Source: Candidatus Aenigmatarchaeota archaeon
Lineage (GTDB): Archaea; Aenigmatarchaeota; Aenigmatarchaeia; CG10238-14; SCSR01
NCBI GenBank assembly: GCA_038998335.1
Contig: JAVZHQ010000001.1
Span: 288,001 to 352,000 of the forward strand
DNA length: 64,000 nt
Direction of reading: 5' to 3'
Shown here: positions 1 through 64,000 of the stretch, one piece after another
How positions within the stretch are numbered: position 1 is the first letter of the stretch
Layout of the letters: every line of letters starts with the position of its first letter
Made by a program: the position numbers and the translations under genes
Notes under the pieces: generated by a model
The model's database searches: none
Seen by the model: the letters and a program-made list of their open reading frames with translations, nothing else
What the model was told of the DNA's origin: nothing

Positions 1-198
1 ACATAAATAACCCCCATAAATTCTTTCAGGCCTTTTTTCTGTTGTAGCTAGTTTCTTAATTTCAGAAGGTAAAAGTTTTTTTATTCCATGTAAAGGTTTT
101 TTACATATAGCGCACTTTGCTATTTTTGGCTTTTTCTTTTTTAAATGAATAACAAGCCTTTTTGTCGTTCTTACCTTTACTTCTTTGATACTACTCAC
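1..198 (-). CDS. rpl34e: 50S ribosomal protein eL34 (partial, runs off window; not in ORF track)
   Basis: Manual translation from GTG at 198: MSSIKEVKVRTTKRLVIHLKKKKPKIAKCAICKKPLHGI...KRPERIYGGYLC; typical eL34 motifs and position after secY/DUF106. Confidence 0.9.
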   Translation of the reverse strand, partial: MSSIKEVKVRTTKRLVIHLKKKKPKIAKCAICKKPLHGIKKLLPSEIKKLATTEKRPERIYGGYLC

Positions 199-634
199 CT
201 TCCAAAAGTCTTTTTATTGCCCAACCCACTGAAAAAGAAACCAGTATATACCAAATGCTCCAGTTAAGTTTTGAACCTATAAAAGGAATTTCAAAGGGAA
301 TAGAAACTGACATGCCACTAAAAGCGTTGCTTATGAAAGGTAAAACTGCAATTATTACTACCATAGAAACTACTAAAATTTTCAAGTTTTGACGCATGTA
401 TTCTGAGTTAATTTTTAAAAGTTCGTTTAAGTACTTGTTTATCTCTTCATTATTCCCAGAGGCTTGTGCTTTTGCTAGATTTTCCCTTATTTCTATCATT
501 CTTGTTTTTATTTCCTTTAAAACATCTTTTTTTACCAAAAGGCGGTTAAGGAAGAAAAGAAAGAGAGTTATGGCTGAAGAGATTATTAGCAAAAGGATAT
601 GAGGCCTAAAAAATATTTCAAGCATTTTATTCAC
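191..634 (-). CDS. DUF106 / EMC3-TMCO1 family membrane protein (Oxa1 superfamily)
   Basis: TM, coiled coil, then TM-TM ending W-x-x-WY; conserved position downstream of secY. Confidence 0.85.
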   Translation of the reverse strand: MNKMLEIFFRPHILLLIISSAITLFLFFLNRLLVKKDVLKEIKTRMIEIRENLAKAQASGNNEEINKYLNELLKINSEYMRQNLKILVVSMVVIIAVLPFISNAFSGMSVSIPFEIPFIGSKLNWSIWYILVSFSVGWAIKRLLEGE

Positions 635-2093
635 CTAAGATTTTTCTTATTATCGGATGCATCTCTTCACTTTTCTGCATACTTAATTCCTCATAATAGT
701 TATAGATGATCATAACAGTTAATAATATTCCGGTTCCTGTGCCTATTGCTCCTAGGAAATCTGCAAAGGCAGCTAAAAGACCAACTGTTATTCCACCTAG
801 TACAGCTAAGTAGGGGATATAACGCCTTAAGACATTTTCCATAATCTTTTTATCACTTCTGTAGCCTGGGATGTGTAAGCCTATAGCATCTATTTGTTCA
901 GCAACACTTGCAGGGTCCATTCCTGAAGTGTTTATCCAAAAATAAGAGAAAATTGCGCAGCCTATAACCATGAACGAAAGATAAGTTATTGCTCTTAGTA
1001 TTTCTAAAGGATTAAAAGGCGTAGACGAAAGGTTTGGAAAAGCTAAGCTTAACAACTCAAGGAAAAAGTTTCTAGGCGAAGAAAGGAAATAAACCACTCC
1101 ACTAATAGGGTTTCCTGGAGTAACGCTACCATCGCTTTGAACTACTTTTTCAAAACAGCCTAAAAAGCTACAAAAAGCGTTTTCTGTTTCTTGCAAGCCC
1201 ATTCTACTGAAAAGTTGAATGTTAGCGAGTAAAGCAGCAACTAAAATTACAGGTATGTTGCTCGTGTATAAAAGCTTTAAGCTCCAGGTTCTTCCAAAAC
1301 CTCTTAGCGCTGCGAAGGACAAAGGAATAGGAATATGGATTCCCTGGATGTAAACTACTAAAAGGAAGATTATAACTGTTGAAATTATAGGAATAGCATA
1401 GGATAAGGCCAGCCAGTTGTTTCCTGATAGGATGTTAGACAAAAAGCCCCAGAACCTGCCTACAAACTCACCTGTCGGTGTTGTGGTTCTACAAAGCCAA
1501 ATCATGCTTGAAGGACCACAAGGACTTAAAACGTTTATTATAATTTGAGTAGCGACTCCTGCAGCTATAAAAAGGCTTACTCCTGAGCCAAAACCCCATT
1601 TGCTTACTAGCTCGTCTAAAAGAATAACTATTATTCCGCCTGCTGCAAGCTGAAGAATTACAAATATATAAATGGCTGTTCCTCCAATTATTGGAATGTT
1701 TCCTGCTATTACAAAAGCAATAGCTTCTAAAAAGCAGAATAATACTGCTAAAAACTTACTCCATGCTTGGAACTTTTCTCTTCCTTCTGGTTTTGTCATG
1801 TCCCAATTTATAATTTTTGAACCAACAAGAAGTTGTAAAATTATTCCTGATGTTACTATAGGACCTATTCCTAAAGTTAGTAAACTACCAAACTTTGCTC
1901 CTAAAAGGGTTTGAATTTGAACTAGAGCTTCAAACTGAGGGGTAGAAGCTATTCCATAAACTGCTATGTGGGAAAGAGTTAAATAGAGAATTAAAGCTAT
2001 AAGGGTCCACATTATCCTTTTGTTAAAGCTTTGTTTGTAAGTTGGTTTTTGAACTGAGGGCAAAAATCTTGTTATTTTCTCTATTTCTACCAT
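627..2093 (-). CDS. secY: Preprotein translocase subunit SecY
   Basis: LGIGPIVTSGIILQLL, GFGSGVSLFIAAGV, KLLYTSNIPVIL, GTGTGILLTV motifs. Confidence 0.98.
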   Translation of the reverse strand: MVEIEKITRFLPSVQKPTYKQSFNKRIMWTLIALILYLTLSHIAVYGIASTPQFEALVQIQTLLGAKFGSLLTLGIGPIVTSGIILQLLVGSKIINWDMTKPEGREKFQAWSKFLAVLFCFLEAIAFVIAGNIPIIGGTAIYIFVILQLAAGGIIVILLDELVSKWGFGSGVSLFIAAGVATQIIINVLSPCGPSSMIWLCRTTTPTGEFVGRFWGFLSNILSGNNWLALSYAIPIISTVIIFLLVVYIQGIHIPIPLSFAALRGFGRTWSLKLLYTSNIPVILVAALLANIQLFSRMGLQETENAFCSFLGCFEKVVQSDGSVTPGNPISGVVYFLSSPRNFFLELLSLAFPNLSSTPFNPLEILRAITYLSFMVIGCAIFSYFWINTSGMDPASVAEQIDAIGLHIPGYRSDKKIMENVLRRYIPYLAVLGGITVGLLAAFADFLGAIGTGTGILLTVMIIYNYYEELSMQKSEEMHPIIRKILGE

Positions 2094-2144
2094 TATCTTT
2101 AAAATTGAATTTAGAATTTAAATAATTTAGAAAACAAATTTCTA

Positions 2145-2585
2145 TTATTGAATAACTACAGCTTTTCCCCCAGCCTCTTCTATTTTCCTCATAGCCTTTT
2201 TAGAAAAAGTTTTAGCCTCGATTATTAAAGGCTTTGTTATTTTTCCTCTACCCAAAACTTTTTCATAACCAAACTTCAAAACATTTATTTTTATTTTTTC
2301 TCCTTCTTTTTCTGCAAGCTTCTGCTCCAAAAGATTTTCTACCATTTTGTCCAACTCTTCAAGGTTTATTGCTTTAATCTCTTTGGTTTCAAAAGGTCTT
2401 TTAAAACCCCTTTTTCCAAAATGTTCTTTCGCGTACTTCACAGTATAAGTCCACTTATGTTTATGCATCCCAGCGAATCCTCTTCCTCCTCTACTTCCTT
2501 TCCCTCTATGTTTTTTATGGCTTCCGTAACCATAAGTGCGATGACCTCTATATTTTCTAACCTTTCTCTCTTTTCTTACAACCAT
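2145..2585 (-). CDS. rpl15: 50S ribosomal protein uL15
   Basis: RGHRTYGYGSHKKHRGKGSRGGRG, KVLGRG, KIEEAGG. Confidence 0.97.
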   Translation of the reverse strand: MVVRKERKVRKYRGHRTYGYGSHKKHRGKGSRGGRGFAGMHKHKWTYTVKYAKEHFGKRGFKRPFETKEIKAINLEELDKMVENLLEQKLAEKEGEKIKINVLKFGYEKVLGRGKITKPLIIEAKTFSKKAMRKIEEAGGKAVVIQ

Positions 2586-3037
2586 TAAATCATCCTCTTT
2601 AGTAATTCGTTTATTTCTTTTCCTCTGTACCCTAAATCTCCTTTTGGAAAATGCTCTTTCACAGATTTAAACCCTTTTGAGGGTGGAGTTAACCTAAAAA
2701 CAGGCTTTAGCTTTTCAAAATCTTTTAGTTTAATTTTCCCTTCAAGCAAGGCAGAAGCAAAATCTTCAAAATTATCAAAGTTTGTTATTTCTTTTAAAAC
2801 TTTCTCGTCGACTCTTTTATCGCCTAAAGTTCTTAATCTTTTTTTTAAAAGTTCTACCAGAGTCTCTCTATCTATTTCCCCCCAGGTGACAAAATCCTTG
2901 ACTTTTTGTATCATACCTTTAAAACTATCATTTTCAGGCAAGATCACACAATTATTTACTCGCTTAAGCCTGAGCATCTGTAAAGTGTCTTCTATTTCTT
3001 TTCTTGCTTTACCCCTTATTCTCACAACTGCCAACAT
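2585..3037 (-). CDS. rpl30: 50S ribosomal protein uL30
   Basis: AVVRIRG, DTLQMLRL, FRLTPPSKG, LGYRGKEINELLKRM. Confidence 0.97.
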   Translation of the reverse strand: MLAVVRIRGKARKEIEDTLQMLRLKRVNNCVILPENDSFKGMIQKVKDFVTWGEIDRETLVELLKKRLRTLGDKRVDEKVLKEITNFDNFEDFASALLEGKIKLKDFEKLKPVFRLTPPSKGFKSVKEHFPKGDLGYRGKEINELLKRMI

Positions 3038-3739
3038 TTAATCGCCTCTTTCGTAAACATAGAGTTTTTTCAAAGCATCAAAAATAGCACCTATCAAGTT
3101 CATTCGAGTTGAAGTATTGCCAAAAGTATTTACCCAAACATCTTTTATTCCTGCTAATCTTAAAATCTTTTTTGCTTCATCGCTTGCAACCAAACCAACG
3201 CCTTTAGGCGCAGGTAACAAAACTGCTCTAACTGAGCCGCATTTTCCTTCGATTTTGAAAGGAATTGAATGTAGCTCTTCACAACTACACTCAAAGCTAC
3301 CACAACCTCTTTTAATTTTTATCAAGTTTAGCTTTGCTTTTTGTATAGCTTTAGCAATAGCATCTCTTGCTTCTGGGGCAGCTCCTTTTCCTACACCAAC
3401 GATTCCATCCTCATTACCTACAACAACGAAAGCAGTCATCTTAAACCTTCTTCCTGACTTATGCATAGTCGCGGTAATCTTTACAGGAATTCTCTGTATT
3501 CCTCCACCTTTTCCTGTTCTTCCTCCTATAAGTATAAGTTCACTCTTTAAGTTTGGTAAAAGCTTATCAACAATTTCTGGTTCGGTAATTCTTCTTCCTG
3601 ACTTAAAAATTTCCTCTATATCAGTAATCTTTCCTTCGAAAACCTCTTTTCCTAAAGAAGTCTTCGGCTGCCATTTCTCTAAAGGTGAAACTACTTCAAC
3701 CTTTGATAATTCTTCCTCTATTTTTTCCTCTTCTACCAT
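3038..3739 (-). CDS. rps5: 30S ribosomal protein uS5
   Basis: WQPKTSLG, VVVGNEDGIVGVG, RGCGSFEC, LLPAPKGVGL. Confidence 0.97.
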   Translation of the reverse strand: MVEEEKIEEELSKVEVVSPLEKWQPKTSLGKEVFEGKITDIEEIFKSGRRITEPEIVDKLLPNLKSELILIGGRTGKGGGIQRIPVKITATMHKSGRRFKMTAFVVVGNEDGIVGVGKGAAPEARDAIAKAIQKAKLNLIKIKRGCGSFECSCEELHSIPFKIEGKCGSVRAVLLPAPKGVGLVASDEAKKILRLAGIKDVWVNTFGNTSTRMNLIGAIFDALKKLYVYERGD

Positions 3740-3740
3740 A

Positions 3741-4262
3741 CTACTCTCCTAAAATTTTTTTCCTAACTTTTTCAAAATTTTCAGGCATATCCTTAAACTT
3801 ATCTAAGTAAGAAGCTATATGCATACCTTTAATCCTTTCTTCAGTAGGTAAAACTCTTTCATTAACTTTCACTTTTAGTCCAACATCTAAAGCTCCCTTC
3901 ACACAGGCATAAATTCTTGAGCCTTTTGTCGAGGGGCTTAAACCGATGTCTAAAACTGCTTCTTTTATGCCCTTTTCTAAGGCTCTTTTTCCTAGTAACA
4001 AACCTGTTAAATAAGAAGCTGGTAAGTTATCATAAGCATAATTCCATCCAAATTTTTTAAGCTCTTTAGAAAATGCAGAAGCAATTGTTTTATCCCCTTT
4101 TTTATCGAATTCGATTAGTTGTGCTCTTATATACTTTAAACTTTTTCTTATTACTAAGCGTGGCTTTCCTGAGAGCAAAAGCTTAAGCCTTCTTTTATAA
4201 TCTGTCTTTCCTTCTTTTCTTCTTCTAAAAGGCATTTTATAAGTAGGTTTAAGCTTTTTCAT
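3741..4262 (-). CDS. rpl18: 50S ribosomal protein uL18
   Basis: FRRRKEGKTDYKRRLKLL, NLPASYLTGLL. Confidence 0.97.
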   Translation of the reverse strand: MKKLKPTYKMPFRRRKEGKTDYKRRLKLLLSGKPRLVIRKSLKYIRAQLIEFDKKGDKTIASAFSKELKKFGWNYAYDNLPASYLTGLLLGKRALEKGIKEAVLDIGLSPSTKGSRIYACVKGALDVGLKVKVNERVLPTEERIKGMHIASYLDKFKDMPENFEKVRKKILGE

Positions 4263-4686
4263 TTTCTCCCTCTTTTTTCTTTAGTAAACCATGCTGTTCC
4301 ATGTAAATTCTTAAGTGCGCTTTACTTCTAAACATTCCTCCTTTTACAAGCTTGTAAAGGGTTTTGAAAGTAGTGTTATCTATTTCTCTCTTCATTTTCA
4401 TTTCTTTCAACATTTTTCTCAAAGCCCTTACTGTGCCTATCCATCTTTCTTTTCTTGAAACTACTGCATATCTTGAGCCTTTTCTTACTTTTCCTCTTTT
4501 TTTCTTTTCCTTAGGCTTTTTTATTTTTTCAGGCAAAACTTTTATTGCTCCTTTCTTTATAAGCTTTCTTATATCAGCTTTTGTTATCGCTTCATCTATT
4601 TCCTTTTTTCTTGCAGGGTCGAGCCATATTCTACTTTCACCAATTCCCAATATCTTTGCTGCAAGCTTTTTTTGCAAGCTACTCAT
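4249..4686 (-). CDS. rpl19e: 50S ribosomal protein eL19
   Basis: QKKLAAKILGIGESRIWLDP, LYKLVKGGMFRS. Confidence 0.96.
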   Translation of the reverse strand: MSSLQKKLAAKILGIGESRIWLDPARKKEIDEAITKADIRKLIKKGAIKVLPEKIKKPKEKKKRGKVRKGSRYAVVSRKERWIGTVRALRKMLKEMKMKREIDNTTFKTLYKLVKGGMFRSKAHLRIYMEQHGLLKKKEGENEKA

Positions 4687-5027
4687 GGATTAAGCACCTT
4701 TATTTTTAATTCTTCTGCTTTTTTCAAAATTTCTTGTCTTTTCTTTTTTCCTACAGTATGCGCAATTTTAACAGCTTCTTTTTCAGGATTAATCTTTTCA
4801 AGTTCCTTAGCATTATGAATCAAAACCTCTTTGTAGCCAGAAGGGTGCAAAAACCTTAAGTTCTTAGGTGCTCCAAAGCCAGGAGATGGCATCTTTCCTT
4901 TTGATTTTTCTTTTCTTCTTAGCTTGCTATGCATTCCCCTTGGCCTTCTCCATTTTTCTCCTAGCCTTTTGTAAGCTTTTGCTCCCTGTCTCAAAAACTT
5001 TGGCTTTTTTCTTGGGTTAACCATCAT
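4683..5027 (-). CDS. rpl32e: 50S ribosomal protein eL32
   Basis: KPKFLRQ, WRRPRGMHSK, LHPSG; start moved to the ATG overlapping the uL6 stop. Confidence 0.95.
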   Translation of the reverse strand: MMVNPRKKPKFLRQGAKAYKRLGEKWRRPRGMHSKLRRKEKSKGKMPSPGFGAPKNLRFLHPSGYKEVLIHNAKELEKINPEKEAVKIAHTVGKKKRQEILKKAEELKIKVLNP

Positions 5028-5557
5028 TCTCGCCCCACAATCCATATTCCATCTTGAAAAATTCTTCTATCACGAGCTTTAATCCTACAAGCTTGCTCTA
5101 TGTTTGCTGCTGTTTGTGAAACGTCTTCCAAATCTATTCCAGAAACGTAAATCTCTGGGGGAACTACTTCAACCTTAACGTTACCTTTAATCTTAGCAAC
5201 TCTTGGTACTCTTTCTCCTAAGAAATTTTGAATCAAAACTTTATCTCCCTCAACTTTTACTGTGACTGGGAAATGGGAATAAACAATCTTAAGCTTATAC
5301 TTAAACCCTTTTTGTACACCTTCAACCATATTCCTTAAATGCGCAATTAAAGTTCCTACCATAGCTTTTAATTTTCTTTTTTCTTCTTCACAAGAAACCT
5401 TTATTGTGTTATCAATTTTCTCTACTTTTATTTCCTTAGGAATTTTGAATGTTTTTTCCAGATTACCCAAAGGCCCAGAAACTTTAAACTTATTTCCTTC
5501 TACTTCAACTTTAACTTCGTCTGGAATTTTAAACTCAAGAAAGTACATTTTCCTCAC
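5024..5557 (-). CDS. rpl6: 50S ribosomal protein uL6
   Basis: YSHFP, NFLGERVPR, RDRRIFQDGIWI. Confidence 0.97.
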   Translation of the reverse strand: MRKMYFLEFKIPDEVKVEVEGNKFKVSGPLGNLEKTFKIPKEIKVEKIDNTIKVSCEEEKRKLKAMVGTLIAHLRNMVEGVQKGFKYKLKIVYSHFPVTVKVEGDKVLIQNFLGERVPRVAKIKGNVKVEVVPPEIYVSGIDLEDVSQTAANIEQACRIKARDRRIFQDGIWIVGRE

Positions 5558-5944
5558 CTAGTAAAAATATGCCAGCAATTTTCCTCCTATACGCAACTCT
5601 CTAGCCTTTTTATGATCCATTATTCCTTTAGGTGTTGTTAACACCAAAAAACCAAATTCCCTTGCGGGCAAAAATCTTTTTTCCCATTTTTGTAACTCGT
5701 CAACTTTAACAGAATAGTTTGGTTTGATTACATTACAATCAATTATTTTTCCTTTAAGTTCAACTCTAAACTTTCCGGATTTCCCATCATCTATAAACTC
5801 AAAAGCTCCTATGTAGCCTTTTTCTTGCATAAGTTTTAAAACGTTTCTTACAACCTTAGAGGCAGGAGTAATACATTCCTTTTTTCCTATTTTTTCCGCG
5901 TTTTTTATCGCTGATAAAACATCAGCAAGCGTATCGTGACGCAT
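5558..5944 (-). CDS. rps8: 30S ribosomal protein uS8
   Basis: DTLADVLSAIKNAE, LVLTTPKGIM, GGKLLAY. Confidence 0.97.
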   Translation of the reverse strand: MRHDTLADVLSAIKNAEKIGKKECITPASKVVRNVLKLMQEKGYIGAFEFIDDGKSGKFRVELKGKIIDCNVIKPNYSVKVDELQKWEKRFLPAREFGFLVLTTPKGIMDHKKARELRIGGKLLAYFY

Positions 5945-6015
5945 GTTCTCACATAATAGTTAAAATGTTATTTTAGTTTAAAAGGTTTTTAAAGTTTGCC
6001 AAACAGAAAAAATTT

Positions 6016-6324
6016 ATGAGTTATGAAGTTGAACTTGAAAAGTGCACGATTAGCTTAGGGGGTTTATTGCTAGAAGACGGTACTTACCTTAGAAAAACTA
6101 GTGTTAAAACTTACTTTAGAAATTTCTATTTAGGTGATTTTCAAGTTGAGAAAATCATTAAAAATTTGAATTCATTTTTAAGTAAAGCGCAAAAAATGAT
6201 GGAAGAAAGAAAGCAAGCAAGAATCGAAGATTTACGCTTAGCTGCAAGCTTAGGAACGATAATCAATTATTACCCAACTTTAAAAGATGAGCTCAAGAAT
6301 CTTGCTAAGAGTTACTTCGGTTAA
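6016..6324 (+). CDS. Hypothetical protein
   Basis: ATG ORF with upstream TATA-like tract; no recognisable motif. Confidence 0.6.
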   Translation: MSYEVELEKCTISLGGLLLEDGTYLRKTSVKTYFRNFYLGDFQVEKIIKNLNSFLSKAQKMMEERKQARIEDLRLAASLGTIINYYPTLKDELKNLAKSYFG

Positions 6325-6652
6325 CTCTTCCATACTTGTCTTCTAATCTAACAATATCATCTTCAGAGAATTCTCCAATACAGACTTCAGTTATTATTGA
6401 AGGTTCGTCTATACCTATAATCCTATGCTCACATTCTTTTGGAATTACTTCGCAAGCATTACTCTTTAGAATAATTTCCTTACCTTTCTTAATAATTTTT
6501 ACAGGCTTTACAGCATGCCAAAATTCAAATCTTTTTCTATGGTATTGCAAGGAAGTGCATTCGTTAGGTAAAACTATAAGGGTTTTTATTACTACTCCAT
6601 CATCATCCAAAGAATGTAAATGGTCTACTCCCCATCTTTTAAGCTTAATCAT
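6305..6652 (-). CDS. Cupin, mannose-6-phosphate isomerase type II C-terminal-like
   Basis: SLQYHRKRFEFW, EHRI, EDDIVRLEDKYGR. Confidence 0.85.
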   Translation of the reverse strand: MIKLKRWGVDHLHSLDDDGVVIKTLIVLPNECTSLQYHRKRFEFWHAVKPVKIIKKGKEIILKSNACEVIPKECEHRIIGIDEPSIITEVCIGEFSEDDIVRLEDKYGRVNRSNS

Positions 6653-6680
6653 CCAATTAATAATTCTGGTTTAAAAATAT

Positions 6681-6932
6681 TTATTTTCTAACCAAAATGT
6701 ATGCTACAAAAAGAAAACCAAAAACTAAACAAACTAACACAAAATCTACTATGGTTATAGAAGAAGGAGTTTCTGAAACAAAAAAACCTGTTGAAGAGCC
6801 TAGAACTATAAAGAAAAGAGGGAGCAAAAATAGTAAGGAAAGGATTACAAAAAATTTGGTAAAGCTAATTTCCCCGCTTTCCTTCAATTCCATATTTAAA
6901 TATTGGGATGGAAGATAAAAATTCTTATTCAA
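6681..6932 (-). CDS. Small two-TM membrane protein
   Basis: Two hydrophobic segments; true start may be the internal ATG (MELKES). Confidence 0.55.
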   Translation of the reverse strand: MNKNFYLPSQYLNMELKESGEISFTKFFVILSLLFLLPLFFIVLGSSTGFFVSETPSSITIVDFVLVCLVFGFLFVAYILVRK

Positions 6933-6934
6933 GT

Positions 6935-7531
6935 TTATTTTTTAAGGTGTTTCGTATCGTTTATAACCTTAACCTTTACTTCCTTATTTTTTGTTACTTC
7001 TATTATGTTCAAGGACGCTTTATCTTGTTTTAATTTTTTAAATTCTTCTCTGGGCAATTTAGTTAAATAGAATAAAAGCTCAACTATTACCGAAGCATGA
7101 GTTACTACTAAAACAGTTTTGTTTTGATATTTTTTGACTACCTTGTTAAAGAATTTAATACTTCTATTTTGAACTTCTTGACAACTTTCTCCTTTCTCTG
7201 GCAAAAACTCATGAAATTCTTTACCACTTTCTTTTAAAGCGTTAAAGAATTCTTCTTTTGGTCTACCTTGAAAAATTCCAAAATTCCTCTCCTTAAGGAG
7301 TTCGTCAAATTTTATAGGTAGCTTATGGTATTTGTTGATTATTTCTGCTGTTTCTTTTGCTCTTTTTAACTTGCTAGAAAAAATTACATCTATTTTTTCT
7401 TTTTTAAGTCTCTTGGCAAGCTTTTCCGCTTGTTTTCTTCCGTTCTCGTTTAAACTTTCATCTATTGAACCGAGAAAAATTCCTTTTCTATTTCCTTCAG
7501 TTTCTGCATGTCTCACTAGCAAAATTCTCAT
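6935..7531 (-). CDS. Histidine phosphatase family protein
   Basis: LVRHAET, SSKLKRAKETA, ERNFGIFQG, VVTHA. Confidence 0.92.
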   Translation of the reverse strand: MRILLVRHAETEGNRKGIFLGSIDESLNENGRKQAEKLAKRLKKEKIDVIFSSKLKRAKETAEIINKYHKLPIKFDELLKERNFGIFQGRPKEEFFNALKESGKEFHEFLPEKGESCQEVQNRSIKFFNKVVKKYQNKTVLVVTHASVIVELLFYLTKLPREEFKKLKQDKASLNIIEVTKNKEVKVKVINDTKHLKK

Positions 7532-7567
7532 TTTCTTCTGTAATTATTTTAGAAAAAAATTTAAATA

Positions 7568-7642
7568 TGCGCCAGCCGGGATTTGAACCCGGGTTACGAG
7601 CTTGGAAGGCTCGTGTCTTAGACCAGGCTGGACCACTGGCGC
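7568..7642 (-). tRNA. tRNA-Gly(TCC), no intron, CCA not encoded
   Basis: Reverse complement GCGCCAGTGGTCCAGCCTGGTCTAAGACACGAGCCTTCCAAGCTCGTAACCCGGGTTCAAATCCCGGCTGGCGCA folds as a cloverleaf; anticodon loop CTTCCAA. Confidence 0.96.
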
Positions 7643-7680
7643 TTCGTTACTTTTATAAATTATTAATTCAAGGTTTAAAT

Positions 7681-7827
7681 ATGCCTACTGAAGAAATTAT
7701 AAAAAAATCAATAAAAAAATTGAAGAAAAAATTTCCTGAGCTAGGAGAAAGTTTAGAAAGAGAGCTTATTCCTTTGAAAGGAGAAGAAATTCAACCAAGA
7801 GTTATAAAGAAAAAGAAAAGAATTTAA
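7681..7827 (+). CDS. Small basic hypothetical protein (48 aa)
   Basis: ATG at 7681 after a TATA-like tract; the longer 7465 start would overlap the tRNA. Confidence 0.45.
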   Translation: MPTEEIIKKSIKKLKKKFPELGESLERELIPLKGEEIQPRVIKKKKRI

Positions 7828-8168
7828 CCAATGTAAGGAGTTGGAGGAACTGGTTGAGCAGGTTTAAGCTTTGGTCTTTTTCTAAAATATTCCTTGTAGT
7901 ATTCCCAAGTTTTTCTTGCTTTTTCTCCTCTCAAAATTTTTATTATAATCATCTTTGGTCTAAAAGGTTGTTGAGAAGTTGGGTTGTAATCTATTAAAAC
8001 AATATCTCCAATTTTAAGCTCGTTTGCAATTCTTGGGTCAACTTCATAAGTTATCACATTTTCGTCCCAGGTTTCGACTAAAGCCTGAACAGAAGAATCA
8101 GAGCTTGCTATTTCTTTATCCTTTGAAGAAAATATTTCTAAGATTTTCCCAACATGGTAATAAACCAT
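7824..8168 (-). CDS. Hypothetical protein, possible OB-like beta fold
   Basis: Co-oriented and tightly packed with upstream genes. Confidence 0.7.
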   Translation of the reverse strand: MVYYHVGKILEIFSSKDKEIASSDSSVQALVETWDENVITYEVDPRIANELKIGDIVLIDYNPTSQQPFRPKMIIIKILRGEKARKTWEYYKEYFRKRPKLKPAQPVPPTPYIG

Positions 8169-8169
8169 T

Positions 8170-8439
8170 TTAACCTCCTGCTATCAAATATCCAACAATT
8201 ATTTCATCTGTACTTATAGGTTCGTTTTCAATATTCTTAAGTATTCTTCCTTCCTTAGTTAGCAAGACAACTTCGTTTAAAAAATCAACTTTATCCTTAT
8301 TTTTTGCCAAAAATTTTTCTCTTAATGCTTGAATAGCATCCTTATAAAAAGCATTTTCTGGTAAGTATAGTATTTCTTCTTTTTTGGTTGAACCAAAAAG
8401 TTCGTTGGCTTTGCCTATGTATCTAACTCTTAGCTTCAT
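8170..8439 (-). CDS. MoaD/ThiS/SAMP ubiquitin-like protein
   Basis: Beta-grasp-sized, N-terminal MKLRVRY, C-terminal IAGG diglycine. Confidence 0.8.
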
Positions 8440-8933
8440 AGTTTATATCCTATCTTTCTTAGGAATTCTTTTCTTTCCTTTACATCTTCCTCTTTTTCGA
8501 TACCTCTTGGTTTTAAACCATCTATTGTGCCAATTACTCCTCTTCCTTGTTCTGTTTCTGCTATTATCACTTCTACAGGGTTTGCGGTTGCGCAAAAAAT
8601 GGAGCAAACCTCTGGAACTTCTTTTATTCTGTTCAGAACATTTATCGGGTAAGCATTCCTTATGAAAATTAGAAAAGTATGGCCGCAGCCAATTTCTAAA
8701 ATTTTTTCACTAGCAAGTTTTTCTAGTTCTTCATCGTTTCCTGAGTGCCTTACCAAGCATTTTCCTGAAGATTCGCAAAATGCTAAACCAAACTTTATGT
8801 TTGGAACAGAATTGACTAAAGCTTCGTACAAGTCTTCAACAGTCTTTATAAAATGAGATTGACCAAGAATTAAATTACAGTTTTCTGGTGCTTGAAGTTT
8901 AACTATTTTGAATTCCATAATATTCATTTTCAA
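8436..8933 (-). CDS. Adenosine-specific kinase family (DUF355)
   Basis: [33 protein letters not shown]. Confidence 0.92.
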
Positions 8934-8941
8934 ATCAAGAT

Positions 8942-9718
8942 TTAAATTTTATTCTTCAGAAAAGAATAAAGGTGTGACTTAAACTTAAGTTTTTTATCTT
9001 CTTTCCTTGAAATTTTCCCTTGAGTCAAAAGCTCAAACATTCTTTGAGCGTTTTCTAGCATTGCATGATTATTGTTGAAAGCGACAAAAACTTTTTCTGG
9101 TTTTAAACTCAAAATTTTTTCCTTCACTTCTTCCAATTCTTTATCAGTATAGTAATGTGAGTACCAGGCAGTTCTTCCATGCATTCTTTGGTAAACTATA
9201 TTGTTGGAAGAATAAACTTCAAGAGGGAAGTCTGGCGAATCAACACTTACCCAAGTGATTTTAAGCTTTCTTGCCCATTCTATCCATTCTTCCTTAAACC
9301 AATCTAAATTTCTAACCTCCAAGGCAAACCTTTCTTTCAAGCTAGTCTTTCTTATGAATTCTTCAAGCTTGGAAGAAAACTTAGGAGTAAGGGTTGGTGG
9401 TAGTTGGAATAAATAGAATTCTATGTTTTTTTCTAAAGGTTTAAACAACTCTTCAAACCTTTTCCAGAGCTCAAAAGCTTTTTCGTTGAACTTAAAAGTA
9501 TGCGTAACAGCTTTGTTAACCTTTATAGCCCATCTTAGTTCAGGTTTTATCTCTAAAGTTTTCTTGGTCCAGGACTTTACTTGATTAGGAAAGGGGAAGC
9601 GATAAAAGCTTGCGTTCAATTCGATTGCGTTTAAGTTAGAGTTTTTAATATACCAATCAAAGCTAAGATCAGGGTTCCAATCGTAAAACCAGCCTGATGT
9701 TCCAACAAGGACCTCCAT
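8942..9718 (-). CDS. DUF72 family protein
   Basis: [30 protein letters not shown]. Confidence 0.92.
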
Positions 9719-9770
9719 ACTATTCTTTTTTGTTTTTAAGTTTTTAATTTCTGGTTCCCTATATTATTTT

Positions 9771-10559
9771 GTGAGCATTTTACCTCAGTTTCAGTTGTTA
9801 GAAGGAAAGTTATACCAAAAGAATTTGGACATAGAAAAAGAATGGGCTAAACAAGAACAGGAATTCGCTTTTCCAAGTATAAAATTTCCTAAAATAAAAA
9901 TATCAGACAAACTAAAAGCGATGATAGGGGTTTCGGCAGGGGTACCTCTAACTCTTACATTTCTTGAGCATGTAGCAGCGCTTTTTAACGTTGATGTTAG
10001 CTCTTTACCTTGGCAAATGGTAGTAACTTCTCTCATGTTTGGTCTTTCTTATAAGATAACTAAAAAATACATAAAAAATGAGAAGAGTTTGCCTATTCAT
10101 TTCCTCGGAAATGTGGCAGTAGTTCCTTCGGTCTTTGATGGAAGTTCTTACGCATTGTTTTACTTAAAAAATAATGGGAATGCAGGAAGAAGAGGTGAAT
10201 GGATTGAATCAGTTTACCCCAGCGCCATTTCGAAATTTTTAGCATCTCCTGTGTACAAAAACTTTCTTTTGATTGATGCGCTCGCTCTTTCTGTTTACAC
10301 AACTTATTCAAGCCTTCAGTTTTTGGATAAAAAATTCAAAATAGTAAGGAGAATGAAAGAAAAAATAATTGATCTTTACTCTAAAGTTTATGAGAGAGTA
10401 AACAGAGTTTATCAGACCTCTCCTTTGCACAAGCACTTGGTAAGAGGGGCTTTGTCTGTACCTCTTGTTGCTTCTGGAAATTACTGGATAACCCTGGCAC
10501 CTATCGTAGGAATTGCTATGGCTGAAGGAATGAGTCAGCTTAAAAATCTTTTAAGATGA
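9771..10559 (+). CDS. Hypothetical membrane protein
   Basis: Several hydrophobic segments; no known motif. Confidence 0.6.
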   Translation: MSILPQFQLLEGKLYQKNLDIEKEWAKQEQEFAFPSIKFPKIKISDKLKAMIGVSAGVPLTLTFLEHVAALFNVDVSSLPWQMVVTSLMFGLSYKITKKYIKNEKSLPIHFLGNVAVVPSVFDGSSYALFYLKNNGNAGRRGEWIESVYPSAISKFLASPVYKNFLLIDALALSVYTTYSSLQFLDKKFKIVRRMKEKIIDLYSKVYERVNRVYQTSPLHKHLVRGALSVPLVASGNYWITLAPIVGIAMAEGMSQLKNLLR

Positions 10560-11398
10560 TTTGCCTTATTAAAACCTTTAATCAACTCATCCGTGTCCTG
10601 GCCTAAGTTTTTTCCTATGTAACCTCCTTCAAGAACGAAAAAAGTTGGTTTTTTAATTTTACCTATAATTTTTCCTATTTCTCTATAACAGCCTGTACTT
10701 AGACCTAAGGAAGCTAAATCACCTTTATGAGCATCAAAGCCTGCAGAAACTGCTACAACTTCTATTCTACTTAAATCGACTTTTTCTATAGCTTTTCTCA
10801 AAGTTCTCAAGTAAGTTTTGTCCCCACATTCTGCACTTAAAGGAAAGTTTAAACAGTTTTTTTCAGATTTATAACCTGTTCCTGGATAGAAAGGAAAACG
10901 ATGTAAAGATATAAAAGTAACTTTTTCATCACCAAGAAAAATTTCTTGCGTGCCATTACCATGATGTCCGTCTATATCTATAATCAGCGTGTTCAAATCC
11001 ATTTTTTTAACAGCTATAGCTACGTTGTTAAAATAACAAAAACCTCTTGTTGAAGCATTCAAAGCTATTCCGTTTTTTCCTGCATGATGTCCAGGAGGAC
11101 GCATAAGAGAAAAGCCGTTAATTTCAGCAGCAAGTATTGCTCCTCCTGCAGAAAGTCTTGCATATTCATAAATGTTTGGATAAGCAGGAGTGTCTGGGTC
11201 TTCTATTTCTCCTTTCCTAACTTTTTCAACATAACTTTTTGTATGAACTCTGAGCAAGTCTTTAAGAGAAGCAGGTTTGGACTCTAAGAACTCATAACCT
11301 TTGCTTTTAAGAATGTTGTAAGCTATTATAATTCTTTCAGGGTTTTCAAGATGATATTCCCCATATTCTAAACATTTCCTTGAAAACACTATTTCCAT
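10535..11398 (-). CDS. Histone deacetylase family protein
   Basis: RPPGHHA, GFCYFNN, DIDGHHGNGTQ, SAGFDAH, LEGGY. Confidence 0.95.
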   Translation of the reverse strand: MEIVFSRKCLEYGEYHLENPERIIIAYNILKSKGYEFLESKPASLKDLLRVHTKSYVEKVRKGEIEDPDTPAYPNIYEYARLSAGGAILAAEINGFSLMRPPGHHAGKNGIALNASTRGFCYFNNVAIAVKKMDLNTLIIDIDGHHGNGTQEIFLGDEKVTFISLHRFPFYPGTGYKSEKNCLNFPLSAECGDKTYLRTLRKAIEKVDLSRIEVVAVSAGFDAHKGDLASLGLSTGCYREIGKIIGKIKKPTFFVLEGGYIGKNLGQDTDELIKGFNKANHLKRFLS

Positions 11399-11457
11399 AC
11401 AACCAATTTTATTCTCAAATTTTTTCTATTTAAAGCTAAAATACCGATTTTTTAATA

Positions 11458-11694
11458 ATGTATAAAATAAGGATTTACAAGGTTTCTAAAGAAAAGTTAA
11501 AAGGAGCTTTAGGAAGAGCTTTTCCTTTTGAAGGAATAATTGAAATAGCCTCAGAGCTTTATGGTTATAAAGAAAAAGAAGTTTTGGAGCATGAGTTAAT
11601 GCATATAAAATACCCTTTTCTTTCTGAGTATGAGATAAGAAAAAAGACAAAACTTAAACTTCTTTCCTTAGGAATAATTCCATCCTTCCATTAA
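11458..11694 (+). CDS. Small HExxH (zincin-like) protein
   Basis: VLEHELMH motif followed by a downstream Glu. Confidence 0.6.
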   Translation: MYKIRIYKVSKEKLKGALGRAFPFEGIIEIASELYGYKEKEVLEHELMHIKYPFLSEYEIRKKTKLKLLSLGIIPSFH

Positions 11695-12188
11695 GCTAAT
11701 TCTATTTTTCTTCTTATCCAGTAAGTTTCTTCCTCGCTTCTTTCCTCTTTTTCTTCTTTGAGCTCTTTTTCTTCTTCAGGTTTTTCTTCTTGAGGAGCAA
11801 ACTCTCTTATTCTGTTTGCTATGTTTTTTATTTCTTCCTCGCTCATAGCTATTGGTTGAGCCTCAATTAAAGGCATTTCTTTTTCAAAAATTGGATAGAT
11901 TCTTACGTGAAAGTGAGGAACTATTTCTGAGTTTATAACAGAAAAACTTATTTGTCTTGGTCTCAAACTTTTTCTAATCATTTCTGCAACTTTAAGAGCA
12001 GAATTAAAAACTTTTATTGAAACTTCAATATTTTCATCAAAATTTTGATAATGTTGCTTAGGAATAACTATGCTCATCCCTACACTTCTTGGGTTAATGT
12101 CTAGAAAAGAAAGAGTAGCTTCATCTTCGTAAATTATATTGGCAGGGATTGCTTTTTTAGCTATGTTACAAAAAACACATTTTTCCAT
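11691..12188 (-). CDS. HIT family hydrolase
   Basis: CVFC, FLDINP, VPHFHVRI; acidic C-terminal tail. Confidence 0.9.
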   Translation of the reverse strand: MEKCVFCNIAKKAIPANIIYEDEATLSFLDINPRSVGMSIVIPKQHYQNFDENIEVSIKVFNSALKVAEMIRKSLRPRQISFSVINSEIVPHFHVRIYPIFEKEMPLIEAQPIAMSEEEIKNIANRIREFAPQEEKPEEEKELKEEKEERSEEETYWIRRKIELA

Positions 12189-12292
12189 AGTTTTAAATTC
12201 ATCTTTCGAGTTATAAATTTATTGTTTCCGATTAAACTTTTATTTATTTGCATATAAACATTATAAATCAAAAAATTTAGTAGGGAGAAAAA

Positions 12293-13270
12293 ATGGTTAA
12301 AGAAAGCAAGCCTAGAAGCGGAAGTCTAGCCTTTTATCCAAGAAAAAGAGCTAGAAGAATTTATCCTAGGATTAAGACTTACCCTGAATCTGAGAAAGCT
12401 AAGATTCTTGCTTTTGCAGGTTATAAGGCTGGAATGGCTCAGGCTATTGTTGTGGATAATAGAAAAGGCTCGCCAACTTTCGGTCAGGAAATTTCTGTTC
12501 CTGTAACCATAATAGATTGCCCACCTCTTAAAGTTGTAGGAATAAGAGCCTACAAAAAAACACCAAAAGGTTTGAAAGTATTAACAGAAGCTTGGGCAAA
12601 AGATTTGCCGAAGGATTTAGAAAGGAAGTTAAAAGTTAAACCAAAGGAAGAAAACTTGAAAAAAATTGAGGAAAATCTGGAGAAGATTTCCAAGATAAGG
12701 TTAATAGTTTGTACTCAACCAAGACTTTCTGGAATAAAAAAGAAAAAACCTGAAATTTTTGAAGTAGAAGTTGGTGGGAAAGAGATAAAGGAAAAGTTTG
12801 AGTTTGCTAAAAGTTTGTTTGGAAAAGAAGTAAGCGTGAAGGATTTTGTTAGAGAAGGTGAACTTGTTGATGTTATAGCAGTTACAAAAGGGAAAGGTTT
12901 TGCAGGCCCAGTAAAAAGGTTTGGAGTTAAGATTCAAGTTAGGCATGCAAAAAAGAAGTTGAGACATGTTGGAACCTTAGGTTCGCAAGTTCCAAGAAGA
13001 GTTTTGTACACTGTGCCACAAGCAGGTCAGTTAGGTTTTCAAACAAGGACTGAACTAAACAAAAGAGTTCTTAAAATAGGCGAAAGTGGAAAAGAAGTAA
13101 ACCCAAAAGGAGGATTTATAAGGTATGGAATGATAAGTTCAAACTATCTTGTTGTCCAAGGTTCTGTTCCAGGACCTAAAAAAAGATTGATAATGCTTAG
13201 GCATGCTATCAGGCCTGGAAAGGTTAAGTTCTTACCTATGGAGATAAAGGAAATAGTAACGAGTGGTTGA
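12293..13270 (+). CDS. rpl3: 50S ribosomal protein uL3
   Basis: PRSGSLAFYPRKRA, FAGYKAGM, GSVPGPKKRL. Confidence 0.98.
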   Translation: MVKESKPRSGSLAFYPRKRARRIYPRIKTYPESEKAKILAFAGYKAGMAQAIVVDNRKGSPTFGQEISVPVTIIDCPPLKVVGIRAYKKTPKGLKVLTEAWAKDLPKDLERKLKVKPKEENLKKIEENLEKISKIRLIVCTQPRLSGIKKKKPEIFEVEVGGKEIKEKFEFAKSLFGKEVSVKDFVREGELVDVIAVTKGKGFAGPVKRFGVKIQVRHAKKKLRHVGTLGSQVPRRVLYTVPQAGQLGFQTRTELNKRVLKIGESGKEVNPKGGFIRYGMISSNYLVVQGSVPGPKKRLIMLRHAIRPGKVKFLPMEIKEIVTSG

Positions 13271-13622
13271 AATGGACAAGATAGAAGAATTAACAAGAAA
13301 AATTGTTGAATTTAGGGATAAGAGAGACTGGAAGAAATTTCACAATTTTAAAGATTTAGCTATAGACATTTCTATAGAGGCTGCAGAACTTCTGGAAATA
13401 TTTCTATGGAAAAAAGAAAACGAACTAGAAAAAGTTGTGAGGGAAAAAAGAAAAGAAATAAAGGAAGAATTAGCAGATGTTTTTATAACATCCTTACTTT
13501 TGGCTCATGATTTAGGTCTTGATGTTTATGAAATAGTGAAAGAAAAAATCGAGAAAAATGAGAAAAAGTATCCAGTAGAAAAATTTAAAGGTATAGCTAA
13601 AAAATACAGTGAAGTGAGATGA
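13263..13622 (+). CDS. MazG-like nucleotide pyrophosphohydrolase (dCTP pyrophosphatase family)
   Basis: FRDKRDWKKFH, EAAELLEIFLW, EELADV, NEKKYP. Confidence 0.92.
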   Translation: MVEMDKIEELTRKIVEFRDKRDWKKFHNFKDLAIDISIEAAELLEIFLWKKENELEKVVREKRKEIKEELADVFITSLLLAHDLGLDVYEIVKEKIEKNEKKYPVEKFKGIAKKYSEVR

Positions 13623-14416
13623 TGAAAGCAAATGTTTTTGATTTGCAAGGAAATGTTTTAGAAAAAATAGAATTACCAAAAGTTTTTGAAGAAAAAGTAA
13701 GGGAAGACCTTATCTTAAGGGCTTTTTTAGCTACTATTAGCAAGAAAAGGCAGCCTTATGGAACGGATAAGATGGCAGGAAAAAGAAGTTCGGCACATTA
13801 TCATGGAGTAAGAAGAGAAAGATGGACGATGATGAATCGTGAGATGGCAAGAATGCCACGCTTGCACGGAAAAATTTCTCCTCATCTAATGTGGCGTGCA
13901 AGAGTTGTACCACAAGCTGTTAAAGGAAGAGAAGCTCATCCTCCAAAGATTGAAAAAGTATGGGAACAAAAGATAAACAAGAAGGAAAGAAGGAAAGCTA
14001 TTCGCTCAGCAATAGCGGCTACTTCTATAAAAGATTTTGTTTTGAAAAGGGGGCATAAGGCTGAAAAGATAGAACTACCGATAGTAGTTGAAGATAAAAT
14101 TCAAGAAATTAAGAAAAGTAAAGAACTTGAGGAATTCTTAATAAAAATTGGGCTGGAAGAAGAACTGGAAAGAATAAAAAAGAAAAAAGTAAGAGCAGGA
14201 AAAGGTAAAATGAGGGGAAGAAGATATAAGAGAAAAGTAGGGCCTTTGATAGTTATAACAGAAGATAAAGGAATTGGAAAAGCTGCAAGGAATTTACCCG
14301 GAGTAGATGTATGCAGGGTTGAAAATTTGTCCGTTGAAATGCTCGCTCCAGGAGCAAAAGCAGGAAGATTAACCATATGGAGTAAATCTGCTGTAGAAAA
14401 ATTGGTGAGTAAATGA
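13619..14416 (+). CDS. rpl4: 50S ribosomal protein uL4
   Basis: RQPYG, VPQAVKGREAHPP, LAPGAKAGRLTIW. Confidence 0.97.
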   Translation: MMKANVFDLQGNVLEKIELPKVFEEKVREDLILRAFLATISKKRQPYGTDKMAGKRSSAHYHGVRRERWTMMNREMARMPRLHGKISPHLMWRARVVPQAVKGREAHPPKIEKVWEQKINKKERRKAIRSAIAATSIKDFVLKRGHKAEKIELPIVVEDKIQEIKKSKELEEFLIKIGLEEELERIKKKKVRAGKGKMRGRRYKRKVGPLIVITEDKGIGKAARNLPGVDVCRVENLSVEMLAPGAKAGRLTIWSKSAVEKLVSK

Positions 14417-14706
14417 GCAAATACAAAAAGCGGATAATATCAAAGGAAATTATTGATAAGGAATTTGAAGAGCAACAAAGATGTTACATTTTTCGAGATG
14501 AAATAATCAGTAAGTACGCAGGTAACGATAAAAAGATGAAGCATCAAGTAAGGGCAGATTTGAGAAAATTGGTCAACTCAGGTTATTTAGTACTTCTTCA
14601 TTTATTTAATGAGTATTATGGTTCTGTTAAGATTTATGTTAAAAGTGAAAATAAAGAAGAACTACTTAAAATTTGGAAGAAAGACGGATGGAGAATGGTG
14701 AATTAA
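14413..14706 (+). CDS. Hypothetical protein inserted between uL4 and uL23 (possible winged helix)
   Basis: ATGA overlap with uL4, abuts uL23; LRKLVNSGYLV resembles a wHTH. Confidence 0.65.
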   Translation: MSKYKKRIISKEIIDKEFEEQQRCYIFRDEIISKYAGNDKKMKHQVRADLRKLVNSGYLVLLHLFNEYYGSVKIYVKSENKEELLKIWKKDGWRMVN

Positions 14707-14967
14707 ATGGACCCTTATAAGATTTTACGCTACCCTTATTTAACAGAAAAATCAATTAGCTTGGTTGAAAAAGAAAATAAAATTGTTTTTGTAGTAGATA
14801 GAAAAGCTACAAAAAAGCAAATAAAAGAGGCTTTTGAAAAACTTTTCGAGGTAAAGGTGGAAAAAGTAAACACAGAAATAACTTTGAAAGGCGAGAAAAA
14901 AGCTTATATAAAATTGAAGCCTGAGTATAAAGCTATAGATGTTGCTATGAAGCTAGGAATGGTTTAA
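14707..14967 (+). CDS. rpl23: 50S ribosomal protein uL23
   Basis: PYLTEKS, VEKVNT, KKAYIKL. Confidence 0.97.
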
Positions 14968-14976
14968 GGTGTTTTT

Positions 14977-15681
14977 ATGGGAAAAAGAATAATAGCAAGA
15001 GCAAGAGGAAAAGGTGGCCCAAGGTATAAAGTGCCAAGTCACAGATATTTAGGTAGAGTAAGTTATGCTCCTGTTACTGGAATTTCTGGAAAAGTTTTAG
15101 ATATAGTTCATGACCCTGCTCGTTCAGCTCCTGTAGCAATAGTAAAACTTGAAAACGGAAAAGAAATTTTGCACATTGCCCCAGAGGGTTTAAGAGCAGG
15201 AGATTTGATAGTTTATGATGGTGAGCCAAAAGTTGGTAATGTTTTACCTTTGGAAAAGATTCCTGAAGGAACAAAGATTTGCTGCATAGAAACTTTTCCT
15301 GGTTCTGGACCTAAACTTTGTAGAAGCTCAGGAAGTTTTTCTATTGTTGTAGGAAAAACAAAAGATAGAGTTAAACTTCAGTTTCCTTCTGGAAAAATAA
15401 TAGAGCTTGATAAGGATTGTAGAGCAATGATAGGAGTGCCAGCAGGAGGGGGAAGAATAGAAAAACCTTTTGTTAAAGCGGGAAAAAAGTTTTATGCCAT
15501 GAAAGCAAGAGGAAAATTATGGCCAAGAGTTAAAGGTGTAGTTATGGCACCTGTCGACCATCCTTATGGAGGAAAGAGCCATAGACCAAGACCAAGTAAA
15601 ACTGTCTCAAGACATGCTCCTCCAGGAGCAAAAGTTGGGAGCATTGCCGCAAGAAGAACTGGAAAGAAAAAGGGGAGCTAA
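14977..15681 (+). CDS. rpl2: 50S ribosomal protein uL2
   Basis: HDPARSAP, WPRVKGVVM, DHPYGG. Confidence 0.98.
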   Translation: MGKRIIARARGKGGPRYKVPSHRYLGRVSYAPVTGISGKVLDIVHDPARSAPVAIVKLENGKEILHIAPEGLRAGDLIVYDGEPKVGNVLPLEKIPEGTKICCIETFPGSGPKLCRSSGSFSIVVGKTKDRVKLQFPSGKIIELDKDCRAMIGVPAGGGRIEKPFVKAGKKFYAMKARGKLWPRVKGVVMAPVDHPYGGKSHRPRPSKTVSRHAPPGAKVGSIAARRTGKKKGS

Positions 15682-16086
15682 ATGGCAAAAGTTTTTACTT
15701 ATCGAGGCTATACCTTGGAAGAACTTAAAAAAATGAGCATAAATGAGTTTGCAAAACTTTTAACTTCTAGAGAAAGAAGAAGCTTGTTAAGAGGTTTGAC
15801 AGAAAGACAGAAAAAATTGTTAGAAGAAATAAGAAAAAATCCTGAAAAGTTTCATAAAACACATGAAAGGGATATGATTATTTTGCCTGAAATGGTTGGC
15901 GCAAAAATTGGAGTTTATATTGGCGGTACAAAAAAAGGAGAAAGTGGGAAGTGGGCATCAATAGTTATTACTCCTGAAATGATTGGTCATAGGCTTGGGG
16001 AATTCGCTATAACTTGTAAAAGAGTTAAGCATTCGGCTCCCGGAGTAGGAGCAACTCGTGGTTCAAAGCATGTAGCAATAAAGTGA
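15682..16086 (+). CDS. rps19: 30S ribosomal protein uS19
   Basis: [33 protein letters not shown]. Confidence 0.97.
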
Positions 16087-16090
16087 TAGT

Positions 16091-16450
16091 ATGAAAACTG
16101 CTTCTGCTATTTTGGAAGATTCGAGAATTTCTCTTAAGCATTCTGTGATTATTTGCAGAGAGATAAAGAATAAAAGAATTGATAAAGCAAAGGAATTTTT
16201 GGAAATGCTTATCGATAAAAAAATTAGTTTGGACGGAAAGTATTATACTAAAGCTGCTAAACAAATTTTGGAGATTTTAAAGACTGCAGAAGCAAACGCA
16301 AAAGTAAAAAAATTAAATCCTGAAAAACTTTTTGTTAAAGTTGCCAAAGCTGATAAGGGAAGAGTTTTTATTAGGCCGAAATCAAGATGGCGCTTTAGAG
16401 GAAGAAAAGCAAAGGTTACAAGAATAGAAATAACCTTAGGGGAAAGATGA
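16091..16450 (+). CDS. rpl22: 50S ribosomal protein uL22
   Basis: ISLKHSVIICREIK, AEANA; position between S19 and S3. Confidence 0.92.
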   Translation: MKTASAILEDSRISLKHSVIICREIKNKRIDKAKEFLEMLIDKKISLDGKYYTKAAKQILEILKTAEANAKVKKLNPEKLFVKVAKADKGRVFIRPKSRWRFRGRKAKVTRIEITLGER

Positions 16451-17124
16451 TGGCTGTGGAAAAGCTTTTTGTAAAGGAAGGTATAAAGGAAGCACAAATA
16501 GAGGAATTTCTAGCCAAAAAATTTGAAAAAGCAGGCTATAGCCATACAGAAATTCAAAGAACTCCTCTAGGAATAAGAATAATAGTATATGCTCATAAAC
16601 CTGGCTTGGTTGTAGGAAAATCTGGGAAAAAAATAAAAGATATAACAGAAGAGTTAAAAGAAAAGTTTGGTTTAGAAAATCCTTTGTTAGACGTGAGGGA
16701 AGTAGAGCAGCCTTTGTTAGATGCTAACATAGTCGCTAGAAGAGTTGCAAGAGCCATAGAAAAAGGAGTAAACTTCAAGAAGGTTGCCAATTATTACGTG
16801 GAAAAAGTTATGGAAGCAGGAGCGATAGGTGTACAAATAAGAATAGGGGGAAAGCTTGCAGGAAAAGAGAGAAGTAGGTTTCAGAAGTTTAAAAAGGGTT
16901 TTGTTGCTTTTTCTGGAGATTATGCTGAAACTTTAGTTGATGTAGGTTATGCTCAAGCTATGATTAAACCGGGAATAGTTGGAATTCGAGTTCATATAAT
17001 GAAAGAAGCTCCTAAGGAGCTAGAGTTTGAAAAGGGGATAAGAAAGGAAAAAGAATTTAAAGCTGGAGAAGAAATAGAAAAAAAGGAGGAAAGTGGTGAG
17101 AAAGAGCCTCAAGCTGAAAAATAA
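16447..17124 (+). CDS. rps3: 30S ribosomal protein uS3
   Basis: RTPLG, KPGLVVGKSG KH domain, GAIGVQIRIGGKL. Confidence 0.97.
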   Translation: MMAVEKLFVKEGIKEAQIEEFLAKKFEKAGYSHTEIQRTPLGIRIIVYAHKPGLVVGKSGKKIKDITEELKEKFGLENPLLDVREVEQPLLDANIVARRVARAIEKGVNFKKVANYYVEKVMEAGAIGVQIRIGGKLAGKERSRFQKFKKGFVAFSGDYAETLVDVGYAQAMIKPGIVGIRVHIMKEAPKELEFEKGIRKEKEFKAGEEIEKKEESGEKEPQAEK

Positions 17125-17166
17125 AGTTTTGAATTTCTTCTTAATTTTAAAAGGTCAGTTTGAGTT

Positions 17167-17376
17167 ATGAAAGAGTTTAAAGCGAAACAGTTAAGAGAAA
17201 TGAAGCTCGAAGATTTGAATAAAAAGCTTTCTGAGTTAAGATTAGAGCTTATGAAAGAAATGGCTAACGTTAAAATGGGCAGACCTGTTAAAAATCCTGG
17301 AAAGATTAGAGAATTAAGGAAAACTATAGCGAGAATTTTAACTATTAAAAAAGAGAAAAGTGGAGGAAAGAAATAA
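17167..17376 (+). CDS. rpl29: 50S ribosomal protein uL29
   Basis: NPGKIRELRKTIARILT. Confidence 0.95.
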   Translation: MKEFKAKQLREMKLEDLNKKLSELRLELMKEMANVKMGRPVKNPGKIRELRKTIARILTIKKEKSGGKK

Positions 17377-17378
17377 GA

Positions 17379-17678
17379 ATGCCAGAAGTTTGCCCAAAAT
17401 GTGGACTTCCTCTTGAACTATGTGTTTGTAAGACTATAGAAAGAGAGGCAGAAAAAATCAGAGTTTTCATAGAAAGAAGAAGGTTCGACAAGCCAATAAC
17501 AATAATAGAAGGAATAAAAGAAAACGCAAAAGAAATAACCTCTCAACTTAAACAAAAACTTGCCTGTGGTGGAACTTTTAAGAAAGGACATATTGAGCTT
17601 CAAGGCGACCATAGAGCAAAAATAAAGGAATTGTTAGTAAAGCTTGGTTATTCAGAAGATTTAATTGAAATTATATAG
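17379..17678 (+). CDS. sui1: Translation initiation factor SUI1 (aIF1/YciH)
   Basis: CPKCGLPLELCVC, LKQKLACGGT, IELQGDH. Confidence 0.95.
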   Translation: MPEVCPKCGLPLELCVCKTIEREAEKIRVFIERRRFDKPITIIEGIKENAKEITSQLKQKLACGGTFKKGHIELQGDHRAKIKELLVKLGYSEDLIEII

Positions 17679-17705
17679 GTTAAAAATTCAAGAAAAAAAC
17701 GAAAT

Positions 17706-18560
17706 TTATTCTAGTAGTAATTCTTTAATTTCTTTTTCTGTTAGCTTTGAAACTTTGTTTATGTAATTCTCTTGTGAATTCTGTAAAAAAGTTTTAAAAT
17801 TATACTTTTCCAGCAATCTTTTAAGCTTCTCAAATTCTCCTAAATCAAAATTAAATTTCTTCTTGAAAGGAGTAACAAGAAAGAAACGTCCTTCTTCATA
17901 GTTTGCTGGGTTAAAAATAGAGTCCATGCATTTTTTGATTTTTTGTTGAGAAAAGCTATTATCTTTTGTTATATTTTTCAAGAACAGCTTGGCTCTTCTT
18001 TCCATTTCCCTCCTTTTAAGAGATTCGTTTAGTTTGTCTTGAAGAAGGAAGAGGAACCTTCCATACGTTACACATCTCCCGCCATTTTTTTCGGTAACGT
18101 CAAACTCTATGTAGGAAGATTTTACAAAATCTAGTTCAAAAAGATTTTCCACAGTTTCTCTATATATGTCTAACAAGTATTGGTTAAATATGTATTTTTG
18201 ATTTTCCTCACCAAGATAAAGTGGAGATCTATAGCTTATCAACTTTTCTTTATAAAAAAATCCTAAATGAAAATCTGAAAAAGTTTTTTGAAGTTTTGAT
18301 AAGGCTAGTTTAAGCTTTCTCTGATGTTCTAAATTTTTTTCATTAAAATCAAAAAAAGTAAGCGAAGTTGTCAGCCAGGTTGAGAAGTATGACTTTTTAA
18401 AGGGAAAGTAAGATTCATGATATAAAATGCTTAGGTTATCGTTTCTTGTGTTAAGAGAAAATGAGGAAAAAGAATCAAAAATAGGCCGACACTTTGATAT
18501 GGTTAAAAGCTCGTATAATTCACAAGCTTCTTTAAAAAAACTTGAAAGCTCTACCTTCAT
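17706..18560 (-). CDS. Hypothetical protein, antisense insertion in the ribosomal operon
   Basis: 284-aa ATG ORF filling the gap between sui1 and rpp29; no motif recognised. Confidence 0.65.
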   Translation of the reverse strand: MKVELSSFFKEACELYELLTISKCRPIFDSFSSFSLNTRNDNLSILYHESYFPFKKSYFSTWLTTSLTFFDFNEKNLEHQRKLKLALSKLQKTFSDFHLGFFYKEKLISYRSPLYLGEENQKYIFNQYLLDIYRETVENLFELDFVKSSYIEFDVTEKNGGRCVTYGRFLFLLQDKLNESLKRREMERRAKLFLKNITKDNSFSQQKIKKCMDSIFNPANYEEGRFFLVTPFKKKFNFDLGEFEKLKRLLEKYNFKTFLQNSQENYINKVSKLTEKEIKELLLE

Positions 18561-18630
18561 AAAAAATTAATTTGTGTTTAAAAAATTTAAATGAAAGAAG
18601 AGTTAAATTAAGCCTTGAGTAATTAATAAT

Positions 18631-18915
18631 ATGCCAATTACACCAGAAAACTTAGTTAGGCATGAGCTTATTGGGTTAGAAGTAAAAATAAAGGAGAGTA
18701 CTGATTCTACTCTTAAGAATTTAAAGGGAAAAATAATAGACGAAACCTACAACACTTTCAAGATAGAGATAAAAGGAGGGAGAGAAAAAATTATTCCTAA
18801 AAAGAATTGCATATTTATATTTATTCTGCCTAATAAAACAAAAGTACAAGTTGATGGTAAGATATTGATTGCAAGACCAGAAGATAGAATTAAAAAGAAG
18901 TTTAGAAGATGGTAA
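18631..18915 (+). CDS. rnp1: Ribonuclease P protein component 1 (Rpp29)
   Basis: [23 protein letters not shown]. Confidence 0.93.
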
Positions 18916-19241
18916 GGATGAAAGATGTAGGCATAGATGTTAAGCCTCCAGAAAAAGAGTGTAACGATGAAAAATGCCCGTTTCACGGTAAGCTTAAAAT
19001 TAGGGGTAAAATTCTAGAGGGAAAGGTAGTCTCAGCTAGAGCACAAAAAACAGTAATAGTTGAAAGAAATTATCTTCTCTATATCCCAAAGTATGAGAGA
19101 TATGAAAGGAGACGTTCAAGAATTCCAGCTTATAACCCTGAATGTATAAATGCAAAAGAGGGTGATACAGTAAGGATAGCAGAATGTAGACCGTTAAGTA
19201 AAACAAAGAGCTTTGTTGTGATAGAAGTTTTGGGTAAGTGA
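18909..19241 (+). CDS. rps17: 30S ribosomal protein uS17
   Basis: [27 protein letters not shown]. Confidence 0.97.
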
Positions 19242-19245
19242 GACT

Positions 19246-19536
19246 ATGAATTTTATTGAGCCTACTCTTCAAAAAATAATTTTAGAACTTTATCAAAAGG
19301 AAAGGCTAACTAAAAATGAAATAGCAGCAATAATCAAACCTCAACTTAAATACTTTTCTCCAGAAACAAAAAAAGCTGAAGCTTATAGAGGTGCAAAAGT
19401 TTATGCTAACTTCTTGGAAAGGGCTAATTATGCTATTAGGTTTAGCTATAAAGGAGGGGACTATACTTTACAGATTACAGAAAAAGGCAAAGAGGTTGCT
19501 AAAAGGTTAATGGCGATGAAAAATGAAAGCAGTTAA
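19246..19536 (+). CDS. Hypothetical winged-helix-like protein between uS17 and uL14
   Basis: [17 protein letters not shown]...[13 protein letters not shown] resembles a wHTH wing. Confidence 0.65.
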
Positions 19537-19921
19537 AGCAAGGATAACAAAAGCATTAAATGTAGGGAGCTATTTAGTTTGCGCAGATAACACTGGAGCA
19601 AAAGTTTTGCAAATAATTTCTGTTTTTGGTTATAAAGGGAAGAGGAGAAGGCAACCTAAAGCAGGGGTTGGAGATATGGTAAAAGTAACAGTAAAGGAAG
19701 GGGATGTAAAGATAAGGAAGCAAGTTTTAAACGCAGTAATAATAAGGCAAAAAGCAGAGTATAGAAGGTTAGAAGGAATAAGAGTAAAGTTTGAAGATAA
19801 TGCTGCTGTTATAGTTGACGAGAATGGCGAACCAAAAGGAACTGAAATTAAAGGACCAGTAGCAAGAGAAGCGGTGGAAAGGTTCTCTGGAATAGGAAAA
19901 ATTGCAGCTATGGTAGTTTGA
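19523..19921 (+). CDS. rpl14: 50S ribosomal protein uL14
   Basis: [24 protein letters not shown]. Confidence 0.98.
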
Positions 19922-19922
19922 T

Positions 19923-20300
19923 ATGAAAAGGCCAAAATCAAAAAAACCTAGAAAGCAAAGAAAATTTTTGTATGAAGCACCTTTACATTTAAGAAGAAAA
20001 ATGATTTCTGCTCATTTATCAAAAGAGTTAAGAGAAAAGTATAAAACAAGAAGCTTACCCTTGAGAAAGGGGGATGAAGTTGAGATAATGAGAGGCGAGT
20101 TTAAAAAAAGAAAAGGAAAAATTTCAAGGGTTGACACAAAAAATTATAGGGTTTATATCGAAGGTATTACAAGGAAAAGGACTGATGGTACAGAAAGGCA
20201 AGTTCCAATTCATCCTTCAAACTTGAGGATAATAAATTTAAACCTTGAGGATAAAAGAAGGGTTAAAATACTTGAGAGAAGAATGAAGGGAAAAGAATGA
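19923..20300 (+). CDS. rpl24: 50S ribosomal protein uL24
   Basis: [25 protein letters not shown]. Confidence 0.97.
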
Positions 20301-20977
20301 AGCTTAAAAGATTGTTAGCGCCAGAGTTTTGGAAGCAGCCTAAGAAAGTTTTTAAGTTTACTGTGAGCCCTAGACCTGGGCCTCATAAAAAATTTGAATG
20401 TATTCCTTTGTTGATAATAGTAAGAGATTTGCTTAAGCTTGCTGAAACTGGAAAGGAAGCAAAAAGAATAATCAAAAAAGGAGAAATTTTAGTTGACGGA
20501 AAAAAGAGGAAAGATCATGCTTATCCTGTTGGTCTAATGGATGTTGTTTCTGTCCCTAAGATAAAAAAGCATTTTAGAGTTTTACCAGGGGAAAAAGGTT
20601 TGGAAATTGTTGAAATAAGTGAGGAGGAAGCGAATCAAAAGATTTGCAGGATAAACGATAAGACAGCGATTAAAGGTGGAAAGATTCAACTCAACTTACA
20701 TGATGGAAGGAATATTTTAATAGAAAAGGAAAAGGATGAATACAAGACTGGAGATTCTGTCTTGATAGAAATTCCTTCTCAAAAAATTATAAAGCATATT
20801 AGACTTAAGCCTGGTTCTGTTGGAATAATTTTAAAAGGTCAAAACTCTGGGAAAAAAGCAAGAGTGGAGGAAATAATAGAAAGAAGAAGCTTGAAAGAGT
20901 CAAGAAAGATCGTTTGTAGCTTGGAAGAGAAAAAAGTTGAGATAAGTAAAGATTATTTTTTTGTGGTAGAAGAGTGA
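20297..20977 (+). CDS. rps4e: 30S ribosomal protein eS4
   Basis: [30 protein letters not shown]. Confidence 0.97.
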
Positions 20978-20981
20978 TGTC

Positions 20982-21491
20982 ATGAAAGAAAACCCTATGA
21001 GGGAAATAAGAATAGAGAAAGTAACTTTAAACGTAGGATGTGCAGCTGACCTTCAAAAAATAGAAAGGGCAAAAAAACTTTTGGAATACTTGACTGGAAG
21101 AAAAGCTGCTGTGACAAAATCGAAAAGAAGAAGCACTTTTGGAGTAGCAAAAGGTAAGCCTGTTGGGGTAAAAGTAACCCTAAGGAAAAAAGAGGCTTTG
21201 GAATTTTTGAAAAAGGCTTTGGAAGCTGTGGATAAAAAGCTTGAAGCCTCAAAGTTTGATGAAGAAGGGAATTTTAGTTTTGGAATTAAAGAATACATAG
21301 AAATTCCTGGTGTGAAGTATTCTCATGAAATTGGAATGCTTGGCTTGGATGTTTGTGTAACTCTTGAAAGACCTGGTTTTAGAATTAAAAGAAGGAGAAT
21401 ACAGAAAAGAAAAATTCCAAAAGAGCATAGGATAACAAGGGAAGAGGCTATGGAATGGGTGAAGAAAAATTTTGGGGTTGAGATAATTTGA
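20982..21491 (+). CDS. rpl5: 50S ribosomal protein uL5
   Basis: NPMREIRIEKVTLNVG, GNFSFGIKEY, LERPGFR. Confidence 0.97.
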   Translation: MKENPMREIRIEKVTLNVGCAADLQKIERAKKLLEYLTGRKAAVTKSKRRSTFGVAKGKPVGVKVTLRKKEALEFLKKALEAVDKKLEASKFDEEGNFSFGIKEYIEIPGVKYSHEIGMLGLDVCVTLERPGFRIKRRRIQKRKIPKEHRITREEAMEWVKKNFGVEII

Positions 21492-21649
21492 ACGAGTTTA
21501 AGCTTTTAATACTTGCAACAAAAATAAATGGGATATTGTTTAAAAAAGCAGAAATAGAGGAAAGCTTAAACGTTTACATGAATTTGTTTGAAAGCTTAGT
21601 AGAAAGTGAAGAGAGTATTCTAGAAATTTTAGGAAATATGGGTGGTTGA

Positions 21650-21790
21650 ATGAAAAAGTATGGTAGAGCAACAAGAGCTTGCAAGAGATGCGGGAAAACA
21701 AAAGGGGTAATAAGAAAGTATGGTTTATACTATTGTAGGCAATGTTTTAGGGAAATAGCAAAGAAGATTGGGTTTAAAAAGTATTCTTAA
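21650..21790 (+). CDS. rps14: 30S ribosomal protein uS14 (not in ORF track)
   Basis: Manual translation [46 protein letters not shown]. Confidence 0.96.
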
Positions 21791-21840
21791 GTTTACTTTA
21801 AGGAAAATAATTTTAAAAATAATAAAAACAATTTTATTAT

Positions 21841-22719
21841 ATGTTTGAAGAATTTTCAATTTTTGTAGCTCTTTTTGGTTCTTCTCTTGCTGGAATTTGG
21901 GATTTAAAAACCACAGAAATTCCTGATTCTATTCCTCATGCAATGATTGTTATCGCAATACTAATTGCCTTAGCAAGAAGCTTCTACGAGCAAAGTTTTT
22001 TCCCTTTTGTTTATAGCTTAGCTTGTGGCACTATACTTTTTGCTTTCGGTTTTACTCTTTATTATTCAGGACAATGGGGTGGAGGAGACGCAAAAGTTTT
22101 AAGCGCTATAGGCTTTCTAATTCCAAACATGATTAAAAGTTCTTGGTTTGATAGAATCTTGCCCTTTCCTTTTAGTGGAATGGTAAGCTATACTTTAAAC
22201 GTTTTTTTTGTTGGAACCGCTTACATGCTATTTTATTCTTTTGTCCTTGCCTTTATCAACAGGAAGATTATAGCTTCTTTTTCAAAAGAAGTAAAAGCTA
22301 GTGCAAACTTGATAGCAATTTTTAGCTTAGCTTTATTATTTGTTTTTACTGCTCTTAACCTATACCTTTGTCATCTTTTTGATATACAAATAAACCTTCA
22401 GCTTCTATTAACAAATTCTTTACTTCCCCTACTCTTAACTCTAGGGATTTTTATGGTCTGGAAGTTTACAAAATCTGTGGAAGAAGTTGGGTTCAAGAAA
22501 AGAATTCCTGTTTCAAAACTTAAGGTTGGCGACGTTCTGGCAGAAAGCAAGTTGTGGGAAGGAATAACACAAAAAGAACTTATAAAAATAAAAAAGTCTG
22601 GGAAAAAGTACGTAACTATAAAAGAGGGAGTAAGGTTTGCTCCTGCCTTTCCTTTAGCTTTGCTTTTCACTTTGTATTTTGGTGATGTTTTTCCCTTAAT
22701 CTTTAAGCTTGTAATTTAA
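21841..22719 (+). CDS. A24 family prepilin/prearchaellin peptidase
   Basis: WDLKTTEIPD and WGGGDAK aspartate motifs; FAPAFP C-terminus. Confidence 0.9.
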   Translation: MFEEFSIFVALFGSSLAGIWDLKTTEIPDSIPHAMIVIAILIALARSFYEQSFFPFVYSLACGTILFAFGFTLYYSGQWGGGDAKVLSAIGFLIPNMIKSSWFDRILPFPFSGMVSYTLNVFFVGTAYMLFYSFVLAFINRKIIASFSKEVKASANLIAIFSLALLFVFTALNLYLCHLFDIQINLQLLLTNSLLPLLLTLGIFMVWKFTKSVEEVGFKKRIPVSKLKVGDVLAESKLWEGITQKELIKIKKSGKKYVTIKEGVRFAPAFPLALLFTLYFGDVFPLIFKLVI

Positions 22720-22744
22720 AAATTTGAAAAACTAAATATATTTT

Positions 22745-23383
22745 ATGAATTTGAGCTTTAGGAGTTTTTTTGATTGGTTTTTAGGTTTATTCGGGCAAAG
22801 AAAAAACATAAGGTTAGGAATATACGGAGAAACTAACGTAGGAAAAACAACTCTTGCAAACAGGATTTCTCTTGACTGGACAGGAGAAGAGGTTGGAAAA
22901 GTTTCTGAAATTCCCCATGAAACTAGAACAGTACAAAAGAAAGAGAAGGTTGAGATTAAGCTAAAAAATAAAAAGATAATTTTAAACCTCTTGGACATGC
23001 CTGGCTTGGCTACAAAAGTTGATTACAGAAATTTTTTAAAGTACGGCTTGTCTAAAAAACAAGCAAAAGAAAGGGCAAGAGAAGCTACTGAAGGAATAAT
23101 AGAAGCTATTAAATGGCTTAGTAATGTTGACGCTGTTCTAGCTGTTATGGATTCTACTCGCGACCCCTTAACTCAAGTTAACATAACCCTTTTGGGAAAT
23201 TTAGAAGCAAGGAAAATCCCTGTAATTATTGTTGCGAACAAAATAGACAAGAAAAGAGCAAAGCCTCAAGCAATAAAGGAAGCTTTTCCACAGTATCCTG
23301 TTGTTGAAGTCTCTGCCTTAAAAGGAAAAAATATGGACGAACTTTATGAGGCTATAGCAAAGTATGCAAGGCGAGCAAAATGA
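22745..23383 (+). CDS. oapA: Era-like GTPase (OapA)
   Basis: GETNVGKT, PHETR, DMPG, NKID; followed by DUF2073 and Zn-ribbon genes. Confidence 0.88.
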   Translation: MNLSFRSFFDWFLGLFGQRKNIRLGIYGETNVGKTTLANRISLDWTGEEVGKVSEIPHETRTVQKKEKVEIKLKNKKIILNLLDMPGLATKVDYRNFLKYGLSKKQAKERAREATEGIIEAIKWLSNVDAVLAVMDSTRDPLTQVNITLLGNLEARKIPVIIVANKIDKKRAKPQAIKEAFPQYPVVEVSALKGKNMDELYEAIAKYARRAK

Positions 23384-23778
23384 AGTTGAAAATTGATTTT
23401 GTTTCGTCTGCAACCCTTGACGGAAAACCAAGGAAAGAGAGGATAAACTTCATTTTGAACAAAGTTAAGGATGGTTCGATACTTGTAATGGACGGGGTGA
23501 TGAGCCCAGACGAAGAGCTTGACTTAATAAGAGAAACCATGAGAAGAGTAGACGATGGCTTTCCTGGAATTGAAGTTTGCAGTCTTAAGAGAAAAGTAAA
23601 AGGATTTCAACTTTTCCTTGAAAGAATTTCTGACCATACTTTTAAGTTAAGAGAATTGTTCCTAAGAAAACCTTCTGAAAAAAAACTCAAGTACGGAATA
23701 ACCTTAGTAGGACCTGCAAAGTACATAAAAAAGATTAAAAAGAACCCAAACTCATTTTCTGTTCTTACAGAGGTTTAA
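23380..23778 (+). CDS. oapB: DUF2073 family protein (OapB)
   Basis: GMSPDEELDLI, FPGIE, ITLVGPA-like motifs; operon context. Confidence 0.82.
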   Translation: MKLKIDFVSSATLDGKPRKERINFILNKVKDGSILVMDGVMSPDEELDLIRETMRRVDDGFPGIEVCSLKRKVKGFQLFLERISDHTFKLRELFLRKPSEKKLKYGITLVGPAKYIKKIKKNPNSFSVLTEV

Positions 23779-23780
23779 TC

Positions 23781-24188
23781 ATGCATAAGTGTATAAGATG
23801 TGGAGAAGTATATCAGGATAATGATGAATCTATTCTTAGAGGTTGTTTAAATTGCGGCTCAATATTTTTTCTCTACTTAAAAACTTCTGAAGAAAGTAAG
23901 CAGCTAGAAGAAATAGAAAAAGAATTAAAGGAAAAAGAAACTACGCTTGAAAAAGAAATAGAAAAGAAGATAGAGGAAATAAAGGAAGAAGAAAAGGTGA
24001 AGAAGAAGAAAGTTGCAAGAAAAAAGTTTGGGATCGAAACGATAAAAATCCCGAAAGAAGGAGTTTACGAGATTAACCTCGATGCTTTGATGAAGAAAAG
24101 ACCTTTGATAGTTCTGGAGAAAGGAAAGGTTTATTTTGTTCATCTTCCTTCTGTTTTTGAAAAGGAGCTTAATAAAGATAAAGAATAG
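23781..24188 (+). CDS. oapC: Zn-ribbon protein (OapC/DUF2072)
   Basis: HKCIRCG...ILRGCLNCGS, GVYEINLDALM. Confidence 0.85.
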   Translation: MHKCIRCGEVYQDNDESILRGCLNCGSIFFLYLKTSEESKQLEEIEKELKEKETTLEKEIEKKIEEIKEEEKVKKKKVARKKFGIETIKIPKEGVYEINLDALMKKRPLIVLEKGKVYFVHLPSVFEKELNKDKE

Positions 24189-24566
24189 CTAAAGGATCCC
24201 AAGCTCTTTATCTTTTTCCACTTTTTCTTTCAGTTCAGGCTTTAACTCAACTAACGCGTTGAAAAGCTTTTCTTTGTAATCTTGGGTTATGAGGTTATCG
24301 TCTACTATTGTTTTAAGTAAGATGAAAGTATCCATACTTACTTCTGGTTCTCTATGGGCATTTTTTTCCAAGCAATTATCAAGGCTTATGTTAAAAGCTT
24401 TTCTGCAAGCTTTTGCTAAGGTGCTTGCTGTTATATTATAAATTTCTGCTACAACAATCTGTTCAGGATAGGCTATTTGTTGCTGCTTAACAACTTCACT
24501 CTTCATTTTTTCTATAAGTTCATGAACAGCCTTGAAAATACATTCTTCTCTTTTGCAAGGAAGCAT
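24189..24566 (-). CDS. Hypothetical protein
   Basis: ATG ORF, no motif. Confidence 0.6.
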   Translation of the reverse strand: MLPCKREECIFKAVHELIEKMKSEVVKQQQIAYPEQIVVAEIYNITASTLAKACRKAFNISLDNCLEKNAHREPEVSMDTFILLKTIVDDNLITQDYKEKLFNALVELKPELKEKVEKDKELGIL

Positions 24567-24610
24567 TCTTCTCAGTAAATATTTTTTTCTTTATTGTTTA
24601 TTAGCTTATG

Positions 24611-24769
24611 CTAGCGAAGCGCTTCCTTTTGGATTTGAGCAAACCTTTCTTGGATTTGAGCAAAGGATGCTGTAGTTTGTCTATAAAATTCAAAAGTTAT
24701 ATAAAAAACTACAGCAATCATTAATAGCATTATTACAAGCTCCACTAGCAACAATATTCCACTTGTCAT
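24611..24769 (-). CDS. Small single-TM protein, 52 aa (not in ORF track)
   Basis: MTSGILLLVELVIMLLMIAVVFYITFEFYRQTTASFAQIQERFAQIQKEALR; internal FAQIQ duplication. Confidence 0.5.
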   Translation of the reverse strand: MTSGILLLVELVIMLLMIAVVFYITFEFYRQTTASFAQIQERFAQIQKEALR

Positions 24770-24822
24770 ACTTATTATAATGGTTTAGGTAGTATTTAAA
24801 GATTACTATTTCTTAGTAGTAA

Positions 24823-26352
24823 CTAAATAAGATGGAATTCTTTTGGTGTCTTCCCAAACCTTTTAGCAAACTCCCTAGGCCATTTCTTTGAGTCTAAACC
24901 TTTTTGAGCAAGAAAAGCTACAACCCATCTTTCCAAGCCAATTCCTGAGCATCCAGACCAAACCTCTTTTCCGCTAGAAGTTTTAAAATCCCAAGCATCG
25001 CTAAACTTGGTTCCTGCAACTGTTATATTCTGAAACTCTAACCATTCAGAGCTTTCCCTTGACCCGCGAAAAGGAAGCCAAGCTTCGAAGTCTATGGTTC
25101 CTTTTTCTTTTTCTGTTTCCCCTACTTGACCAGCTTGAGCCATGTACCAAGGTGTAACCCATGCCATCCTCCATTCTATGTCTAGAATTTTTTCGAAAAC
25201 GTACTTATACCTTTCAACAAGCTTTTCCCTTATTTCTAAGGCTTGTTCTTTTGTTCCAAGCCAAATTAACTCTATCCTGTGAAACTCGCAAACCCTTTCT
25301 ATTCCGTGTAAGCCTCCTGCTTCCCATCGCATGCTTGTTCCAGAAGCATCCCAAACTTTTATGGGCAAATCTTCTTCTCTCAAACTTTTTTTCTCAAAAT
25401 ACCAATAAAAGGGTGGACATTGAGCAAAGCATACTCCAAGCCTTGGGGGTTCGAGCTTTTCCTTTAATTGCTCATAAGGAATTTTGTTCGTAACTTTTAC
25501 GTAATCTGCAAAATCCTCCCAGAATTTTTGATCATAGGTTAAAGGTTTGCTCACATAAAAAAAAGAATTAGAAGAGCCTGGAACATGACCTGTGCGAAGC
25601 CAAACTTCTAAAGGAGTAACTTTTGGCAAAATTACTTCCTCAAACTTTAAGGGTTTAATCACTTCCTTTATTGCTATTTGTTGCATTGTTCTGAAGATTT
25701 TTGTAGGGATTGGTGTGTAAAGCCAAACTCCTGTATCAAACCTTTTAATCCATCCTAGCTTTTCCATTTCTTCTGAAGGGTCTTTATCCCAAACAGGCTT
25801 TTTCTCTTTGCTCTTCCATATAAGCTCCCAATGTTCTGCCTTTCCTCCGTATTCTTGAAGCTCGATTTTTTCCTCAACTCTTCTTAAAATCCTTTCAACG
25901 TAGCGATCTTCTAAGGCAGTAGAATCTAAGTTTTGAAGTTTAATCATAAGCTCGTTTCCCTTAACTTCAGCATCTTTAAACCAAGGAACCTTTACTTGAA
26001 TTTTTTCTTTTGGTAGTTTTTTTGGCGTGTACCTTATCTCATAGTATTTGACAAAAATGTTTCTTACTCCTATTCCATAATCTTTTCCAAATTTTTCAGA
26101 AAGAAAGTTTCTTAACCTTAAGAAAGCATCGTGTGGGCGCAAATAAGTTGTGCCTTCTATAGTAAGCAAAAGCTTTGAACCTTCTATTGACCAATGAACT
26201 ATTCTTGAACCTTCTTGTTCAGGAGGAACTCCTTTTTTAAACAACTCAGAGTTGATTTCTTTTGCAACAAGCTTAGGAAAGTCTAATTTAACTGGTTCTA
26301 AAGGTTTGCTAAATTCCATAACTCCTTCTAGTATTAGCCTCATAACAATCAA
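24823..26352 (-). CDS. serS: Serine--tRNA ligase, methanogen (type 2) form
   Basis: AQCPPFY, GLHGIERVCEFHRIE, WSGCSGIGLERW, plus the alpha/beta N-terminal domain (LRPHDAFLRLRN). Confidence 0.93.
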   Translation of the reverse strand: MIVMRLILEGVMEFSKPLEPVKLDFPKLVAKEINSELFKKGVPPEQEGSRIVHWSIEGSKLLLTIEGTTYLRPHDAFLRLRNFLSEKFGKDYGIGVRNIFVKYYEIRYTPKKLPKEKIQVKVPWFKDAEVKGNELMIKLQNLDSTALEDRYVERILRRVEEKIELQEYGGKAEHWELIWKSKEKKPVWDKDPSEEMEKLGWIKRFDTGVWLYTPIPTKIFRTMQQIAIKEVIKPLKFEEVILPKVTPLEVWLRTGHVPGSSNSFFYVSKPLTYDQKFWEDFADYVKVTNKIPYEQLKEKLEPPRLGVCFAQCPPFYWYFEKKSLREEDLPIKVWDASGTSMRWEAGGLHGIERVCEFHRIELIWLGTKEQALEIREKLVERYKYVFEKILDIEWRMAWVTPWYMAQAGQVGETEKEKGTIDFEAWLPFRGSRESSEWLEFQNITVAGTKFSDAWDFKTSSGKEVWSGCSGIGLERWVVAFLAQKGLDSKKWPREFAKRFGKTPKEFHLI

Positions 26353-26386
26353 TAACTTGATTTAGTTCTTGAATTAAATATAATTT

Positions 26387-27682
26387 ATGCCAGAAAGTTT
26401 AAAAAGAGCTCTTACTTTTAAGGATGTAGTAATCCTTGGAGTTGCAATAATAATTGGAGCAGGAATCTATAGCATAATAGGAAAAGCTGTAGGAATTGCA
26501 GGCTATTCGGTTTGGGTTTCTGTAATTTTTGCAGGCGTAGTTACTTGTTTTACTGGCTTGAGCTTTGCTGAAATGACGAGCATTTATCCAAAAACTTATG
26601 GCTATTTTAAGCTAATTAAAACTGCTTTGGAAAGTATGGGAGGAAAAGTTTGGGGTTTTGTAGTTGAATGGATTTTGGTTTTAGCTTGCATATTTGCTAT
26701 AGCAACAATTTCTTTAGCTTTTGGAGGCTATTTTTCTAGTTTTGTTTCTTCTGATAAAGTTTTGGCAGCAGTTTTAATAATACTCTTTTCTGCTTTTGTT
26801 TCTTATGTAGGAGTAAAGGAATCTGTAAGTATTACGATAATTTTTTCCCTAGCAGAAATCTTAGGCTTGATAGTGGTAATAGTGCTTGGGATTTTCTTCT
26901 TAAGGCCTGACGTAAAAGTTTTGCTTGATTTTAAGTTTGATTCTAACATATTCTATGCTGCTTCTCTTATATTTTTTGCTTTTACCGGTTTTGAGCTAAT
27001 TCCTGCTCAAGCAGAAGAAACTCAAAGTGCAGAAAAATTTGTTCCTAAGGCTATAGTTGCTTCAATACTCATTTGCACGCTGATTTATTGTTTGGTTTCT
27101 ATCGCAGTTACAAACTTGTTAGAGCCTAGCATGTTAGAAGTTTCACAAGCTCCTTTGGTTGATGCAGTTTCAGCAAAGTTTGGAAGCAGCTTTGGTTGGT
27201 TTTTATGGATTTGCGCTATAATCTCAATTGTTACAACAGTTTTAGGCGTAACTATAACGAGCTCAAGACTTGTTTATGGTTTAGCAAAAGAAAAACTCTT
27301 TCCTATTTTCCTTTCAAAAGTTTCTAAAAGGTTTAAAACTCCTAGTCTAGCTATTTTCACAATAGCTTTTCTCTCAGCTATAACCACTTTTTTGATAAAG
27401 GATTTGAAAACCACGGCCGAGATTGCAAACTTCTTAACAATACTAACTTTTTACTTGGTAAACATTTCTGTAATAGTTTTAAGATGGACAAAGCCAAGAA
27501 TACCGAGAGGCTTTAAAGTTCCTTTAAACTTTAAAAACACTCCTATACCTTCTTTAACAGCAAGTATTTTCTGCATGTTTTTGCTCTTTCATTTTCCTTT
27601 TGTAATAATTTTTAACGCAGTTTTTATCATAGGTTTAGGAATAGTTTTTTACTTTTTGACAAGGGAAAAATTTTTCGCTTAA
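26387..27682 (+). CDS. APC family amino acid permease
   Basis: IIGAGI, FFAFTGFE, SRLVYGLA, about 12 TM. Confidence 0.93.
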   Translation: MPESLKRALTFKDVVILGVAIIIGAGIYSIIGKAVGIAGYSVWVSVIFAGVVTCFTGLSFAEMTSIYPKTYGYFKLIKTALESMGGKVWGFVVEWILVLACIFAIATISLAFGGYFSSFVSSDKVLAAVLIILFSAFVSYVGVKESVSITIIFSLAEILGLIVVIVLGIFFLRPDVKVLLDFKFDSNIFYAASLIFFAFTGFELIPAQAEETQSAEKFVPKAIVASILICTLIYCLVSIAVTNLLEPSMLEVSQAPLVDAVSAKFGSSFGWFLWICAIISIVTTVLGVTITSSRLVYGLAKEKLFPIFLSKVSKRFKTPSLAIFTIAFLSAITTFLIKDLKTTAEIANFLTILTFYLVNISVIVLRWTKPRIPRGFKVPLNFKNTPIPSLTASIFCMFLLFHFPFVIIFNAVFIIGLGIVFYFLTREKFFA

Positions 27683-28752
27683 CTTGTAACTTCAAACTGC
27701 TTAAAAGTTTCAACAAGCTTTTTGTTTTCAGGTTTTTCAAAATGCTCTCTTACTGGTTTAATTATTTTATCAAGCTCTCTTGCAACGTTTAGCTTTAAGT
27801 CTTGGGGATGAACTTTTCCTTCTCTAAAAGCTTTTTCCAGTTCTTCGTAACTTTCAAAAGTTATGTTACCGCCATACTTCCTTTCTCTTTCTACTTCAAA
27901 ACTTCTGTTTTCTCGGAAAATTATGTACTTTGCAATTTCTAATACAGGATTATTTTCAACTACTTTTTCAGGGCACCAAGCCTTTCTTAATTTTTCTTCT
28001 ATTTCTTCTTTTTTATCATGAACAAAAATGCAAGTCCAAGGTTTTGACTTGCTCATTTTTGCTGCTATAGTTTTTTCTAACTTTTCTTTTGTTTTTATTT
28101 CTGGTGGCTTAGCTAAGCCAGGAAGCAAGTGGTGATGAATTGCTATGGGCTTTTTCCACCCTAGCTTAGGAAAAACTTCTCTACATAAAACATGGGCTTT
28201 TCTTTGGTCCATTCCACCATGAGCTATGTCTTTACCTAAGTATTTCACATCCATGCATTGCAAAGGAGGATAAATAAATTGAGAAAAGTCAAGCTTTTCC
28301 TTCTCGCTTCTTCCCATTATCGTTAGGCAGCGAGTAACTCTTGGCAAAGTTATTTTTTTGCAAAACCTTACTAAATCTTTCCAATACTCATCGTTATTAT
28401 GGTAAAGCTCTGAACCTAAAACAATCTCAGCTTTTGGGCAAAAAAACTTAAAACCTTCTGCAAAGTATTCAGAAGCTTTTTTTATGTTTTCCCAGTTTCC
28501 TCCAAGCTTGTTGTTGATAAAAGTGTGCCAGTCTGCAAGGAAAACTTTACATTTTATTCCTGCTTCTGCTAAATCGTTTATCTTGTAGCCGCAAATTAAT
28601 AAAGTACCTATATGTAATAAACCAGAGATTTCAAAACCTATGTAATGCTCAGGTTTGTCGTTGGTTTCAAGCAATTGTTTCAATTCTTCTTCTGTTAGTA
28701 TTTCTTCTGTTGGTGGTCTTTTTATAAGCTCAAGTTTTGTTTCTAGGTCCAT
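27679..28752 (-). CDS. tyrS: Tyrosine--tRNA ligase
   Basis: YIGFEISGLLHIG, GGMDQRK, KMSKS. Confidence 0.96.
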   Translation of the reverse strand: MDLETKLELIKRPPTEEILTEEELKQLLETNDKPEHYIGFEISGLLHIGTLLICGYKINDLAEAGIKCKVFLADWHTFINNKLGGNWENIKKASEYFAEGFKFFCPKAEIVLGSELYHNNDEYWKDLVRFCKKITLPRVTRCLTIMGRSEKEKLDFSQFIYPPLQCMDVKYLGKDIAHGGMDQRKAHVLCREVFPKLGWKKPIAIHHHLLPGLAKPPEIKTKEKLEKTIAAKMSKSKPWTCIFVHDKKEEIEEKLRKAWCPEKVVENNPVLEIAKYIIFRENRSFEVERERKYGGNITFESYEELEKAFREGKVHPQDLKLNVARELDKIIKPVREHFEKPENKKLVETFKQFEVTS

Positions 28753-28790
28753 AATTTCATATTTTTTTAAATAAATTAAAAAGGATTGGG

Positions 28791-28806
28791 TGTTAGACGT
28801 CTAACA
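28791..28806. repeat. 16-bp palindrome copy 1, TGTTAGACGTCTAACA
   Basis: Perfect palindrome; extends to 28786-28811 with one G/T mismatch. Confidence 0.95.
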
Positions 28807-28817
28807 TCCAAAAATTT

Positions 28818-29750
28818 TTAAAGCTCAACTATAAACATAAGTCTTTCTACAAGTTCTTTATACCTGTTCCTTATTGTAACTTCTGTGCATCTCATTTTCT
28901 CGGCCAAATCTCTTTGAGTTATCCTTTCTCCTGTTAAAACAGAAGCTATATAAGCAGCAGCTGCTGCTAAACCAGTAGGAGCTTTCCCAAGAGTTAGCCT
29001 AGCTTGTTTAGCAGCTAAAAGTATTTTGTAAGCTACGTCTTCCGTTTTACCAGATTTACCAGCTTCATTTAATGGTCTAGAAACATACTCTCCAGGAGAA
29101 GGAGGAGGCAATTTATAGCCCAATTCTTTTACTATAAATCTATAACTTCTTCCTATTTCTGTTTTCCTAAGACCAGAAATTTCAGAAACTTGATCGATCG
29201 ATCTAGGTATTCCTAATTGCCTGCATGATAAATAAACACTAGCAACAGCAAGCCCCTCTAAAGACCTTCCACGTGAAATTCTTTCTTTTAAGGCTTTTCT
29301 AAGAATAAGAGAAGCGTTTTCCATGGCATTTTTTGGTAGTTCCAGTTTGTTACTTATCTTGATGATTTGATCTAAACCCAAAGCCAAGCTTCGTTCGTTA
29401 GCGTCAGAAACTCTCATCCTTGTCTGCCACTTTCTTAAGCGATAAGATGTTTCCTTTTGTTGTGGCTTTAAAGGCTTTCCATACGCATCACGATCGAGAT
29501 TACTGATTGATGTCATTAGACCCATGTCGTGAAGTGTGTAAGTTAAAGGTGCACCACTTCTTGGCCTTTTTTCTCTTTGCTCTTCGTCAAAAGCTCTCCA
29601 CTCCGGACCTTTATCGTAAATCTTTTGTGCTATAACAAGACCACAATTGCTACATACATCTTCTCCTGTGTCGTAATCTTTTATTATGTTCTTGCTACCA
29701 CACTCAGGACATTTTTCAACTCTTGCTCTCAACAAAGGTTTTTCTTCCAT
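28818..29750 (-). CDS. tfb: Transcription initiation factor IIB (TFB)
   Basis: CPECG...VCSNCG Zn ribbon, GPEWRAF B-reader, two cyclin repeats, TEVTIRNRYKEL. Confidence 0.96.
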   Translation of the reverse strand: MEEKPLLRARVEKCPECGSKNIIKDYDTGEDVCSNCGLVIAQKIYDKGPEWRAFDEEQREKRPRSGAPLTYTLHDMGLMTSISNLDRDAYGKPLKPQQKETSYRLRKWQTRMRVSDANERSLALGLDQIIKISNKLELPKNAMENASLILRKALKERISRGRSLEGLAVASVYLSCRQLGIPRSIDQVSEISGLRKTEIGRSYRFIVKELGYKLPPPSPGEYVSRPLNEAGKSGKTEDVAYKILLAAKQARLTLGKAPTGLAAAAAYIASVLTGERITQRDLAEKMRCTEVTIRNRYKELVERLMFIVEL

Positions 29751-29797
29751 GTTGACTTATTCTCTAATAAGTTGTTTAATTTTAAAAGTTTTTTAGG

Positions 29798-29813
29798 TGT
29801 TAGACGTCTAACA
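29798..29813. repeat. 16-bp palindrome copy 2, TGTTAGACGTCTAACA
   Basis: Perfect palindrome; extends to 29789-29822 with two G/T mismatches. Confidence 0.95.
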
Positions 29814-29853
29814 TTTAAAAAATTTATTCTCCATCATAATTTGCCTTTAAAAA

Positions 29854-30063
29854 TTAAACTGAAATTACTTTCTTCTCAAGAAGAATTGCTTCCCCACCTT
29901 GGTTTTTTATTCTTGTTGCTATTAACCTTAAAGTTTTTATGTCATCGCTTTCCCAAACAGAATGCTGAATTTTTTCTGCTCTAATTGCTTTTAAAGCTCT
30001 GTTTACTTGAACTTGCAAGACTTTTTTATCTCTTGGGATGTCGTAAATTATTATGTACTTCAT
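29854..30063 (-). CDS. Stand-alone Cas2/VapD-fold (PaaX central-domain-like) protein, 69 aa
   Basis: MKYIIIYDIP and IQHSVWES match the Cas2-type YDI and QxSV(F/W)E motifs; no other cas gene in the window. Confidence 0.8.
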   Translation of the reverse strand: MKYIIIYDIPRDKKVLQVQVNRALKAIRAEKIQHSVWESDDIKTLRLIATRIKNQGGEAILLEKKVISV

Positions 30064-30067
30064 AAGT

Positions 30068-30083
30068 TGTTATACGTCTAACA
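30068..30083. repeat. Palindrome copy 3 (variant TGTTATACGTCTAACA)
   Basis: One mismatch; 4 bp upstream of the Cas2-like ATG. Confidence 0.9.
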
Positions 30084-30102
30084 AGCTTAAAAATTTTTCT
30101 AG

Positions 30103-30118
30103 TGTTAGACGTCTAACA
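30103..30118. repeat. Palindrome copy 4, TGTTAGACGTCTAACA
   Basis: Perfect; supplies the TAA stop of ORF 30105-30452. Confidence 0.95.
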
Positions 30119-30452
30119 TAAAAAATAAAAAAAGAAGGGAGGTTAAGGAAAGTTTTTGTAAGATTTCAACAATTTTAGCAGGTTCGTGAATGCCTCTGAG
30201 AACTATTTCCTTTTGGTTGATGCTACCACTAGTGTTGAGAGCTTTTTGAAGTTCTTTTAAAGCTCTCTTTCTCCACGCTTCACTTTTTGTTATTTCTCCG
30301 CTGACTATTGTACAACCATTAGATGTTTTTTGAATCTTTACTTCGCATATTTTCTTTTCCTTCTCATCTTTAAGAGGACAAGAGCAATCTTTCTTAAGAT
30401 CTTTTGGCATACCACAAGCTTTACACGCCATTCTCCCATCCTCTCTATTCAA
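30105..30452 (-). CDS. Divergent SUI1/YciH-like paralog
   Basis: CKACGMPKDL..CSC, TIVSG, LQKALNTSGS, IVLRGIH align by eye with the canonical SUI1 at 17379. Confidence 0.7.
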   Translation of the reverse strand: MNREDGRMACKACGMPKDLKKDCSCPLKDEKEKKICEVKIQKTSNGCTIVSGEITKSEAWRKRALKELQKALNTSGSINQKEIVLRGIHEPAKIVEILQKLSLTSLLFLFFMLDV

Positions 30453-31004
30453 TCAGATTTTTCTCATAACTTTTTTTGCAGTTTTTTTACCAGCATAGAA
30501 AAATCCTACTACTACTAATGCTGTTATTATCAGGCCTATTACAAGGAAGATTATTGCCTTAGAGCTATCTTTGCTATCTTCAACACTTTCTATTAATGAT
30601 TCGATTATTCCCATATCTTTGATACTTTCGAACGATCTTAGCCACACATTTATATCCCAAAGAAGAGCTAAGGTATTGTATATCGATACAAGTATACCTC
30701 TTAAAGACCTTGTACGTATTGCCTCTATCCATCCGTTGATAGTTATTACCACGCCAAGTAAAATTATCGGAAGCCCAACTATCACGTTTATAGGTAATAG
30801 GAACTGAGTGCTCAAGATGTTCAAAGCAATGCCCACAAGAATAAAAGTGTAGTAGAAGCCTACAAGCGCCAAAGCAAGGACAACTAAAGCTATTGCTTTT
30901 TCACCTTTCCCTTTTGAAATACCCCAAAGAAGCCCTGAAGCGTATGCATTCCAGCAGGAGACGAAGAAATTCCAAGCTATGATTAGCCACAAGAGCAAAT
31001 CCAT
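30453..31004 (-). CDS. Multi-pass membrane protein (about 183 aa)
   Basis: 5 hydrophobic segments; start moved to ATG 31004 behind a GGAGG SD. Confidence 0.75.
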   Translation of the reverse strand: MDLLLWLIIAWNFFVSCWNAYASGLLWGISKGKGEKAIALVVLALALVGFYYTFILVGIALNILSTQFLLPINVIVGLPIILLGVVITINGWIEAIRTRSLRGILVSIYNTLALLWDINVWLRSFESIKDMGIIESLIESVEDSKDSSKAIIFLVIGLIITALVVVGFFYAGKKTAKKVMRKI

Positions 31005-31121
31005 TTCTCTTTTTCCTCCACTCCTTTTTTCCTTCCCTTTTCTGGAGTTTTGCCGCTCCAGGCCTAGGGAAGAGAGGCCCTCTGGTTTTACCTTCATCGA
31101 CGGAAAAAAAGAAGGGGGGGA
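31005..31121 (-). ncRNA. Putative structured leader RNA with pseudoknot potential
   Basis: After a C7/U-rich tract: hairpins GGCCU/AGGCC and UGGAG/CUCCA; loop CUUCCCU complementary to downstream AGGGAAG; then SD and ATG. Confidence 0.5.
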
Positions 31122-34100
31122 TTAAGCGATATTTATGGCTAGTATTTGCATCGTTAAGTCTGGTAGAAGAGCAGCAACGTATAATGTTTTAGTCGTTTCT
31201 TTTGTTTGGTACCAAAGGTATACTTTATCAATGTTGTTTGGTACACACACCTCTTGGACAAACCTCTGAATTACAGGCTTTACTTCGTCCCATGCTTGTG
31301 TTATCTTGAAGTCTATAGTAGCGAAGTATTCTGCAATCATTGGGTTTACTACACTTGGGGTTTTGATTGTAAGACCAAAGCTAATAAGCTCCTCTTTAAC
31401 TTTTTCTATCCTTTCTTCCTCGCCTTTAAGAAGACCTTTTGTTATGGCAATGTAAGCCTTTGAGGCTGCTGTCAGCACTTCTTCAGAGCTTGGGTTTGGG
31501 CTTAGAAGATAATAGCCAATTTTCCCAGTTGTTCCATCGATTGCTACTACCATAGTAACTTTCATCACTGTCGGAGTTATAGTATAGTAAGGAATAAAGA
31601 ATACCGGCTTCTCGTCGATTAGGTAGAGAATAAGGTTTCCTTCTTCCCATTGTTGCCCTTGTTGTTTTCTTGTTGTTAAAATATATTGAATCTCTGAGTT
31701 TGTGTTTACCGAATCTAGAAGTAATTGAATTGCCAAAGCATTTTTTATTGGCACAAAGAATTTTTCACCATTTCCTAGAAATATGTAAACTCCCGCTACC
31801 TGCCTTGCGCTCCATTGACCTGGCTCTGGTTTTTGTTTATAGAGTTCTACTATTCTTATTCCAGCGTATGTGAGTTTTCCTTGGTAATATATTGGAATGT
31901 ATCTTATGTCGTCGAATTTTATGTTGAAGTAGTTCCAGTTTCTATCAACAGGAAAATCAAACATGTTCAAAGTTTTATACCAGCTGTCCCAATCGTTAGC
32001 ATCTATGTGATAAGTGTTGTACAGGTCGATTAGGTTGTATGCCAAGCTTTTTGGAAATCTTACTTGCTCTTTAAGCCATTGTGGGATTTGTTTATTCCAA
32101 GCAGGATAGAAAGATGCGAAGTACTTTGTTATGTAATTTTCATCCCAATTTCCGTACCTAAATCCTTTTACTGTACCATCATGAGAATTTATTAAGACTA
32201 TAGCAAAAAGTCTTCTGAAATTCCCACTAGTTTTTACCAAGTATCCTGAAGTATCTGTATAGCCGCTATTAATTTTTTTGTTGATGTAGATAGCAAAACA
32301 GTAGTAAATGTTCCCTTCAGGGTCTACCACTAGATAAGGTATGGGCTTTCCGGTAGAAGGTTCTTTTTCTACTTCAAGTCCTTCGATCAGCAATGAATTT
32401 ATTCTTTCTACAACATCTCTTTTGAAAAGTACTGAAATTTCTTTTCCGTATTGTCCTGAAGCGAAGGCAAACTCACCTCTCCAGAAGAAGTACCACCATC
32501 TTTCAGTAGCGCCCCATACCACTGTATCTTTATCGCTCAATATATAGTCAGGAACTCCATCGTATGAAGCTGGCCCTTTATAGCTTGGAAGACTTGCCTC
32601 CTTCCACTTGCCTATGTTTAGATAAACTTCGTTTTGTTCTCTGAATAGACCACCAATTCCGTAGTACATAGAAAGAGTCGACATGTTAACTTGTGGAAAA
32701 ATTTTATCAAAGTCTACTATTTCTCCACTTGCTGCATCTACAGCAATTATCGATTGCGATCGAACGTAAATGTATCTTTTGCCTTCTACAACATCTGAAG
32801 CTTCTGGTAGTACTGGCGACGTTGGGCAAACCCAATACTCATGATTGTTTGCCCAAACAATCATAGGGCCATAGTAATACTTGTCTCCTTCTTGTTCTAC
32901 TGCCAGTTTCATCCAAGGCTGGCCAACTTTTATACCATAGGCATAAATCATTTGTTTGAGAGCAGCTGTATAGCTTATTATTCTTACATCTTTGAGTATG
33001 CTTTCCTCGAACTCTGGTGAAGTTTTTATAGCTTCAGATGATAAAGTTTGAATGTTTGACAAATCGTTAGTCCATTTAATATAGGCTATATGGGGTTGAA
33101 TTCTGTAAGGAAATTCAAAGATATTTTTAGAAGCGCTGTAATTTTGCTGAACATGATAGTTCCACCATGCTATTAATGTAGGAGCCCATAAAATTATAAT
33201 GATAAGGACTAAAGTAATAAGTACTGTACCAAGTGCGTGCTCTTCAAAGAATTTTGCTATGTAGGCTTCTGAATAGTGTAACGCTATTCCTAAAAATGCT
33301 AAAACAATAACTAACACTAGCCTCCATTGAACGTATATGGGAACTGTTATGTCACCGACAGTTGAAGGTACCATTAGAATACAGAAGTAGAAACTCCACG
33401 CAAAGCCTGAAATTAGGATATACTTAAACACTCTGATCATTTTTCTTTCTAATTCACCTTCTTCCCAACCCCATCTTCCTTTGTGCTCTGTTAAGGTCAC
33501 GTAAGAAGTTATTGGAACTTTGATGGTATAGTAGATAAGCAAAGGTAAAAGAATTAGGCTTAATAACTCTAGAAAGTCAAAGACTATTGTGTTTTCTAGT
33601 AGATAATTTGCTGTTGGTAGGCCTCCGAAGATATAGTAGTTTATCGATGGTAAGTAAACTCTTTGAATAAAATCTATCCAGTTCATTCCGTTCATTTGTA
33701 GGTATGAGTCAACAAGAAGCCATTGTCTAGCGATAGCATGACCTATGAATAATGCAACTATGAATCCTAAGAAAGCTCTTAGCAAAGCTAGGATTAAGCC
33801 TACTAAAGCTCTTTTAGCAAGGCTAGTCTCGTTAATATCTACGTCGAATAATCTAAACACAAGCTTCATAGTTGCTCTTTTTCTCCAGAAGAAAGGATTG
33901 CTTAAGAACCAGATCAAAGGTATTACCCAAAGAACTTGCCAGTAGTAGCCTTTTTCAAAGGTTATGTCCCAGATGTTTACTCCTGCTTTGTGAAGCATCC
34001 ACCATCCGTTAAACTTCATTTGGAATAGCCAGTTTGCATAGGATAGTTGCGAAATTATGAAGATTATTATTGCTAAGAACATTATTGTTATTGTTAGTCG

Positions 34101-34160
34101 TTTATGCTCTTTGAAGAACTCTTTTATTTGCTTTCCGTAGCCAATTCTTTCTTCTTCCAT
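31122..34160 (-). CDS. UPF0182 family membrane protein
   Basis: N-terminal multi-TM region then large soluble domain with PYLVVD, INSHDGTV, VRFPKSL...NTYH, FFIPYY motifs. Confidence 0.75.
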   Translation of the reverse strand: MEEERIGYGKQIKEFFKEHKRLTITIMFLAIIIFIISQLSYANWLFQMKFNGWWMLHKAGVNIWDITFEKGYYWQVLWVIPLIWFLSNPFFWRKRATMKLVFRLFDVDINETSLAKRALVGLILALLRAFLGFIVALFIGHAIARQWLLVDSYLQMNGMNWIDFIQRVYLPSINYYIFGGLPTANYLLENTIVFDFLELLSLILLPLLIYYTIKVPITSYVTLTEHKGRWGWEEGELERKMIRVFKYILISGFAWSFYFCILMVPSTVGDITVPIYVQWRLVLVIVLAFLGIALHYSEAYIAKFFEEHALGTVLITLVLIIIILWAPTLIAWWNYHVQQNYSASKNIFEFPYRIQPHIAYIKWTNDLSNIQTLSSEAIKTSPEFEESILKDVRIISYTAALKQMIYAYGIKVGQPWMKLAVEQEGDKYYYGPMIVWANNHEYWVCPTSPVLPEASDVVEGKRYIYVRSQSIIAVDAASGEIVDFDKIFPQVNMSTLSMYYGIGGLFREQNEVYLNIGKWKEASLPSYKGPASYDGVPDYILSDKDTVVWGATERWWYFFWRGEFAFASGQYGKEISVLFKRDVVERINSLLIEGLEVEKEPSTGKPIPYLVVDPEGNIYYCFAIYINKKINSGYTDTSGYLVKTSGNFRRLFAIVLINSHDGTVKGFRYGNWDENYITKYFASFYPAWNKQIPQWLKEQVRFPKSLAYNLIDLYNTYHIDANDWDSWYKTLNMFDFPVDRNWNYFNIKFDDIRYIPIYYQGKLTYAGIRIVELYKQKPEPGQWSARQVAGVYIFLGNGEKFFVPIKNALAIQLLLDSVNTNSEIQYILTTRKQQGQQWEEGNLILYLIDEKPVFFIPYYTITPTVMKVTMVVAIDGTTGKIGYYLLSPNPSSEEVLTAASKAYIAITKGLLKGEEERIEKVKEELISFGLTIKTPSVVNPMIAEYFATIDFKITQAWDEVKPVIQRFVQEVCVPNNIDKVYLWYQTKETTKTLYVAALLPDLTMQILAINIA

Positions 34161-34258
34161 TTTTCTTTCCTCCTTTTTCTTGCCCCACCCACGGCTGGAT
34201 TTTGGGGTACGTGGGGCTTGGCCCCAGGCTTAAAAGCCCTCCAGCCCACAGAAAAAAA
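34160..34258 (-). repeat. 99-bp GC-rich direct repeat copy A (structured leader plus SD)
   Basis: Identical to 39195-39293. Confidence 0.95.
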
Positions 34259-34265
34259 GGGAATT

Positions 34266-34538
34266 TTAAAGAGAGAAAGCCCAAAAAAAGGCTATAGTCC
34301 ATGCTATTATCACTGCTATGAAAGGAACCCTCTTGTCTTTGTAAACCATTGAATATGAGTAAATTCCTAAGGCTGCAAAGAAGCCAAAGAGTAGAAGTAT
34401 GTAATAGCTGAATACTACAGGAAACGTTTGTTGAAATTCTTGGATTCTTAGGTTAAGTCCGATTATTAGCAAGAAAGCGCACCATCCTGCCAAAAACAAA
34501 GCTGCAAAGCAAAGACTTACTATTTTACTCTTTTCCAT
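34266..34538 (-). CDS. Small 3-TM membrane protein
   Basis: Hydrophobic 90 aa; GGAGGTGA SD upstream. Confidence 0.75.
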   Translation of the reverse strand: MEKSKIVSLCFAALFLAGWCAFLLIIGLNLRIQEFQQTFPVVFSYYILLLFGFFAALGIYSYSMVYKDKRVPFIAVIIAWTIAFFWAFSL

Positions 34539-34559
34539 TTAGCTTCTCACCTCCTTTTT

Positions 34560-34706
34560 AATTTGATAACCTTGAAGAAAAACAAGAAAAGACATTCAAT
34601 TCTTAACAAAAGACAACTCAAGAAAAAAATTTTCTTTTTGATTAGAAAAAACTCTACCAAAATTTTTCTTCAATTTTTGCTTTTTTCCTTCAAGTTTTAT
34701 CAAGTT
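34560..34706. repeat. Imperfect inverted repeat of about 30 bp in an intergenic leader
   Basis: AATTTGATAACCTTGAAGAAAAACAAG (34560-) versus reverse complement of 34674-34706 AACTTGATAAAACTTGAAGGAAAAAAGC. Confidence 0.6.
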
Positions 34707-34808
34707 AGTTGCTCTAAAGGTAAACCAAGTTTTTTCGTTTAATAAATCTTATAATTATAAACTTCGAAAGCCTTATAAGTTTTTTTCTCAAAAAATGAAA
34801 CACTTGTT

Positions 34809-36878
34809 TCACCTTTCTGGAATAAACTCAATTTTTTTCCAAGTTTCGCCTTTTTTAAAATCTTCTATGCTTGCAACGTAAAGGATTAAACCTATTCCTT
34901 TATGCTCAAAGCTATACTTTGCAGCTTGCTGTATTACACAAACTTTTATTTTTTCCGAAGAGCAAACAAAATAAATTTCTTTTCTGGAATTCTTTATTTT
35001 TTCATAAATCTTAGCCGGAACAGCTTCAGCTATCAAGCTAACTTCAAAGTTAAACTCATTTTTTTCTATTTCAATTTTTTCTTGAGTCCTTGAAACTATT
35101 CTATAGCCATTCAAAGTGAAAACGTTTTCCAAAAACTTTATTTCCTCTTCGCTAAACTCCTTTCTCTCATGCTTTGGCAAGGTATTGTTTCTTAAGATAA
35201 GAGCAAGCTCACCCTCATGTGTTAAGAAGTAGAATATGGCAGTTTGCTTGTAAACCTTTGCTTTTCTTGAACCGATAAAACCTATTTGGCTAAGCTTTTC
35301 TACAATTTCGTTAAAAACTCTGCAAGACATTTTTAACTTTTTATAAAGCTCAGAAGTGTAAGAACCTTCAAAACTAGCTAAAGCTTCTAAAACTTTCCAC
35401 TCGTTATAAGTAACTCTTAAAATCTTTTTCTCGATATCTTCTTTCTCAAGCTTAAGCGCAACCTCAAAATCCTTTCTTTCTCTTTCTTTAAATTTCAAAA
35501 TCCTTTCTTCCATTTCCTTTCTTAAAATTTCATCGCTTATAATTCCCCTTTCAACCAAAACTAAAGGAAACTTTATCAGGAAAGGATTTGGAAAATCAGA
35601 CTTTCTTATCAAAATAAAAGCATGTCCTACAGGAAGCCTTCTCAAGTAATCTATATCTTTTTCTTCTCTTAATCCTAACATATTAGCTGCATCTTGTACG
35701 TCTGAAGAATACTTTGTATCTAAGCCCAAATTCATGTAAATATGCGTAGAAGTGTTTCCCAAGGCAGGATAGCTCACTAAAGAAGGGTGCTGATCAACAT
35801 AAATCATTCCTATTCCTAACTCTCTAATTTCTCTGAATATCAAATCAGTTACAGCTTCTACCCCAAACTTCTTAGTTTTTTCTCTGTTCAAAACATGATG
35901 AGCTTCTTCAAGGATTATTACTCCCAAAAGCTTTTCTCTTTTGTTTGAAACAATAAGCCAATCTCTTATCCATTGCAAGATTATTTCTATGAAAAAAGTT
36001 TTGTCATCATTGCTTAAAGAATCGAGCTCAAGTATTGTTATTTTGCCTTTTTCAAAAAAGCTCGAAGGTAAAATTCCTTTTTCACAATCAAAGATTTCTC
36101 CTGTTTCTCTCAAGCATAAAGATTCTAAAGGCCTTTTTGCAGTTGCTATCCAGTTTTTCTCTCTTGGTGAAAGCTCAAAGCAAGAATATTTCTCAAGCCA
36201 ATCTTTTATATCTTTTATTCTTGGAGTTTCTGGCTCAAGCTTTTTGTAGAGCTCGTCCAAAGCTTTTAAGATTATGTGCCTTCCTCCTCCCAAAAGCCAG
36301 TAAGCATGGTCAAAAACTTCGGCAAACTCTTTTATCCACTGAGAAACCTGAACTCCTTGAGGAGGAACCAAAGGATTAAACCTGAAAGGAGCAATATCTC
36401 TTCCAACAGTATAAACTGTTATCCTTTCTTTAAGCTCAGTAGCAAGCAAATCTCTGTAGTTTCTTTTTGAAAAGTCAAAAATTAAAATTGGAATTTCCCT
36501 TTTTGCTAAGGATTTTACAAGAAAATGAACAATATTAGTTTTTCCTGAGCCTGAAGAACCAAAGATTCCTACATGCGTTAGCAAATCTTTCTCGTTTAAA
36601 AACAAAGGGTAAAGCTCTTTCTTTCCGTATAAAATGGTTCCGAGCTCAAAATCTCCTTTTGAAGCAATTTCTTTTGGAGGAGGCTCTAGCAAAGCTGAAC
36701 TTTTTAATTCATCATCAGAAAAAATGCTTGCTTTTATTCCGTCTATTATTTCAACTATTTTCTTTCTATATTCTTCATCTCCTAGAAAATAAGCTGCCTC
36801 GAGCCTTGCTGCTTTTTCTTTCCCCAAAAAAGGAATAAGCCTTTGAATCTCTTTTGTTATTTCTTCCATTTTATCCAC
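34809..36878 (-). CDS. HerA/VirB4-like (DUF87) ATPase with C-terminal winged helix
   Basis: Walker A GSSGSGKT, Walker B IILEEAHH, REIRELGIGMIYVDQHPS; FYFLTHEGE wHTH wing. Confidence 0.88.
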   Translation of the reverse strand: MDKMEEITKEIQRLIPFLGKEKAARLEAAYFLGDEEYRKKIVEIIDGIKASIFSDDELKSSALLEPPPKEIASKGDFELGTILYGKKELYPLFLNEKDLLTHVGIFGSSGSGKTNIVHFLVKSLAKREIPILIFDFSKRNYRDLLATELKERITVYTVGRDIAPFRFNPLVPPQGVQVSQWIKEFAEVFDHAYWLLGGGRHIILKALDELYKKLEPETPRIKDIKDWLEKYSCFELSPREKNWIATAKRPLESLCLRETGEIFDCEKGILPSSFFEKGKITILELDSLSNDDKTFFIEIILQWIRDWLIVSNKREKLLGVIILEEAHHVLNREKTKKFGVEAVTDLIFREIRELGIGMIYVDQHPSLVSYPALGNTSTHIYMNLGLDTKYSSDVQDAANMLGLREEKDIDYLRRLPVGHAFILIRKSDFPNPFLIKFPLVLVERGIISDEILRKEMEERILKFKERERKDFEVALKLEKEDIEKKILRVTYNEWKVLEALASFEGSYTSELYKKLKMSCRVFNEIVEKLSQIGFIGSRKAKVYKQTAIFYFLTHEGELALILRNNTLPKHERKEFSEEEIKFLENVFTLNGYRIVSRTQEKIEIEKNEFNFEVSLIAEAVPAKIYEKIKNSRKEIYFVCSSEKIKVCVIQQAAKYSFEHKGIGLILYVASIEDFKKGETWKKIEFIPER

Positions 36879-37467
36879 CTAAGTTTAAGTCTGAAAATAA
36901 GCTTGCTATCTTTGATTCTTCTTCGTATTGCTCTTCAAGCTCTTTTAGCTGCTTTCTTAAGGCTACTATGTCACGCCAGAAAAGAGTATTTTCCTTTCTC
37001 TTTTCCATTCTTAACAAAGTAACGTTAAGCTTAAACTCCCTTAGCTCTTCCCTGTTTGAAATTGTTGAAATTATTCTTTCCATTTCTGCTATGTCTGAAT
37101 CTATTTCTTTGTTAAACTTTACGTTCATCTCTTCTCTTTCTTTAATAATCTGCTTGATTTCTTCTATTCTTTCCTTCAAGAACCTCACTCTATCGAACAA
37201 ATTTCCAACAACTTTTGAACCAAAGAGCTCTAAAGGTTCAATTTCGGTTGATTGCATATCCTTAGCAAGCTTTTGAAGAATTGGCACGCTTATTTTCTGA
37301 ATTTTTGGCTTGATTACTTTAACTTCTTCTTGTTTGTACTTTGGAATTTTTGGCAAAGCTTGAGAAGAGCTATCTTCTTTTTTCTCCACATAATCTTCGC
37401 TGTCCTTGCTCTTGTAGCTTTTTATAACTCTTTTTATTTCTTTGTCATCCAATTCATAGTATTCCAT
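36871..37467 (-). CDS. Coiled-coil protein coupled to the HerA-like ATPase
   Basis: E/K/R-rich heptads; overlaps the ATPase start. Confidence 0.75.
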   Translation of the reverse strand: MEYYELDDKEIKRVIKSYKSKDSEDYVEKKEDSSSQALPKIPKYKQEEVKVIKPKIQKISVPILQKLAKDMQSTEIEPLELFGSKVVGNLFDRVRFLKERIEEIKQIIKEREEMNVKFNKEIDSDIAEMERIISTISNREELREFKLNVTLLRMEKRKENTLFWRDIVALRKQLKELEEQYEEESKIASLFSDLNLGG

Positions 37468-37643
37468 ATAATCACTTATTGGTAGTTAATGAAAATTAAA
37501 TTATTTAAATCTTTCGATGTTAAGACAACTAAAGACATTTTTCTCCACTTTTCAAAATTTTTCTCAATTCTTTAAGAAATTTGTCCAAAAAAATTGGTAC
37601 AAATGCGTCAAATTTAAAAACTTTTTTGTCATTATATTTTCAT

Positions 37644-38081
37644 ATGATAGACGAAAGAGATTTGTTTATATTAAATGAATTGAGAAAAAACGCAAGGCTT
37701 AGCTCTCGTGCCCTAGCAAAAAAAGTTGGCTTACCAATTTCTACCGTGCATAGAAGAATAAAAAGGATGGAAAAGGAAGGAATAATCAAAGGGTATTATG
37801 CAGCCATAGACTTTGAAAAGATAGGAAAACCTATAGAAGCATTAATATTGATAAACCTTGCAGAAGGAAGAGAATATATCCCTTTAGAACAAATAAAAAA
37901 AGAGCTTAAAGGAATAGGAGAAATAATGGAAATTCTTGTTCTTCAAGGGGGAAACATCGATCTAATAACAAAAGTGAGGCTTCCTAACCTTAAAAACCTT
38001 TCATCATTTTTGGAAAACATAAGAAAGCTTGAAGGAATAGAGGAAGTTTCTTGCTCCATAGTTGCTGAGGAATTGAGTTAA
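37644..38081 (+). CDS. Lrp/AsnC family transcriptional regulator
   Basis: IDERDLFILNELRKNAR...STVHRRIKRMEKEGIIKGY; start moved to ATG 37644. Confidence 0.93.
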   Translation: MIDERDLFILNELRKNARLSSRALAKKVGLPISTVHRRIKRMEKEGIIKGYYAAIDFEKIGKPIEALILINLAEGREYIPLEQIKKELKGIGEIMEILVLQGGNIDLITKVRLPNLKNLSSFLENIRKLEGIEEVSCSIVAEELS

Positions 38082-38090
38082 TTTTTTAGA

Positions 38091-38106
38091 TGTTAGACGT
38101 CTAACA
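38091..38106. repeat. Palindrome copy 5, (A)TGTTAGACGTCTAACA(T)
   Basis: Perfect 18-bp palindrome 38090-38107 between convergent genes. Confidence 0.95.
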
Positions 38107-38148
38107 TAAAACAAAAAAATGGGGAAGTGGAAAGGAAGTCAAAGAAAC

Positions 38149-38325
38149 TCATTGCCTTCTAAGCTTTGGTATAGCAAAAGCTAAGATTAGCCCTAGAAAG
38201 AAAATCAGCACAACGAAGATTGCTGTGCCAAGAATAGGACCTGCCATCAGAGCAAGGAAAACCGTCACTATTAAGTAAAGCACTGATAGCAAAGCCATTG
38301 TCACAATTTTTTCTTCCTTTGGCAT
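38149..38325 (-). CDS. Small 2-TM protein (58 aa), candidate immunity protein
   Basis: Start MPKEEK at 38325 behind a GGAGGAG SD overlapping the upstream stop. Confidence 0.65.
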   Translation of the reverse strand: MPKEEKIVTMALLSVLYLIVTVFLALMAGPILGTAIFVVLIFFLGLILAFAIPKLRRQ

Positions 38326-38336
38326 GTTAGCTCCTC

Positions 38337-39194
38337 CTAGATTATGATGAAAAAGCCCCAGTCCTTCCATGCACCGAAGCTCATCCACCACCAAGCTGCT
38401 ATCACCCAGCCAAAGAATGTTAGTTTGCCATAGCCCCATGTGTATATCCAACCGTCTCCAAGCTCTGTCTGTATTATATTTTCGATGAACCATCTTATTA
38501 AGTATCCTACTAACGCTAATATTGCTCCGACCAAAGCTATTATTCCTGCCACAAACTTGCTAACAAGCTCTGGAACTGCTAGCAAGCCCGCGATTATCGG
38601 TCCTAAAAGCCCTGCTATGGAAGCAAAGGTTGACTTATACTTTGCATCCTCTAAAGTGTATTGAGGAATGTGATGATGATGCTTTGAAGCTCCGTTTAAA
38701 GTATAGGCTTTGTTCTTAGCTAGTGGATAGTAGGTTTCTATGTTGTCAGGATGGTCGTACTTAACCCAGAAATAATCGCTTCCAGGAGCTCTAACAAAAA
38801 GTATACCATCCCAATAGTATTTTGGTAAACTTAAACTAGAAGTTGTTGCCATAACTCTATAGCCTGGCTCTATGAAAAGCCAAGAAGGCATAGGCACTCT
38901 AGGAGGTTTTGGCTGAGGATATATTTTTGCTATTGGATAAGGATCAGACTTTATTGTTATTACCCTTCCTTCAACAGTAGTTTTTACTTCAATCTGAACG
39001 TAGTGTTGACCTGCTTTTATTATGTCAAACCTTTTGGCATAGACTTTGAAACCATTTATTTCAAACGTTTTTGAAGTTTCTATGGTTAAATTTGTGTTTA
39101 ATAGCGAGACACTTGCATAAGTTGGCAGAGCTACACTTGAACTTAGCACTAGGAAGAGAAGCAGCGCTACTATTGCTACTTTGTACTTTCGCAT
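38337..39194 (-). CDS. Secreted protein with C-terminal hydrophobic helical hairpin (285 aa)
   Basis: Signal peptide MRKYKVAIVALLLFLVLSSSVA; Gly/Ala-rich hydrophobic C-terminal region; start moved to 39194. Confidence 0.75.
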   Translation of the reverse strand: MRKYKVAIVALLLFLVLSSSVALPTYASVSLLNTNLTIETSKTFEINGFKVYAKRFDIIKAGQHYVQIEVKTTVEGRVITIKSDPYPIAKIYPQPKPPRVPMPSWLFIEPGYRVMATTSSLSLPKYYWDGILFVRAPGSDYFWVKYDHPDNIETYYPLAKNKAYTLNGASKHHHHIPQYTLEDAKYKSTFASIAGLLGPIIAGLLAVPELVSKFVAGIIALVGAILALVGYLIRWFIENIIQTELGDGWIYTWGYGKLTFFGWVIAAWWWMSFGAWKDWGFFIII

Positions 39195-39293
39195 TTTTTC
39201 TTTCCTCCTTTTTCTTGCCCCACCCACGGCTGGATTTTGGGGTACGTGGGGCTTGGCCCCAGGCTTAAAAGCCCTCCAGCCCACAGAAAAAAA
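39195..39293 (-). repeat. 99-bp GC-rich direct repeat copy B
   Basis: Identical to 34160-34258. Confidence 0.95.
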
Positions 39294-39309
39294 AGAGGGA
39301 AAATGAAAG

Positions 39310-41448
39310 CTATTCCTTTTCTTCTTCCTCTTTGTCTCTCTTTTCTAGAAATTCTGTCAACTGCTTTGCTATGAGTTTTGCTGGAAGTGTTTGAGACACT
39401 GGCTTAACTATAGCCTTTATCAAAGAACCTATGCCAATTAGCACAAAGATTATTCCAACTATGCAGCAAATGTAACCTATTGCCATATCCAAGGCTGGAA
39501 CCGAGAGTAATGTCCATGAACCTATTTTCCAGTCTATTATGCCTATGGAAAGTTTTGCAAATATCAGATACTTTAGAAAGAATAAACCTAGAAAGAACGC
39601 AACGATACCGCAAAGGATTATCGAGATAGGAAACTTGAACCTTTGCCATACTGGTATGGTTACCTCTTTTACTATCTTTTTGCCTTCTTTTGCTGCAGTT
39701 TTTGCTAACTCTTTTGCCTTCTTTCTTTTGTACTCGTCTCTTGCTATTGCTCCTACTGTTACAATCATTGAAGTAATGCATACCGTTGCAAGAACCCAAA
39801 CCCAAGGACTAATTCCATGTTCACTTATTGGCTTGTCAGGATCAGAGTCTGGGTCTGGATCAGGTTTTGGATTTGGCGGAGTTCTGTCAACTATTTCTGT
39901 GTTGTTATCTGGCAGGACTGGTGGCAAAAGTTTGAAGCTTAAGTAAGCGTTGCTTGTCACTAGCCCATCCCAAGACCTTTTCACGTAGAAAAATACCTTT
40001 CCTTCTGTTTCGCTTGCTACGCCCAGGTTTTCCACCTCAAAACTAAGCTTTTCTGTTTCATTTGGCTTTAAAGTTATAGTAACGCTAGTAGGTTTAATAG
40101 AAGCTCTTGAAGTGCTTGTGTCAGCAATAACAATTGCAGAACTTGCTGTTTTTGCGTACTGCTTCAACACTACTTCACACTTTCTTTTCCCTGCTGCTTC
40201 TATCTCTGAACTTCCAACCCACTTCACGCTTTCTATTCTTATGTCAGCAATCGGTGGCCTATAAACCCAAGTTTCAGCAAGCTCAGTAGGAACAAAGAAA
40301 GTAACTATCGGAGCTCCGCTATAAGCTCCCCATGGAATTTCCACTATTACAGCATGAGGTTCGCCGTCTTTCATTTCTATCTGCCATTTATAACCTCTTA
40401 GCCATGTTTTGGCAATGTTTCCTTGACTTGTCATTTTATTTAGGTACCACATCAAGCTGTAGTCGCCTTCGCTTGGGTAGATGGGTGGAGCTATAGGATC
40501 TCTTATGAAGTTAATGTCCCAAAATCCATCTCGTGCAACCCAACCTTTTTCTGAATCGATTATCGGATAAGCTAAATCTGGCTGCTTGAAAGGTGCTGGA
40601 CTACCTGCAACATCCTTATCGCTTACTGCACAAGGATTCCATCTTACTACGCCGAACCAGAAGGTAGAGTAAGCTTTGCTGTCCTTTATATAGCAAAGTA
40701 CGCAACTTTTTGAAGGATAGTATACTGTGGTAGCACCATGATCATATCTTATATATTGGAGTGCTTCGCTTGTAAAAATGTAGTTCTCGTTGAAAAGGAC
40801 TATTTCAGGAACATGTGGCTCTGAGAAATCACCCTCTAGTCTACCTAAGTTTTTGATTAGTACAGGACCTTTTGGTGTGTTAACCACGAATTCCTTTTCT
40901 CCTGCCTCTGTGTTTAGCGAAGCTTTGCCCATTAGAGTACCTTCTAGATAAACAGAAACTTCGAAGATTGTGTATTTTTCCCAACTAGGCTCTCCCCATT
41001 GGTAATATTTAACTACTGTTGCTGGTATAGAAACATCTTTTTCGTACCAAACGTTACCGATAAGTTTGCTCGCGCATCCTCGATAAACTTTTGGTGCAAC
41101 TATTCTGTCTTCTATGGGAGCAAGCTTAAGTAATCTTTTGAAATAGGACTTTACTGGTTTTATTACTATTTCCACCGTTTTCTTCGTTTTTATCTTAGCT
41201 CCTTCTTCATCTTTCAAAGGCTGCGTTGTGTTTGCAGGAAGTTTTATTCTTCCCTCAAAGTTGTCCATCTGGTCTACTGCTGCAGTAAAAACCCAGTAGC
41301 CCCCTCGCCAATTCCCTGAGCTATCCTCGTCACCACCTTGCAACTGAACGTTTTGCGGTGGGGTTAAAAGTGTTGCTTCGCAGCTTACTGTTAAGCTAAG
41401 CACTAGGAAGAGAAGCAGCGCTACTATTGCTACTTTGTACTTTCGCAT
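39310..41448 (-). CDS. Large surface protein: signal peptide, beta-rich ectodomain, Pro/Asp linker, C-terminal TM helices
   Basis: Same N-terminus as the 285-aa ORF; PPNPKPDPDPDSDPDKP linker; three C-terminal hydrophobic segments. Confidence 0.8.
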   Translation of the reverse strand: MRKYKVAIVALLLFLVLSLTVSCEATLLTPPQNVQLQGGDEDSSGNWRGGYWVFTAAVDQMDNFEGRIKLPANTTQPLKDEEGAKIKTKKTVEIVIKPVKSYFKRLLKLAPIEDRIVAPKVYRGCASKLIGNVWYEKDVSIPATVVKYYQWGEPSWEKYTIFEVSVYLEGTLMGKASLNTEAGEKEFVVNTPKGPVLIKNLGRLEGDFSEPHVPEIVLFNENYIFTSEALQYIRYDHGATTVYYPSKSCVLCYIKDSKAYSTFWFGVVRWNPCAVSDKDVAGSPAPFKQPDLAYPIIDSEKGWVARDGFWDINFIRDPIAPPIYPSEGDYSLMWYLNKMTSQGNIAKTWLRGYKWQIEMKDGEPHAVIVEIPWGAYSGAPIVTFFVPTELAETWVYRPPIADIRIESVKWVGSSEIEAAGKRKCEVVLKQYAKTASSAIVIADTSTSRASIKPTSVTITLKPNETEKLSFEVENLGVASETEGKVFFYVKRSWDGLVTSNAYLSFKLLPPVLPDNNTEIVDRTPPNPKPDPDPDSDPDKPISEHGISPWVWVLATVCITSMIVTVGAIARDEYKRKKAKELAKTAAKEGKKIVKEVTIPVWQRFKFPISIILCGIVAFFLGLFFLKYLIFAKLSIGIIDWKIGSWTLLSVPALDMAIGYICCIVGIIFVLIGIGSLIKAIVKPVSQTLPAKLIAKQLTEFLEKRDKEEEEKE

Positions 41449-41807
41449 TTTTCTTCTTTCCTCCTTTTTTTATTTTCCTCATCATCTCGAGGAATTCTGC
41501 CATAGCTCAACTATGACTGTAAGAAGCCTCTCCCTTCCCCTAAAACTCTAAAGACAGCGCTTTTTCTTTCCCAAGACAAGTAGCTTTCAAAATTTTATAG
41601 AAGGCGATATTCTTGAGTACTTCACTTTTTTGTTTTTTTCTTATCTTGTTAGCTACTCTATCCAAAACGAATTTTGCACAGTCCTTTTGTAAGTGTAAAT
41701 TAGGTAAAGTAAGAGCATATGGATAATTTACTGCAAGCCATAGAAAGAAAAGTTTATAAAGAGAGAAAGGTTTTTAAATCTTTATATCTATTATTAACTA
41801 TTAAAAA

Positions 41808-42575
41808 GTGGTAACCATGAAAATATTTACCGACTTAAACGATACCTTAGTTAATTGTAAGTTTGGTAACTTAGACTTGGCAATAGTTAAAGAACTTGAC
41901 AAGTATTACCCAGGAATTTTTAGGGATGCCATGAACGAGCTATTAGAAATTGCAAGCTGGGAAGATAAAGTAGCAAGAGCGTTTAAAGTTCTGGGCAAGT
42001 ATAGGGTCTCAAAAGAAGATTATTCTTGTGTTGCCGAGCAACTGGTAAATGGAAATGGTGTGAAGGTTTTTGAGCCTGTGATTAAAAGCTTGGAAAAGGT
42101 TTCTGACGTTTTAACAGGAATCTATATTTTTACAGGAAGTTCTCAAGAGGTTGCTGACCTTTTAACTGAGAAGAAAATTAAACCCTTACTTCCAAGTTAT
42201 GTTGAACTAATGGTTTTTGCCACACAACTATGCGAAGAAAAGGGAAGTTATACAGGAAAACTTAAGACTCTTTACGGTTTTAACGAGAGAAAAGAAATTA
42301 CAAGAAAATTGAAAGTTGGCGATGTTTCGGTGGGAATAGGAGATAATTATGCTACCGTTAACCAAGGTATGGTAAGAGAAACAAACTATGGAATTTTTCT
42401 TTCCAAAAAATGGAACACTATAGACAGGAAGGGGAATATTTTTTATGTAAGGCCAAAACACTTGTACGTTGCTATCGAGCAAATACTAAACGAAAGCTTA
42501 CCAGTTTGCAAGTGGATAATAAAGTGCGATTTGAGTGAGGCTTATGCAAGAGAAACTAATCCAAGAACTAAGTAA
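41808..42575 (+). CDS. HAD-superfamily-like hydrolase
   Basis: IFTDLNDTLV motif I, IFTGS motif II, VGIGDN motif IV. Confidence 0.7.
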   Translation: MVTMKIFTDLNDTLVNCKFGNLDLAIVKELDKYYPGIFRDAMNELLEIASWEDKVARAFKVLGKYRVSKEDYSCVAEQLVNGNGVKVFEPVIKSLEKVSDVLTGIYIFTGSSQEVADLLTEKKIKPLLPSYVELMVFATQLCEEKGSYTGKLKTLYGFNERKEITRKLKVGDVSVGIGDNYATVNQGMVRETNYGIFLSKKWNTIDRKGNIFYVRPKHLYVAIEQILNESLPVCKWIIKCDLSEAYARETNPRTK

Positions 42576-43335
42576 TCTTGGATTAAGCAATTATGAAGCT
42601 AGAGTTTACTTAGCTCTAGCTTTAAAAGGGCCTTTAACAGGTTTTGAAATAAGCGAAGTTAGCAAAATTCCTTACCCAAAAGTTTACGAAACAATAAACA
42701 AACTTAAGCTTAAGAATATGATAGAAATTTCCTTCGAAGGAAAGCATAGGAAATTTAAAGCTGTTGACCCAGAAAATGCTTTTCAAAGATTAGTAAGAAC
42801 AAAGGAAGAAGAAATTCTTGAGTTTAAAAACAAAGTAAAAGAAGTTTCAGAACTAATAAAAAGCCAAAATCAAGAGGACAAACAAGATGGAAGTTTATGG
42901 ATTTCCCAAGGAAATAGAGAATTCTTGGAAAAAGTTTCTTTTATGATAGAAAAAGCAAACGATTATGCTTATGGCTTAACCAGAAAATTCTCAAGAATTG
43001 CTGAGTTGGATGAAGAGATTATTAAGGCAGCAAAAAGAGGGGTTAAGATTAAACTTCTTGGTACTTCTTCTTTTGACGAGATAAGCTTAGCAAGAGCTCA
43101 ATGGTATGTTGCAAACAAAATAGAAATAAGAACTTTAGAGTTAGAAGAACAACCAAGAATTTGTTTAATAGACGGGAAAGAAGTTTGCATAAGAATAGAT
43201 AACCAAAACAACTCGCAGGTTATTTGGTCTGACAATCCACACTTGGTTAACTTGATTAAAAAATATTTTGAGCTTTTGTGGGAAAAAGCAGAAGAATTCA
43301 AACTTCCAAAAAATACTTTAACTTCTTCCTTCTAA
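42535..43335 (+). CDS. TrmB family transcriptional regulator
   Basis: LGLSNYEARVYLAL, SKIPYPKVYE; PLD-like C-terminal domain. Confidence 0.92.
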   Translation: MRLMQEKLIQELSNLGLSNYEARVYLALALKGPLTGFEISEVSKIPYPKVYETINKLKLKNMIEISFEGKHRKFKAVDPENAFQRLVRTKEEEILEFKNKVKEVSELIKSQNQEDKQDGSLWISQGNREFLEKVSFMIEKANDYAYGLTRKFSRIAELDEEIIKAAKRGVKIKLLGTSSFDEISLARAQWYVANKIEIRTLELEEQPRICLIDGKEVCIRIDNQNNSQVIWSDNPHLVNLIKKYFELLWEKAEEFKLPKNTLTSSF

Positions 43336-43343
43336 ATTAATGT

Positions 43344-44606
43344 ATGATTCAGCTTAACTTCCTAGGAGCTTTAAACACAGTAGGAGCTTCTGGAGTTTTT
43401 ATCGATAATGGAATAGAAAAAATTCTTTTAGATTATGGGACAAAAATTCAGGAAATTCCTCCAAAATTTCCTTTGTCTGTTTCTCATCCAATAGATGCTT
43501 TGCTTCTCTCTCATTCGCATCTAGACCATTCAGGTGGAATGCCGATACTTTTTAAAAACTCCAACTCATGTCCAATTTTTGCTATAAACGTTAACAAAGA
43601 ATTGGTTGAGCTTCTTTTGTTTGATTCTATTAAAGTGAGTAGGGAAGAAGGGGTTGAGCTACCTTTTAGAAAAAGAGAAGTGAAAAAGACAATAAAAAAT
43701 TTTTTACCTGTTAACTATAGAGAAAGTTTTAAGATTCATAAAAGCAAGATAACTTTTTTTGACGCAGGTCATATTCCTGGCTCTGCAATGATTTTTATTG
43801 ATTTTGGTGAAAAAACCTTACTTTATACAGGTGATTTTAACACCATAGAAACAAGACTTTTGAAAAAAGCAGACTTAAACTTGCCAGAAATAGATGTTTT
43901 AATAACAGAAAGTACTTATAGCGATAGAGACCATCCTGAAAGAAAAGAGCAAGAAAAAGAGCTGATAGAAACTATAAGGGAAACTTTGTCAAGAGATGGA
44001 ATTTGCTTGATAGCTGGTTTTGCTGTTGGAAGAATAGACGAAATTCTACTTGTCCTTGATTCTTATGGAATAGACTATCCTGTTTTTGTTGACGGAATGG
44101 CAAAAAAAGCCATAACAATAATAAACAAGTACAATAATTTGCTAAAAAACCCAAAAAGCTTGGATAAAGCTTTGGAAAAAGTAGAGTATGTAAAAAGCCA
44201 GAAAATGAGAAAAAGGATTTTAAAAGAACCTTGTGTTATTCTTTCAACTAGCGGGATGCTTTCTGGCGGGCCAATAGTTGAGTACATAAAAAGGCTTTAT
44301 TCAAGAGAAGATTGTAGTCTTGTTCTTACCTCTTTTCAGCTAGAAGGTACTCCTGGCAAAACATTGCTTGAAACAGGAAGATATATAAATGAAGAGCTTG
44401 ACTTAGATGTAAAAATGCAGGTTAAAAGACTTGATTTTTCTTCTCATGTTGGAAGAAAGGGTTTGTTTGAGTTCATAGAAAAAGTTTCTCCTGAAAAAGT
44501 TTTTTGTGTACATGGCGATCATACACAAGAGTTTGCCTCTGAGCTTAAAGAAAAAGGTTTTGACGCTGTTGCTCCTTTAGCAAACAACAGAGTTTTTAAT
44601 CTTTAA
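43344..44606 (+). CDS. MBL-fold beta-CASP ribonuclease
   Basis: SHSHLDHSG, AGHIPGS, YTGD, ESTY, FSSH, VHGD. Confidence 0.93.
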   Translation: MIQLNFLGALNTVGASGVFIDNGIEKILLDYGTKIQEIPPKFPLSVSHPIDALLLSHSHLDHSGGMPILFKNSNSCPIFAINVNKELVELLLFDSIKVSREEGVELPFRKREVKKTIKNFLPVNYRESFKIHKSKITFFDAGHIPGSAMIFIDFGEKTLLYTGDFNTIETRLLKKADLNLPEIDVLITESTYSDRDHPERKEQEKELIETIRETLSRDGICLIAGFAVGRIDEILLVLDSYGIDYPVFVDGMAKKAITIINKYNNLLKNPKSLDKALEKVEYVKSQKMRKRILKEPCVILSTSGMLSGGPIVEYIKRLYSREDCSLVLTSFQLEGTPGKTLLETGRYINEELDLDVKMQVKRLDFSSHVGRKGLFEFIEKVSPEKVFCVHGDHTQEFASELKEKGFDAVAPLANNRVFNL

Positions 44607-44661
44607 AACAAAAATATTAACCAAAAAGTAGTAAAATTTAAATATTTATCACTCAATAATA

Positions 44662-44940
44662 GTGACTATGAAAGGAAATGAGTTAGAGTTTTGCACAGAA
44701 AAATACAAGAAATGGCGCAACATAGCTTTAAATTCAGAAAATTTGGAAGAAGCTAAAAAAGCAGCTGAAAGAGCGTTTTTCTGGTTAGAGCTTTATTCAG
44801 CTTACTTAGCTATATTATCAGCAGAGAAGCTTGCTAAGCATAATAAAAAACTAAAAAATAAAATTTTTGCTGCAAGAATAAAAATTTGTAAGAAATTGAA
44901 CGAATACTCAAAACAAATGCTTAACGATTTAAGACTGTAA
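44662..44940 (+). CDS. Hypothetical protein
   Basis: Helical ORF, no motif. Confidence 0.6.
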   Translation: MTMKGNELEFCTEKYKKWRNIALNSENLEEAKKAAERAFFWLELYSAYLAILSAEKLAKHNKKLKNKIFAARIKICKKLNEYSKQMLNDLRL

Positions 44941-45837
44941 GTTTTTGAGAGTTTCCAAGAATTTTTCCGTTGATAAAAATCCTTTTATGCTTGCTCCTCC
45001 TGCTGTTGTATGACCCCCTCCTCCAAAAAGGTTAACTATTTTATAAACATCTTTTCCGGTGTGGCTTCTTAGCTCAAGTTTTGTGAATATCGTGTTTTTA
45101 AGTTCATCAACTTTATGGAATATTGCTGCGATGAAATCAAAAGGTGCGTTAGAATGTTCTTTAAGCTTATCGTTTATTATGTGAACTGGTATCGGATTGT
45201 TAGACTCATAAACTGCTATTCTGTTTCCATTCACTTCAAACACCTTAGCTTTTTTTAACACGTCTTCCTCTGCTTGTCTTTTCCACTCGTAGTAATTTTT
45301 CAAAAGTATTGTAATGCTTTTGTTTTGCTCAAATTTTTCTATTCCAGAAAAAGCTAAATCTCTAGCTAAACTCCTTAGCTTATGATAAGATTTAGTAAAC
45401 TTGATTGCAGCTATCAAATCTCTTAGAAATAAAGCTTCATCGCTTTTAATCTCGTTTCTATCTATTTCATTTGCTATTCCTATTAAATTTGATTCTATTC
45501 CAAAATACTTACCAACAAGCTGAGAGGCGCTTGGGCTTGAGCTATCGACAAAAACCTCAACGTTTTTATATTCTTCTTGCTTTGGCCAAATATGGTGGTC
45601 TATCCAAACAGCTTTTTCAAAAAGAGAAGATAGAAGAAGGGATTTGCTATCAGCAGAAATGTCAAAAACATAAAGCTTTCCTAGCTTTCCTTTGATTATA
45701 CAAGAGAATAAAGTTTTTTTGATTTTAGAAGGCGAGGAAAAATAAACATTAGCTTTACTTCCAAATTTTTTAAAGAATAAGGATAAGCAAATTATTCCGT
45801 CTGCATCGTTATGAGTTATGACAAGAGGAATTTCCAT
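44929..45837 (-). CDS. DHH/DHHA1 family phosphoesterase
   Basis: THNDADG, WIDHH, GGGGHTTAGG. Confidence 0.92.
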   Translation of the reverse strand: MEIPLVITHNDADGIICLSLFFKKFGSKANVYFSSPSKIKKTLFSCIIKGKLGKLYVFDISADSKSLLLSSLFEKAVWIDHHIWPKQEEYKNVEVFVDSSSPSASQLVGKYFGIESNLIGIANEIDRNEIKSDEALFLRDLIAAIKFTKSYHKLRSLARDLAFSGIEKFEQNKSITILLKNYYEWKRQAEEDVLKKAKVFEVNGNRIAVYESNNPIPVHIINDKLKEHSNAPFDFIAAIFHKVDELKNTIFTKLELRSHTGKDVYKIVNLFGGGGHTTAGGASIKGFLSTEKFLETLKNLQS

Positions 45838-45866
45838 ATTTATTAAATTATTGCCAATTTATTTAT

Positions 45867-47072
45867 ATGAAGAAAAGTTTAAGAAAAAAGGTTGTTTTTT
45901 TGGTTGTTGATGGGTTAGCTGATTTACCTATAAACAACAAAACTCCTTTAAGCGAGGCAAAAAAGCCTAACCTTGATTACTTTGCTTCTAACGGTTTGCT
46001 AGGGCAAATAATTCCTGTTAAAAAGTCCTACTGGAACGAATTAACAAGAACTAGTGTAAGTCATATAGCAAACATTTCCTTGCTTGGTTTTAACCCTTAT
46101 AAACTTGAAATTAAAAGAGGTCCTTTAGAAGCTGTTGGGGCAAACATCCCTTATACTGAAGGACATTTAGCAGTAAGATGCAACTTTGCTACTGTTGATA
46201 AAGAGCTAACTGTTTTAGATAGGCATATAGGAAGAAACTTTTCTGGCTTGGATGAAATCGCAAGAACAATAAACGAACAAGTTAATATTGGCGTACCTTT
46301 TGTTTTTATGCGAACTTATGGACATAGAGCAGTTTTAATAATAAAAGAAAAATTGAGCGATAAGATAACGGATTCTGACCCTTATTATGACGGAGAAAAG
46401 GTGAGAAGAGTTGAGCCTTTGGAGCCAGAAGCAAAAAGGAGTGCAGAACTTGTTCAAAAGTTTTTAGATAGAGCAAGGGAGCTTATAGAGTTTCATCCTG
46501 CTAATGAAAAAAGGATTAAAGATGGTTTGCCGCCAGCAAACTATATAATAACAAGAGAAGCAGGAAACAAACTGCCTTCTTTACCAAACTTTTCGAAAAA
46601 GTATAAGGTAAAAGCTGTTTGCGTAGCTGAAAACGGAGTGATGAAAGCAACTTGCTTGCTTGCAGGCTTTAACGCAATAACAGTTCCTGAGCTCAAGTTT
46701 CAGCCCAGCTTAAAATTTATATTCGATAGCATAGACGCTGCTTTGGCTGAGTATGATTTTGTTTATGCTCACATAAAAGGGCCTGATGAGCCTGCTCATG
46801 ATGGCGACTTCCATAAAAAAAGAGAAATGATAGAAGAAATTGACAGAAAGCTTGAGCGTTTCAGGAATTTTAAGGGAATTTTGGTTGTAACTTGCGACCA
46901 TATTACTTCTTGCAAAACAAGAAAACATGAATTTGGAGCAGTGCCGGTATTAGTTTACGGAAAAGGGAAAGGGAAATCAAAAAGTTTTAGCGAGATGGAA
47001 GCTGAGAAAGGGAAGCTTGGACTAATAACTGGAAAGAAACTAATGGAGTTTATTTTGAAGGATTCTAACTAA
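45867..47072 (+). CDS. apgM: 2,3-bisphosphoglycerate-independent phosphoglycerate mutase, archaeal type
   Basis: VVDGLAD, RGPLEA, HIKGPDEPAHDGD, TCDH. Confidence 0.9.
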   Translation: MKKSLRKKVVFLVVDGLADLPINNKTPLSEAKKPNLDYFASNGLLGQIIPVKKSYWNELTRTSVSHIANISLLGFNPYKLEIKRGPLEAVGANIPYTEGHLAVRCNFATVDKELTVLDRHIGRNFSGLDEIARTINEQVNIGVPFVFMRTYGHRAVLIIKEKLSDKITDSDPYYDGEKVRRVEPLEPEAKRSAELVQKFLDRARELIEFHPANEKRIKDGLPPANYIITREAGNKLPSLPNFSKKYKVKAVCVAENGVMKATCLLAGFNAITVPELKFQPSLKFIFDSIDAALAEYDFVYAHIKGPDEPAHDGDFHKKREMIEEIDRKLERFRNFKGILVVTCDHITSCKTRKHEFGAVPVLVYGKGKGKSKSFSEMEAEKGKLGLITGKKLMEFILKDSN

Positions 47073-47103
47073 CTTTTTATTTAAAAAAATCGAATTTCAA
47101 ATT

Positions 47104-48264
47104 ATGATAGCCCAGAATTTAGAGATAAGAAGAATTCTTGCAACTAATTCTCAAGAAACTATAGAAATTGAGCTTGAGTTTAAAAAAGGAAAGGTTAGAA
47201 GTTCTGTACCAATAGGAACAAGCGTTGGAAAATATGAAGCAAAATATTTGCCTGTTGATCAAGTTTTAAAGAAATTTTCTTTAATTAAAAAGCATTTTAT
47301 TAACGAAGATTTTAAAAATCAGGAAGACGTTGATTTGCTTTTGCGCTCAATAGATACTACTCCTGATTTGAGAGAAATAGGAGCAAACTTAGCCTTAGGA
47401 ATTTCTTCTGCTTTTCTCAAAGCTTTTGCCTTGAATGAAGGCAAAGAAGTTTTCGAGTATTTATCGAAAGGAAAGCCTTCAATCCCAAAACCAATTTGTA
47501 ATATAGTAGGGGGTTGGAAGGATTCAAAAGTTGACATTCAAGAGTATCTGCTCTTACCTGAACATCAAAAATCATTTTCAGATTCTGTATCAAAAATAGC
47601 AAAAGCCTATAGAGAAACAGGAAAAATGCTTATAGATAAAGATGAAACCTTTGCCTTTTCTAAAAACTTAGAATCAGCATGGGTAACCAACCTTAAACCT
47701 GAGGAAATCCTGAAAATTTTAGAAAATTGTGCAGAAAATTTTGATTTAGTTATAGGTTTGGACGTTGCAGCATCTCAACTTTGGGACGGAGAAAAGTATT
47801 TCTATTCAAAACTAAACTTAAGGCTAACAAGAACAGAGCAACTAGCTTTTATAGAAAAGTTAGCAAGAGAATTTTCAATTCTTTACATAGAAGACCCTTT
47901 CCATGAAGATGATTTCATAGGTTTCAGCACTTTAACCCATAGGTTAAGAGGAAGAATAATTTGTGGTGATGATTTGTACGCAAGCAATTTAAAAAGATTT
48001 AAGGAAGGGGTTTTACACAAAGCAACAAACGGAATTATAATTAAACCCAATCAAATAGGAACTATTAGCGATGTTATAAAACTTTGCGAGGAAGCAAAAA
48101 AGGAAAAGCATGCAAGAATAATTTCTCATCGTTCAGGCGAAACAGAAGATACTTTGATTTGCCATTTGGCTGTTGGTTTAGGTTGCGAATACATAAAGCT
48201 TGGGATAAGCGGGGAAAGAACAGTAAAGATTAACGAATTGATAAGAATAGAAGAAAAAATATAA
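47104..48264 (+). CDS. eno: Enolase (divergent)
   Basis: GLDVAAS, IEDPFHEDD, GDDL, IKPNQIG, SHRSGETED. Confidence 0.92.
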   Translation: MIAQNLEIRRILATNSQETIEIELEFKKGKVRSSVPIGTSVGKYEAKYLPVDQVLKKFSLIKKHFINEDFKNQEDVDLLLRSIDTTPDLREIGANLALGISSAFLKAFALNEGKEVFEYLSKGKPSIPKPICNIVGGWKDSKVDIQEYLLLPEHQKSFSDSVSKIAKAYRETGKMLIDKDETFAFSKNLESAWVTNLKPEEILKILENCAENFDLVIGLDVAASQLWDGEKYFYSKLNLRLTRTEQLAFIEKLAREFSILYIEDPFHEDDFIGFSTLTHRLRGRIICGDDLYASNLKRFKEGVLHKATNGIIIKPNQIGTISDVIKLCEEAKKEKHARIISHRSGETEDTLICHLAVGLGCEYIKLGISGERTVKINELIRIEEKI

Positions 48265-48336
48265 GGCAAAATATCTTTTCATTTATATTAAATCTTTATA
48301 TTTAACATTAAAGTATAATTTATTTTACCGATTCTT

Positions 48337-49020
48337 ATGAAGTACTCTTTCGAGAAAAGACAGAGAGAAAAGAAAATAGAAAGAATAGTTAAGGAATTGA
48401 AAAGAGTAAGATGGCAGTACAGAAACACAATCTTCTTTTTAATAAGCATTTTTGTAGCATATCTAATCTTAAGAAACGAAAGTTTCGTAGAAATGCTTTA
48501 TAGCTTAGGAAGAATCGGCTATCTTGGTTCTTTTTTCTCTGGCTTATTCTATACTTTTAGCTTGAGCGTAGCCATTTCAACAGTAATATTCTATAAAATG
48601 GGGAAGTATTTTAACCCTTTTTTAATAGCTTTTGTAGGTGCTTTTGGAAGTGTTATAAGTGATTATTTTATTTTTAGGTTTGTTAGAGATAATTTAGTTG
48701 ACGAGATAAAGCTTTTAGTTAACAACACAAGCAAAAAAGTTGTTAAAACTTTCAAAAATTCGATATTCTATAAAATTTTTCCTTTCTCAAATTTAGCTTT
48801 ATCTGAAATTTTTGAAAGAACTTGGCTTAAAGTTTCTCGCTCAAGAAAATGGAAAATTTTAATAAGTTTTCTTGGTTGCTGCATGATAGCTTCTCCTTTG
48901 CCTGATGAGCTAGGAATAGCCCTTCTCGGCTCGGTAAAACTTGAGTCAAAGAAGTTCATAATCTTTTCTTACTTGTTAAACTTCATCGGAATTTTTCTTA
49001 TAGCTTCGCTATGGTTTTAA
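48337..49020 (+). CDS. Membrane protein (DedA/VTT-like)
   Basis: GAFGSVISDYFIFRF, SPLPDE; multiple TM. Confidence 0.7.
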   Translation: MKYSFEKRQREKKIERIVKELKRVRWQYRNTIFFLISIFVAYLILRNESFVEMLYSLGRIGYLGSFFSGLFYTFSLSVAISTVIFYKMGKYFNPFLIAFVGAFGSVISDYFIFRFVRDNLVDEIKLLVNNTSKKVVKTFKNSIFYKIFPFSNLALSEIFERTWLKVSRSRKWKILISFLGCCMIASPLPDELGIALLGSVKLESKKFIIFSYLLNFIGIFLIASLWF

Positions 49021-49043
49021 ACGTTAAAAAACAAATATAAAAT

Positions 49044-49385
49044 ATGAAGGAAAGAAAAATTGGAGAATGGGCTTTTATTCTTGGGGTTTTGATAGCTTTC
49101 TTTGCTGGAATAGTTATCGGCAAAGTTGAGGGAAATGTGGCAGTAGTTCTTATACTTTTAGGCTTGTTCGTCGGTTTAATTAACTTGAAAAAAGATGAGA
49201 AAAAATTAACAACATTCTTAGTTGCAGCAATAGCCTTGCTTTTATCAGGAACCGCAGGTTTAGAAAACCTTCCTCTAATAGGCTCTTTTATCGGGCCAAT
49301 TCTAATTAACATCACAAGCTTTGTAACACCAGCTGCTGTGATAATTGCTTTAAAAGTAGTTTATAACTTGGCAAAGAAAGGCTAA
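49044..49385 (+). CDS. Small 4-TM membrane protein
   Basis: Hydrophobic ORF. Confidence 0.75.
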   Translation: MKERKIGEWAFILGVLIAFFAGIVIGKVEGNVAVVLILLGLFVGLINLKKDEKKLTTFLVAAIALLLSGTAGLENLPLIGSFIGPILINITSFVTPAAVIIALKVVYNLAKKG

Positions 49386-49411
49386 ATTTAAACAAATGAA
49401 AAAAATATTAT

Positions 49412-50371
49412 ATGGAAATCTTTACTGAAACTTTAACCTTTTTTTCTTCTGTAGCCTTGCTTGCTTTAGCATCTCAGCTAGTTATAAAAAACGCTGCAAA
49501 GCTAGCAAGGATAACTGGTTTAGGTGAAGTGGTTATTGGCTTTATTCTCCTTTCTGTTTCAACAAGCATGCCAGAAATTAGCGTAGCTATATTTTCAGTT
49601 TTGACTAAAAACGTTGGTATAAGCATTGGTGACTTGTTTGGTGCAAATGTAATAAACATTTGCTTGATAATTGCTCTTGGTATATTAGTTTCAAAGAAAC
49701 CTATAAAAATAAAAAAAGAAGAAATAACAAACCTTTCTCTTCTTCTTTTCTTCGCTTCTTTGATTCCTTTAGCACTTATTTTTGTAGGTGAGCTTGGATT
49801 CTTAGTTGGAATTTTGCTATTAGCATTTTTCTTTGGTTTTTGTCTTTTTTCGATAAAGAGAAGAATTGGACTTAGAGAAAAAAATGAAAAGAAAAATGAT
49901 ATAGCTAAACCTTTGGTTTGGCTCTTGTTTGGCTTGTTTTTCCTTGTTTATAGCGCAATGTTTGTGGTTAATTCTGCTTCAGTTATTTCTGAGCTTACAG
50001 GAATTTCCCAGTCAGTAATAGGTGCAAGCATAGTCGCTTTAAGCACAACCCTTCCTGAACTTTCTGTTTGTTTGACCGCAATAAAAGAAGGGCATCCGCA
50101 TCTTACTTTAGGCGATACCATAGGCTCCTGTGTCACAAACATTACTTTAATTCTTGGGTTAGTTTTAATCCTATCAGAGTTTAGGGTTAGTGTTGCTGCC
50201 TTCTCGACAATAGCTTTATTCGCTTCCTTTTCTGCTCTTGTTCTTTGGTATTTTATGAAAAACAGGTTATTAACCAGAAAAGAAGGATTTTTTCTCATTT
50301 TAATTTTCTTCATTTATATGCTCTCAATTTACGGTGTTATAACCTTAGAAAGAATGTTTTTCTTAGGCTAG
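49412..50371 (+). CDS. Ca2+/Na+ antiporter (CaCA family)
   Basis: STSMPE and STTLPE alpha repeats, GSCVTN. Confidence 0.92.
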   Translation: MEIFTETLTFFSSVALLALASQLVIKNAAKLARITGLGEVVIGFILLSVSTSMPEISVAIFSVLTKNVGISIGDLFGANVINICLIIALGILVSKKPIKIKKEEITNLSLLLFFASLIPLALIFVGELGFLVGILLLAFFFGFCLFSIKRRIGLREKNEKKNDIAKPLVWLLFGLFFLVYSAMFVVNSASVISELTGISQSVIGASIVALSTTLPELSVCLTAIKEGHPHLTLGDTIGSCVTNITLILGLVLILSEFRVSVAAFSTIALFASFSALVLWYFMKNRLLTRKEGFFLILIFFIYMLSIYGVITLERMFFLG

Positions 50372-50417
50372 ATTTATATAGTTTATTAAGCCCAAGAAAT
50401 ACTTTATAGGTGAGAGC

Positions 50418-51461
50418 TTGATTTTAATAGATGGTTCTATAGGAGAAGCTGGTGGGCAAATTTTAAGAACAAGTATTGCTCTTTCTTCGCTTTTGCTTAA
50501 ACCTATAAAAATCATCAACATAAGAAAAGGTAGAGCTAAACCAGGGTTAATGGCTCAGCATTTAGCTGGAGTAAAGTTTGCTGGTGAATTTTGTAAAGCT
50601 GAGATAAAAGGTTTAAAAATTGGTTCAACTGAGCTTGAATTTATTCCAAAAAGTTTTAATATAGAAGATAAAAGAATAGACATAGGCACAGCAGGCCAGA
50701 TTTCCTTAATCTTACAAACTCTAACTCCTTTACTGATTTTTGGAGGAAAAGAAGTAAAACTTAAAATTGTTGGCGGAACAGCAGGTCTTGGGGCTCCTAC
50801 GATACATTACGTAAAAAACGTTCTTTTTCCTATGGTTTCAAAGCTTGGAGTGAAAATTCCTGAATTAGAAGTTGAAAGAGAGGGTTTTTATCCAAAAGGA
50901 GGTGGAATAGTAAAAACCAAGTTTTATCCTGTTAAAAAATTAAATTCGATTAAATTGCTTGAAAGAGGTAAAGTGAAAAGCATAAAAGGAATTTCTATAG
51001 CTGACTCTTTACCAGAGCATGTTGCGGAAAGACAAGCAAATTCTGTAGAAAAAATTTTAAAAGATTATGGTTTTGAAGCAAAAATTGCAACTCAAGCTGT
51101 GAAAACGTTCTCTCCTGGAACTTCTATAACTTTATGGGCCGAATGTGAAAATTCTGTAATCGGGGCAGACAATATAGGAAAAAAGGGAATAAAGGCTGAA
51201 AAAATAGGAGAAGAATGCGCGAAAGAGCTTTTGGCTTCAATAGAATCAAAAGCTGCTTTAGATAAGTATTTAGCTGACCAAATATTGATATTTTTAGCTT
51301 TGGCTGAGTCTGAGTCAGTAGTAAGTGTAGAAAAAATAACCCAGCACTGCTTAACAAATATTAAAATAATAGAACAAATGTTAAGCGTGAAGTTTAGGTT
51401 AGAAGAAAGCTTTCCACCAAGAATAAGTGTTAAAGGTATTGGTTTTGAGGCGAGAGAATGA
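50418..51461 (+). CDS. rtcA: RNA 3'-terminal phosphate cyclase
   Basis: IDGSIGEAGGQILRT, PGLMAQH, GFYPKGGG, LADQ. Confidence 0.93.
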   Translation: MILIDGSIGEAGGQILRTSIALSSLLLKPIKIINIRKGRAKPGLMAQHLAGVKFAGEFCKAEIKGLKIGSTELEFIPKSFNIEDKRIDIGTAGQISLILQTLTPLLIFGGKEVKLKIVGGTAGLGAPTIHYVKNVLFPMVSKLGVKIPELEVEREGFYPKGGGIVKTKFYPVKKLNSIKLLERGKVKSIKGISIADSLPEHVAERQANSVEKILKDYGFEAKIATQAVKTFSPGTSITLWAECENSVIGADNIGKKGIKAEKIGEECAKELLASIESKAALDKYLADQILIFLALAESESVVSVEKITQHCLTNIKIIEQMLSVKFRLEESFPPRISVKGIGFEARE

Positions 51462-52660
51462 AAGTATTGGTTTTAGGTTGTGGAGCAATAGGTTCGTCGA
51501 TAATAAGGCTACTTTTGAAAGAGAAATTTATAGATGAAGTTTTTTGTGTAAGTAGAGAGAAAAAAACTGCAAAAGACTTTCTTCTGAAAGATTTTAGAAG
51601 CGTAGAATTTAAAGTTGGTGACGCCCTTAACTTTAAAACGATAAAACCTTTTTTAGAAAAATCAGATTTCGTAATTAATGCATTACCGAGCTATGTAGAG
51701 GTAAAAGGAAAGGAAGTTTTGATTAACCTAAAAATTCTTGAGTTTTGTTTGAAAACTGGAACGAATTACTTGGACTTTGCTTGTTACGGAGATTACAAAA
51801 GGAAGATTGCTGAGCAGCTCATTTTTAAAGAAGAATTCGAAAGAGAAAGAGTTTTTGGTTTAATTAACGCAGGTGTTGCTCCTGGCTTGTCAAACCTTAT
51901 AGCAAAGGAAAGTAGTGAAGAGTTTGACTATTTAGATAGTATAAAGATAAGAACCTTAGAAGATCAAAGAGGATTAGAATTTGTGCTTCCTTGGTCAAGA
52001 GAAGGGATGTTTGACGTTGCCTCTAAAGCTTTAGTTTATAGAAATTACAAGTTTTTTCTGAAAGAACCTTTTACAGAAAGAGAGATTTACGATTACTCTT
52101 CTTTTGGAAAGATTCCTTGCTATCTTTTAGCTCATGACGAAATTTATACTTTGCCGCATTTCATAAAAGTTAGGAATGTTGATGTTAAAGGGGGAGGAAG
52201 CGACGTAGAAATTCTTCTTGCTTTGTATAAACTTGGGATTTTTGAGGACGAAAAAATTAAAGTTGGAGAAGTAAGAATTTCACCAAAAAAATTCATTTAT
52301 TCCATAGTTAGAGGAACTCCAACTACTAGGGAATTCATAAAAATAATAAACCAAGGGATAATAGAAGATGCTTTCTTTGGTTTGTTTGTTGATTGTAAAG
52401 GATATTGGAGAAACAGTAGAATTTTGATGAAAACTTATCTTACATTTTCCCAAAAAATGATAAACAAAAAGCTTTTGGGTACAAATTACATTTCTTATCC
52501 TACAGCCTTATCTTCTGTTCTATTCCTTAAATCAGTTTACAAGAAAAGGCTTTATGGAGTTTTACCTCCTGAAGCTCTTCCCAAAGCTGTAAGAAAGAAA
52601 TTCTTTAACGAATTGGAAAGAAAAGGGATAATCTTAAACACGGAATACAAAAAAATTTAA
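51458..52660 (+). CDS. Saccharopine dehydrogenase family oxidoreductase
   Basis: VLGCGAIG Rossmann motif, NYLD, GVAPGLSN, HDE. Confidence 0.85.
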   Translation: MKVLVLGCGAIGSSIIRLLLKEKFIDEVFCVSREKKTAKDFLLKDFRSVEFKVGDALNFKTIKPFLEKSDFVINALPSYVEVKGKEVLINLKILEFCLKTGTNYLDFACYGDYKRKIAEQLIFKEEFERERVFGLINAGVAPGLSNLIAKESSEEFDYLDSIKIRTLEDQRGLEFVLPWSREGMFDVASKALVYRNYKFFLKEPFTEREIYDYSSFGKIPCYLLAHDEIYTLPHFIKVRNVDVKGGGSDVEILLALYKLGIFEDEKIKVGEVRISPKKFIYSIVRGTPTTREFIKIINQGIIEDAFFGLFVDCKGYWRNSRILMKTYLTFSQKMINKKLLGTNYISYPTALSSVLFLKSVYKKRLYGVLPPEALPKAVRKKFFNELERKGIILNTEYKKI

Positions 52661-52661
52661 C

Positions 52662-53009
52662 TTATTTTTTTATCAGATTTTCTATTTCTAGCCAAACTCT
52701 TTTTATAAAAATTCCAGCAATTCCCCACAAAATTGGTAGCCAGGATGGAATTAAGTCTAAAATTTCTAGCAAAGAATATTTCCATGCTCCAAAAAGAATT
52801 GCAAAAGCCTCAGCAGAAGCACCAAAAATTCCTGAAAAAATAAAGAGGTAAATATCTCTTTTATCTTTTTCGACTAAAATCATCAGAATGCTAACGAATA
52901 TTAAACAAACTAAGAGTAAAATTGAGTTTGCCCAAAGAAATGCAACTAAAAATATTGAAGTTAAACCTAACAAGAAACTATAAACAAATCTTCTCGACAC
53001 TTTTTCCAT
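52662..53009 (-). CDS. Small membrane protein (DUF2878-like)
   Basis: 4 TM, GAWKY and IPSWLPILWG. Confidence 0.65.
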   Translation of the reverse strand: MEKVSRRFVYSFLLGLTSIFLVAFLWANSILLLVCLIFVSILMILVEKDKRDIYLFIFSGIFGASAEAFAILFGAWKYSLLEILDLIPSWLPILWGIAGIFIKRVWLEIENLIKK

Positions 53010-53148
53010 AATATAGTTTAAAATTTTTATTTAAAAAAACGAAAAGTTTTTAAATTCTTGGAGCAAAAAAATAATATCTTTTCTAGTGTGTTAATTACAC
53101 AAAATTTACTTGATTTAGTTTGCTTCGGAGGTAAACAAAAAATGTCGC

Positions 53149-53694
53149 GTGATAACTATGAAAAAAGAATTGTTAGTGGTAATGCTAGTCAGCATACTCT
53201 CTTCAATAGGAATGGGAATGTTTGCTCCTGTTTACTTGTTACTCTATCAAAAAATTGGCAATTATACAGAAATAGCAACAGCCTTTGGAATATTCTGGAT
53301 AGTCTTAGCTTTATTAGAAGCTCCTTTTGGCTATTTTTCAGATAAGTTTGGTAAAAAGTTCTTCATAGTCGTAGGTGGAATTTTAACTTCTCTTGTTTCC
53401 TTGTCTTATATCTTCATTAAAAGTGTTTCTGAACTCTATTTTTTGGAATTCTTAAGCGGAATGGCAACTTCTATGCAAACTCCAGCAATCCAGTCTTTAA
53501 TTTCAGAAGCAAGCCCAAAAAATAAAAAAGGAAAAATTTTTGGCTTGTTTAACTCTTCTGTTAATTTTACTTACGGTTTAGCTTCTTTATTCTCTGGAAT
53601 TTTTATAGGAGTTTTTGGCTTAAACTCAGTTTTTATAGTTTCTTCTTTCTTCCAAATTACTTCTGCTTTAATTGCTTCTAGAATCAAATGCTAA
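53149..53694 (+). CDS. Half-size MFS transporter (about 6 TM)
   Basis: MFS motif A GYFSDKFGKK; only one 6-TM bundle. Confidence 0.8.
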   Translation: MITMKKELLVVMLVSILSSIGMGMFAPVYLLLYQKIGNYTEIATAFGIFWIVLALLEAPFGYFSDKFGKKFFIVVGGILTSLVSLSYIFIKSVSELYFLEFLSGMATSMQTPAIQSLISEASPKNKKGKIFGLFNSSVNFTYGLASLFSGIFIGVFGLNSVFIVSSFFQITSALIASRIKC

Positions 53695-53804
53695 TCTTTC
53701 TTAGAAAACTTACAAATAAGTTCATGCTGAGCTAAGCCTATGTAAATTGGCTTTCCACAATACTTGCAAATTCCTTCTGGTTCTGGTAAGTCTTTTTCTG
53801 ACAT
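53691..53804 (-). CDS. Tiny C2HC zinc-finger protein, 37 aa (not in ORF track)
   Basis: MSEKDLPEPEGICKYCGKPIYIGLAQHELICKFSKKD, 6 bp after the TIP49 stop. Confidence 0.65.
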   Translation of the reverse strand: MSEKDLPEPEGICKYCGKPIYIGLAQHELICKFSKKD

Positions 53805-53810
53805 AGCAAC

Positions 53811-55175
53811 CTAAACCAAAAATTGTTCTTCAAATTCTTTTAAGTATTGAACTGATTTTTTAACGTCAGAAAAAAGCTTTTCAACGTGTAAAACATGCTC
53901 TTTTTCTATTTTTTCAGATTTCTTCTCTTTTGCAACTTCGTAAGCAGGAGCTATAAGTTGAATAGCGTATCTTAAACTTGTTCTGCTTCCTATTTCTGTT
54001 AGGTATTCTAAAGCTTCTTCGCTTAATTTTATTTTCTCAGATTTTGCCCTGATTTCGATTATCTTCTTAATCTCTTCTTTTTTGTAAGGTTTAGTGTTGA
54101 TTATCAATAACCTGTCAAGCAAATCTAAGGGCATACCATGAGCAGCTTTGATATCTGTTCCTCTTATGGTTGAAAATCCTCTGTTGGTTGCAAATATTAT
54201 TATTGGAGCAAGCTCTTGTTCTAGTGCACGATTAAGAAAAGCAAAAGTTTCTATATCGAGCATGCTACACTCATCTATAAAAACAACTCCAGGCAATAAC
54301 TCGCATCTTCCTTCCTGAACTAAGTTTTTAATGTATTCGTCAACTTCCTTTCTTACTTCTGGCTCAATTTCTTTTGACTCCCTTCCCCCAAAGAATAAAC
54401 TGAAAATATCACTGCTTGAGCGTGAGCTTGCTATGTCTAAAGCATGTAAAGTTACAGGATAAACAAACTCTTTTTCCTTCAAAACTTTTCCTTTTGGTAC
54501 AGGTAGCGATTTTTCTGTTGTCAAATCAACTTTCCTTTCTTTTGCCGCTTCTTCGCTTATCCCCAGCTTAACTATTCTTCCTCCTTCAACATCAATTTGA
54601 ATAATGTCACCTGTTTCAACACCTTGCTGAATTAGCTGAATCGCAAAGCTTTGGTCCATAGTAAGCTTTTTGCTCTCATCTTTTGTTGCGATTTTAATCG
54701 TTGCTCCAACTGGAATTTGCTGGTAAGGATTGTAAGGATGCTGAGCTTTCTCTATGCTTATTTCTTTCACCTCACCTTCATAAATTTTCCTCATCTCATG
54801 AATTCTTGCTCCGATAGCTTTTCTCAAAGTTTGGGTTAGAAACTCTGTTTTTTTCATTTCTGTAGAGAAAATCTCGCTTGCAGCTAAAGGGACAAAGGGA
54901 ACGTCATGCCCTAATTCTTTTGCTATAGCCATCGCAATAGCAGTTTTTCCTGTGCCCGGAGGACCAGCTAACAAAACTGCCCTTCCTGCAAACTTTCCTT
55001 CTTTTATTAGTCTAACAACTAAGCCTGCAGCCTCTCTAGCCTCTGTTTGGCCAACCATCCCTTGAGCTATAGGCTTAGCTTTTAAACCTTCTAGACCTAA
55101 GCCTTGAATGTGAGAGTGTGCTGCTATTCTTTCCCATTCGCGAAGAGACTCAGGAATTTCGGCTATCTCAGCCAA
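53811..55175 (-). CDS. RuvB-like/TIP49 AAA+ ATPase
   Basis: AAHSHIQGLGL, GPPGTGKT, FIDECSMLD, ATNRG, DLLDRLLII. Confidence 0.96.
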   Translation of the reverse strand: MAEIAEIPESLREWERIAAHSHIQGLGLEGLKAKPIAQGMVGQTEAREAAGLVVRLIKEGKFAGRAVLLAGPPGTGKTAIAMAIAKELGHDVPFVPLAASEIFSTEMKKTEFLTQTLRKAIGARIHEMRKIYEGEVKEISIEKAQHPYNPYQQIPVGATIKIATKDESKKLTMDQSFAIQLIQQGVETGDIIQIDVEGGRIVKLGISEEAAKERKVDLTTEKSLPVPKGKVLKEKEFVYPVTLHALDIASSRSSSDIFSLFFGGRESKEIEPEVRKEVDEYIKNLVQEGRCELLPGVVFIDECSMLDIETFAFLNRALEQELAPIIIFATNRGFSTIRGTDIKAAHGMPLDLLDRLLIINTKPYKKEEIKKIIEIRAKSEKIKLSEEALEYLTEIGSRTSLRYAIQLIAPAYEVAKEKKSEKIEKEHVLHVEKLFSDVKKSVQYLKEFEEQFLV

Positions 55176-55181
55176 AATTCC

Positions 55182-55817
55182 TCACCTCTCAACTTCTATA
55201 TTAAGAATTCCGTTCTTAAATTCTTTTTTGGTAATGGAAGCGTCAGATGGTATAGGAATCAACTTAAAGTAAGCCTTATCTCCTGCAAAGGCTTTAACCT
55301 CGATGCTTTGCTCAAGCTTTTTAACTTCAATATCTTCTTCTTTCACATCAGGAAGCTTTATTTTTATTATTTGTTTGTTCCCCATTTTTTCTATTTTTGC
55401 TTCAGGCTCTTCTGTAACTTTTGGTACTCTAATTTTTTTCTTTTCAGGCTCTTCTCGAATTTCCTCTACTTCCTCTACAGCTGGTTTGATTCCAAGCCTT
55501 CTTTTAATCTCAGGCTCTATTTTTTTGTAATCTCCACTTGTTTTTACTTCAATTTTTGGTTCCCTTCCGCTTACTGAATGGATTGTGATGCTTATTCCTC
55601 CCCCTTTAATTCCTGGTTTGAACTTAATTCTTGGGAATTCAAACCCAAACATTTTGTCTATTCTTTCAAACTCTTTATCTATATCCTCGAATATATCAAA
55701 AACCCTAAGTTCCCTTTCTTTTTCTTTAAGCCTTTCTCCACAGATTGGGCAAAACTCCCACTCATCCTTAACTTTTTCCCCACAGCTTGGACATTTTTTT
55801 CTCTCAAACATTTTCAA
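55182..55817 (-). CDS. Zn-ribbon plus Hsp20-like domain protein
   Basis: CPSCG...FCPICG N-terminus; C-terminal LPDVKEEDIEV...FKNGILNI. Confidence 0.8.
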   Translation of the reverse strand: MKMFERKKCPSCGEKVKDEWEFCPICGERLKEKERELRVFDIFEDIDKEFERIDKMFGFEFPRIKFKPGIKGGGISITIHSVSGREPKIEVKTSGDYKKIEPEIKRRLGIKPAVEEVEEIREEPEKKKIRVPKVTEEPEAKIEKMGNKQIIKIKLPDVKEEDIEVKKLEQSIEVKAFAGDKAYFKLIPIPSDASITKKEFKNGILNIEVER

Positions 55818-55853
55818 ACCTACTTAAAATTTTGCTGAATAATTTAAATTGTT

Positions 55854-56285
55854 TTACTCTACTTTTATTTCTTTTCCTTTTTTCTTTTCCTTTTTTGGCA
55901 ACCTTATAGTTAAAACTCCTTTGTCCATTTCTGCCTTTGCTTTTTCATAATCGACAGGAACTGGTAAAGTAATTACTCTTCTCAAAGCTCCAAACTTTCT
56001 TTCAGCTCTATAAATTTTTTCTGTCTTTTCTATTTTTTTCTCTTTGTGCTGAGCAGAAATTTCCAAGGTATTTTCTGTAGCTCTTACTGTTACATCACTC
56101 TTGTCAAAACCTGGTAAATCTGCCCTTACTATTATTTCCTCGTCAGTCTCTGAAATATCTACAGGAAATGTTTCTACAAAAAACTCTTCGCTTGGAAGCT
56201 TTTCTAGCAATTGCCTCATTCTCCTTCTCATTCTTTCTAATTCTTCAAAAGGATCCCAATAATCCCAAAAAACCATTTTTATCAC
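55854..56285 (-). CDS. Small heat shock protein Hsp20
   Basis: [29 protein letters not shown]. Confidence 0.95.
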
Positions 56286-56350
56286 CTAGTTAGTGTTTAA
56301 ATAATCTAAAAAATATATTGCTTAATAATTTAAATATTTTTCGATTATCT

Positions 56351-56545
56351 TTAGAAAATGAATTTTTCTTCTAATATTTTGCAGAACCACCTTTTTGCTT
56401 TATTAGTTCTTGAAGTTTTTCGCTTTTCCAAACAGAAAACTGAACCATTTCAGCTTTTATTTTCCTAAACTTCTGTTTATTCTCTTTTCTAGCGTTGTAT
56501 TCTCTCTTGGGATGTCAAAAGCTAAAATGAAATTCGTTTTTTCAC
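56351..56545 (-). pseudogene. Decayed paralog of the Cas2-like gene
   Basis: Fragments NFILAFDIPRENTTLEKRINRSL / KIKAEMVQFSVWKSEKLQELIKQKGGSAK / ILEEKFIF in different frames align to ORF 29854-30063. Confidence 0.8.
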
Positions 56546-56565
56546 TTTTTTAAATCTTTTTAGAA

Positions 56566-56581
56566 TGTCATACGTATGACA
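56566..56581. repeat. 16-bp palindrome TGTCATACGTATGACA, covariant relative of TGTTAGACGTCTAACA
   Basis: Perfect palindrome 20 bp upstream of the pseudogene. Confidence 0.9.
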
Positions 56582-56666
56582 CTTCTGTATAAATTTAACT
56601 GAAGTTAACTTCCAGTGAATACTTGCTCTAAAAAACTTTTTATTTAAGTTCAATAAAATTAAAAAC

Positions 56667-56828
56667 ATGGTAAGCATTTTGTTCATAATTTTTGGTATAA
56701 TCGATTTACTAGGCGGAATAGTTTTAACTTTCGGAAGCGTAACTTTCCTCCCTCAAATCGCAAAGTACATAGGTTTGTTTTTAATAGCAAAAGGACTTTG
56801 GACTTTAATAACAAGCTTTATCTATTAA
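56667..56828 (+). CDS. Small 2-TM protein, 53 aa (not in ORF track)
   Basis: MVSILFIIFGIIDLLGGIVL...LIAKGLWTLITSFIY. Confidence 0.6.
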   Translation: MVSILFIIFGIIDLLGGIVLTFGSVTFLPQIAKYIGLFLIAKGLWTLITSFIY

Positions 56829-57010
56829 CCAAAAACCTCAAGAATCTTTCCTTTTACGGAAGCGTCTCCACCTTTTGGTTCAGCTAAGGTTTCACCACAC
56901 TTTAAGCATTTAACAACAGTTGAAGCTTTGCTAAAAATTACTTGCTTATTCTTACATTTTTTGCACATAACTTGAATAAATTTGCTCTTAGGTGTTTCTA
57001 TTATCTCCAT
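56825..57010 (-). CDS. rps27e: 30S ribosomal protein eS27
   Basis: PKSKFIQVMCKKC...VKCLKCG..LAEPKGG. Confidence 0.95.
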   Translation of the reverse strand: MEIIETPKSKFIQVMCKKCKNKQVIFSKASTVVKCLKCGETLAEPKGGDASVKGKILEVFG

Positions 57011-57014
57011 AATC

Positions 57015-57308
57015 TCACAACTTAACTATTTCAAACTTTTTAACCCTAAAACCTTTTCCTCTTGTATGTTTTTTCCCACAAACTAAGCACTTGAACCTTA
57101 AATCAAGCTTTTTTGTCGGTTTTTCTCTTCCTTTAGGGTTTTCCTTAGGAAAACTCCCATAACCTTTCATTTTTCTTAAGAACCTTCTTTGCCCTTGAGC
57201 CAAAGTTCTTCTCTGCCTTTTCTTTGCTACTTCTACTTCATGCTCGGTATGCTTTCTACAAAAAGGGCAGAAAGTTCTTATTTTCTTCGGCATCTTCATT
57301 TTTATCAC
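57015..57308 (-). CDS. rpl44e: 50S ribosomal protein eL42 (L44e)
   Basis: [29 protein letters not shown]. Confidence 0.96.
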
Positions 57309-57338
57309 TAAAATATTTGCACTTAATAAAAATTTAAA

Positions 57339-57872
57339 TTATTTTTCAACCTTAAATTCCTCAACTATGCCTCTCTCTTTCAATATTCTAACGTTTTCTT
57401 CGGGTAGTTTTGCTATATCTCCTTTTTTAAAAGGCCCGTAAATTTTTTCATCGCTTCCTATAAACTGAGGTACATCCTCTTTAAAAACAACTAAGTTTTC
57501 TTCTTCTTTCTTTTCAGAAAAGATTTGCCCCAAGATTCTTTTTCTTCTTTCACCTATAGTTTTAACCAAAATATCAAAAAACTCCTTTTCTTCTTCTGTT
57601 AAATTTTCTGGGGGGATCTGAGTTCTTACAGTTATTATTGCCTGATTAATTATCTTTCTTTCTCTTCTGTTAAAAATATCCTCTATTAAAGCTTTAACAT
57701 TTTTTAATTCTATGGCAACTTTTCTGTTTTCTTCTGAAACTTTTCTTTTCTGTTCTAGGTACAAAGTTAGCTTCTGATAAAAATTTTCAGGTAGTTTTGT
57801 AAGTTTTGGCGAATTTTGTTCTTCTCTTTGAATCTTTCTTATAACCTCAAAAGTTATAGTCTCTTCTGCCAT
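57339..57872 (-). CDS. gins: GINS complex subunit (Gins51-like)
   Basis: LTKLPENFY, RRERKI, FIGSDEKIYGPFKKGDIAKLPEEN; primase neighbourhood. Confidence 0.9.
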   Translation of the reverse strand: MAEETITFEVIRKIQREEQNSPKLTKLPENFYQKLTLYLEQKRKVSEENRKVAIELKNVKALIEDIFNRRERKIINQAIITVRTQIPPENLTEEEKEFFDILVKTIGERRKRILGQIFSEKKEEENLVVFKEDVPQFIGSDEKIYGPFKKGDIAKLPEENVRILKERGIVEEFKVEK

Positions 57873-58186
57873 TTTTATCCATTTTAAATTTTATTTACAC
57901 TTATTAAATATTCGTGTTCCGGGTTTTTGCACCTAAAAAAAATAATCTTTCCTGGTAATTCAAAAACTTTTCCTTCTGAATCGTGCATCTTCCTTATCAC
58001 TTCTTCTTCCCAAGTTTCAAAATAACCCCAAGGACACTCGCTGCATCTATACTCTTCTACTATTTTCTGCTTTTTTTCATAAGGAATAAAAGGCTTATAG
58101 ACTCCTAAACTTTTTTGAAAAGCTTCAAAACTCTTTTCACATTTTTTCTCGATACCAATCCCATTTAAAAAATGAAGAGTAAAGAA

Positions 58187-59503
58187 TTAATGTTTTTTCC
58201 TCTTTTTCTTTTTTCCGATCTTTAACTTCTTAAAAGGATAGTTCACAGGATTTTTTATAACTATTTTCTCATCACTCTTACAAAATTCATCAGGAGTGCA
58301 AACTTTTATATCAGCATAAAAGTTTGGATTATCACAGTTTGGCGGTAGCAAATTCCTTTCCTGTCTTAGATGCCATCTAATCTGAGTTCTTAAGTAATTT
58401 GCTCTTAATGGAGGAGAATTCCTAGAGTTCCATTCTGTTAAAGTTTTCTCTATTTTCTCCAAATCCCAACCCATGTTTTTCAAAAAGTTTATTAGAATAA
58501 AAACACTTCTTTTTCTTCCGTCTGACAAACCTTTCAAAATGTTTTGAACACAAGGAGGAAAAAATTCTTCTGGAATAGCTTTTATTTTCTTAAACCTTAT
58601 TTTCGGTATTTCTTCCTTTACTTCTATCTTGTGCTTAGCAGACCAATCTAAAGCCTCTACTATTAATGCTTCAGCATCATGAAGCTTAACTTTCTGAACC
58701 AAAAATTTTTCATTAACTTTAACTTTTTCAGGAAGCGCATGTTCCCTCTCAAATTTTTCTAAATCTTCTGGTTTTATCGGTAAACTTACTAATAGCGTAG
58801 ATTCGTGTAAAGAATAAGGAAGTCTAAATAAATGCCTTGAACCGAATACATCCATGCTAACAACTTTAAAGGGGTCTAAACCACTTTCATCAGTTATTTC
58901 TTCAAGTTTTTTTTCAACCCTTTTTGAGATTTCTAAAGGCGAACCTAAAATAAGAATTTCCTCTTTAAGTTGGTCGCGTATATACCATTTAATGTATTCT
59001 ATAACCTTTTGAAGAAGTTCAGGGTAAAGAATTTGAGAAGGCTGAAAATTTATTTTTTCTGGGAGAGACTCAAAAGGTATTCCAATATGAAACCCTTTTC
59101 CTCCAGAAAATTTTAAAGTATAATTCTGAACTCCATGATCTTTTAGAGCTTCGATTATTTGTTTAACAGTTATTTTTGCTATTTCAAAATCATTAACATC
59201 AGGGTCGATAAAAATATCCCATCCGATTCTTAACTCGTCTAGCTGTAACTTTGTCATGCCTACGTCTAACTTCATAGGCTGAGACCATCTTTCAACAGAA
59301 CCATGAAATGCTATAGCCCCTTCAGCAACAGCCTGCAAAACATCTTGTGGGTATTGAATCACATCAGGCCTTTTACCAAAACTTCCATCTTTATAAACAG
59401 GAATTACTTCTCTATTCTTTCCAGCCTCGATTAAAGCATTAAAAACAGATTCTCTTGAGTACCAATTCCAAACTCTTTGAAAATTTATTGTCATAGCTAT
59501 CAT
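58187..59503 (-). CDS. Fused DNA primase small/large subunit (PriS-PriL)
   Basis: WDIFIDPD and FSGGKGFHI (PriS) plus FPPCV...DGRKR...PPNC (PriL Fe-S domain). Confidence 0.92.
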   Translation of the reverse strand: MIAMTINFQRVWNWYSRESVFNALIEAGKNREVIPVYKDGSFGKRPDVIQYPQDVLQAVAEGAIAFHGSVERWSQPMKLDVGMTKLQLDELRIGWDIFIDPDVNDFEIAKITVKQIIEALKDHGVQNYTLKFSGGKGFHIGIPFESLPEKINFQPSQILYPELLQKVIEYIKWYIRDQLKEEILILGSPLEISKRVEKKLEEITDESGLDPFKVVSMDVFGSRHLFRLPYSLHESTLLVSLPIKPEDLEKFEREHALPEKVKVNEKFLVQKVKLHDAEALIVEALDWSAKHKIEVKEEIPKIRFKKIKAIPEEFFPPCVQNILKGLSDGRKRSVFILINFLKNMGWDLEKIEKTLTEWNSRNSPPLRANYLRTQIRWHLRQERNLLPPNCDNPNFYADIKVCTPDEFCKSDEKIVIKNPVNYPFKKLKIGKKKKRKKH

Positions 59504-59546
59504 GAGAAGTTCTTCGAACTCCTCAATATAATAGTAAATTTAAATA

Positions 59547-60428
59547 TTGAAATCTTTTTCTAAAATTATGCAAGTCTTAAATTTTTTTGATCCCTGGAAA
59601 AGTGAATTGTGTACATGCCCAAGAAAGTATTCCTTTAGCCCATACTCAGGCTGCTCTCATGCTTGTGTTTATTGTTATGCCTCAAGTTACATAAAAAATT
59701 TTTTCAAGTGTAGACCAAAAAAAGATGTGGTTAAAAAATTGGTAAGCGATTTAAAAAAAATAGATAAAAATTTTCCTGTTTCTATTTCAAATTCTAGCGA
59801 CCCTTACGTTCCTGAGGAAGAAAAACTTAAGCTCACAAGAGATTGCTTAAAGTATTTCGCTCTTCATAGATGTAAGGTTTTGATAATAACAAAATCTAAC
59901 ATAGTTGCAAGAGATACGGATATTCTTTCAAAAATGAAAGCTTGTGTAAGCGTAACAATAACAACTTTGAATGAAGAAATAGCCAGAAAGCTAGAACCAA
60001 AAGCTTCTTTGCCTAGGAAAAGGATTAAAGCTTTAGAAATTTTAAGTAAAAAAGGTATTCCAACAGTAGTAAGACTTGATCCCGTAATTCCTTTTTTGAA
60101 TGAGAACGAAATAGAAGATATAGTTGAAGTCTCTACTTCTGTGGGAGCAAAGCATTTAGTCTCAAGCACCTATAAAGTAAGGCCGGACAATTGGAGAAGA
60201 TTTTCTTTTCTCTTTCCAGAAATTTCTAAAAAATTAAAAGATTTTTACTTTAAGTATGGAGAAAAAATTTCAAATTCATTTTATTTGCCAAAAGAAATTA
60301 GATTCAGAATAATGAAAAAAGTAAGAGAAGCTTGTGATAAAAACAAAATAAGTTTTTCATGTTGTAGAGAAGGCTTTTTTGAACTTAACAATTCAAAGAG
60401 TTGTGACGGAACGCATCTAATTAAATAA
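59547..60428 (+). CDS. Radical SAM protein (SPL-like family)
   Basis: PYSGCSHACVYCYA, SDPY, ITKS, LEP. Confidence 0.9.
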   Translation: MKSFSKIMQVLNFFDPWKSELCTCPRKYSFSPYSGCSHACVYCYASSYIKNFFKCRPKKDVVKKLVSDLKKIDKNFPVSISNSSDPYVPEEEKLKLTRDCLKYFALHRCKVLIITKSNIVARDTDILSKMKACVSVTITTLNEEIARKLEPKASLPRKRIKALEILSKKGIPTVVRLDPVIPFLNENEIEDIVEVSTSVGAKHLVSSTYKVRPDNWRRFSFLFPEISKKLKDFYFKYGEKISNSFYLPKEIRFRIMKKVREACDKNKISFSCCREGFFELNNSKSCDGTHLIK

Positions 60429-61377
60429 AATCTGTTAAAACTCTTTGACCCTTTCCCAAAACTTGAGCCTGAATTTTAAATCTTCTTCTTATCTCACAAG
60501 CTAAATCTTTTGCATACCCATGCACACAAATAACTTTTTTTGGCTTAACTTCTTGGACAAAAAGCATTAATTGCTCGAAATCGCAATGATCGGAGATAGG
60601 GAAAGCTTTAACATTATAATTTCTAGTTAAAGCCCATCCAGTAAGCACACAACCTCTTGAATTTTCTTTCTCAAGATAAGGAATAGTATGCATTGGCATA
60701 ACAAAAACTTCTGAATCCTCACCCTTTTCTAAAAATTTAAGGTTAACCTCAAACTCATTATAAACTTCTGAATATTTCCTTATAGAGTCAGAGACTTGCG
60801 GAACTATTCCATTTTTGTTTAAGAGCTTTATTATTTCTTGAGATTTCCCTACAGTATAACCCCCTAAATAAACTTCAAAGCCATTTTTTAACTGCTTAAA
60901 AACCCAATCTATTAACTCCTTTCTTACGGTATCAACCAAAGGAAATTTATAAAATGGTTTTCCATAAGTTGCTTCTGTTATCAAAACATCTGCTTGGCAA
61001 ATTTTTATAGCTTTATGTGTTAAGCCTTGCCAAAGTTTGAAGTCGCCAGTATAAAGAATCGATGTACTATCAGTTTCTATTAGGATTTGAGTCGAGCCCA
61101 AGATATGCCCTGAACTTATCAACCTTACAGAAAAACCATCAAATTCAATTTTTTTATTTTCCTTTATTATATTTGCCTCGAAGTAAGGATCTCTGACTTT
61201 TATTAACTTATAAGTTTCTTCTGTACAATAAGGTTTTCTTATTATTTCTTTTGGTGAATGGTCTACATGAGCGTGAGAAACAAAAGAAATTAGGTCAGAA
61301 ATTTTCGGGTCAAGCAAAATCGTTTCTTTGTTTATTTTTACAGCGATTCCATTACCATAAGAAATCTTAAGCTCCAT
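60421..61377 (-). CDS. MBL-fold beta-CASP-like nuclease
   Basis: SHAHVDH, SGHILGS, YTGDF, EATYG, SDHCDF, VHG. Confidence 0.88.
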   Translation of the reverse strand: MELKISYGNGIAVKINKETILLDPKISDLISFVSHAHVDHSPKEIIRKPYCTEETYKLIKVRDPYFEANIIKENKKIEFDGFSVRLISSGHILGSTQILIETDSTSILYTGDFKLWQGLTHKAIKICQADVLITEATYGKPFYKFPLVDTVRKELIDWVFKQLKNGFEVYLGGYTVGKSQEIIKLLNKNGIVPQVSDSIRKYSEVYNEFEVNLKFLEKGEDSEVFVMPMHTIPYLEKENSRGCVLTGWALTRNYNVKAFPISDHCDFEQLMLFVQEVKPKKVICVHGYAKDLACEIRRRFKIQAQVLGKGQRVLTDFI

Positions 61378-61398
61378 AAAAAAATATTAGCTTTTTTT

Positions 61399-61680
61399 CT
61401 ATTTCTTCTTTGTCAATTTCTTTATCTCTTTTTTCAGCTTGAGCAGCTGAACAGAAAAGTTACACTTGCTACACTTAATGTTAAACTTTTGGTTCAAGCC
61501 TTGACCAGAAACAAAGGGCTCTTGCCATCTTTCTCTTTTTTTCTCTGAATAATTGCATTCTGGGCAGGTAAATTCTACTGTTGCTTCTTCTTCACCAACT
61601 AACTTAATTATTCTCACTCTTCCTTTTACTTCGCCTTTCGAGTTTGTCAAGTCTCGAGTTGTTATATATTCTATCTGCAT
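61399..61680 (-). CDS. Zn-ribbon hypothetical protein
   Basis: CPEC...CSKC. Confidence 0.75.
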   Translation of the reverse strand: MQIEYITTRDLTNSKGEVKGRVRIIKLVGEEEATVEFTCPECNYSEKKRERWQEPFVSGQGLNQKFNIKCSKCNFSVQLLKLKKEIKKLTKKK

Positions 61681-61681
61681 A

Positions 61682-61855
61682 TTAGCTCATCGGTCTTCTT
61701 TTGGGTCTTAGAGCTTTCGACCCACATTTTCTACACTTAACTTTACCTTCTTTTACTTTTGTTGGGTCTGCTCTCATTTTTGTTTTACAAACTCTACAAA
61801 CATAAACCCTAAAGAAAAGTCTTTGTAAAGCTTCTGGAAAAGATTTTTTTACCAT
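61682..61855 (-). CDS. rpl40e: 50S ribosomal protein eL40
   Basis: FPEA, VCRVC, KCRKCGSKALRPK; start moved to ATG 61855. Confidence 0.88.
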   Translation of the reverse strand: MVKKSFPEALQRLFFRVYVCRVCKTKMRADPTKVKEGKVKCRKCGSKALRPKRRPMS

Positions 61856-61963
61856 GTTCTCAACTTTTAATCTTAACAAACTATTTTATTTAAAGTTTTT
61901 GTACTCTTGATTGAATAAATTTTATAGGTTAATTTTATATAGTTTGAAAGTTAAACTTTTGTT

Positions 61964-62554
61964 TTGGATTTCATGATTAAACCTGAGGTAAGAATTCTAG
62001 GCTTTGACGATGGTGCTTTTAATTCTAAAACTAAAGGAAAAGTTCCTGTTATAGGAGTAATATTTAGAGGTGGTAAATTTCTTGATGGTGCGTTAAAAAC
62101 TGAAGTAAAGATTGATGGCAATGATGCTACACAAAAAATAGTAAAGCTTATAAATTCTTCTCGACATAAACAACAGTTAAAAGTAATAATGTTTGACGGT
62201 GTAACCTTAGGAGGTTTTAACATAGTAGACATCAAAAAAGTGTACAAGCAAACAGGTTTACCTGTGATAGTTGTAAACAGAAAAATTCCAAACTTAAAAG
62301 AAGTTGAAAATGCTTTAAAGAATTTTAAGGATTTTAAAGCTAGATGGAAAAAGATTCTGAACGCAGGAGAAATAAAAGAGTGTAAAATCAAGGAAAATAA
62401 AAAAGTTTATTATCAATGTGTTGGGCTTAAAGATGAAGATGCCGAGGAAATAATAAAAATAAGTACCACAAGAAGTTTTATTCCTGAACCCTTGAGAGTT
62501 GCTCACATTATTGCAACTGCTGTAGCAAAAGGTGAAAGTAGTGGTAGGGCATAG
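61964..62554 (+). CDS. DUF99 family protein (endonuclease V-like)
   Basis: ILGFDDG, DGNDAT, DGVTLGGFN, IPEPLRVAHIIA. Confidence 0.9.
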   Translation: MDFMIKPEVRILGFDDGAFNSKTKGKVPVIGVIFRGGKFLDGALKTEVKIDGNDATQKIVKLINSSRHKQQLKVIMFDGVTLGGFNIVDIKKVYKQTGLPVIVVNRKIPNLKEVENALKNFKDFKARWKKILNAGEIKECKIKENKKVYYQCVGLKDEDAEEIIKISTTRSFIPEPLRVAHIIATAVAKGESSGRA

Positions 62555-63164
62555 GAGAAAAGAAGAAACTATTGGAAGAAAAAAATCGAATTTTGAAAAA
62601 ATGACAGAAGGTTGGTTTGGTTATATTTTTTATGCTGCTTTGGGTATAATAATTGCTTTTCTTGTTAATTTAACTCTTGCTGTTGCTTTGTCTACTGACT
62701 TACCAGTAGTTGCTGTAGTAAGTGGCTCAATGATTCATGACGAAACCATAGAATTAAACCATTATCAATGGTTAGAAAAGAAGTTTGGTTATAACAGAAG
62801 CTATATAGATTCTTGGCCTGTGAATAAAGGTTTTGGAATAGGAGACTTACCAATAATTCAAGGCTCTAAAGATTATAAGGTTGGTGATGTAGTGGTTTTT
62901 TCTGTACCTTGTGAAAGCTCGCCAATTATCCACAGAATAGTTTACATAAACGAAGATGGTAGCTATCAAACAAAAGGTGACCATAATCCAGACCAAATAA
63001 CGAAATGCTGTGGCATAGAAAAACAAGTTTGCTACACAGAAAAAAGCATTTCAAAAGACCAAATTCACGGAAAGGTAATCTTTATAATCCCGAAACTAGG
63101 ATATTTTAAGGTAATAGCCTCAGAAATTTTTGAAGGTGTAAGAAGAGTTTTGGGAGGAATTTGA
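62532..63164 (+). CDS. Signal peptidase I (S26, archaeal)
   Basis: VVSGSM, PIIHRI, TKGDHN, IPKLGY. Confidence 0.9.
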   Translation: MKVVVGHRRKEETIGRKKSNFEKMTEGWFGYIFYAALGIIIAFLVNLTLAVALSTDLPVVAVVSGSMIHDETIELNHYQWLEKKFGYNRSYIDSWPVNKGFGIGDLPIIQGSKDYKVGDVVVFSVPCESSPIIHRIVYINEDGSYQTKGDHNPDQITKCCGIEKQVCYTEKSISKDQIHGKVIFIIPKLGYFKVIASEIFEGVRRVLGGI

Positions 63165-63494
63165 ATGGAGTTTTGCGAAAAGTGTGGAAATTTAATGATG
63201 GTAGAAAAAAAGAAAAAGAAAAGTTTTTTAGTTTGCAGAAAATGCGGCTTAAGAAAGCCACTCAAAAAAGAGAAAATAATTCTTACTGAATCTTCCCATG
63301 AACCTTCGCGTGGAATCGTTATTATGGAAAAAGACGAAGGAATAGCTGAATTGCCAAAAACAAGAATAATGTGCCCAAAGTGTGAGAACCCAGAAGCATA
63401 CTGGTGGATGCAACAAACTAGAGCAGCTGACGAACCGCCAACAATATTTTACAAATGTACGAAATGTGGTTATTCTTGGAGAAGTTATGGCTAA
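63165..63494 (+). CDS. tfs: Transcription factor S
   Basis: FCEKCG, QTRAADEP, CTKCGYSWR. Confidence 0.96.
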   Translation: MEFCEKCGNLMMVEKKKKKSFLVCRKCGLRKPLKKEKIILTESSHEPSRGIVIMEKDEGIAELPKTRIMCPKCENPEAYWWMQQTRAADEPPTIFYKCTKCGYSWRSYG

Positions 63495-63606
63495 CTATTT
63501 AAAAATCTTTCTTGATATTCTTTGTAGAACTCTTTATTAAAAATTAAACCAAATTTTATGTTCCAATTAAAGAACTTAAACTATTTAAACATAAAGAAAG
63601 AAGTAT

Positions 63607-63915
63607 TTGGTGATGCCAGTTTTGCGTTATAAACCAAAAAGAATTGGTGAGATAAACTTTGAAAAAGATAACAGAATTGCTTTAGTTGGAAAGGTTATAG
63701 AACAAATAGAAAATAGTTTTATCCTTGCGGATGAAACAGGAAATGTAGAGATATTCTTTGAAGGAGAACTAAGAAAAAATCAAGTAGTTAGAGCATTTTG
63801 CTCTATAGTAGAAGGTCAACTTAAAGCAGATATAGTTCAAAACTTAAATGGCTTAAACCTAGAACTTTTTAGAAAAGTAGAGGAAATTTATAAAAAAGTA
63901 GGGTTAAGTATTTAA
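63607..63915 (+). CDS. Small OB-fold protein (RPA small-subunit-like)
   Basis: RIALVGKV, FILADETG; next to PCNA. Confidence 0.7.
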   Translation: MVMPVLRYKPKRIGEINFEKDNRIALVGKVIEQIENSFILADETGNVEIFFEGELRKNQVVRAFCSIVEGQLKADIVQNLNGLNLELFRKVEEIYKKVGLSI

Positions 63916-63949
63916 AGGCAAATTTAACTTTAATATAATAGGGCAGACT

Positions 63950-64000
63950 ATGTTCAAGGCAAAATTAAGTGATGTAAGCTTACTTAGGGATTCGATTTCT
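63950..64000 (+). CDS. pcn: PCNA sliding clamp (N-terminal fragment)
   Basis: MFKAKLSDVSLLRDSIS, typical PCNA N-terminus. Confidence 0.75.
   Translation, partial: MFKAKLSDVSLLRDSIS

Follow-up and report, generated by a model that had tools for sequence, protein, structure and literature searches.

A small Cas2-fold protein and the 16-bp palindromes that accompany it in Aenigmatarchaeota: a probable autorepressor with dispersed sites

In the 64,000-nt window analysed here (the whole stretch of DNA under study), the 16-bp palindrome TGTTAGACGTCTAACA accompanies a stand-alone gene for a 69-aa protein of Cas2 fold, and we think it somewhat probable that this protein is a sequence-specific, double-stranded DNA-binding autorepressor with extra sites at gene boundaries. 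What can be read from the data is the fold, how gene and palindrome pair and covary across the family, how the promoters are laid out and where the sites lie; from these we infer binding, the sign of regulation and the effect of binding at the dispersed sites. Our results confirm what an earlier note on this DNA had observed and support its interpretation, namely that the small protein binds, cleaves or propagates the palindrome as a REP-like element, a cassette boundary system or a regulon.

The gene, its palindromes and its putative promoter

A word search reproduced the perfect copies that the earlier note had placed at 28791, 29798, 30103 and 38091, together with a one-mismatch copy at 30068; these five are the window's only matches to TGTTAGACGTCTAACA with up to two mismatches, whereas 100 dinucleotide shuffles gave 0.01 on average and never as many as five. 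As had been described, three of them bracket the Cas2-fold gene (29854..30063, minus strand). The perfect copy at 29798-29813 follows the stop of this gene by 40 nt and lies 47 nt upstream of the TFB start (29750), and TGTTATACGTCTAACA at 30068-30083 (one mismatch) and the perfect copy at 30103-30118 precede its start by 4 and 39 nt. The two further perfect copies are found at 28791-28806, 11 nt past the TFB stop and 38 nt ahead of the start (28752) of the Tyr/Trp-tRNA synthetase, and at 38091-38106, between convergent genes, 9 nt past the stop of the Lrp/AsnC gene (37581-38081) and 42 nt from the end of the minus-strand ORF 38149-38493. It also holds that four copies are intergenic and that the one at 30103 supplies a stop codon (30105-30107), that of a 115-aa ORF at 30105-30452 on the minus strand. 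Over the whole assembly (1.01 Mb, 90% complete) the count rises to 21 copies, 17 perfect and 4 with one mismatch, more than the window shows and all of them at gene boundaries, between genes; no word with two mismatches was found, and four with three.

The 69-aa ORF (MKYIIIYDIPRD...QHSVWE) is a real gene, since its dN/dS within the genus is 0.09-0.18, and we presume that it encodes the reader of the palindrome. The YDIP and QHSVWE motifs, which had been called Cas2-type, correspond to Y-D-I and Q-x-S-V-W/F strands common to the family and Cas2. Matches to the curated Cas2 models fall under the cut-offs (Pfam PF09827, E=4.9e-4, 20.7 bits against 23.8; TIGR01573, 21.1 bits against 24.5), and 20 of 44 family members match the Cas2 model at E<0.01. 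The AlphaFold model (pLDDT 96.7, topology b1-a1-b2-b3-a2-b4) and a Foldseek search in which nearly all top PDB matches are Cas2 (best query-normalised TM-score, TMq, 0.73) leave us confident of the Cas2 fold predicted for this protein, as had been claimed. The fold link to VapD and PaaX is visible as well, with VapD at Foldseek ranks 38 and 44 and the Pfam PaaX_M model matching 11 of 44 family members. A homodimer, which the earlier note had expected, is predicted with a score of 0.58 against 0.00 for the best of three controls. Among proteins of solved structure, 20 of 30 pairs and 1 of 23 single chains attained this mark in calibration. The runs concur in at least 96% of contacts with a partner pLDDT of at least 92; as Cas2 dimers have already been solved, the score may mirror no more than likeness to them. 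The predicted interface uses residues 3-8, 32-36, 42-53 and 58-67 and would thus leave helix 1 free. ESM Atlas matches come only from Aenigmatarchaeota clusters, and no transposase family matched the protein in Pfam, Foldseek and TIGR searches. The lack of cas1 and of a CRISPR array first noted in the window holds for the assembly, in which a profile search (Pfam PF01867) over its 1.01 Mb, 90% complete, gave no cas1 match and an exact-word repeat scan gave no CRISPR-like array, the sole regular repeats sitting within a 3511-aa ORF. PADLOC returned weak Cas2 matches only, and membership of a defence system was rejected.

The stretch between the two upstream copies (30084..30102, reading CTAGAAAAATTTTTAAGCT on the minus strand) has a T/A box centred at about -27 from the ATG and, judging from archaeal promoter geometry, would be the BRE/TATA-like spacer of the gene's own promoter. 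In the leaderless promoter that we envisage, the proximal putative operator (-20..-5) would lie between the TATA-like box and the start and the distal one (-55..-40) would abut the BRE-like stretch on its upstream side. The two are 35 nt apart; other copies in this genome are mostly single, and pairs 36-44 nt apart occur in the genome G073. Own-promoter placement is matched by 56 other family genes, 40 of which have a BRE/TATA-like word ending at most 22 nt before the palindrome, as opposed to 6 and 4 of 56 in control windows. The last base of the palindrome in family genes stands 2-10 or 14-21 nt ahead of the start codon, and its first base comes 0-4 nt past the TATA-like box, before the point where transcription is expected to begin. 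A two-fold symmetric site overlapping the predicted core promoter of its own gene, seen family-wide and here at -20..-5, is what characterises an autoregulated dimeric repressor, and from this operator placement it seems reasonable to argue that the protein most likely represses its own transcription.

Pairing and covariation across the family

Homologues were expected to have palindromes next to them, and they do: of 87 family genes from the same GTDB family, 57 have a perfect 16-bp palindrome between -45 and +8 relative to the start (68 when one mismatched pair is allowed), against 3 of 349 ORFs of the same loci and 1 of 1045 ORFs of this genome, and 11 of 19 family genes from other families of the order have an adjacent perfect palindrome. 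In most paralogues elsewhere it is found on the upstream side only. The family consists of single-domain proteins of 67-76 aa without a fused winged-helix domain, and it was found only in one order of Aenigmatarchaeota and in two genomes of a neighbouring family; two long "homologues" (P0059 and P0070) proved to be low-complexity false matches. No relatives were found in viral contigs, and a viral link was set aside, the 16-mer occurring once each in five viral contigs, which we judged no more than chance.

Altogether the family uses 26 different palindromes in one frame, TGTnnn-centre-nnnACA. Searched with TGTNNNACGTNNNACA, the 34 genomes that have a family gene yielded 323 matches (control 24) and the 27 that have none yielded 19 (control 17); the palindrome class is at background level where the family is absent. 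Some genomes hold class palindromes without a resident cognate gene, such as TGTCACACGTGTGACA in G061. The 146 nearest neighbour ORFs of family genes fall into 126 Pfam families in random orientation (upstream, 39 on the same strand and 36 on the opposite one; downstream, 32 and 49). No recurrent cas family is present among the 25 most frequent Pfam families neighbouring 88 family genes, and no antitoxin-like small partner gene of the same operon recurs among the 146 ORFs. That the palindrome could belong to an unrelated regulator had been raised as a point on which the whole idea might fail; candidates would be the Lrp/AsnC protein or the winged-helix part of the HerA-like ATPase, with the Cas2-fold gene as one target. 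This reading is hardly credible: the Lrp/AsnC gene does end beside the copy at 38091, but each of some 26 palindrome variants goes with the sequence of the Cas2-fold gene beside it, no neighbour family recurs, no other regulator travels with the palindrome, and the class sinks to background together with the family.

The palindromes differ in step with the protein, and the binding role that had been proposed is well supported by these sequence comparisons. Residues 11-21 and 34 vary with the palindrome across the family, whose first helix is hypervariable: profile columns 12 (R11) and 35 (H34) covary with the centre base (z 19.7 and 13.7) and columns 15-19 and 22 with half-site positions 4-6 (z 11-16), and R/K11 accompanies the ACGT centre in 41 of 42 genes but is found in none of the 14 genes whose centre differs. 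We propose that the Cas2-fold homodimer would bind the 16-bp palindrome as double-stranded DNA, R11 and H34 near the dimer axis reading the central ACGT and the loop and first helix (residues 14-21) reading half-site positions 3-6. Shared descent may explain shared palindromes among similar proteins; a tree built without the recognition columns gives 7 independent contrasts on all branches and only 2 on well-supported ones, which makes a sign test powerless.

The half-sites always change jointly, and the alternative centres AGCT and ATAT are themselves palindromic. This bears on the reading in which the palindrome works as RNA or as a single-strand hairpin that terminates or stabilises transcripts or marks where they are processed, and the Cas2-fold protein binds RNA or is an RNase. 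Stop codons precede many copies by 0-15 nt and, going by the titles of PDB entries 3exc and 6zn8, some Cas2/VapD proteins have been reported as ribonucleases, but a hairpin loop needs no palindromic centre such as ACGT, AGCT or ATAT; T-runs precede the palindrome on both strands, so that transcripts should end before it; the own-promoter copy is upstream of the expected transcription start; and the asymmetric hybrid sites of G073 have no orientation bias relative to the adjacent gene end (4 versus 5, a small sample counted by eye). We hold this reading to be very improbable. Rfam and tRNA scans of the site loci returned only tRNA-Glu, tRNA-Ile and 16S rRNA, and no RNA family on the palindromes.

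The window also holds, beyond the earlier note's picture, a second family gene with a different palindrome. This gene (56371..56531, minus strand) is decayed, with frameshifts and stops, and its cognate palindrome TGTCATACGTATGACA stands upstream in single copy (56566..56581). The recognition segment, still readable as ..NTTLEKRINR.., matches intact genes elsewhere that carry the same palindrome, and the palindrome is the one predicted from that segment.

Dispersed sites and the changes beside them

The dispersed sites are found between genes whether these are tandem, divergent or convergent (at least 4 of 21 have convergent genes on either side or adjoin the 3' end of 16S rRNA), and the genes that flank them share no function. 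They are perfect or near-perfect, without intermediate forms, and sit in a symmetric module of about 40 bp (A-run/T-run, palindrome, A-run/T-run) that is terminator- and promoter-like. Between G000 and its congener G001 the palindromes are modestly better conserved (3 differences in 160 positions) than the flanks (58 in 1198). Orthologues of flanking genes stand next to a site in this genome in 0 of 15 cases for G006 and 1 of 14 for G073, against a background of 30 of 1047 genes, and a conserved regulon was rejected on this ground. The dispersed sites are unlike a classical regulon, and the regulon of the earlier note survives in a loose, non-conserved sense only, as site positions differ between genera. 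According to the autorepressor reading, the other 16 or so genome copies would be further binding sites amid the symmetric modules, which could end incoming transcripts and carry outgoing promoters, and a dimer bound there might act as a roadblock, an insulator or a promoter-proximal regulator. Remnants of gene 3' ends adjoin some palindrome copies. The bacterial parS centromere site is likewise a 16-bp palindrome with a CG centre; the idea of an origin or centromere was dropped, GC skew being uninformative and a clear Orc1/Cdc6 gene lying on another contig.

One may also think of a REP/RAYT-like selfish or domesticated repeat, in which a palindrome-specific Cas2-fold nuclease or nickase copies or moves the palindrome module to new places between genes, sometimes with adjacent DNA, and the own-promoter copy is the home site. 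We consider this unlikely, although it would account for a gene flanked by its cognate palindromes, for copies that are either perfect or absent, for positions unrelated between genera and spread over all intergenic types, for large expansions that arose separately in several genera (20-40 matches in G000, G006, G009, G071 and G073, roughly gene number in G010 and G067), for different palindromes going with different paralogues and for repeats missing where genomes have no gene; decayed family genes and fragments, which are common, the 3'-end remnants, and the Cas2 aspartate D8, present in the 69-aa protein and kept in at least 90% of 44 aligned family members, point the same way. Against it stand a 69-aa Cas2 fold in place of an HUH/Y1 transposase, copy numbers in the tens rather than hundreds, the upstream-side palindrome of most paralogues, and the fixed operator position of the home copy behind a BRE/TATA-like box (the 40 of 56 above), which fits regulation better than a transposon end. 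Furthermore, among the 19 genes read in other families of the order, 5 (4 in family f5) have Q or K instead of the aspartate, and 4 of those 5, to which L042 and L044 with K are to be added, still keep the palindromic arms TGATAC-N4-GTATCA; the conserved function therefore needs no Cas2 aspartate, and a nuclease role is weakened.

Cassette-like insertions and deletions border the sites. G000 has palindrome, cassette and palindrome where a congener has a single palindrome at the AcnX gene (C1:207421/209126), whose cassette ends in 28-bp inverted repeats (palindrome plus 12 nt), at the Yip1 gene (221851/222573; present in G000 and G004, absent from G001 and G005), at a 2-kb segment (796443/798234) and at an ATPase segment (139305/140985). 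The cassettes lie in both orientations, with promoter-like boxes of their own, scattered among housekeeping genes. Out of 13 site clusters compared, 6 show DNA of at least 0.6 kb inserted, deleted or replaced from a point at most 50 nt away from a site, a seventh has an extra site at the junction, and the remaining 6 are colinear. The "cassette boundary" that had been proposed is thus supported as an observation, and as no more than that.

These cassettes invite the reading of an att-like site, at which single-gene cassettes would undergo conservative site-specific recombination and the Cas2-fold dimer would mark or bend the site for a separate recombinase. The genome has four tyrosine recombinase genes, one about 430 nt from site 796443 and none beside the window sites, and 5 of 15 sites in G006 lie within 180 nt of a contig end, both of which suit it, as do the cassette-bearing loci, the inverted repeats and the 6 rearranged clusters. 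Yet 6 clusters are colinear, the ATPase case fits recombination between two paralogous genes equally well, and an extra gene of 632 nt in G001, directly beside site 28806, has a palindrome at one end only; the "empty" Yip1 locus of G001 is no clean single site, because a decayed second palindrome copy lies 44 nt away, and in most genomes of the GTDB family the palindrome is essentially confined to the gene's own promoter. With its 16 bp the site is short for the core of a tyrosine recombinase, and pairs of identical 16-mers can give deletions without any dedicated enzyme. All told, the att-like reading is quite improbable. A Cas2-derived or Cas2-ancestral palindrome module that goes beyond regulation and marks, and possibly cuts, the 16-bp palindrome, offering ends for insertion, excision or exchange of single-gene cassettes in these reduced genomes, is conceivable but doubtful. 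We keep the REP/RAYT-like and recombination-site readings in view because the sites are not conserved between genera and often border cassette-like indels; for the autorepressor reading, these indels would be a by-product of identical repeats recombining.

Fourteen runs, consisting of DNA contigs from hot-spring metagenomes, were compared as well. Contigs of other strains stop at palindromes (X2 record 3 at 29813, X3 record 11 at 28807), and three runs contain a joint, 29831->34742, that leaves out the Cas2-fold gene together with four neighbours; the sides of other joints are short. These ends and joints are hints only, since contig data cannot show mechanism.

Significance and relation to known systems

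In the open-access literature covered, we found no description of a Cas2-fold protein reading a specific DNA sequence. If our proposal is true, the Cas2 fold would serve a hot-spring archaeon as a sequence-specific DNA reader and would provide a new, very small (69 aa) DNA-binding scaffold, whose recognition code could be derived directly because at least 26 natural specificities share one frame. It would also open a first way to study lineage-specific gene control and genome punctuation among uncultured DPANN archaea, and a palindromic-repeat-reading ancestor of Cas2 would become an alternative to the toxin-derived scenario. The link of the palindrome to cassette-like gain and loss makes genome flux in these symbionts testable. 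Should the marking or cutting reading be true as well, a repeat would be recognised by a Cas2-fold dimer outside CRISPR, new DNA would land between two copies of it, and the simple residue-to-base code could be re-targeted.

In CRISPR adaptation Cas2 partners Cas1 structurally, and the known relatives of Cas2 are small nucleases or domains of regulators. Like CRISPR Cas2 (PF09827, TIGR01573; 2ivy/2i8e SSO1404, 3exc SSO8090, 5g4d), the 69-aa protein is small, has the ferredoxin-like b1-a1-b2-b3-a2-b4 fold and is predicted to form a homodimer; its N-terminal strand likewise closes with Y-D-I, aspartate included, and another strand carries Q-x-S-V-W/F. It differs by scores under the curated cut-offs, by a chain some 20-30 residues shorter than the matched Cas2 chains, by a genome in which no cas1 or CRISPR array was found and by a hypervariable first helix that covaries with the own-promoter palindrome. 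VapD toxins and the PaaX central domain have the fold in common with the family, but no antitoxin-like partner and no fused winged-helix domain accompany it here.

Small dimeric autorepressors that use palindromic operators include ribbon-helix-helix proteins and archaeal repressors whose binding site lies between TATA box and start site. The likeness lies in a two-fold symmetric site that separates the TATA-like box of the protein's own gene from its start, a small predicted dimer and paralogues whose specificities diversify; the differences are a Cas2-like fold in place of ribbon-helix-helix or helix-turn-helix, and extra sites that are perfect copies at non-conserved boundaries rather than a degenerate, conserved regulon.

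The resemblance to REP/RAYT systems, which the earlier note had drawn with the reservation that these use an HUH transposase, proved apt on both counts. In these bacterial systems (PMC3337134, PMC3116915 and PMC5581495), as here, the gene is usually single-copy and flanked by its cognate extragenic palindrome, further copies are scattered, gene variants have their own palindromes, and repeats are missing where the gene is missing. REPs are organised as inverted doublets (REPINs), usually hundreds per genome. Here, by contrast, the protein is not a tyrosine (HUH/Y1, IS200/IS605-like) transposase, the palindromes are perfect, loopless and 16 bp long, in 1-40 copies that are mostly single and not REPIN doublets, and the home copy takes an operator-like position just after a BRE/TATA-like box. 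Integrons have been reported in Archaea (10.1101/2022.02.06.479319), and their cassettes with attC are likewise single-gene segments with palindromic sites at their borders that one close relative may have and another lack. In our case we found no integrase-attI platform next to an array of promoterless cassettes, the sites are singly scattered, perfect 16-bp palindromes rather than long imperfect attC hairpins, and the cassettes, in either orientation and with promoter-like boxes, lie among housekeeping genes.

The Cas2-fold protein and its family

The earlier note described the gene at 29854-30063 (minus strand) as an orphan of Cas2 type, and this description extends from the window to the whole source genome (90% complete), in which neither cas1 nor a CRISPR-like array was found. 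It is worth mentioning that the sole regularly spaced repeats of the CRISPR-like scan, of about 66-140 nt, are internal tandem repeats of a 3511-aa ORF located outside the window (123-10658 of the same contig). Pfam matched the 69-aa protein to Cas2 with E=4.9e-4 and 20.7 bits (cut-off 23.8) and to PaaX_M with E=0.045, while NCBIfam and PADLOC gave Cas2 matches that were sub-threshold only. The proposed Cas2-like fold is borne out by the AlphaFold model obtained with a 44-member alignment (pLDDT 96.7; order b1-a1-b2-b3-a2-b4), for which the best Foldseek matches in the PDB were almost all Cas2 (2ivy, E=6.6e-4; 3exc, query-normalised TM-score of 0.73) and VapD ranked below. Within the genus the dN/dS of the ORF is 0.09-0.18, and thus we are dealing with a gene under purifying selection. 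The homodimer model scored 0.58, as against 0.00 for the best of three controls; in the calibration of the tool, this mark was reached by 20 of 30 proteins whose solved structure is a pair and by 1 of 23 whose solved structure is a single chain. Contact agreement between runs was at least 96% and pLDDT at least 92. Since Cas2 dimers have already been solved, this pass points at the least to a likeness to them. The predicted interface comprises residues 3-8, 32-36, 42-53 and 58-67 and excludes helix 1, which would therefore be free in the predicted dimer.

An exhaustive HMMER search of 1.84 billion representatives returned only 56 family clusters at E<=1e-3, nearly all of 61-98 aa, and the named database matches are Candidatus Aenigmatarchaeota MAGs; two long hits were rejected as low-complexity artefacts. 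Across the phylum, 58 of 301 sampled genomes have a match, all of them in the window's order (families f1-f7) except two in family f18, and in the window's own GTDB family the single protein is matched in 34 of 61 genomes, with 1 to 16 matches each, these counts being drawn from MAGs that are 70-96% complete and, where related, not independent samples. One genome assigned to another genus (G051, genus g11) encodes a family protein 99% identical to that of the window together with 10 copies of the same palindrome, a closeness unexpected for a different genus that suggests mis-binning or recent transfer.

Gene and palindrome form a pair

As had been claimed, the perfect 16-mer TGTTAGACGTCTAACA occurs at 28791, 29798, 30103 and 38091, with a one-mismatch copy at 30068; the ORF map and the palindrome positions agree that copies bracket the 69-aa ORF, and the copy at 30103 supplies the stop codon of the ORF at 30105-30452 (minus strand). 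Shuffles of the window yield a mean of 0.01 matches. The whole assembly (1.01 Mb, nine contigs, 33% G+C) carries 17 perfect copies, four with one mismatch, none with two and four with three, and the reversed control pattern has no match genome-wide. All 21 copies with at most one mismatch are intergenic or lie no more than 6 nt into a gene end on a crude gene map of longest-ORF calls, the kind used throughout. The window also holds a palindrome of TGTCATAC type, which belongs to the family class and is presumably non-cognate to the 69-aa protein.

The expectation that homologues would have adjacent palindromes was upheld. We read 88 family genes from 34 genomes, 87 of them with sufficient upstream DNA, and a perfect 16-bp palindrome with at least four G/C lies within -45..+8 of the start in 57 of the 87 (68 if one mismatched pair is allowed); of the control ORFs, 3 of 349 in the same loci (length 100 aa or more) and 1 of 1045 in the source genome have one. 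These family genes carry 26 distinct palindromes, in which positions 1-3 (TGT) and 7 (A) are nearly invariant; variation is found at positions 4-6 and at the centre, which is ACGT, AGCT or ATAT, and a change in one half-site is always matched in the other. In the other families of the order, perfect palindromes of at least 14 bp accompany 11 of 19 family genes, and palindromic arms most of the others. Across the 34 genomes that have a family gene, the TGTNNNACGTNNNACA pattern is matched 323 times (24 for the reversed control), and across the 27 that have none, 19 times (17 for the control); the two outliers among the latter are 77% (G060) and 81% (G076) complete, and G076 gave a weak family match in a later profile search. 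Fragments and decayed copies of family genes are frequent, such as the second gene of the window (56371-56531, minus strand), which has frameshifts, stops and a shortened second helix; about 35 nt upstream of it stands the genome's single copy of TGTCATACGTATGACA (56566-56581), which is also carried by intact genes elsewhere that have the same recognition segment (..N-T-x-E-K-[RK]-I-N-R). Of the ORFs nearest to family genes on each side we found 156 and scanned 146; these belong to 126 Pfam families, mainly housekeeping, and are randomly oriented, so that no other gene goes with the palindrome. The possibility that the palindrome is the site of an unrelated regulator fits these data poorly, and we regard it as hardly credible.

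The protein also tracks its palindrome residue by base. Over 56 gene-palindrome pairs, with z computed against shuffles, profile columns 12 (R11 of the window protein; z 19.7) and 35 (H34; z 13.7) follow the centre base, and columns 15, 16, 18, 19 and 22, that is residues 14, 15, 17, 18 and 21 in the loop and first helix, follow half-site positions 4-6 (z 11-16). An ACGT centre goes with R or K at residue 11 in 41 of 42 genes, and other centres in none of 14. We count at least eight changes of centre type on a tree from which the recognition columns were left out, a poorly resolved tree that offers only two independent contrasts on supported branches. The predicted geometry is coherent with this pattern: residues beside the modelled dimer axis (8, 34-36) would correspond to the centre of the palindrome, and the free helix to its outer bases.

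The palindromes sit where an operator would be expected. Of 56 non-identical upstream regions, 40 have a BRE/TATA-like word, typically tAGAAAAGTTTATA, whose end is at most 22 nt from the palindrome that follows, as compared with 6 and 4 of 56 in control windows further upstream. The gap between palindrome and start codon is 2-10 nt in 27 family genes (leaderless type) and 14-21 nt, often with GGTGA inside it, in another 27; in the remaining two it is -6 and 29 nt. The window gene has, on the minus strand, a perfect palindrome at -55..-40, then CTAGAAAAATTTTTAAGCT, whose T/A box is centred near -27, a one-mismatch palindrome at -20..-5, ACTT and the ATG. By the established geometry of archaeal promoters, occupancy of -20..-5 by a protein prevents the recruitment of polymerase, and it is for this reason that we propose that a Cas2-fold dimer on the palindrome of its own promoter would exert autorepression. 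On the strength of its pairing with the palindrome, the symmetry and operator-like position of the site and the covariation of residues with bases, we consider it quite probable that the protein binds this palindrome in duplex form and controls its own promoter. A palindrome acting as an RNA hairpin is a poor fit to the same data and seems very improbable.

Dispersed sites at gene borders

The other copies in the source genome flank mixed genes, among them those for TFB, Tyr/Trp- and Ser-tRNA synthetases, thymidylate kinase, TatD, AcnX, a Yip1-domain protein, DUF488, two AAA_14/DUF4143 ATPases and a transglutaminase-like protein, and sites also flank tRNA-Glu and the 3' side of 16S rRNA. Each copy has symmetric surroundings, A-rich at -13..-11 and T-rich at -9..-4 on both sides. 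Read outward, the arms that face a gene start present a box similar to AAAAATTTTTAA, and in nine arms 35-49 nt separate the palindrome from the start codon; the arms that face a gene end are the complement of a T-run located 0-15 nt after the stop codon. Judged by these boxes and T-runs, the module resembles a compact terminator/promoter unit that acts in both directions and whose centre, the palindrome, would stay untranscribed. Of the 21 copies, at least 4 stand where a promoter is unexpected, between convergent genes or beside the rRNA end. We favour the idea that binding at the dispersed sites would serve as transcriptional punctuation or insulation.

In a region outside the window (137667-143207 of the contig), five palindromes separate two paralogous AAA_14/DUF4143 ATPase genes, the Ser-tRNA synthetase gene and the 3' remnant of a third ATPase gene, each ATPase 3' end being directly followed by a palindrome. 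Three related genomes (G009, G061 and G073) have unlike palindromes of the class next to one another, with gaps that are often of 4-5 nt, and of these some lie between convergent genes and some belong to types with no resident cognate gene; at loci L108-L116 and L143-L152 of these genomes, two to four different palindromes 4-30 nt apart share one intergenic region. Certain combinations are seen more than once, such as the TGATACAC type beside the TGTTATAC type at two loci, and G073 has many hybrid sites made of two different half-sites.

Site lability and comparison with known systems

The same 16-mer is present in all five genomes of the genus and in a genome of another genus (G006, 21 copies), and none of the 15 flanking ORFs of G006 that have a homologue in the source genome adjoins a site there. 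For G073, which has related palindromes, 1 of 14 flanking ORFs (DUF488) does so, the background being 30 of 1047 genes. We compared 13 of 14 site clusters with a congener (G001), in regions chosen around sites, at 87-98% nucleotide identity: in six, DNA of at least 0.6 kb is inserted, deleted or replaced from a point within 50 nt of a site, a seventh junction bears an extra site in the congener, and the other six are colinear. Ten sites can be aligned through both flanks, and over these we counted 3 differences in 160 palindrome positions as against 58 in 1198 flanking ones.

Four cases have a palindrome-gene(s)-palindrome arrangement in the source genome and a single palindrome in a congener: an AcnX cassette whose ends are 28-bp inverted repeats; a Yip1 cassette present in the source genome and G004 and absent from G001 and G005, the "empty" site of G001 retaining a decayed palindrome copy 44 nt away; a 2-kb segment flanked by palindromes at 796443 and 798234 of the contig and lacking in G001; and an ATPase segment that is equally explained by recombination between two paralogous ATPase genes. 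Not every case is tidy: beside 28806, a 632-nt gene that is extra in G001 is accompanied by a single palindrome. A Xer-like tyrosine recombinase gene (795526-796008, outside the window) lies at the edge of the 2-kb segment, about 430 nt from the palindrome at 796443.

In the window, 29831 is joined to 34742 through six other letters in contigs from three other hot-spring runs, which skip the Cas2-fold gene, a SUI1-like ORF, two membrane-protein ORFs and a 90-aa ORF, and over 31170-34088 (a 1012-aa ORF with no Pfam match) depth is far below that of the flanks in four of four runs; 29832-34741 looks like a strain-variable island. Beyond it, at 34809-36878 (minus strand), is a 689-aa HerA/FtsK-like ATPase (DUF87) with a C-terminal winged-helix region (F-93 WHD, DUF2250), followed by a coiled-coil-looking 198-aa ORF with no family match. 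Two adjacent large minus-strand ORFs are likely paralogous secreted or surface proteins, judging from MRKYKVAIVALLLFLVLS at the N-terminus of the 712-aa one (39310-41448) and from residue 31, possibly the true start, of the one listed as 315 aa (38337-39284).

Taken as a whole, a reading in which duplex binding and own-promoter control are combined with punctuation or insulation at dispersed sites, recombination between identical repeats being a by-product, seems to us somewhat better than an even bet. In searches of open-access full texts, among them the 2025 CRISPR classification (PMC12669027) and a study of Aenigmarchaeota genomics (PMC8407114), we found no description of the family or of a sequence-specific DNA binder of Cas2 fold. 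Copies that are perfect or absent, positions that are not conserved and the location at cassette borders would suit a palindrome that is a recombination site, and they are equally the features by which the arrangement resembles a REP/RAYT-like system. D8 is replaced by Q or K in 5 of the 19 genes read from the order's other families, four of these five keeping palindromic arms, and this weakens a catalytic role. We hold a recombination site to be quite unlikely, and a REP/RAYT-like system, itself unlikely, to be slightly the likelier of the two.

Follow-up and report, generated by a model that had tools for sequence, protein, structure and literature searches.

Two identical 99-nucleotide sequences in the 64,000-nucleotide window (the whole stretch of DNA analysed here) carry on the minus strand a predicted fold that, by the covariation shown here, has been under selection as RNA. 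We consider it probable that both represent a structured RNA leader, about 75 nt long and restricted to one lineage, with an effect in cis on the next gene. Judged from the sequence, the element most likely belongs to a new RNA family, and its most likely role is in the control or processing of the next gene in cis.

The repeat and the genes around it

The sequence-only reading of the window had reported a perfect 99-bp repeat, and we found the two copies (Table 1) to be 100% identical over all 99 nt, with starts 5035 nt apart. The minus-strand layout that it described, consisting of a U-run, a GC-rich core, an A-rich linker, GGAGG, and a start codon, was present in each copy. Both copies are placed between genes of equal direction; the last base of copy A is also the first base of the ATG of the downstream ORF, and copy B ends one base ahead of the ATG of its own. 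The G+C content of the repeat core is 53 to 62% (about 56%), compared with 31 to 40% in the window and 33% in the genome. A search of the genome (1,009,365 bases in 9 contigs) for further copies returned only these two in full, the third match being 19 nt long (E value, 0.05). The element occurs twice each in G000 and in the congeneric genome G001, and as one detected copy in each of the other genomes that carry it. The many copies per genome of a REP- or MITE-like dispersed repeat were not seen.

Misassembly had been named as a possible source of the duplication. In DNA run X1, perhaps the source sample, a separate 99-letter contig spans exactly 34160 to 34258 at a depth of 102, about 2.8 times that of the four contigs flanking the repeat (34.7 to 41.8), and in G001 the two copies lie 5037 nt apart in the same gene order. 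Because of the depth of the X1 node and the two-copy arrangement in G001, we conclude that the repeat is not an assembly artefact. At the position of difference, both G000 copies have C and both G001 copies have U. Since both copies in one genome share the same variant, the comparison points to homogenisation of the copies by gene conversion; an older duplication would have carried the leader to the second gene, with conversion between the copies following.

Table 1. Coordinates of the two leader copies, their parts, and the adjoining genes, numbered along the window
Feature	Coordinates	Strand	Remarks
Leader copy A	34160..34258	-	U7, CUGUG, structured core, A-rich linker, GGAGG, spacer, first ATG base of the 1012-aa gene
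Leader copy B	39195..39293	-	Identical to copy A; all copy A sub-features recur at +5035
U7 tract, copy A	34252..34258	-	
U8 tract, copy B	39287-39294	-	
P1 5' strand GGCUGGA	34240..34246	-	Both-side changes in 4/7 pairs
P2 hairpin	34226..34239	-	GGGCU, loop UUUA, AGCCU
P3a	34204..34225	-	GGGG (34222-34225) pairs with CCCC (34204-34207)
P3a loop, 14 nt		-	CAA, pseudoknot 5' strand GCCCCAC (34211-34217), GUA
P1 3' strand UCCAGCC	34193..34199	-	
Conserved GUGG	34189-34192	-	Precedes pseudoknot 3' strand
Pseudoknot 3' strand GUGGGGC	34182..34188	-	Partner is 34211-34217
Shine-Dalgarno GGAGG	34169..34173	-	8 nt past the pseudoknot, 8 nt ahead of ATG
Gene after copy A, 1012-aa membrane protein	31122..34160	-	
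Gene after copy B, 285-aa protein	38337..39194	-	
Gene before copy A, 90-aa ORF	34266..34538	-	Stop 7 nt ahead of the U-run
Gene before copy B, 712-aa protein	39310..41448	-	

The description of the repeat as a portable leader ahead of unrelated genes is supported by the covariation and by BLASTP, in which the best match between the two downstream proteins (E value, 0.04) was confined to a hydrophobic stretch. The 1012-aa membrane protein has no Pfam or NCBIfam match, and its candidate Atlas match, UPF0182 (score 0.96), is tentative. The 285-aa protein begins with a signal-peptide-like stretch and has no family match (Atlas score, 0.86); its gene and that of the 712-aa protein have their Shine-Dalgarno region and signal peptide in common, as a 67-nt repeat that is 93% identical. 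At all loci, the element abuts the ribosome-binding site of the next ORF, and this ORF varies by locus and strain. Among 32 loci, a member of the 1012-aa family follows the leader in 9, an 89-aa protein paired with an SPFH-like 327-aa protein in 3, and the 285-aa protein in 2, and all recognisable downstream products start with a membrane or signal segment. The distance from the leader to the Shine-Dalgarno sequence and start is always short, and 7 to about 225 nt separate it from the upstream stop. Strains differ in the gene immediately downstream: the 1012-aa gene was not found in G001, G004, or G011, nor the 327-aa gene in G000, and the leader is kept even where the 1012-aa gene is lost. 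The downstream genes have no known pathway in common. At several loci, a SUI1-like paralog is encoded in the same operon as the leader or directly follows it; the paralog was rejected as a dedicated partner, since such a role is inseparable from shared ancestry.

In RNA libraries X10 and X11, 5 to 7% of the sampled words were present. The contigs listed for these libraries cover the flanking genes (33599-33867, 34265-34697, 38146-38605, 38689-39142, and 39802-40377), and among the pieces listed none spans the GC-rich core. One X11 contig starts at 34145, and its 105 preceding letters resemble the 89-aa gene of G001-type strains. For the upstream gene, the U-run may serve as an oligo-U terminator of the archaeal kind. 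A hairpin upstream of the element has an A/T-rich loop 26 to 31 nt ahead of the GUG; it was rejected as a K-turn or box C/D motif, as a canonical stem could not be drawn, and as a promoter, the regions upstream of tRNA genes being too A/T-rich to yield a usable TATA model.

Fold, covariation, and distribution of the leader

In the fold, P1 is a closing helix of 7 bp around a three-way junction, from which a small hairpin, P2, and the 4-bp P3a extend. P3a has a 14-nt loop that forms 7 bp with a segment four bases past P1, and the resulting pseudoknot ends 4 to 10 nt ahead of the Shine-Dalgarno sequence of the next gene. This Shine-Dalgarno sequence is itself outside the conserved pairs. We aligned 26 sequences with MAFFT without fitting to any structure, and from this alignment RNAalifold predicted P1, P2, and P3a unaided. 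The core and pseudoknot were paired in 98.1% of 566 cells, compared with 29.9 to 51.9% in slid controls; in the 23 metagenome sequences, the search pattern itself had fixed the 20-nt core, and with it the 5' strand of the pseudoknot. Eight pairs showed changes on both sides, a number reached by none of 500 shuffles, and P1 exists in at least five compensated versions. The middle pair of the pseudoknot is UA in 18 sequences, CG in 7, and UG in 1; the variable pair of P3a is GC in 17, AU in 6, GU in 2, and unpaired in 1. P3a and the pseudoknot thus have one covarying pair each, representing perhaps one or two events, their other pairs being invariant. The exceptions to the fold are G005, where the variable pair of P3a is U-U; L079 and L100, each with an A-C in P1; L088, a copy that lacks P2; and L093, a copy that lacks the 3' half. 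The invariant unpaired bases are CUGUG ahead of P1 and CAA and ACGYA in the loop.

The strand on which the fold is read can be told from 28 G-U cells, which would be C-A mismatches on the opposite strand, versus 11 nonstandard cells. Because the compensatory changes include G-U pairs on one strand, we infer that the element acts as RNA on the coding (minus) strand, as the sequence-only reading had supposed. Compensatory changes keep the pairing in the closing helix GGCUGGA/UCCAGCC and in the first hairpin, both of which that reading had drawn, and also in its proposed pairing of GCCCCAC with the 3' GUGGGGC. Its second hairpin, GGGGC/GCCCC, fared less well: none of its pairs has changed on both sides, at each end of its stem the terminal pair is unpaired in 6 of 23 distinct sequences, and, while it competes with the pseudoknot, it is poorly kept. 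In the alignment, the predicted P3a, in which GGGG pairs with the downstream CCCC, is the better-supported pairing. P3a places GCCCCAC in a loop, and the 3' pairing is therefore a true pseudoknot rather than an arm of a demonstrated switch.

A family-wide search with BLAST and covariance models detected the element in 7 of 70 genomes (G000, G001, G003, G004, G005, G011, and G088). Across the order, 7 of 118 genomes carried it, namely members of one genus, those of a single sister genus, and a small contig; the carriers are tiny hot-spring archaea. A sample of the class gave 2 of 151. Metagenome loci were retrieved with the 20-nt core pattern, and 23 of 32 held relatives. An Rfam comparison, which the earlier reading had called for, produced no known family: in Rfam 15 at gathering scores, the only match in the window was a tRNA, and at E values up to 10 over 34120-34300 the best match was suhB, with 21 bits compared with a gathering score of 41 and confined to the upstream flank of the leader.

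Proposed function and alternatives

We propose that the element acts in cis on the following gene through a factor, be it a protein or a small ligand, that would bind its compact fold with the invariant unpaired bases. The bound factor would determine how readily the small ribosomal subunit reaches the adjacent Shine-Dalgarno sequence and start codon or, alternatively, how long the mRNA 5' end persists. The version in which the leader controls translation is put forward tentatively. In fourU-type RNA thermometers, a U-run pairs with the Shine-Dalgarno region, and the U-run of the leader can likewise pair with its purine-rich Shine-Dalgarno region (P0), as predicted by MFE folding, duplex folding, and RNAalifold. 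However, P0 differs from such thermometers in having no preferred register, with slid controls pairing at 84 to 95%, and in being no stronger than at control genes, and U-run pairing leaves the conserved GC-rich pseudoknotted core unexplained. Predicted occlusion of the Shine-Dalgarno sequence is not unusual in this genome, the median unpaired probability being 0.36 in 21 control genes. Since it is insensitive to register and no stronger than at control genes, P0 was set aside.

A narrower proposal, which we regard as speculative and on balance doubtful, is that the leader may be the sensing or catalytic core of a new archaeal class of riboswitch or small ribozyme that gates interchangeable membrane or surface proteins. 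The covariation reveals a conserved aptamer-like fold, as is generic to riboswitches. The leader resembles orphan riboswitch candidates and other leaders with pseudoknotted three-way junctions in its covarying fold of about 75 nt, its invariant loop and junction bases, and its position directly 5' of the ribosome-binding site of several different genes. It differs from them in that it is unmatched in Rfam and has no known ligand, its Shine-Dalgarno sequence lies outside the conserved pairs, it precedes genes for membrane proteins rather than for one pathway, and its range is limited to a genus, its sister genus, and metagenome relatives. A programmed -1 frameshift signal combines a U-rich slippery run, a short spacer, and a pseudoknot, and the leader has a run of U7-8, a 5-nt spacer, and a stable pseudoknotted fold. 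In every context read, however, the U-run lies 7 to about 40 nt after the upstream stop, and the next gene has its own Shine-Dalgarno sequence and start. A frameshift signal was rejected because the U-run is untranslated, stops preceding it in copy A, in copy B, and in the metagenome contexts read.

The element might instead be a self-cleaving ribozyme or the site of a processing nuclease, with a cut between the cistrons near the invariant GUG ahead of P1 that would leave the downstream mRNA with a compact, protected 5' end. We consider this unlikely. It agrees with the constant position between two same-direction genes, with the compact pseudoknotted fold and its unpaired CUGUG, CAA, and ACGYA, and with the predicted state of the Shine-Dalgarno sequence, which is mostly paired in the presence of the 24-nt 5' flank (unpaired probability, 0.01 to 0.54 at 37 C in 10 sequences) and open if the RNA starts at the GUG (0.72 to 1.00, predicted for 10 sequences). 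The topology is also partly that of HDV-like ribozymes, in which a 7-bp P1 is part of a nested double pseudoknot of P1, P1.1, P2, P3, and P4 and the catalytic C precedes the 3' strand of P2. The leader, too, is an intercistronic element with a 7-bp P1 near its 5' edge and a hairpin loop that pairs just past the P1 3' strand so that helices cross, and inspection of the supported pairs gave counterparts of P1, P3, and P1.1. However, its loop-tail helix has 7 bp where that of HDV has 2, and nothing in it corresponds to P2, to P4, or to the joining strand that bears the catalytic C of HDV; with Rfam also unmatched, we do not assign the element to the HDV-like ribozymes. Against self-cleavage or processing in general, no Rfam ribozyme model matched at E values up to 10, the core motifs of the hammerhead were absent on inspection by eye, the element is present in only two copies per genome over a very narrow range, and no read data point to a cut.

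The sequence-only reading had also entertained a recombination site, and two perfect direct repeats 5 kb apart, bracketing a 4.9-kb segment with a HerA-like ATPase that could be mobile or excised, would suit an att-like site or a cassette boundary acting at the DNA level. So would the swapping between strains of the gene that adjoins the leader, and so would the depths in DNA run X2, 15 for the contig toward the 1012-aa gene versus 74.4 across the leader. This reading did not hold up, and we judge it very improbable. A scan of 73 ORFs in the window revealed no member of an integrase, transposase, relaxase, or recombinase family; the 4.9-kb interval is syntenic in G001; and in G003 the HerA-like gene lies directly upstream of the leader and 1012-aa gene. 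A joint of 34258 to 39195 was absent among the listed DNA contigs of X1 and X2, contigs being prone to drop rare forms. Compensatory changes with G-U pairs on one strand argue for RNA rather than a DNA site, and ordinary homologous recombination between conserved flanks could account for the swaps.

That the element derives from or imitates the 5' (Alu) domain of SRP RNA, as a module ahead of genes for membrane and secreted proteins, is still less credible. The weak extra matches of both covariance models (18.5 to 23 bits) fall only on the 5' domain of SRP RNA in one sister genus, where the resemblance extends over about 23 nt. The two RNAs share the plan of a closing helix holding two hairpins, and the membrane or signal segments of the recognisable downstream products would be in keeping with such a role. 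However, the archaeal SRP RNA model RF01857 did not match the element at E values up to 10, and the element model did not match the SRP RNA of the genome itself (C1:640751-641034, 130.9 bits). Only the SRP RNA of one genus was matched, GC-rich stable RNAs are the only chance targets in AT-rich genomes, and the best per-genome E value, 0.003, corresponds to about 0.35 expected matches of this kind in 118 genomes. That the repeat has no function of its own, being a recently duplicated terminator and ribosome-binding site, would fit two perfectly identical copies with generic U-runs and purine-rich Shine-Dalgarno regions, but is equally hard to credit for a core of about 56% G+C in a 33% G+C genome that is conserved with compensated helices over two genera and 23 metagenome loci and is kept where the 1012-aa gene is lost.

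Significance for DPANN archaea

To our knowledge, only a handful of cis-acting regulatory RNAs have been described in archaea, and a full-text literature search turned up none for Aenigmatarchaeota or other DPANN archaea. The compact, thermostable three-way junction, the pseudoknot, and the invariant unpaired bases give the leader the look of RNAs that bind ligands or proteins or that are catalytic, and its size of about 75 nt puts it within reach of direct biochemistry. The element marks the point at which a fixed control module meets variable membrane-protein cassettes. If it were the core of a riboswitch or small ribozyme class, that class would be the first in DPANN archaea, and the gating of membrane or surface proteins would take place in hot-spring cells with small genomes that are possibly host dependent.

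A duplicated leader on the chromosome

Both the minus-strand reading and a scan of the entire window for repeats showed that the two copies of the element are identical over 99 nt and lie 5035 nt apart, as the sequence-only reading had claimed. Each copy is flanked by two genes in the same direction and reaches the start codon of the next ORF. The products of the two following ORFs are indeed unrelated, the best BLASTP E-value between them being 0.04, in a hydrophobic stretch. These are the only copies in the whole genome (G000; 1,009,365 bases). The element has a G+C content of 53 to 62%, versus 31 to 40% for the window, which contains TFIIB, SecY, ribosomal-protein operons, and tRNA synthetases and is chromosomal and archaeal.

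An assembly artefact, which the sequence-only reading had allowed for, is ruled against by two observations. In X1, a DNA run that may be the source sample, the 99 bases formed a separate contig at a depth of 102, with its four flanks at 34.7 to 41.8, the picture of a true repeat in an assembly graph. The congeneric genome G001 also carries two copies, 5037 nt apart and in the same gene order, and because the Shine-Dalgarno (SD)-proximal parts of these copies differ, the arrangement in G001 cannot be a collapsed repeat.

Two identical copies enclosing 4.9 kb had also been read as a possible recombination site. That idea is not upheld, as no recombinase gene is among the 73 window ORFs scanned and the 4.9-kb interval, including the HerA-like ATPase, is syntenic in G001; we give any reading of the repeat as a DNA site very little credence. 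The ATPase has an F-93-like winged helix (Pfam E 4.5e-5), and its top NCBIfam match is CedD, a DNA-translocating ATPase (E 1.6e-21, well below the cut-off); in G003 it is conserved immediately upstream of the leader. A 16-bp palindrome, TGTTAGACGTCTAACA, has five intergenic occurrences in the window, one of them within the interval, right after an Lrp/AsnC gene, and a small ORF among the palindromes has a weak Cas2 match (Pfam E 4.9e-4, under the cut-off). The cumulative GC skew peaks where OapB and OapC, both origin-associated proteins, are encoded, and the region near 24000 could be a replication origin.

Positions of features in the window
Feature	Position	Strand	Detail
Leader, copy A	34160-34258	-	99 nt
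Leader, copy B	39195-39293	-	99 nt
ORF after copy A	31122-34160		1012 aa
ORF after copy B	38337-39194		285 aa
Segment swapped between strains	31122-34160		L047 8552-9809 in G001
HerA/FtsK-type ATPase	34809-36878	-	689 aa
Divergent SUI1/aIF1-like paralog	30105-30452	-	19.5 bits, under Pfam cut-off
Canonical aIF1 gene	~17448-17651	+	66.5 bits
67-nt direct repeat	39132-39198, 41386-41452		93% identical
Palindrome, perfect	28791-28806, 29798-29813, 30103-30118, 38091-38106		16 bp
Palindrome, one mismatch	30068-30083		16 bp
ORF among palindromes	29854-30063		69 aa
OapB, OapC genes	23380-24188		
Cumulative GC skew maximum	22001-24000		0.85

Relatives of the element and their fold

BLAST searches of 61 genomes recovered full-length relatives in G001 (two), G004, G005, and G011. 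These sequences were used to build a covariance model, R1. Of the 70 genomes of the family screened with it, seven matched at 62 to 116 bits (G000, G001, G003, G004, G005, G011, and, on a small contig, G088). A second model, R2, matched the same seven among 118 genomes of the order and 2 of 151 in the class sample, G000 and G011 only. A 20-nt degenerate core pattern occurred at 32 loci in metagenome_contigs, at no locus in viral contigs, and at 19 loci in genome_contigs, of which 6 were titled Candidatus Aenigmatarchaeota and 1 "uncultured archaeon," the remaining 12 being from GC-rich bacteria or a haloarchaeon. When R1 was applied to these 12 and to the metagenome loci (44 sources), it matched none of the former and 23 of the latter (43 to 115 bits); one further metagenome locus gave a weak partial match (21 bits, 78% G+C) that was taken as chance. 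The collected set, 23 metagenome and nine genome loci, comprised 32 sequences, 23 of them distinct; the 20-nt core, as the search pattern, is invariant by construction in the 23 metagenome sequences.

Inspection by eye showed that the 7-bp closing helix P1, GGCUGGA/UCCAGCC, is replaced elsewhere by GGCCAGA/UCUGGCC, GGCCGGG/CCCGGUC, GGCUGGG/CCCAGCC, and GGUCGGA/UCCGGCC. RNAalifold was given a plain MAFFT alignment of longer stretches from 26 of 29 distinct extended sequences, omitting L094 and L077 (near-duplicates of G005 and G011) and the degenerate copy L093. Unaided, it returned P1, the hairpin P2, and the 4-bp helix P3a (GGGG with downstream CCCC). The P3a loop, GCCYCAC, pairs with the 3' tail, GUGRGGC, as a pseudoknot. 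In this alignment, 98.1% of 566 cells in the core and pseudoknot were paired, versus 29.9 to 51.9% in controls with partners slid by 1 to 3 columns; eight pairs had changes on both sides, and none of 500 shuffles matched the observed values. Four of the eight lie in P1 (e.g., CG 16/UA 9 and GC 14/AU 10) and two in P2, while P3a (GC 17, AU 6, GU 2, unpaired 1) and the pseudoknot (UA 18, CG 7, UG 1) have a single covarying position each, their remaining pairs being invariant. The model-fitted alignment gave an agreeing picture. There were 28 G-U cells, each a mismatch if read from the other strand, versus 11 nonstandard cells, which makes the coding strand the RNA strand. Exceptions were G005, with U-U at the variable P3a pair; L079 and L100, with A-C in P1; L088, which has lost P2; and L093, which has lost the entire 3' half. 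This last metagenome locus, on a 100-kb contig (oriented 1967-2041), is a decayed leader copy in which the 5' half is intact and the 3' strands of P1 and the pseudoknot are missing.

These comparisons show the element to have an RNA fold that is conserved, strand specific, and pseudoknotted; that it serves no function is highly improbable. Of the fold proposed earlier, P1, the first hairpin (P2), and the GCCCCAC/GUGGGGC pairing are supported by covariation. The second proposed hairpin, GGGGC/GCCCC, fared poorly, with no pair changed on both sides and each of its two end pairs unpaired in 6 of 23 distinct sequences. Because it has a strand in common with the pseudoknot, it is possible as a weak alternative state.

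Flanks, following genes, and cassette exchange

The pseudoknot is followed by 4 to 10 A-rich bases, an SD, and a start codon; most loci use ATG, and some use TTG or GTG. Nearly every copy has UUCCC, U7-8, and (C)UGUG 5' of P1; the lineage of G003, L070, and L091 has another 5' flank, ending in CCUC or UCUC. Of 24 distinct upstream flanks, 15 form an extra hairpin at a constant place, with a conserved GACCAAUUCC after it. A small upstream ORF has its stop codon at the foot of this hairpin, the A/T-rich loop of which lies 26 to 31 nt before GUG. Two sequences have a wholly different yet complementary stem in this place; both G000 copies lack the hairpin. The U-run is predicted to pair with the purine-rich SD region. 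We do not count this pairing as evidence, because it was equally good when slid (84 to 95%) and because 21 control genes of the same genome had similar predicted SD occlusion (median unpaired probability, 0.36 at 37°C). Transcription of the leader could either read through the U-run or begin at the leader's own promoter.

The window proteins were compared by tblastn with the 32 loci. The leader is followed by the 1012-aa family in nine, by a pair of 89- and 327-aa proteins in three (the latter with a weak HflK match, E 6e-6), and by the 285-aa protein in two, G000 and G001 only; a relative of the 285-aa protein lies upstream of the leader in 13. Several of the other loci have, 3' of the leader, just a short 1012-aa gene remnant or a small membrane ORF, and the gene after that is a divergent SUI1-like one, which in the window is distinct from canonical aIF1. 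The element is physically tied to the ribosome-binding site of whichever gene comes next. The SUI1-like paralog has a Cys-rich N terminus and a hydrophobic tail. Close relatives were seen with that query only in leader-carrying genomes; its matches in other genera were the canonical gene adjoining an L29-like ORF.

The leader copy before the 285-aa gene arose within the G000/G001 lineage. One loop position is C in both G000 copies and U in both G001 copies, a pattern best explained by gene conversion, which would also account for the perfect identity of the G000 pair. A separate 67-nt direct repeat is common to the 285-aa gene and a 712-aa gene, in each of which it takes in the SD region and the sequence encoding the signal peptide; the two genes are N-terminal paralogs, and the 712-aa gene has the same SD context without the structured core.

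Directly 3' of the leader, some strains carry the 1012-aa membrane protein and others the 89-aa and SPFH-like 327-aa pair, between flanks that are identical, as far as the first 68 residues encoded by the next gene. Searches of G001, G004, and G011 did not find the 1012-aa gene, nor was the 327-aa gene found in G000. In DNA run X2, contig depth was 15 on the 1012-aa side of the leader versus 74.4 on its other side. Populations are thus polymorphic for the cassette after the leader. X11 is an RNA library from a relative, and two of its contigs connect positions 34247 and 34254, at the 5' edge of the leader region, back to 34532 and 34697, as expected if the 90-aa gene unit is tandemly duplicated in that strain.

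Candidate functions

No Rfam family matches the element, and nothing relevant appeared in the full-text literature, as far as it could be consulted, on riboswitches in Aenigmarchaeota or pseudoknotted structured RNA in DPANN. HDV-like ribozymes have a P2, a P4, and a catalytic strand; the topology of the element is partly common with theirs, but it lacks all three, and a ribozyme or processing site is an unlikely candidate. Mimicry of SRP RNA is more doubtful still, since the weak model matches fell on SRP RNAs of one sister genus only and are most likely chance among GC-rich stable RNAs. The resemblance to a -1 frameshift signal was dismissed, as the U-run is untranslated.

A simple stabilizing hairpin or a thermometer has no need of invariant unpaired bases. 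The element has several (CUGUG, CAA, ACGYA, and GURG), which point to specific recognition by a protein, ligand, or ribosome, or to catalysis. Judged from these sequence comparisons, the element is probably a cis-acting leader that would act on the gene following it; more tentatively, and with somewhat less than even likelihood, it would exert factor-dependent control of translation initiation or 5'-end stability. We file it as a new RNA family of a known kind.
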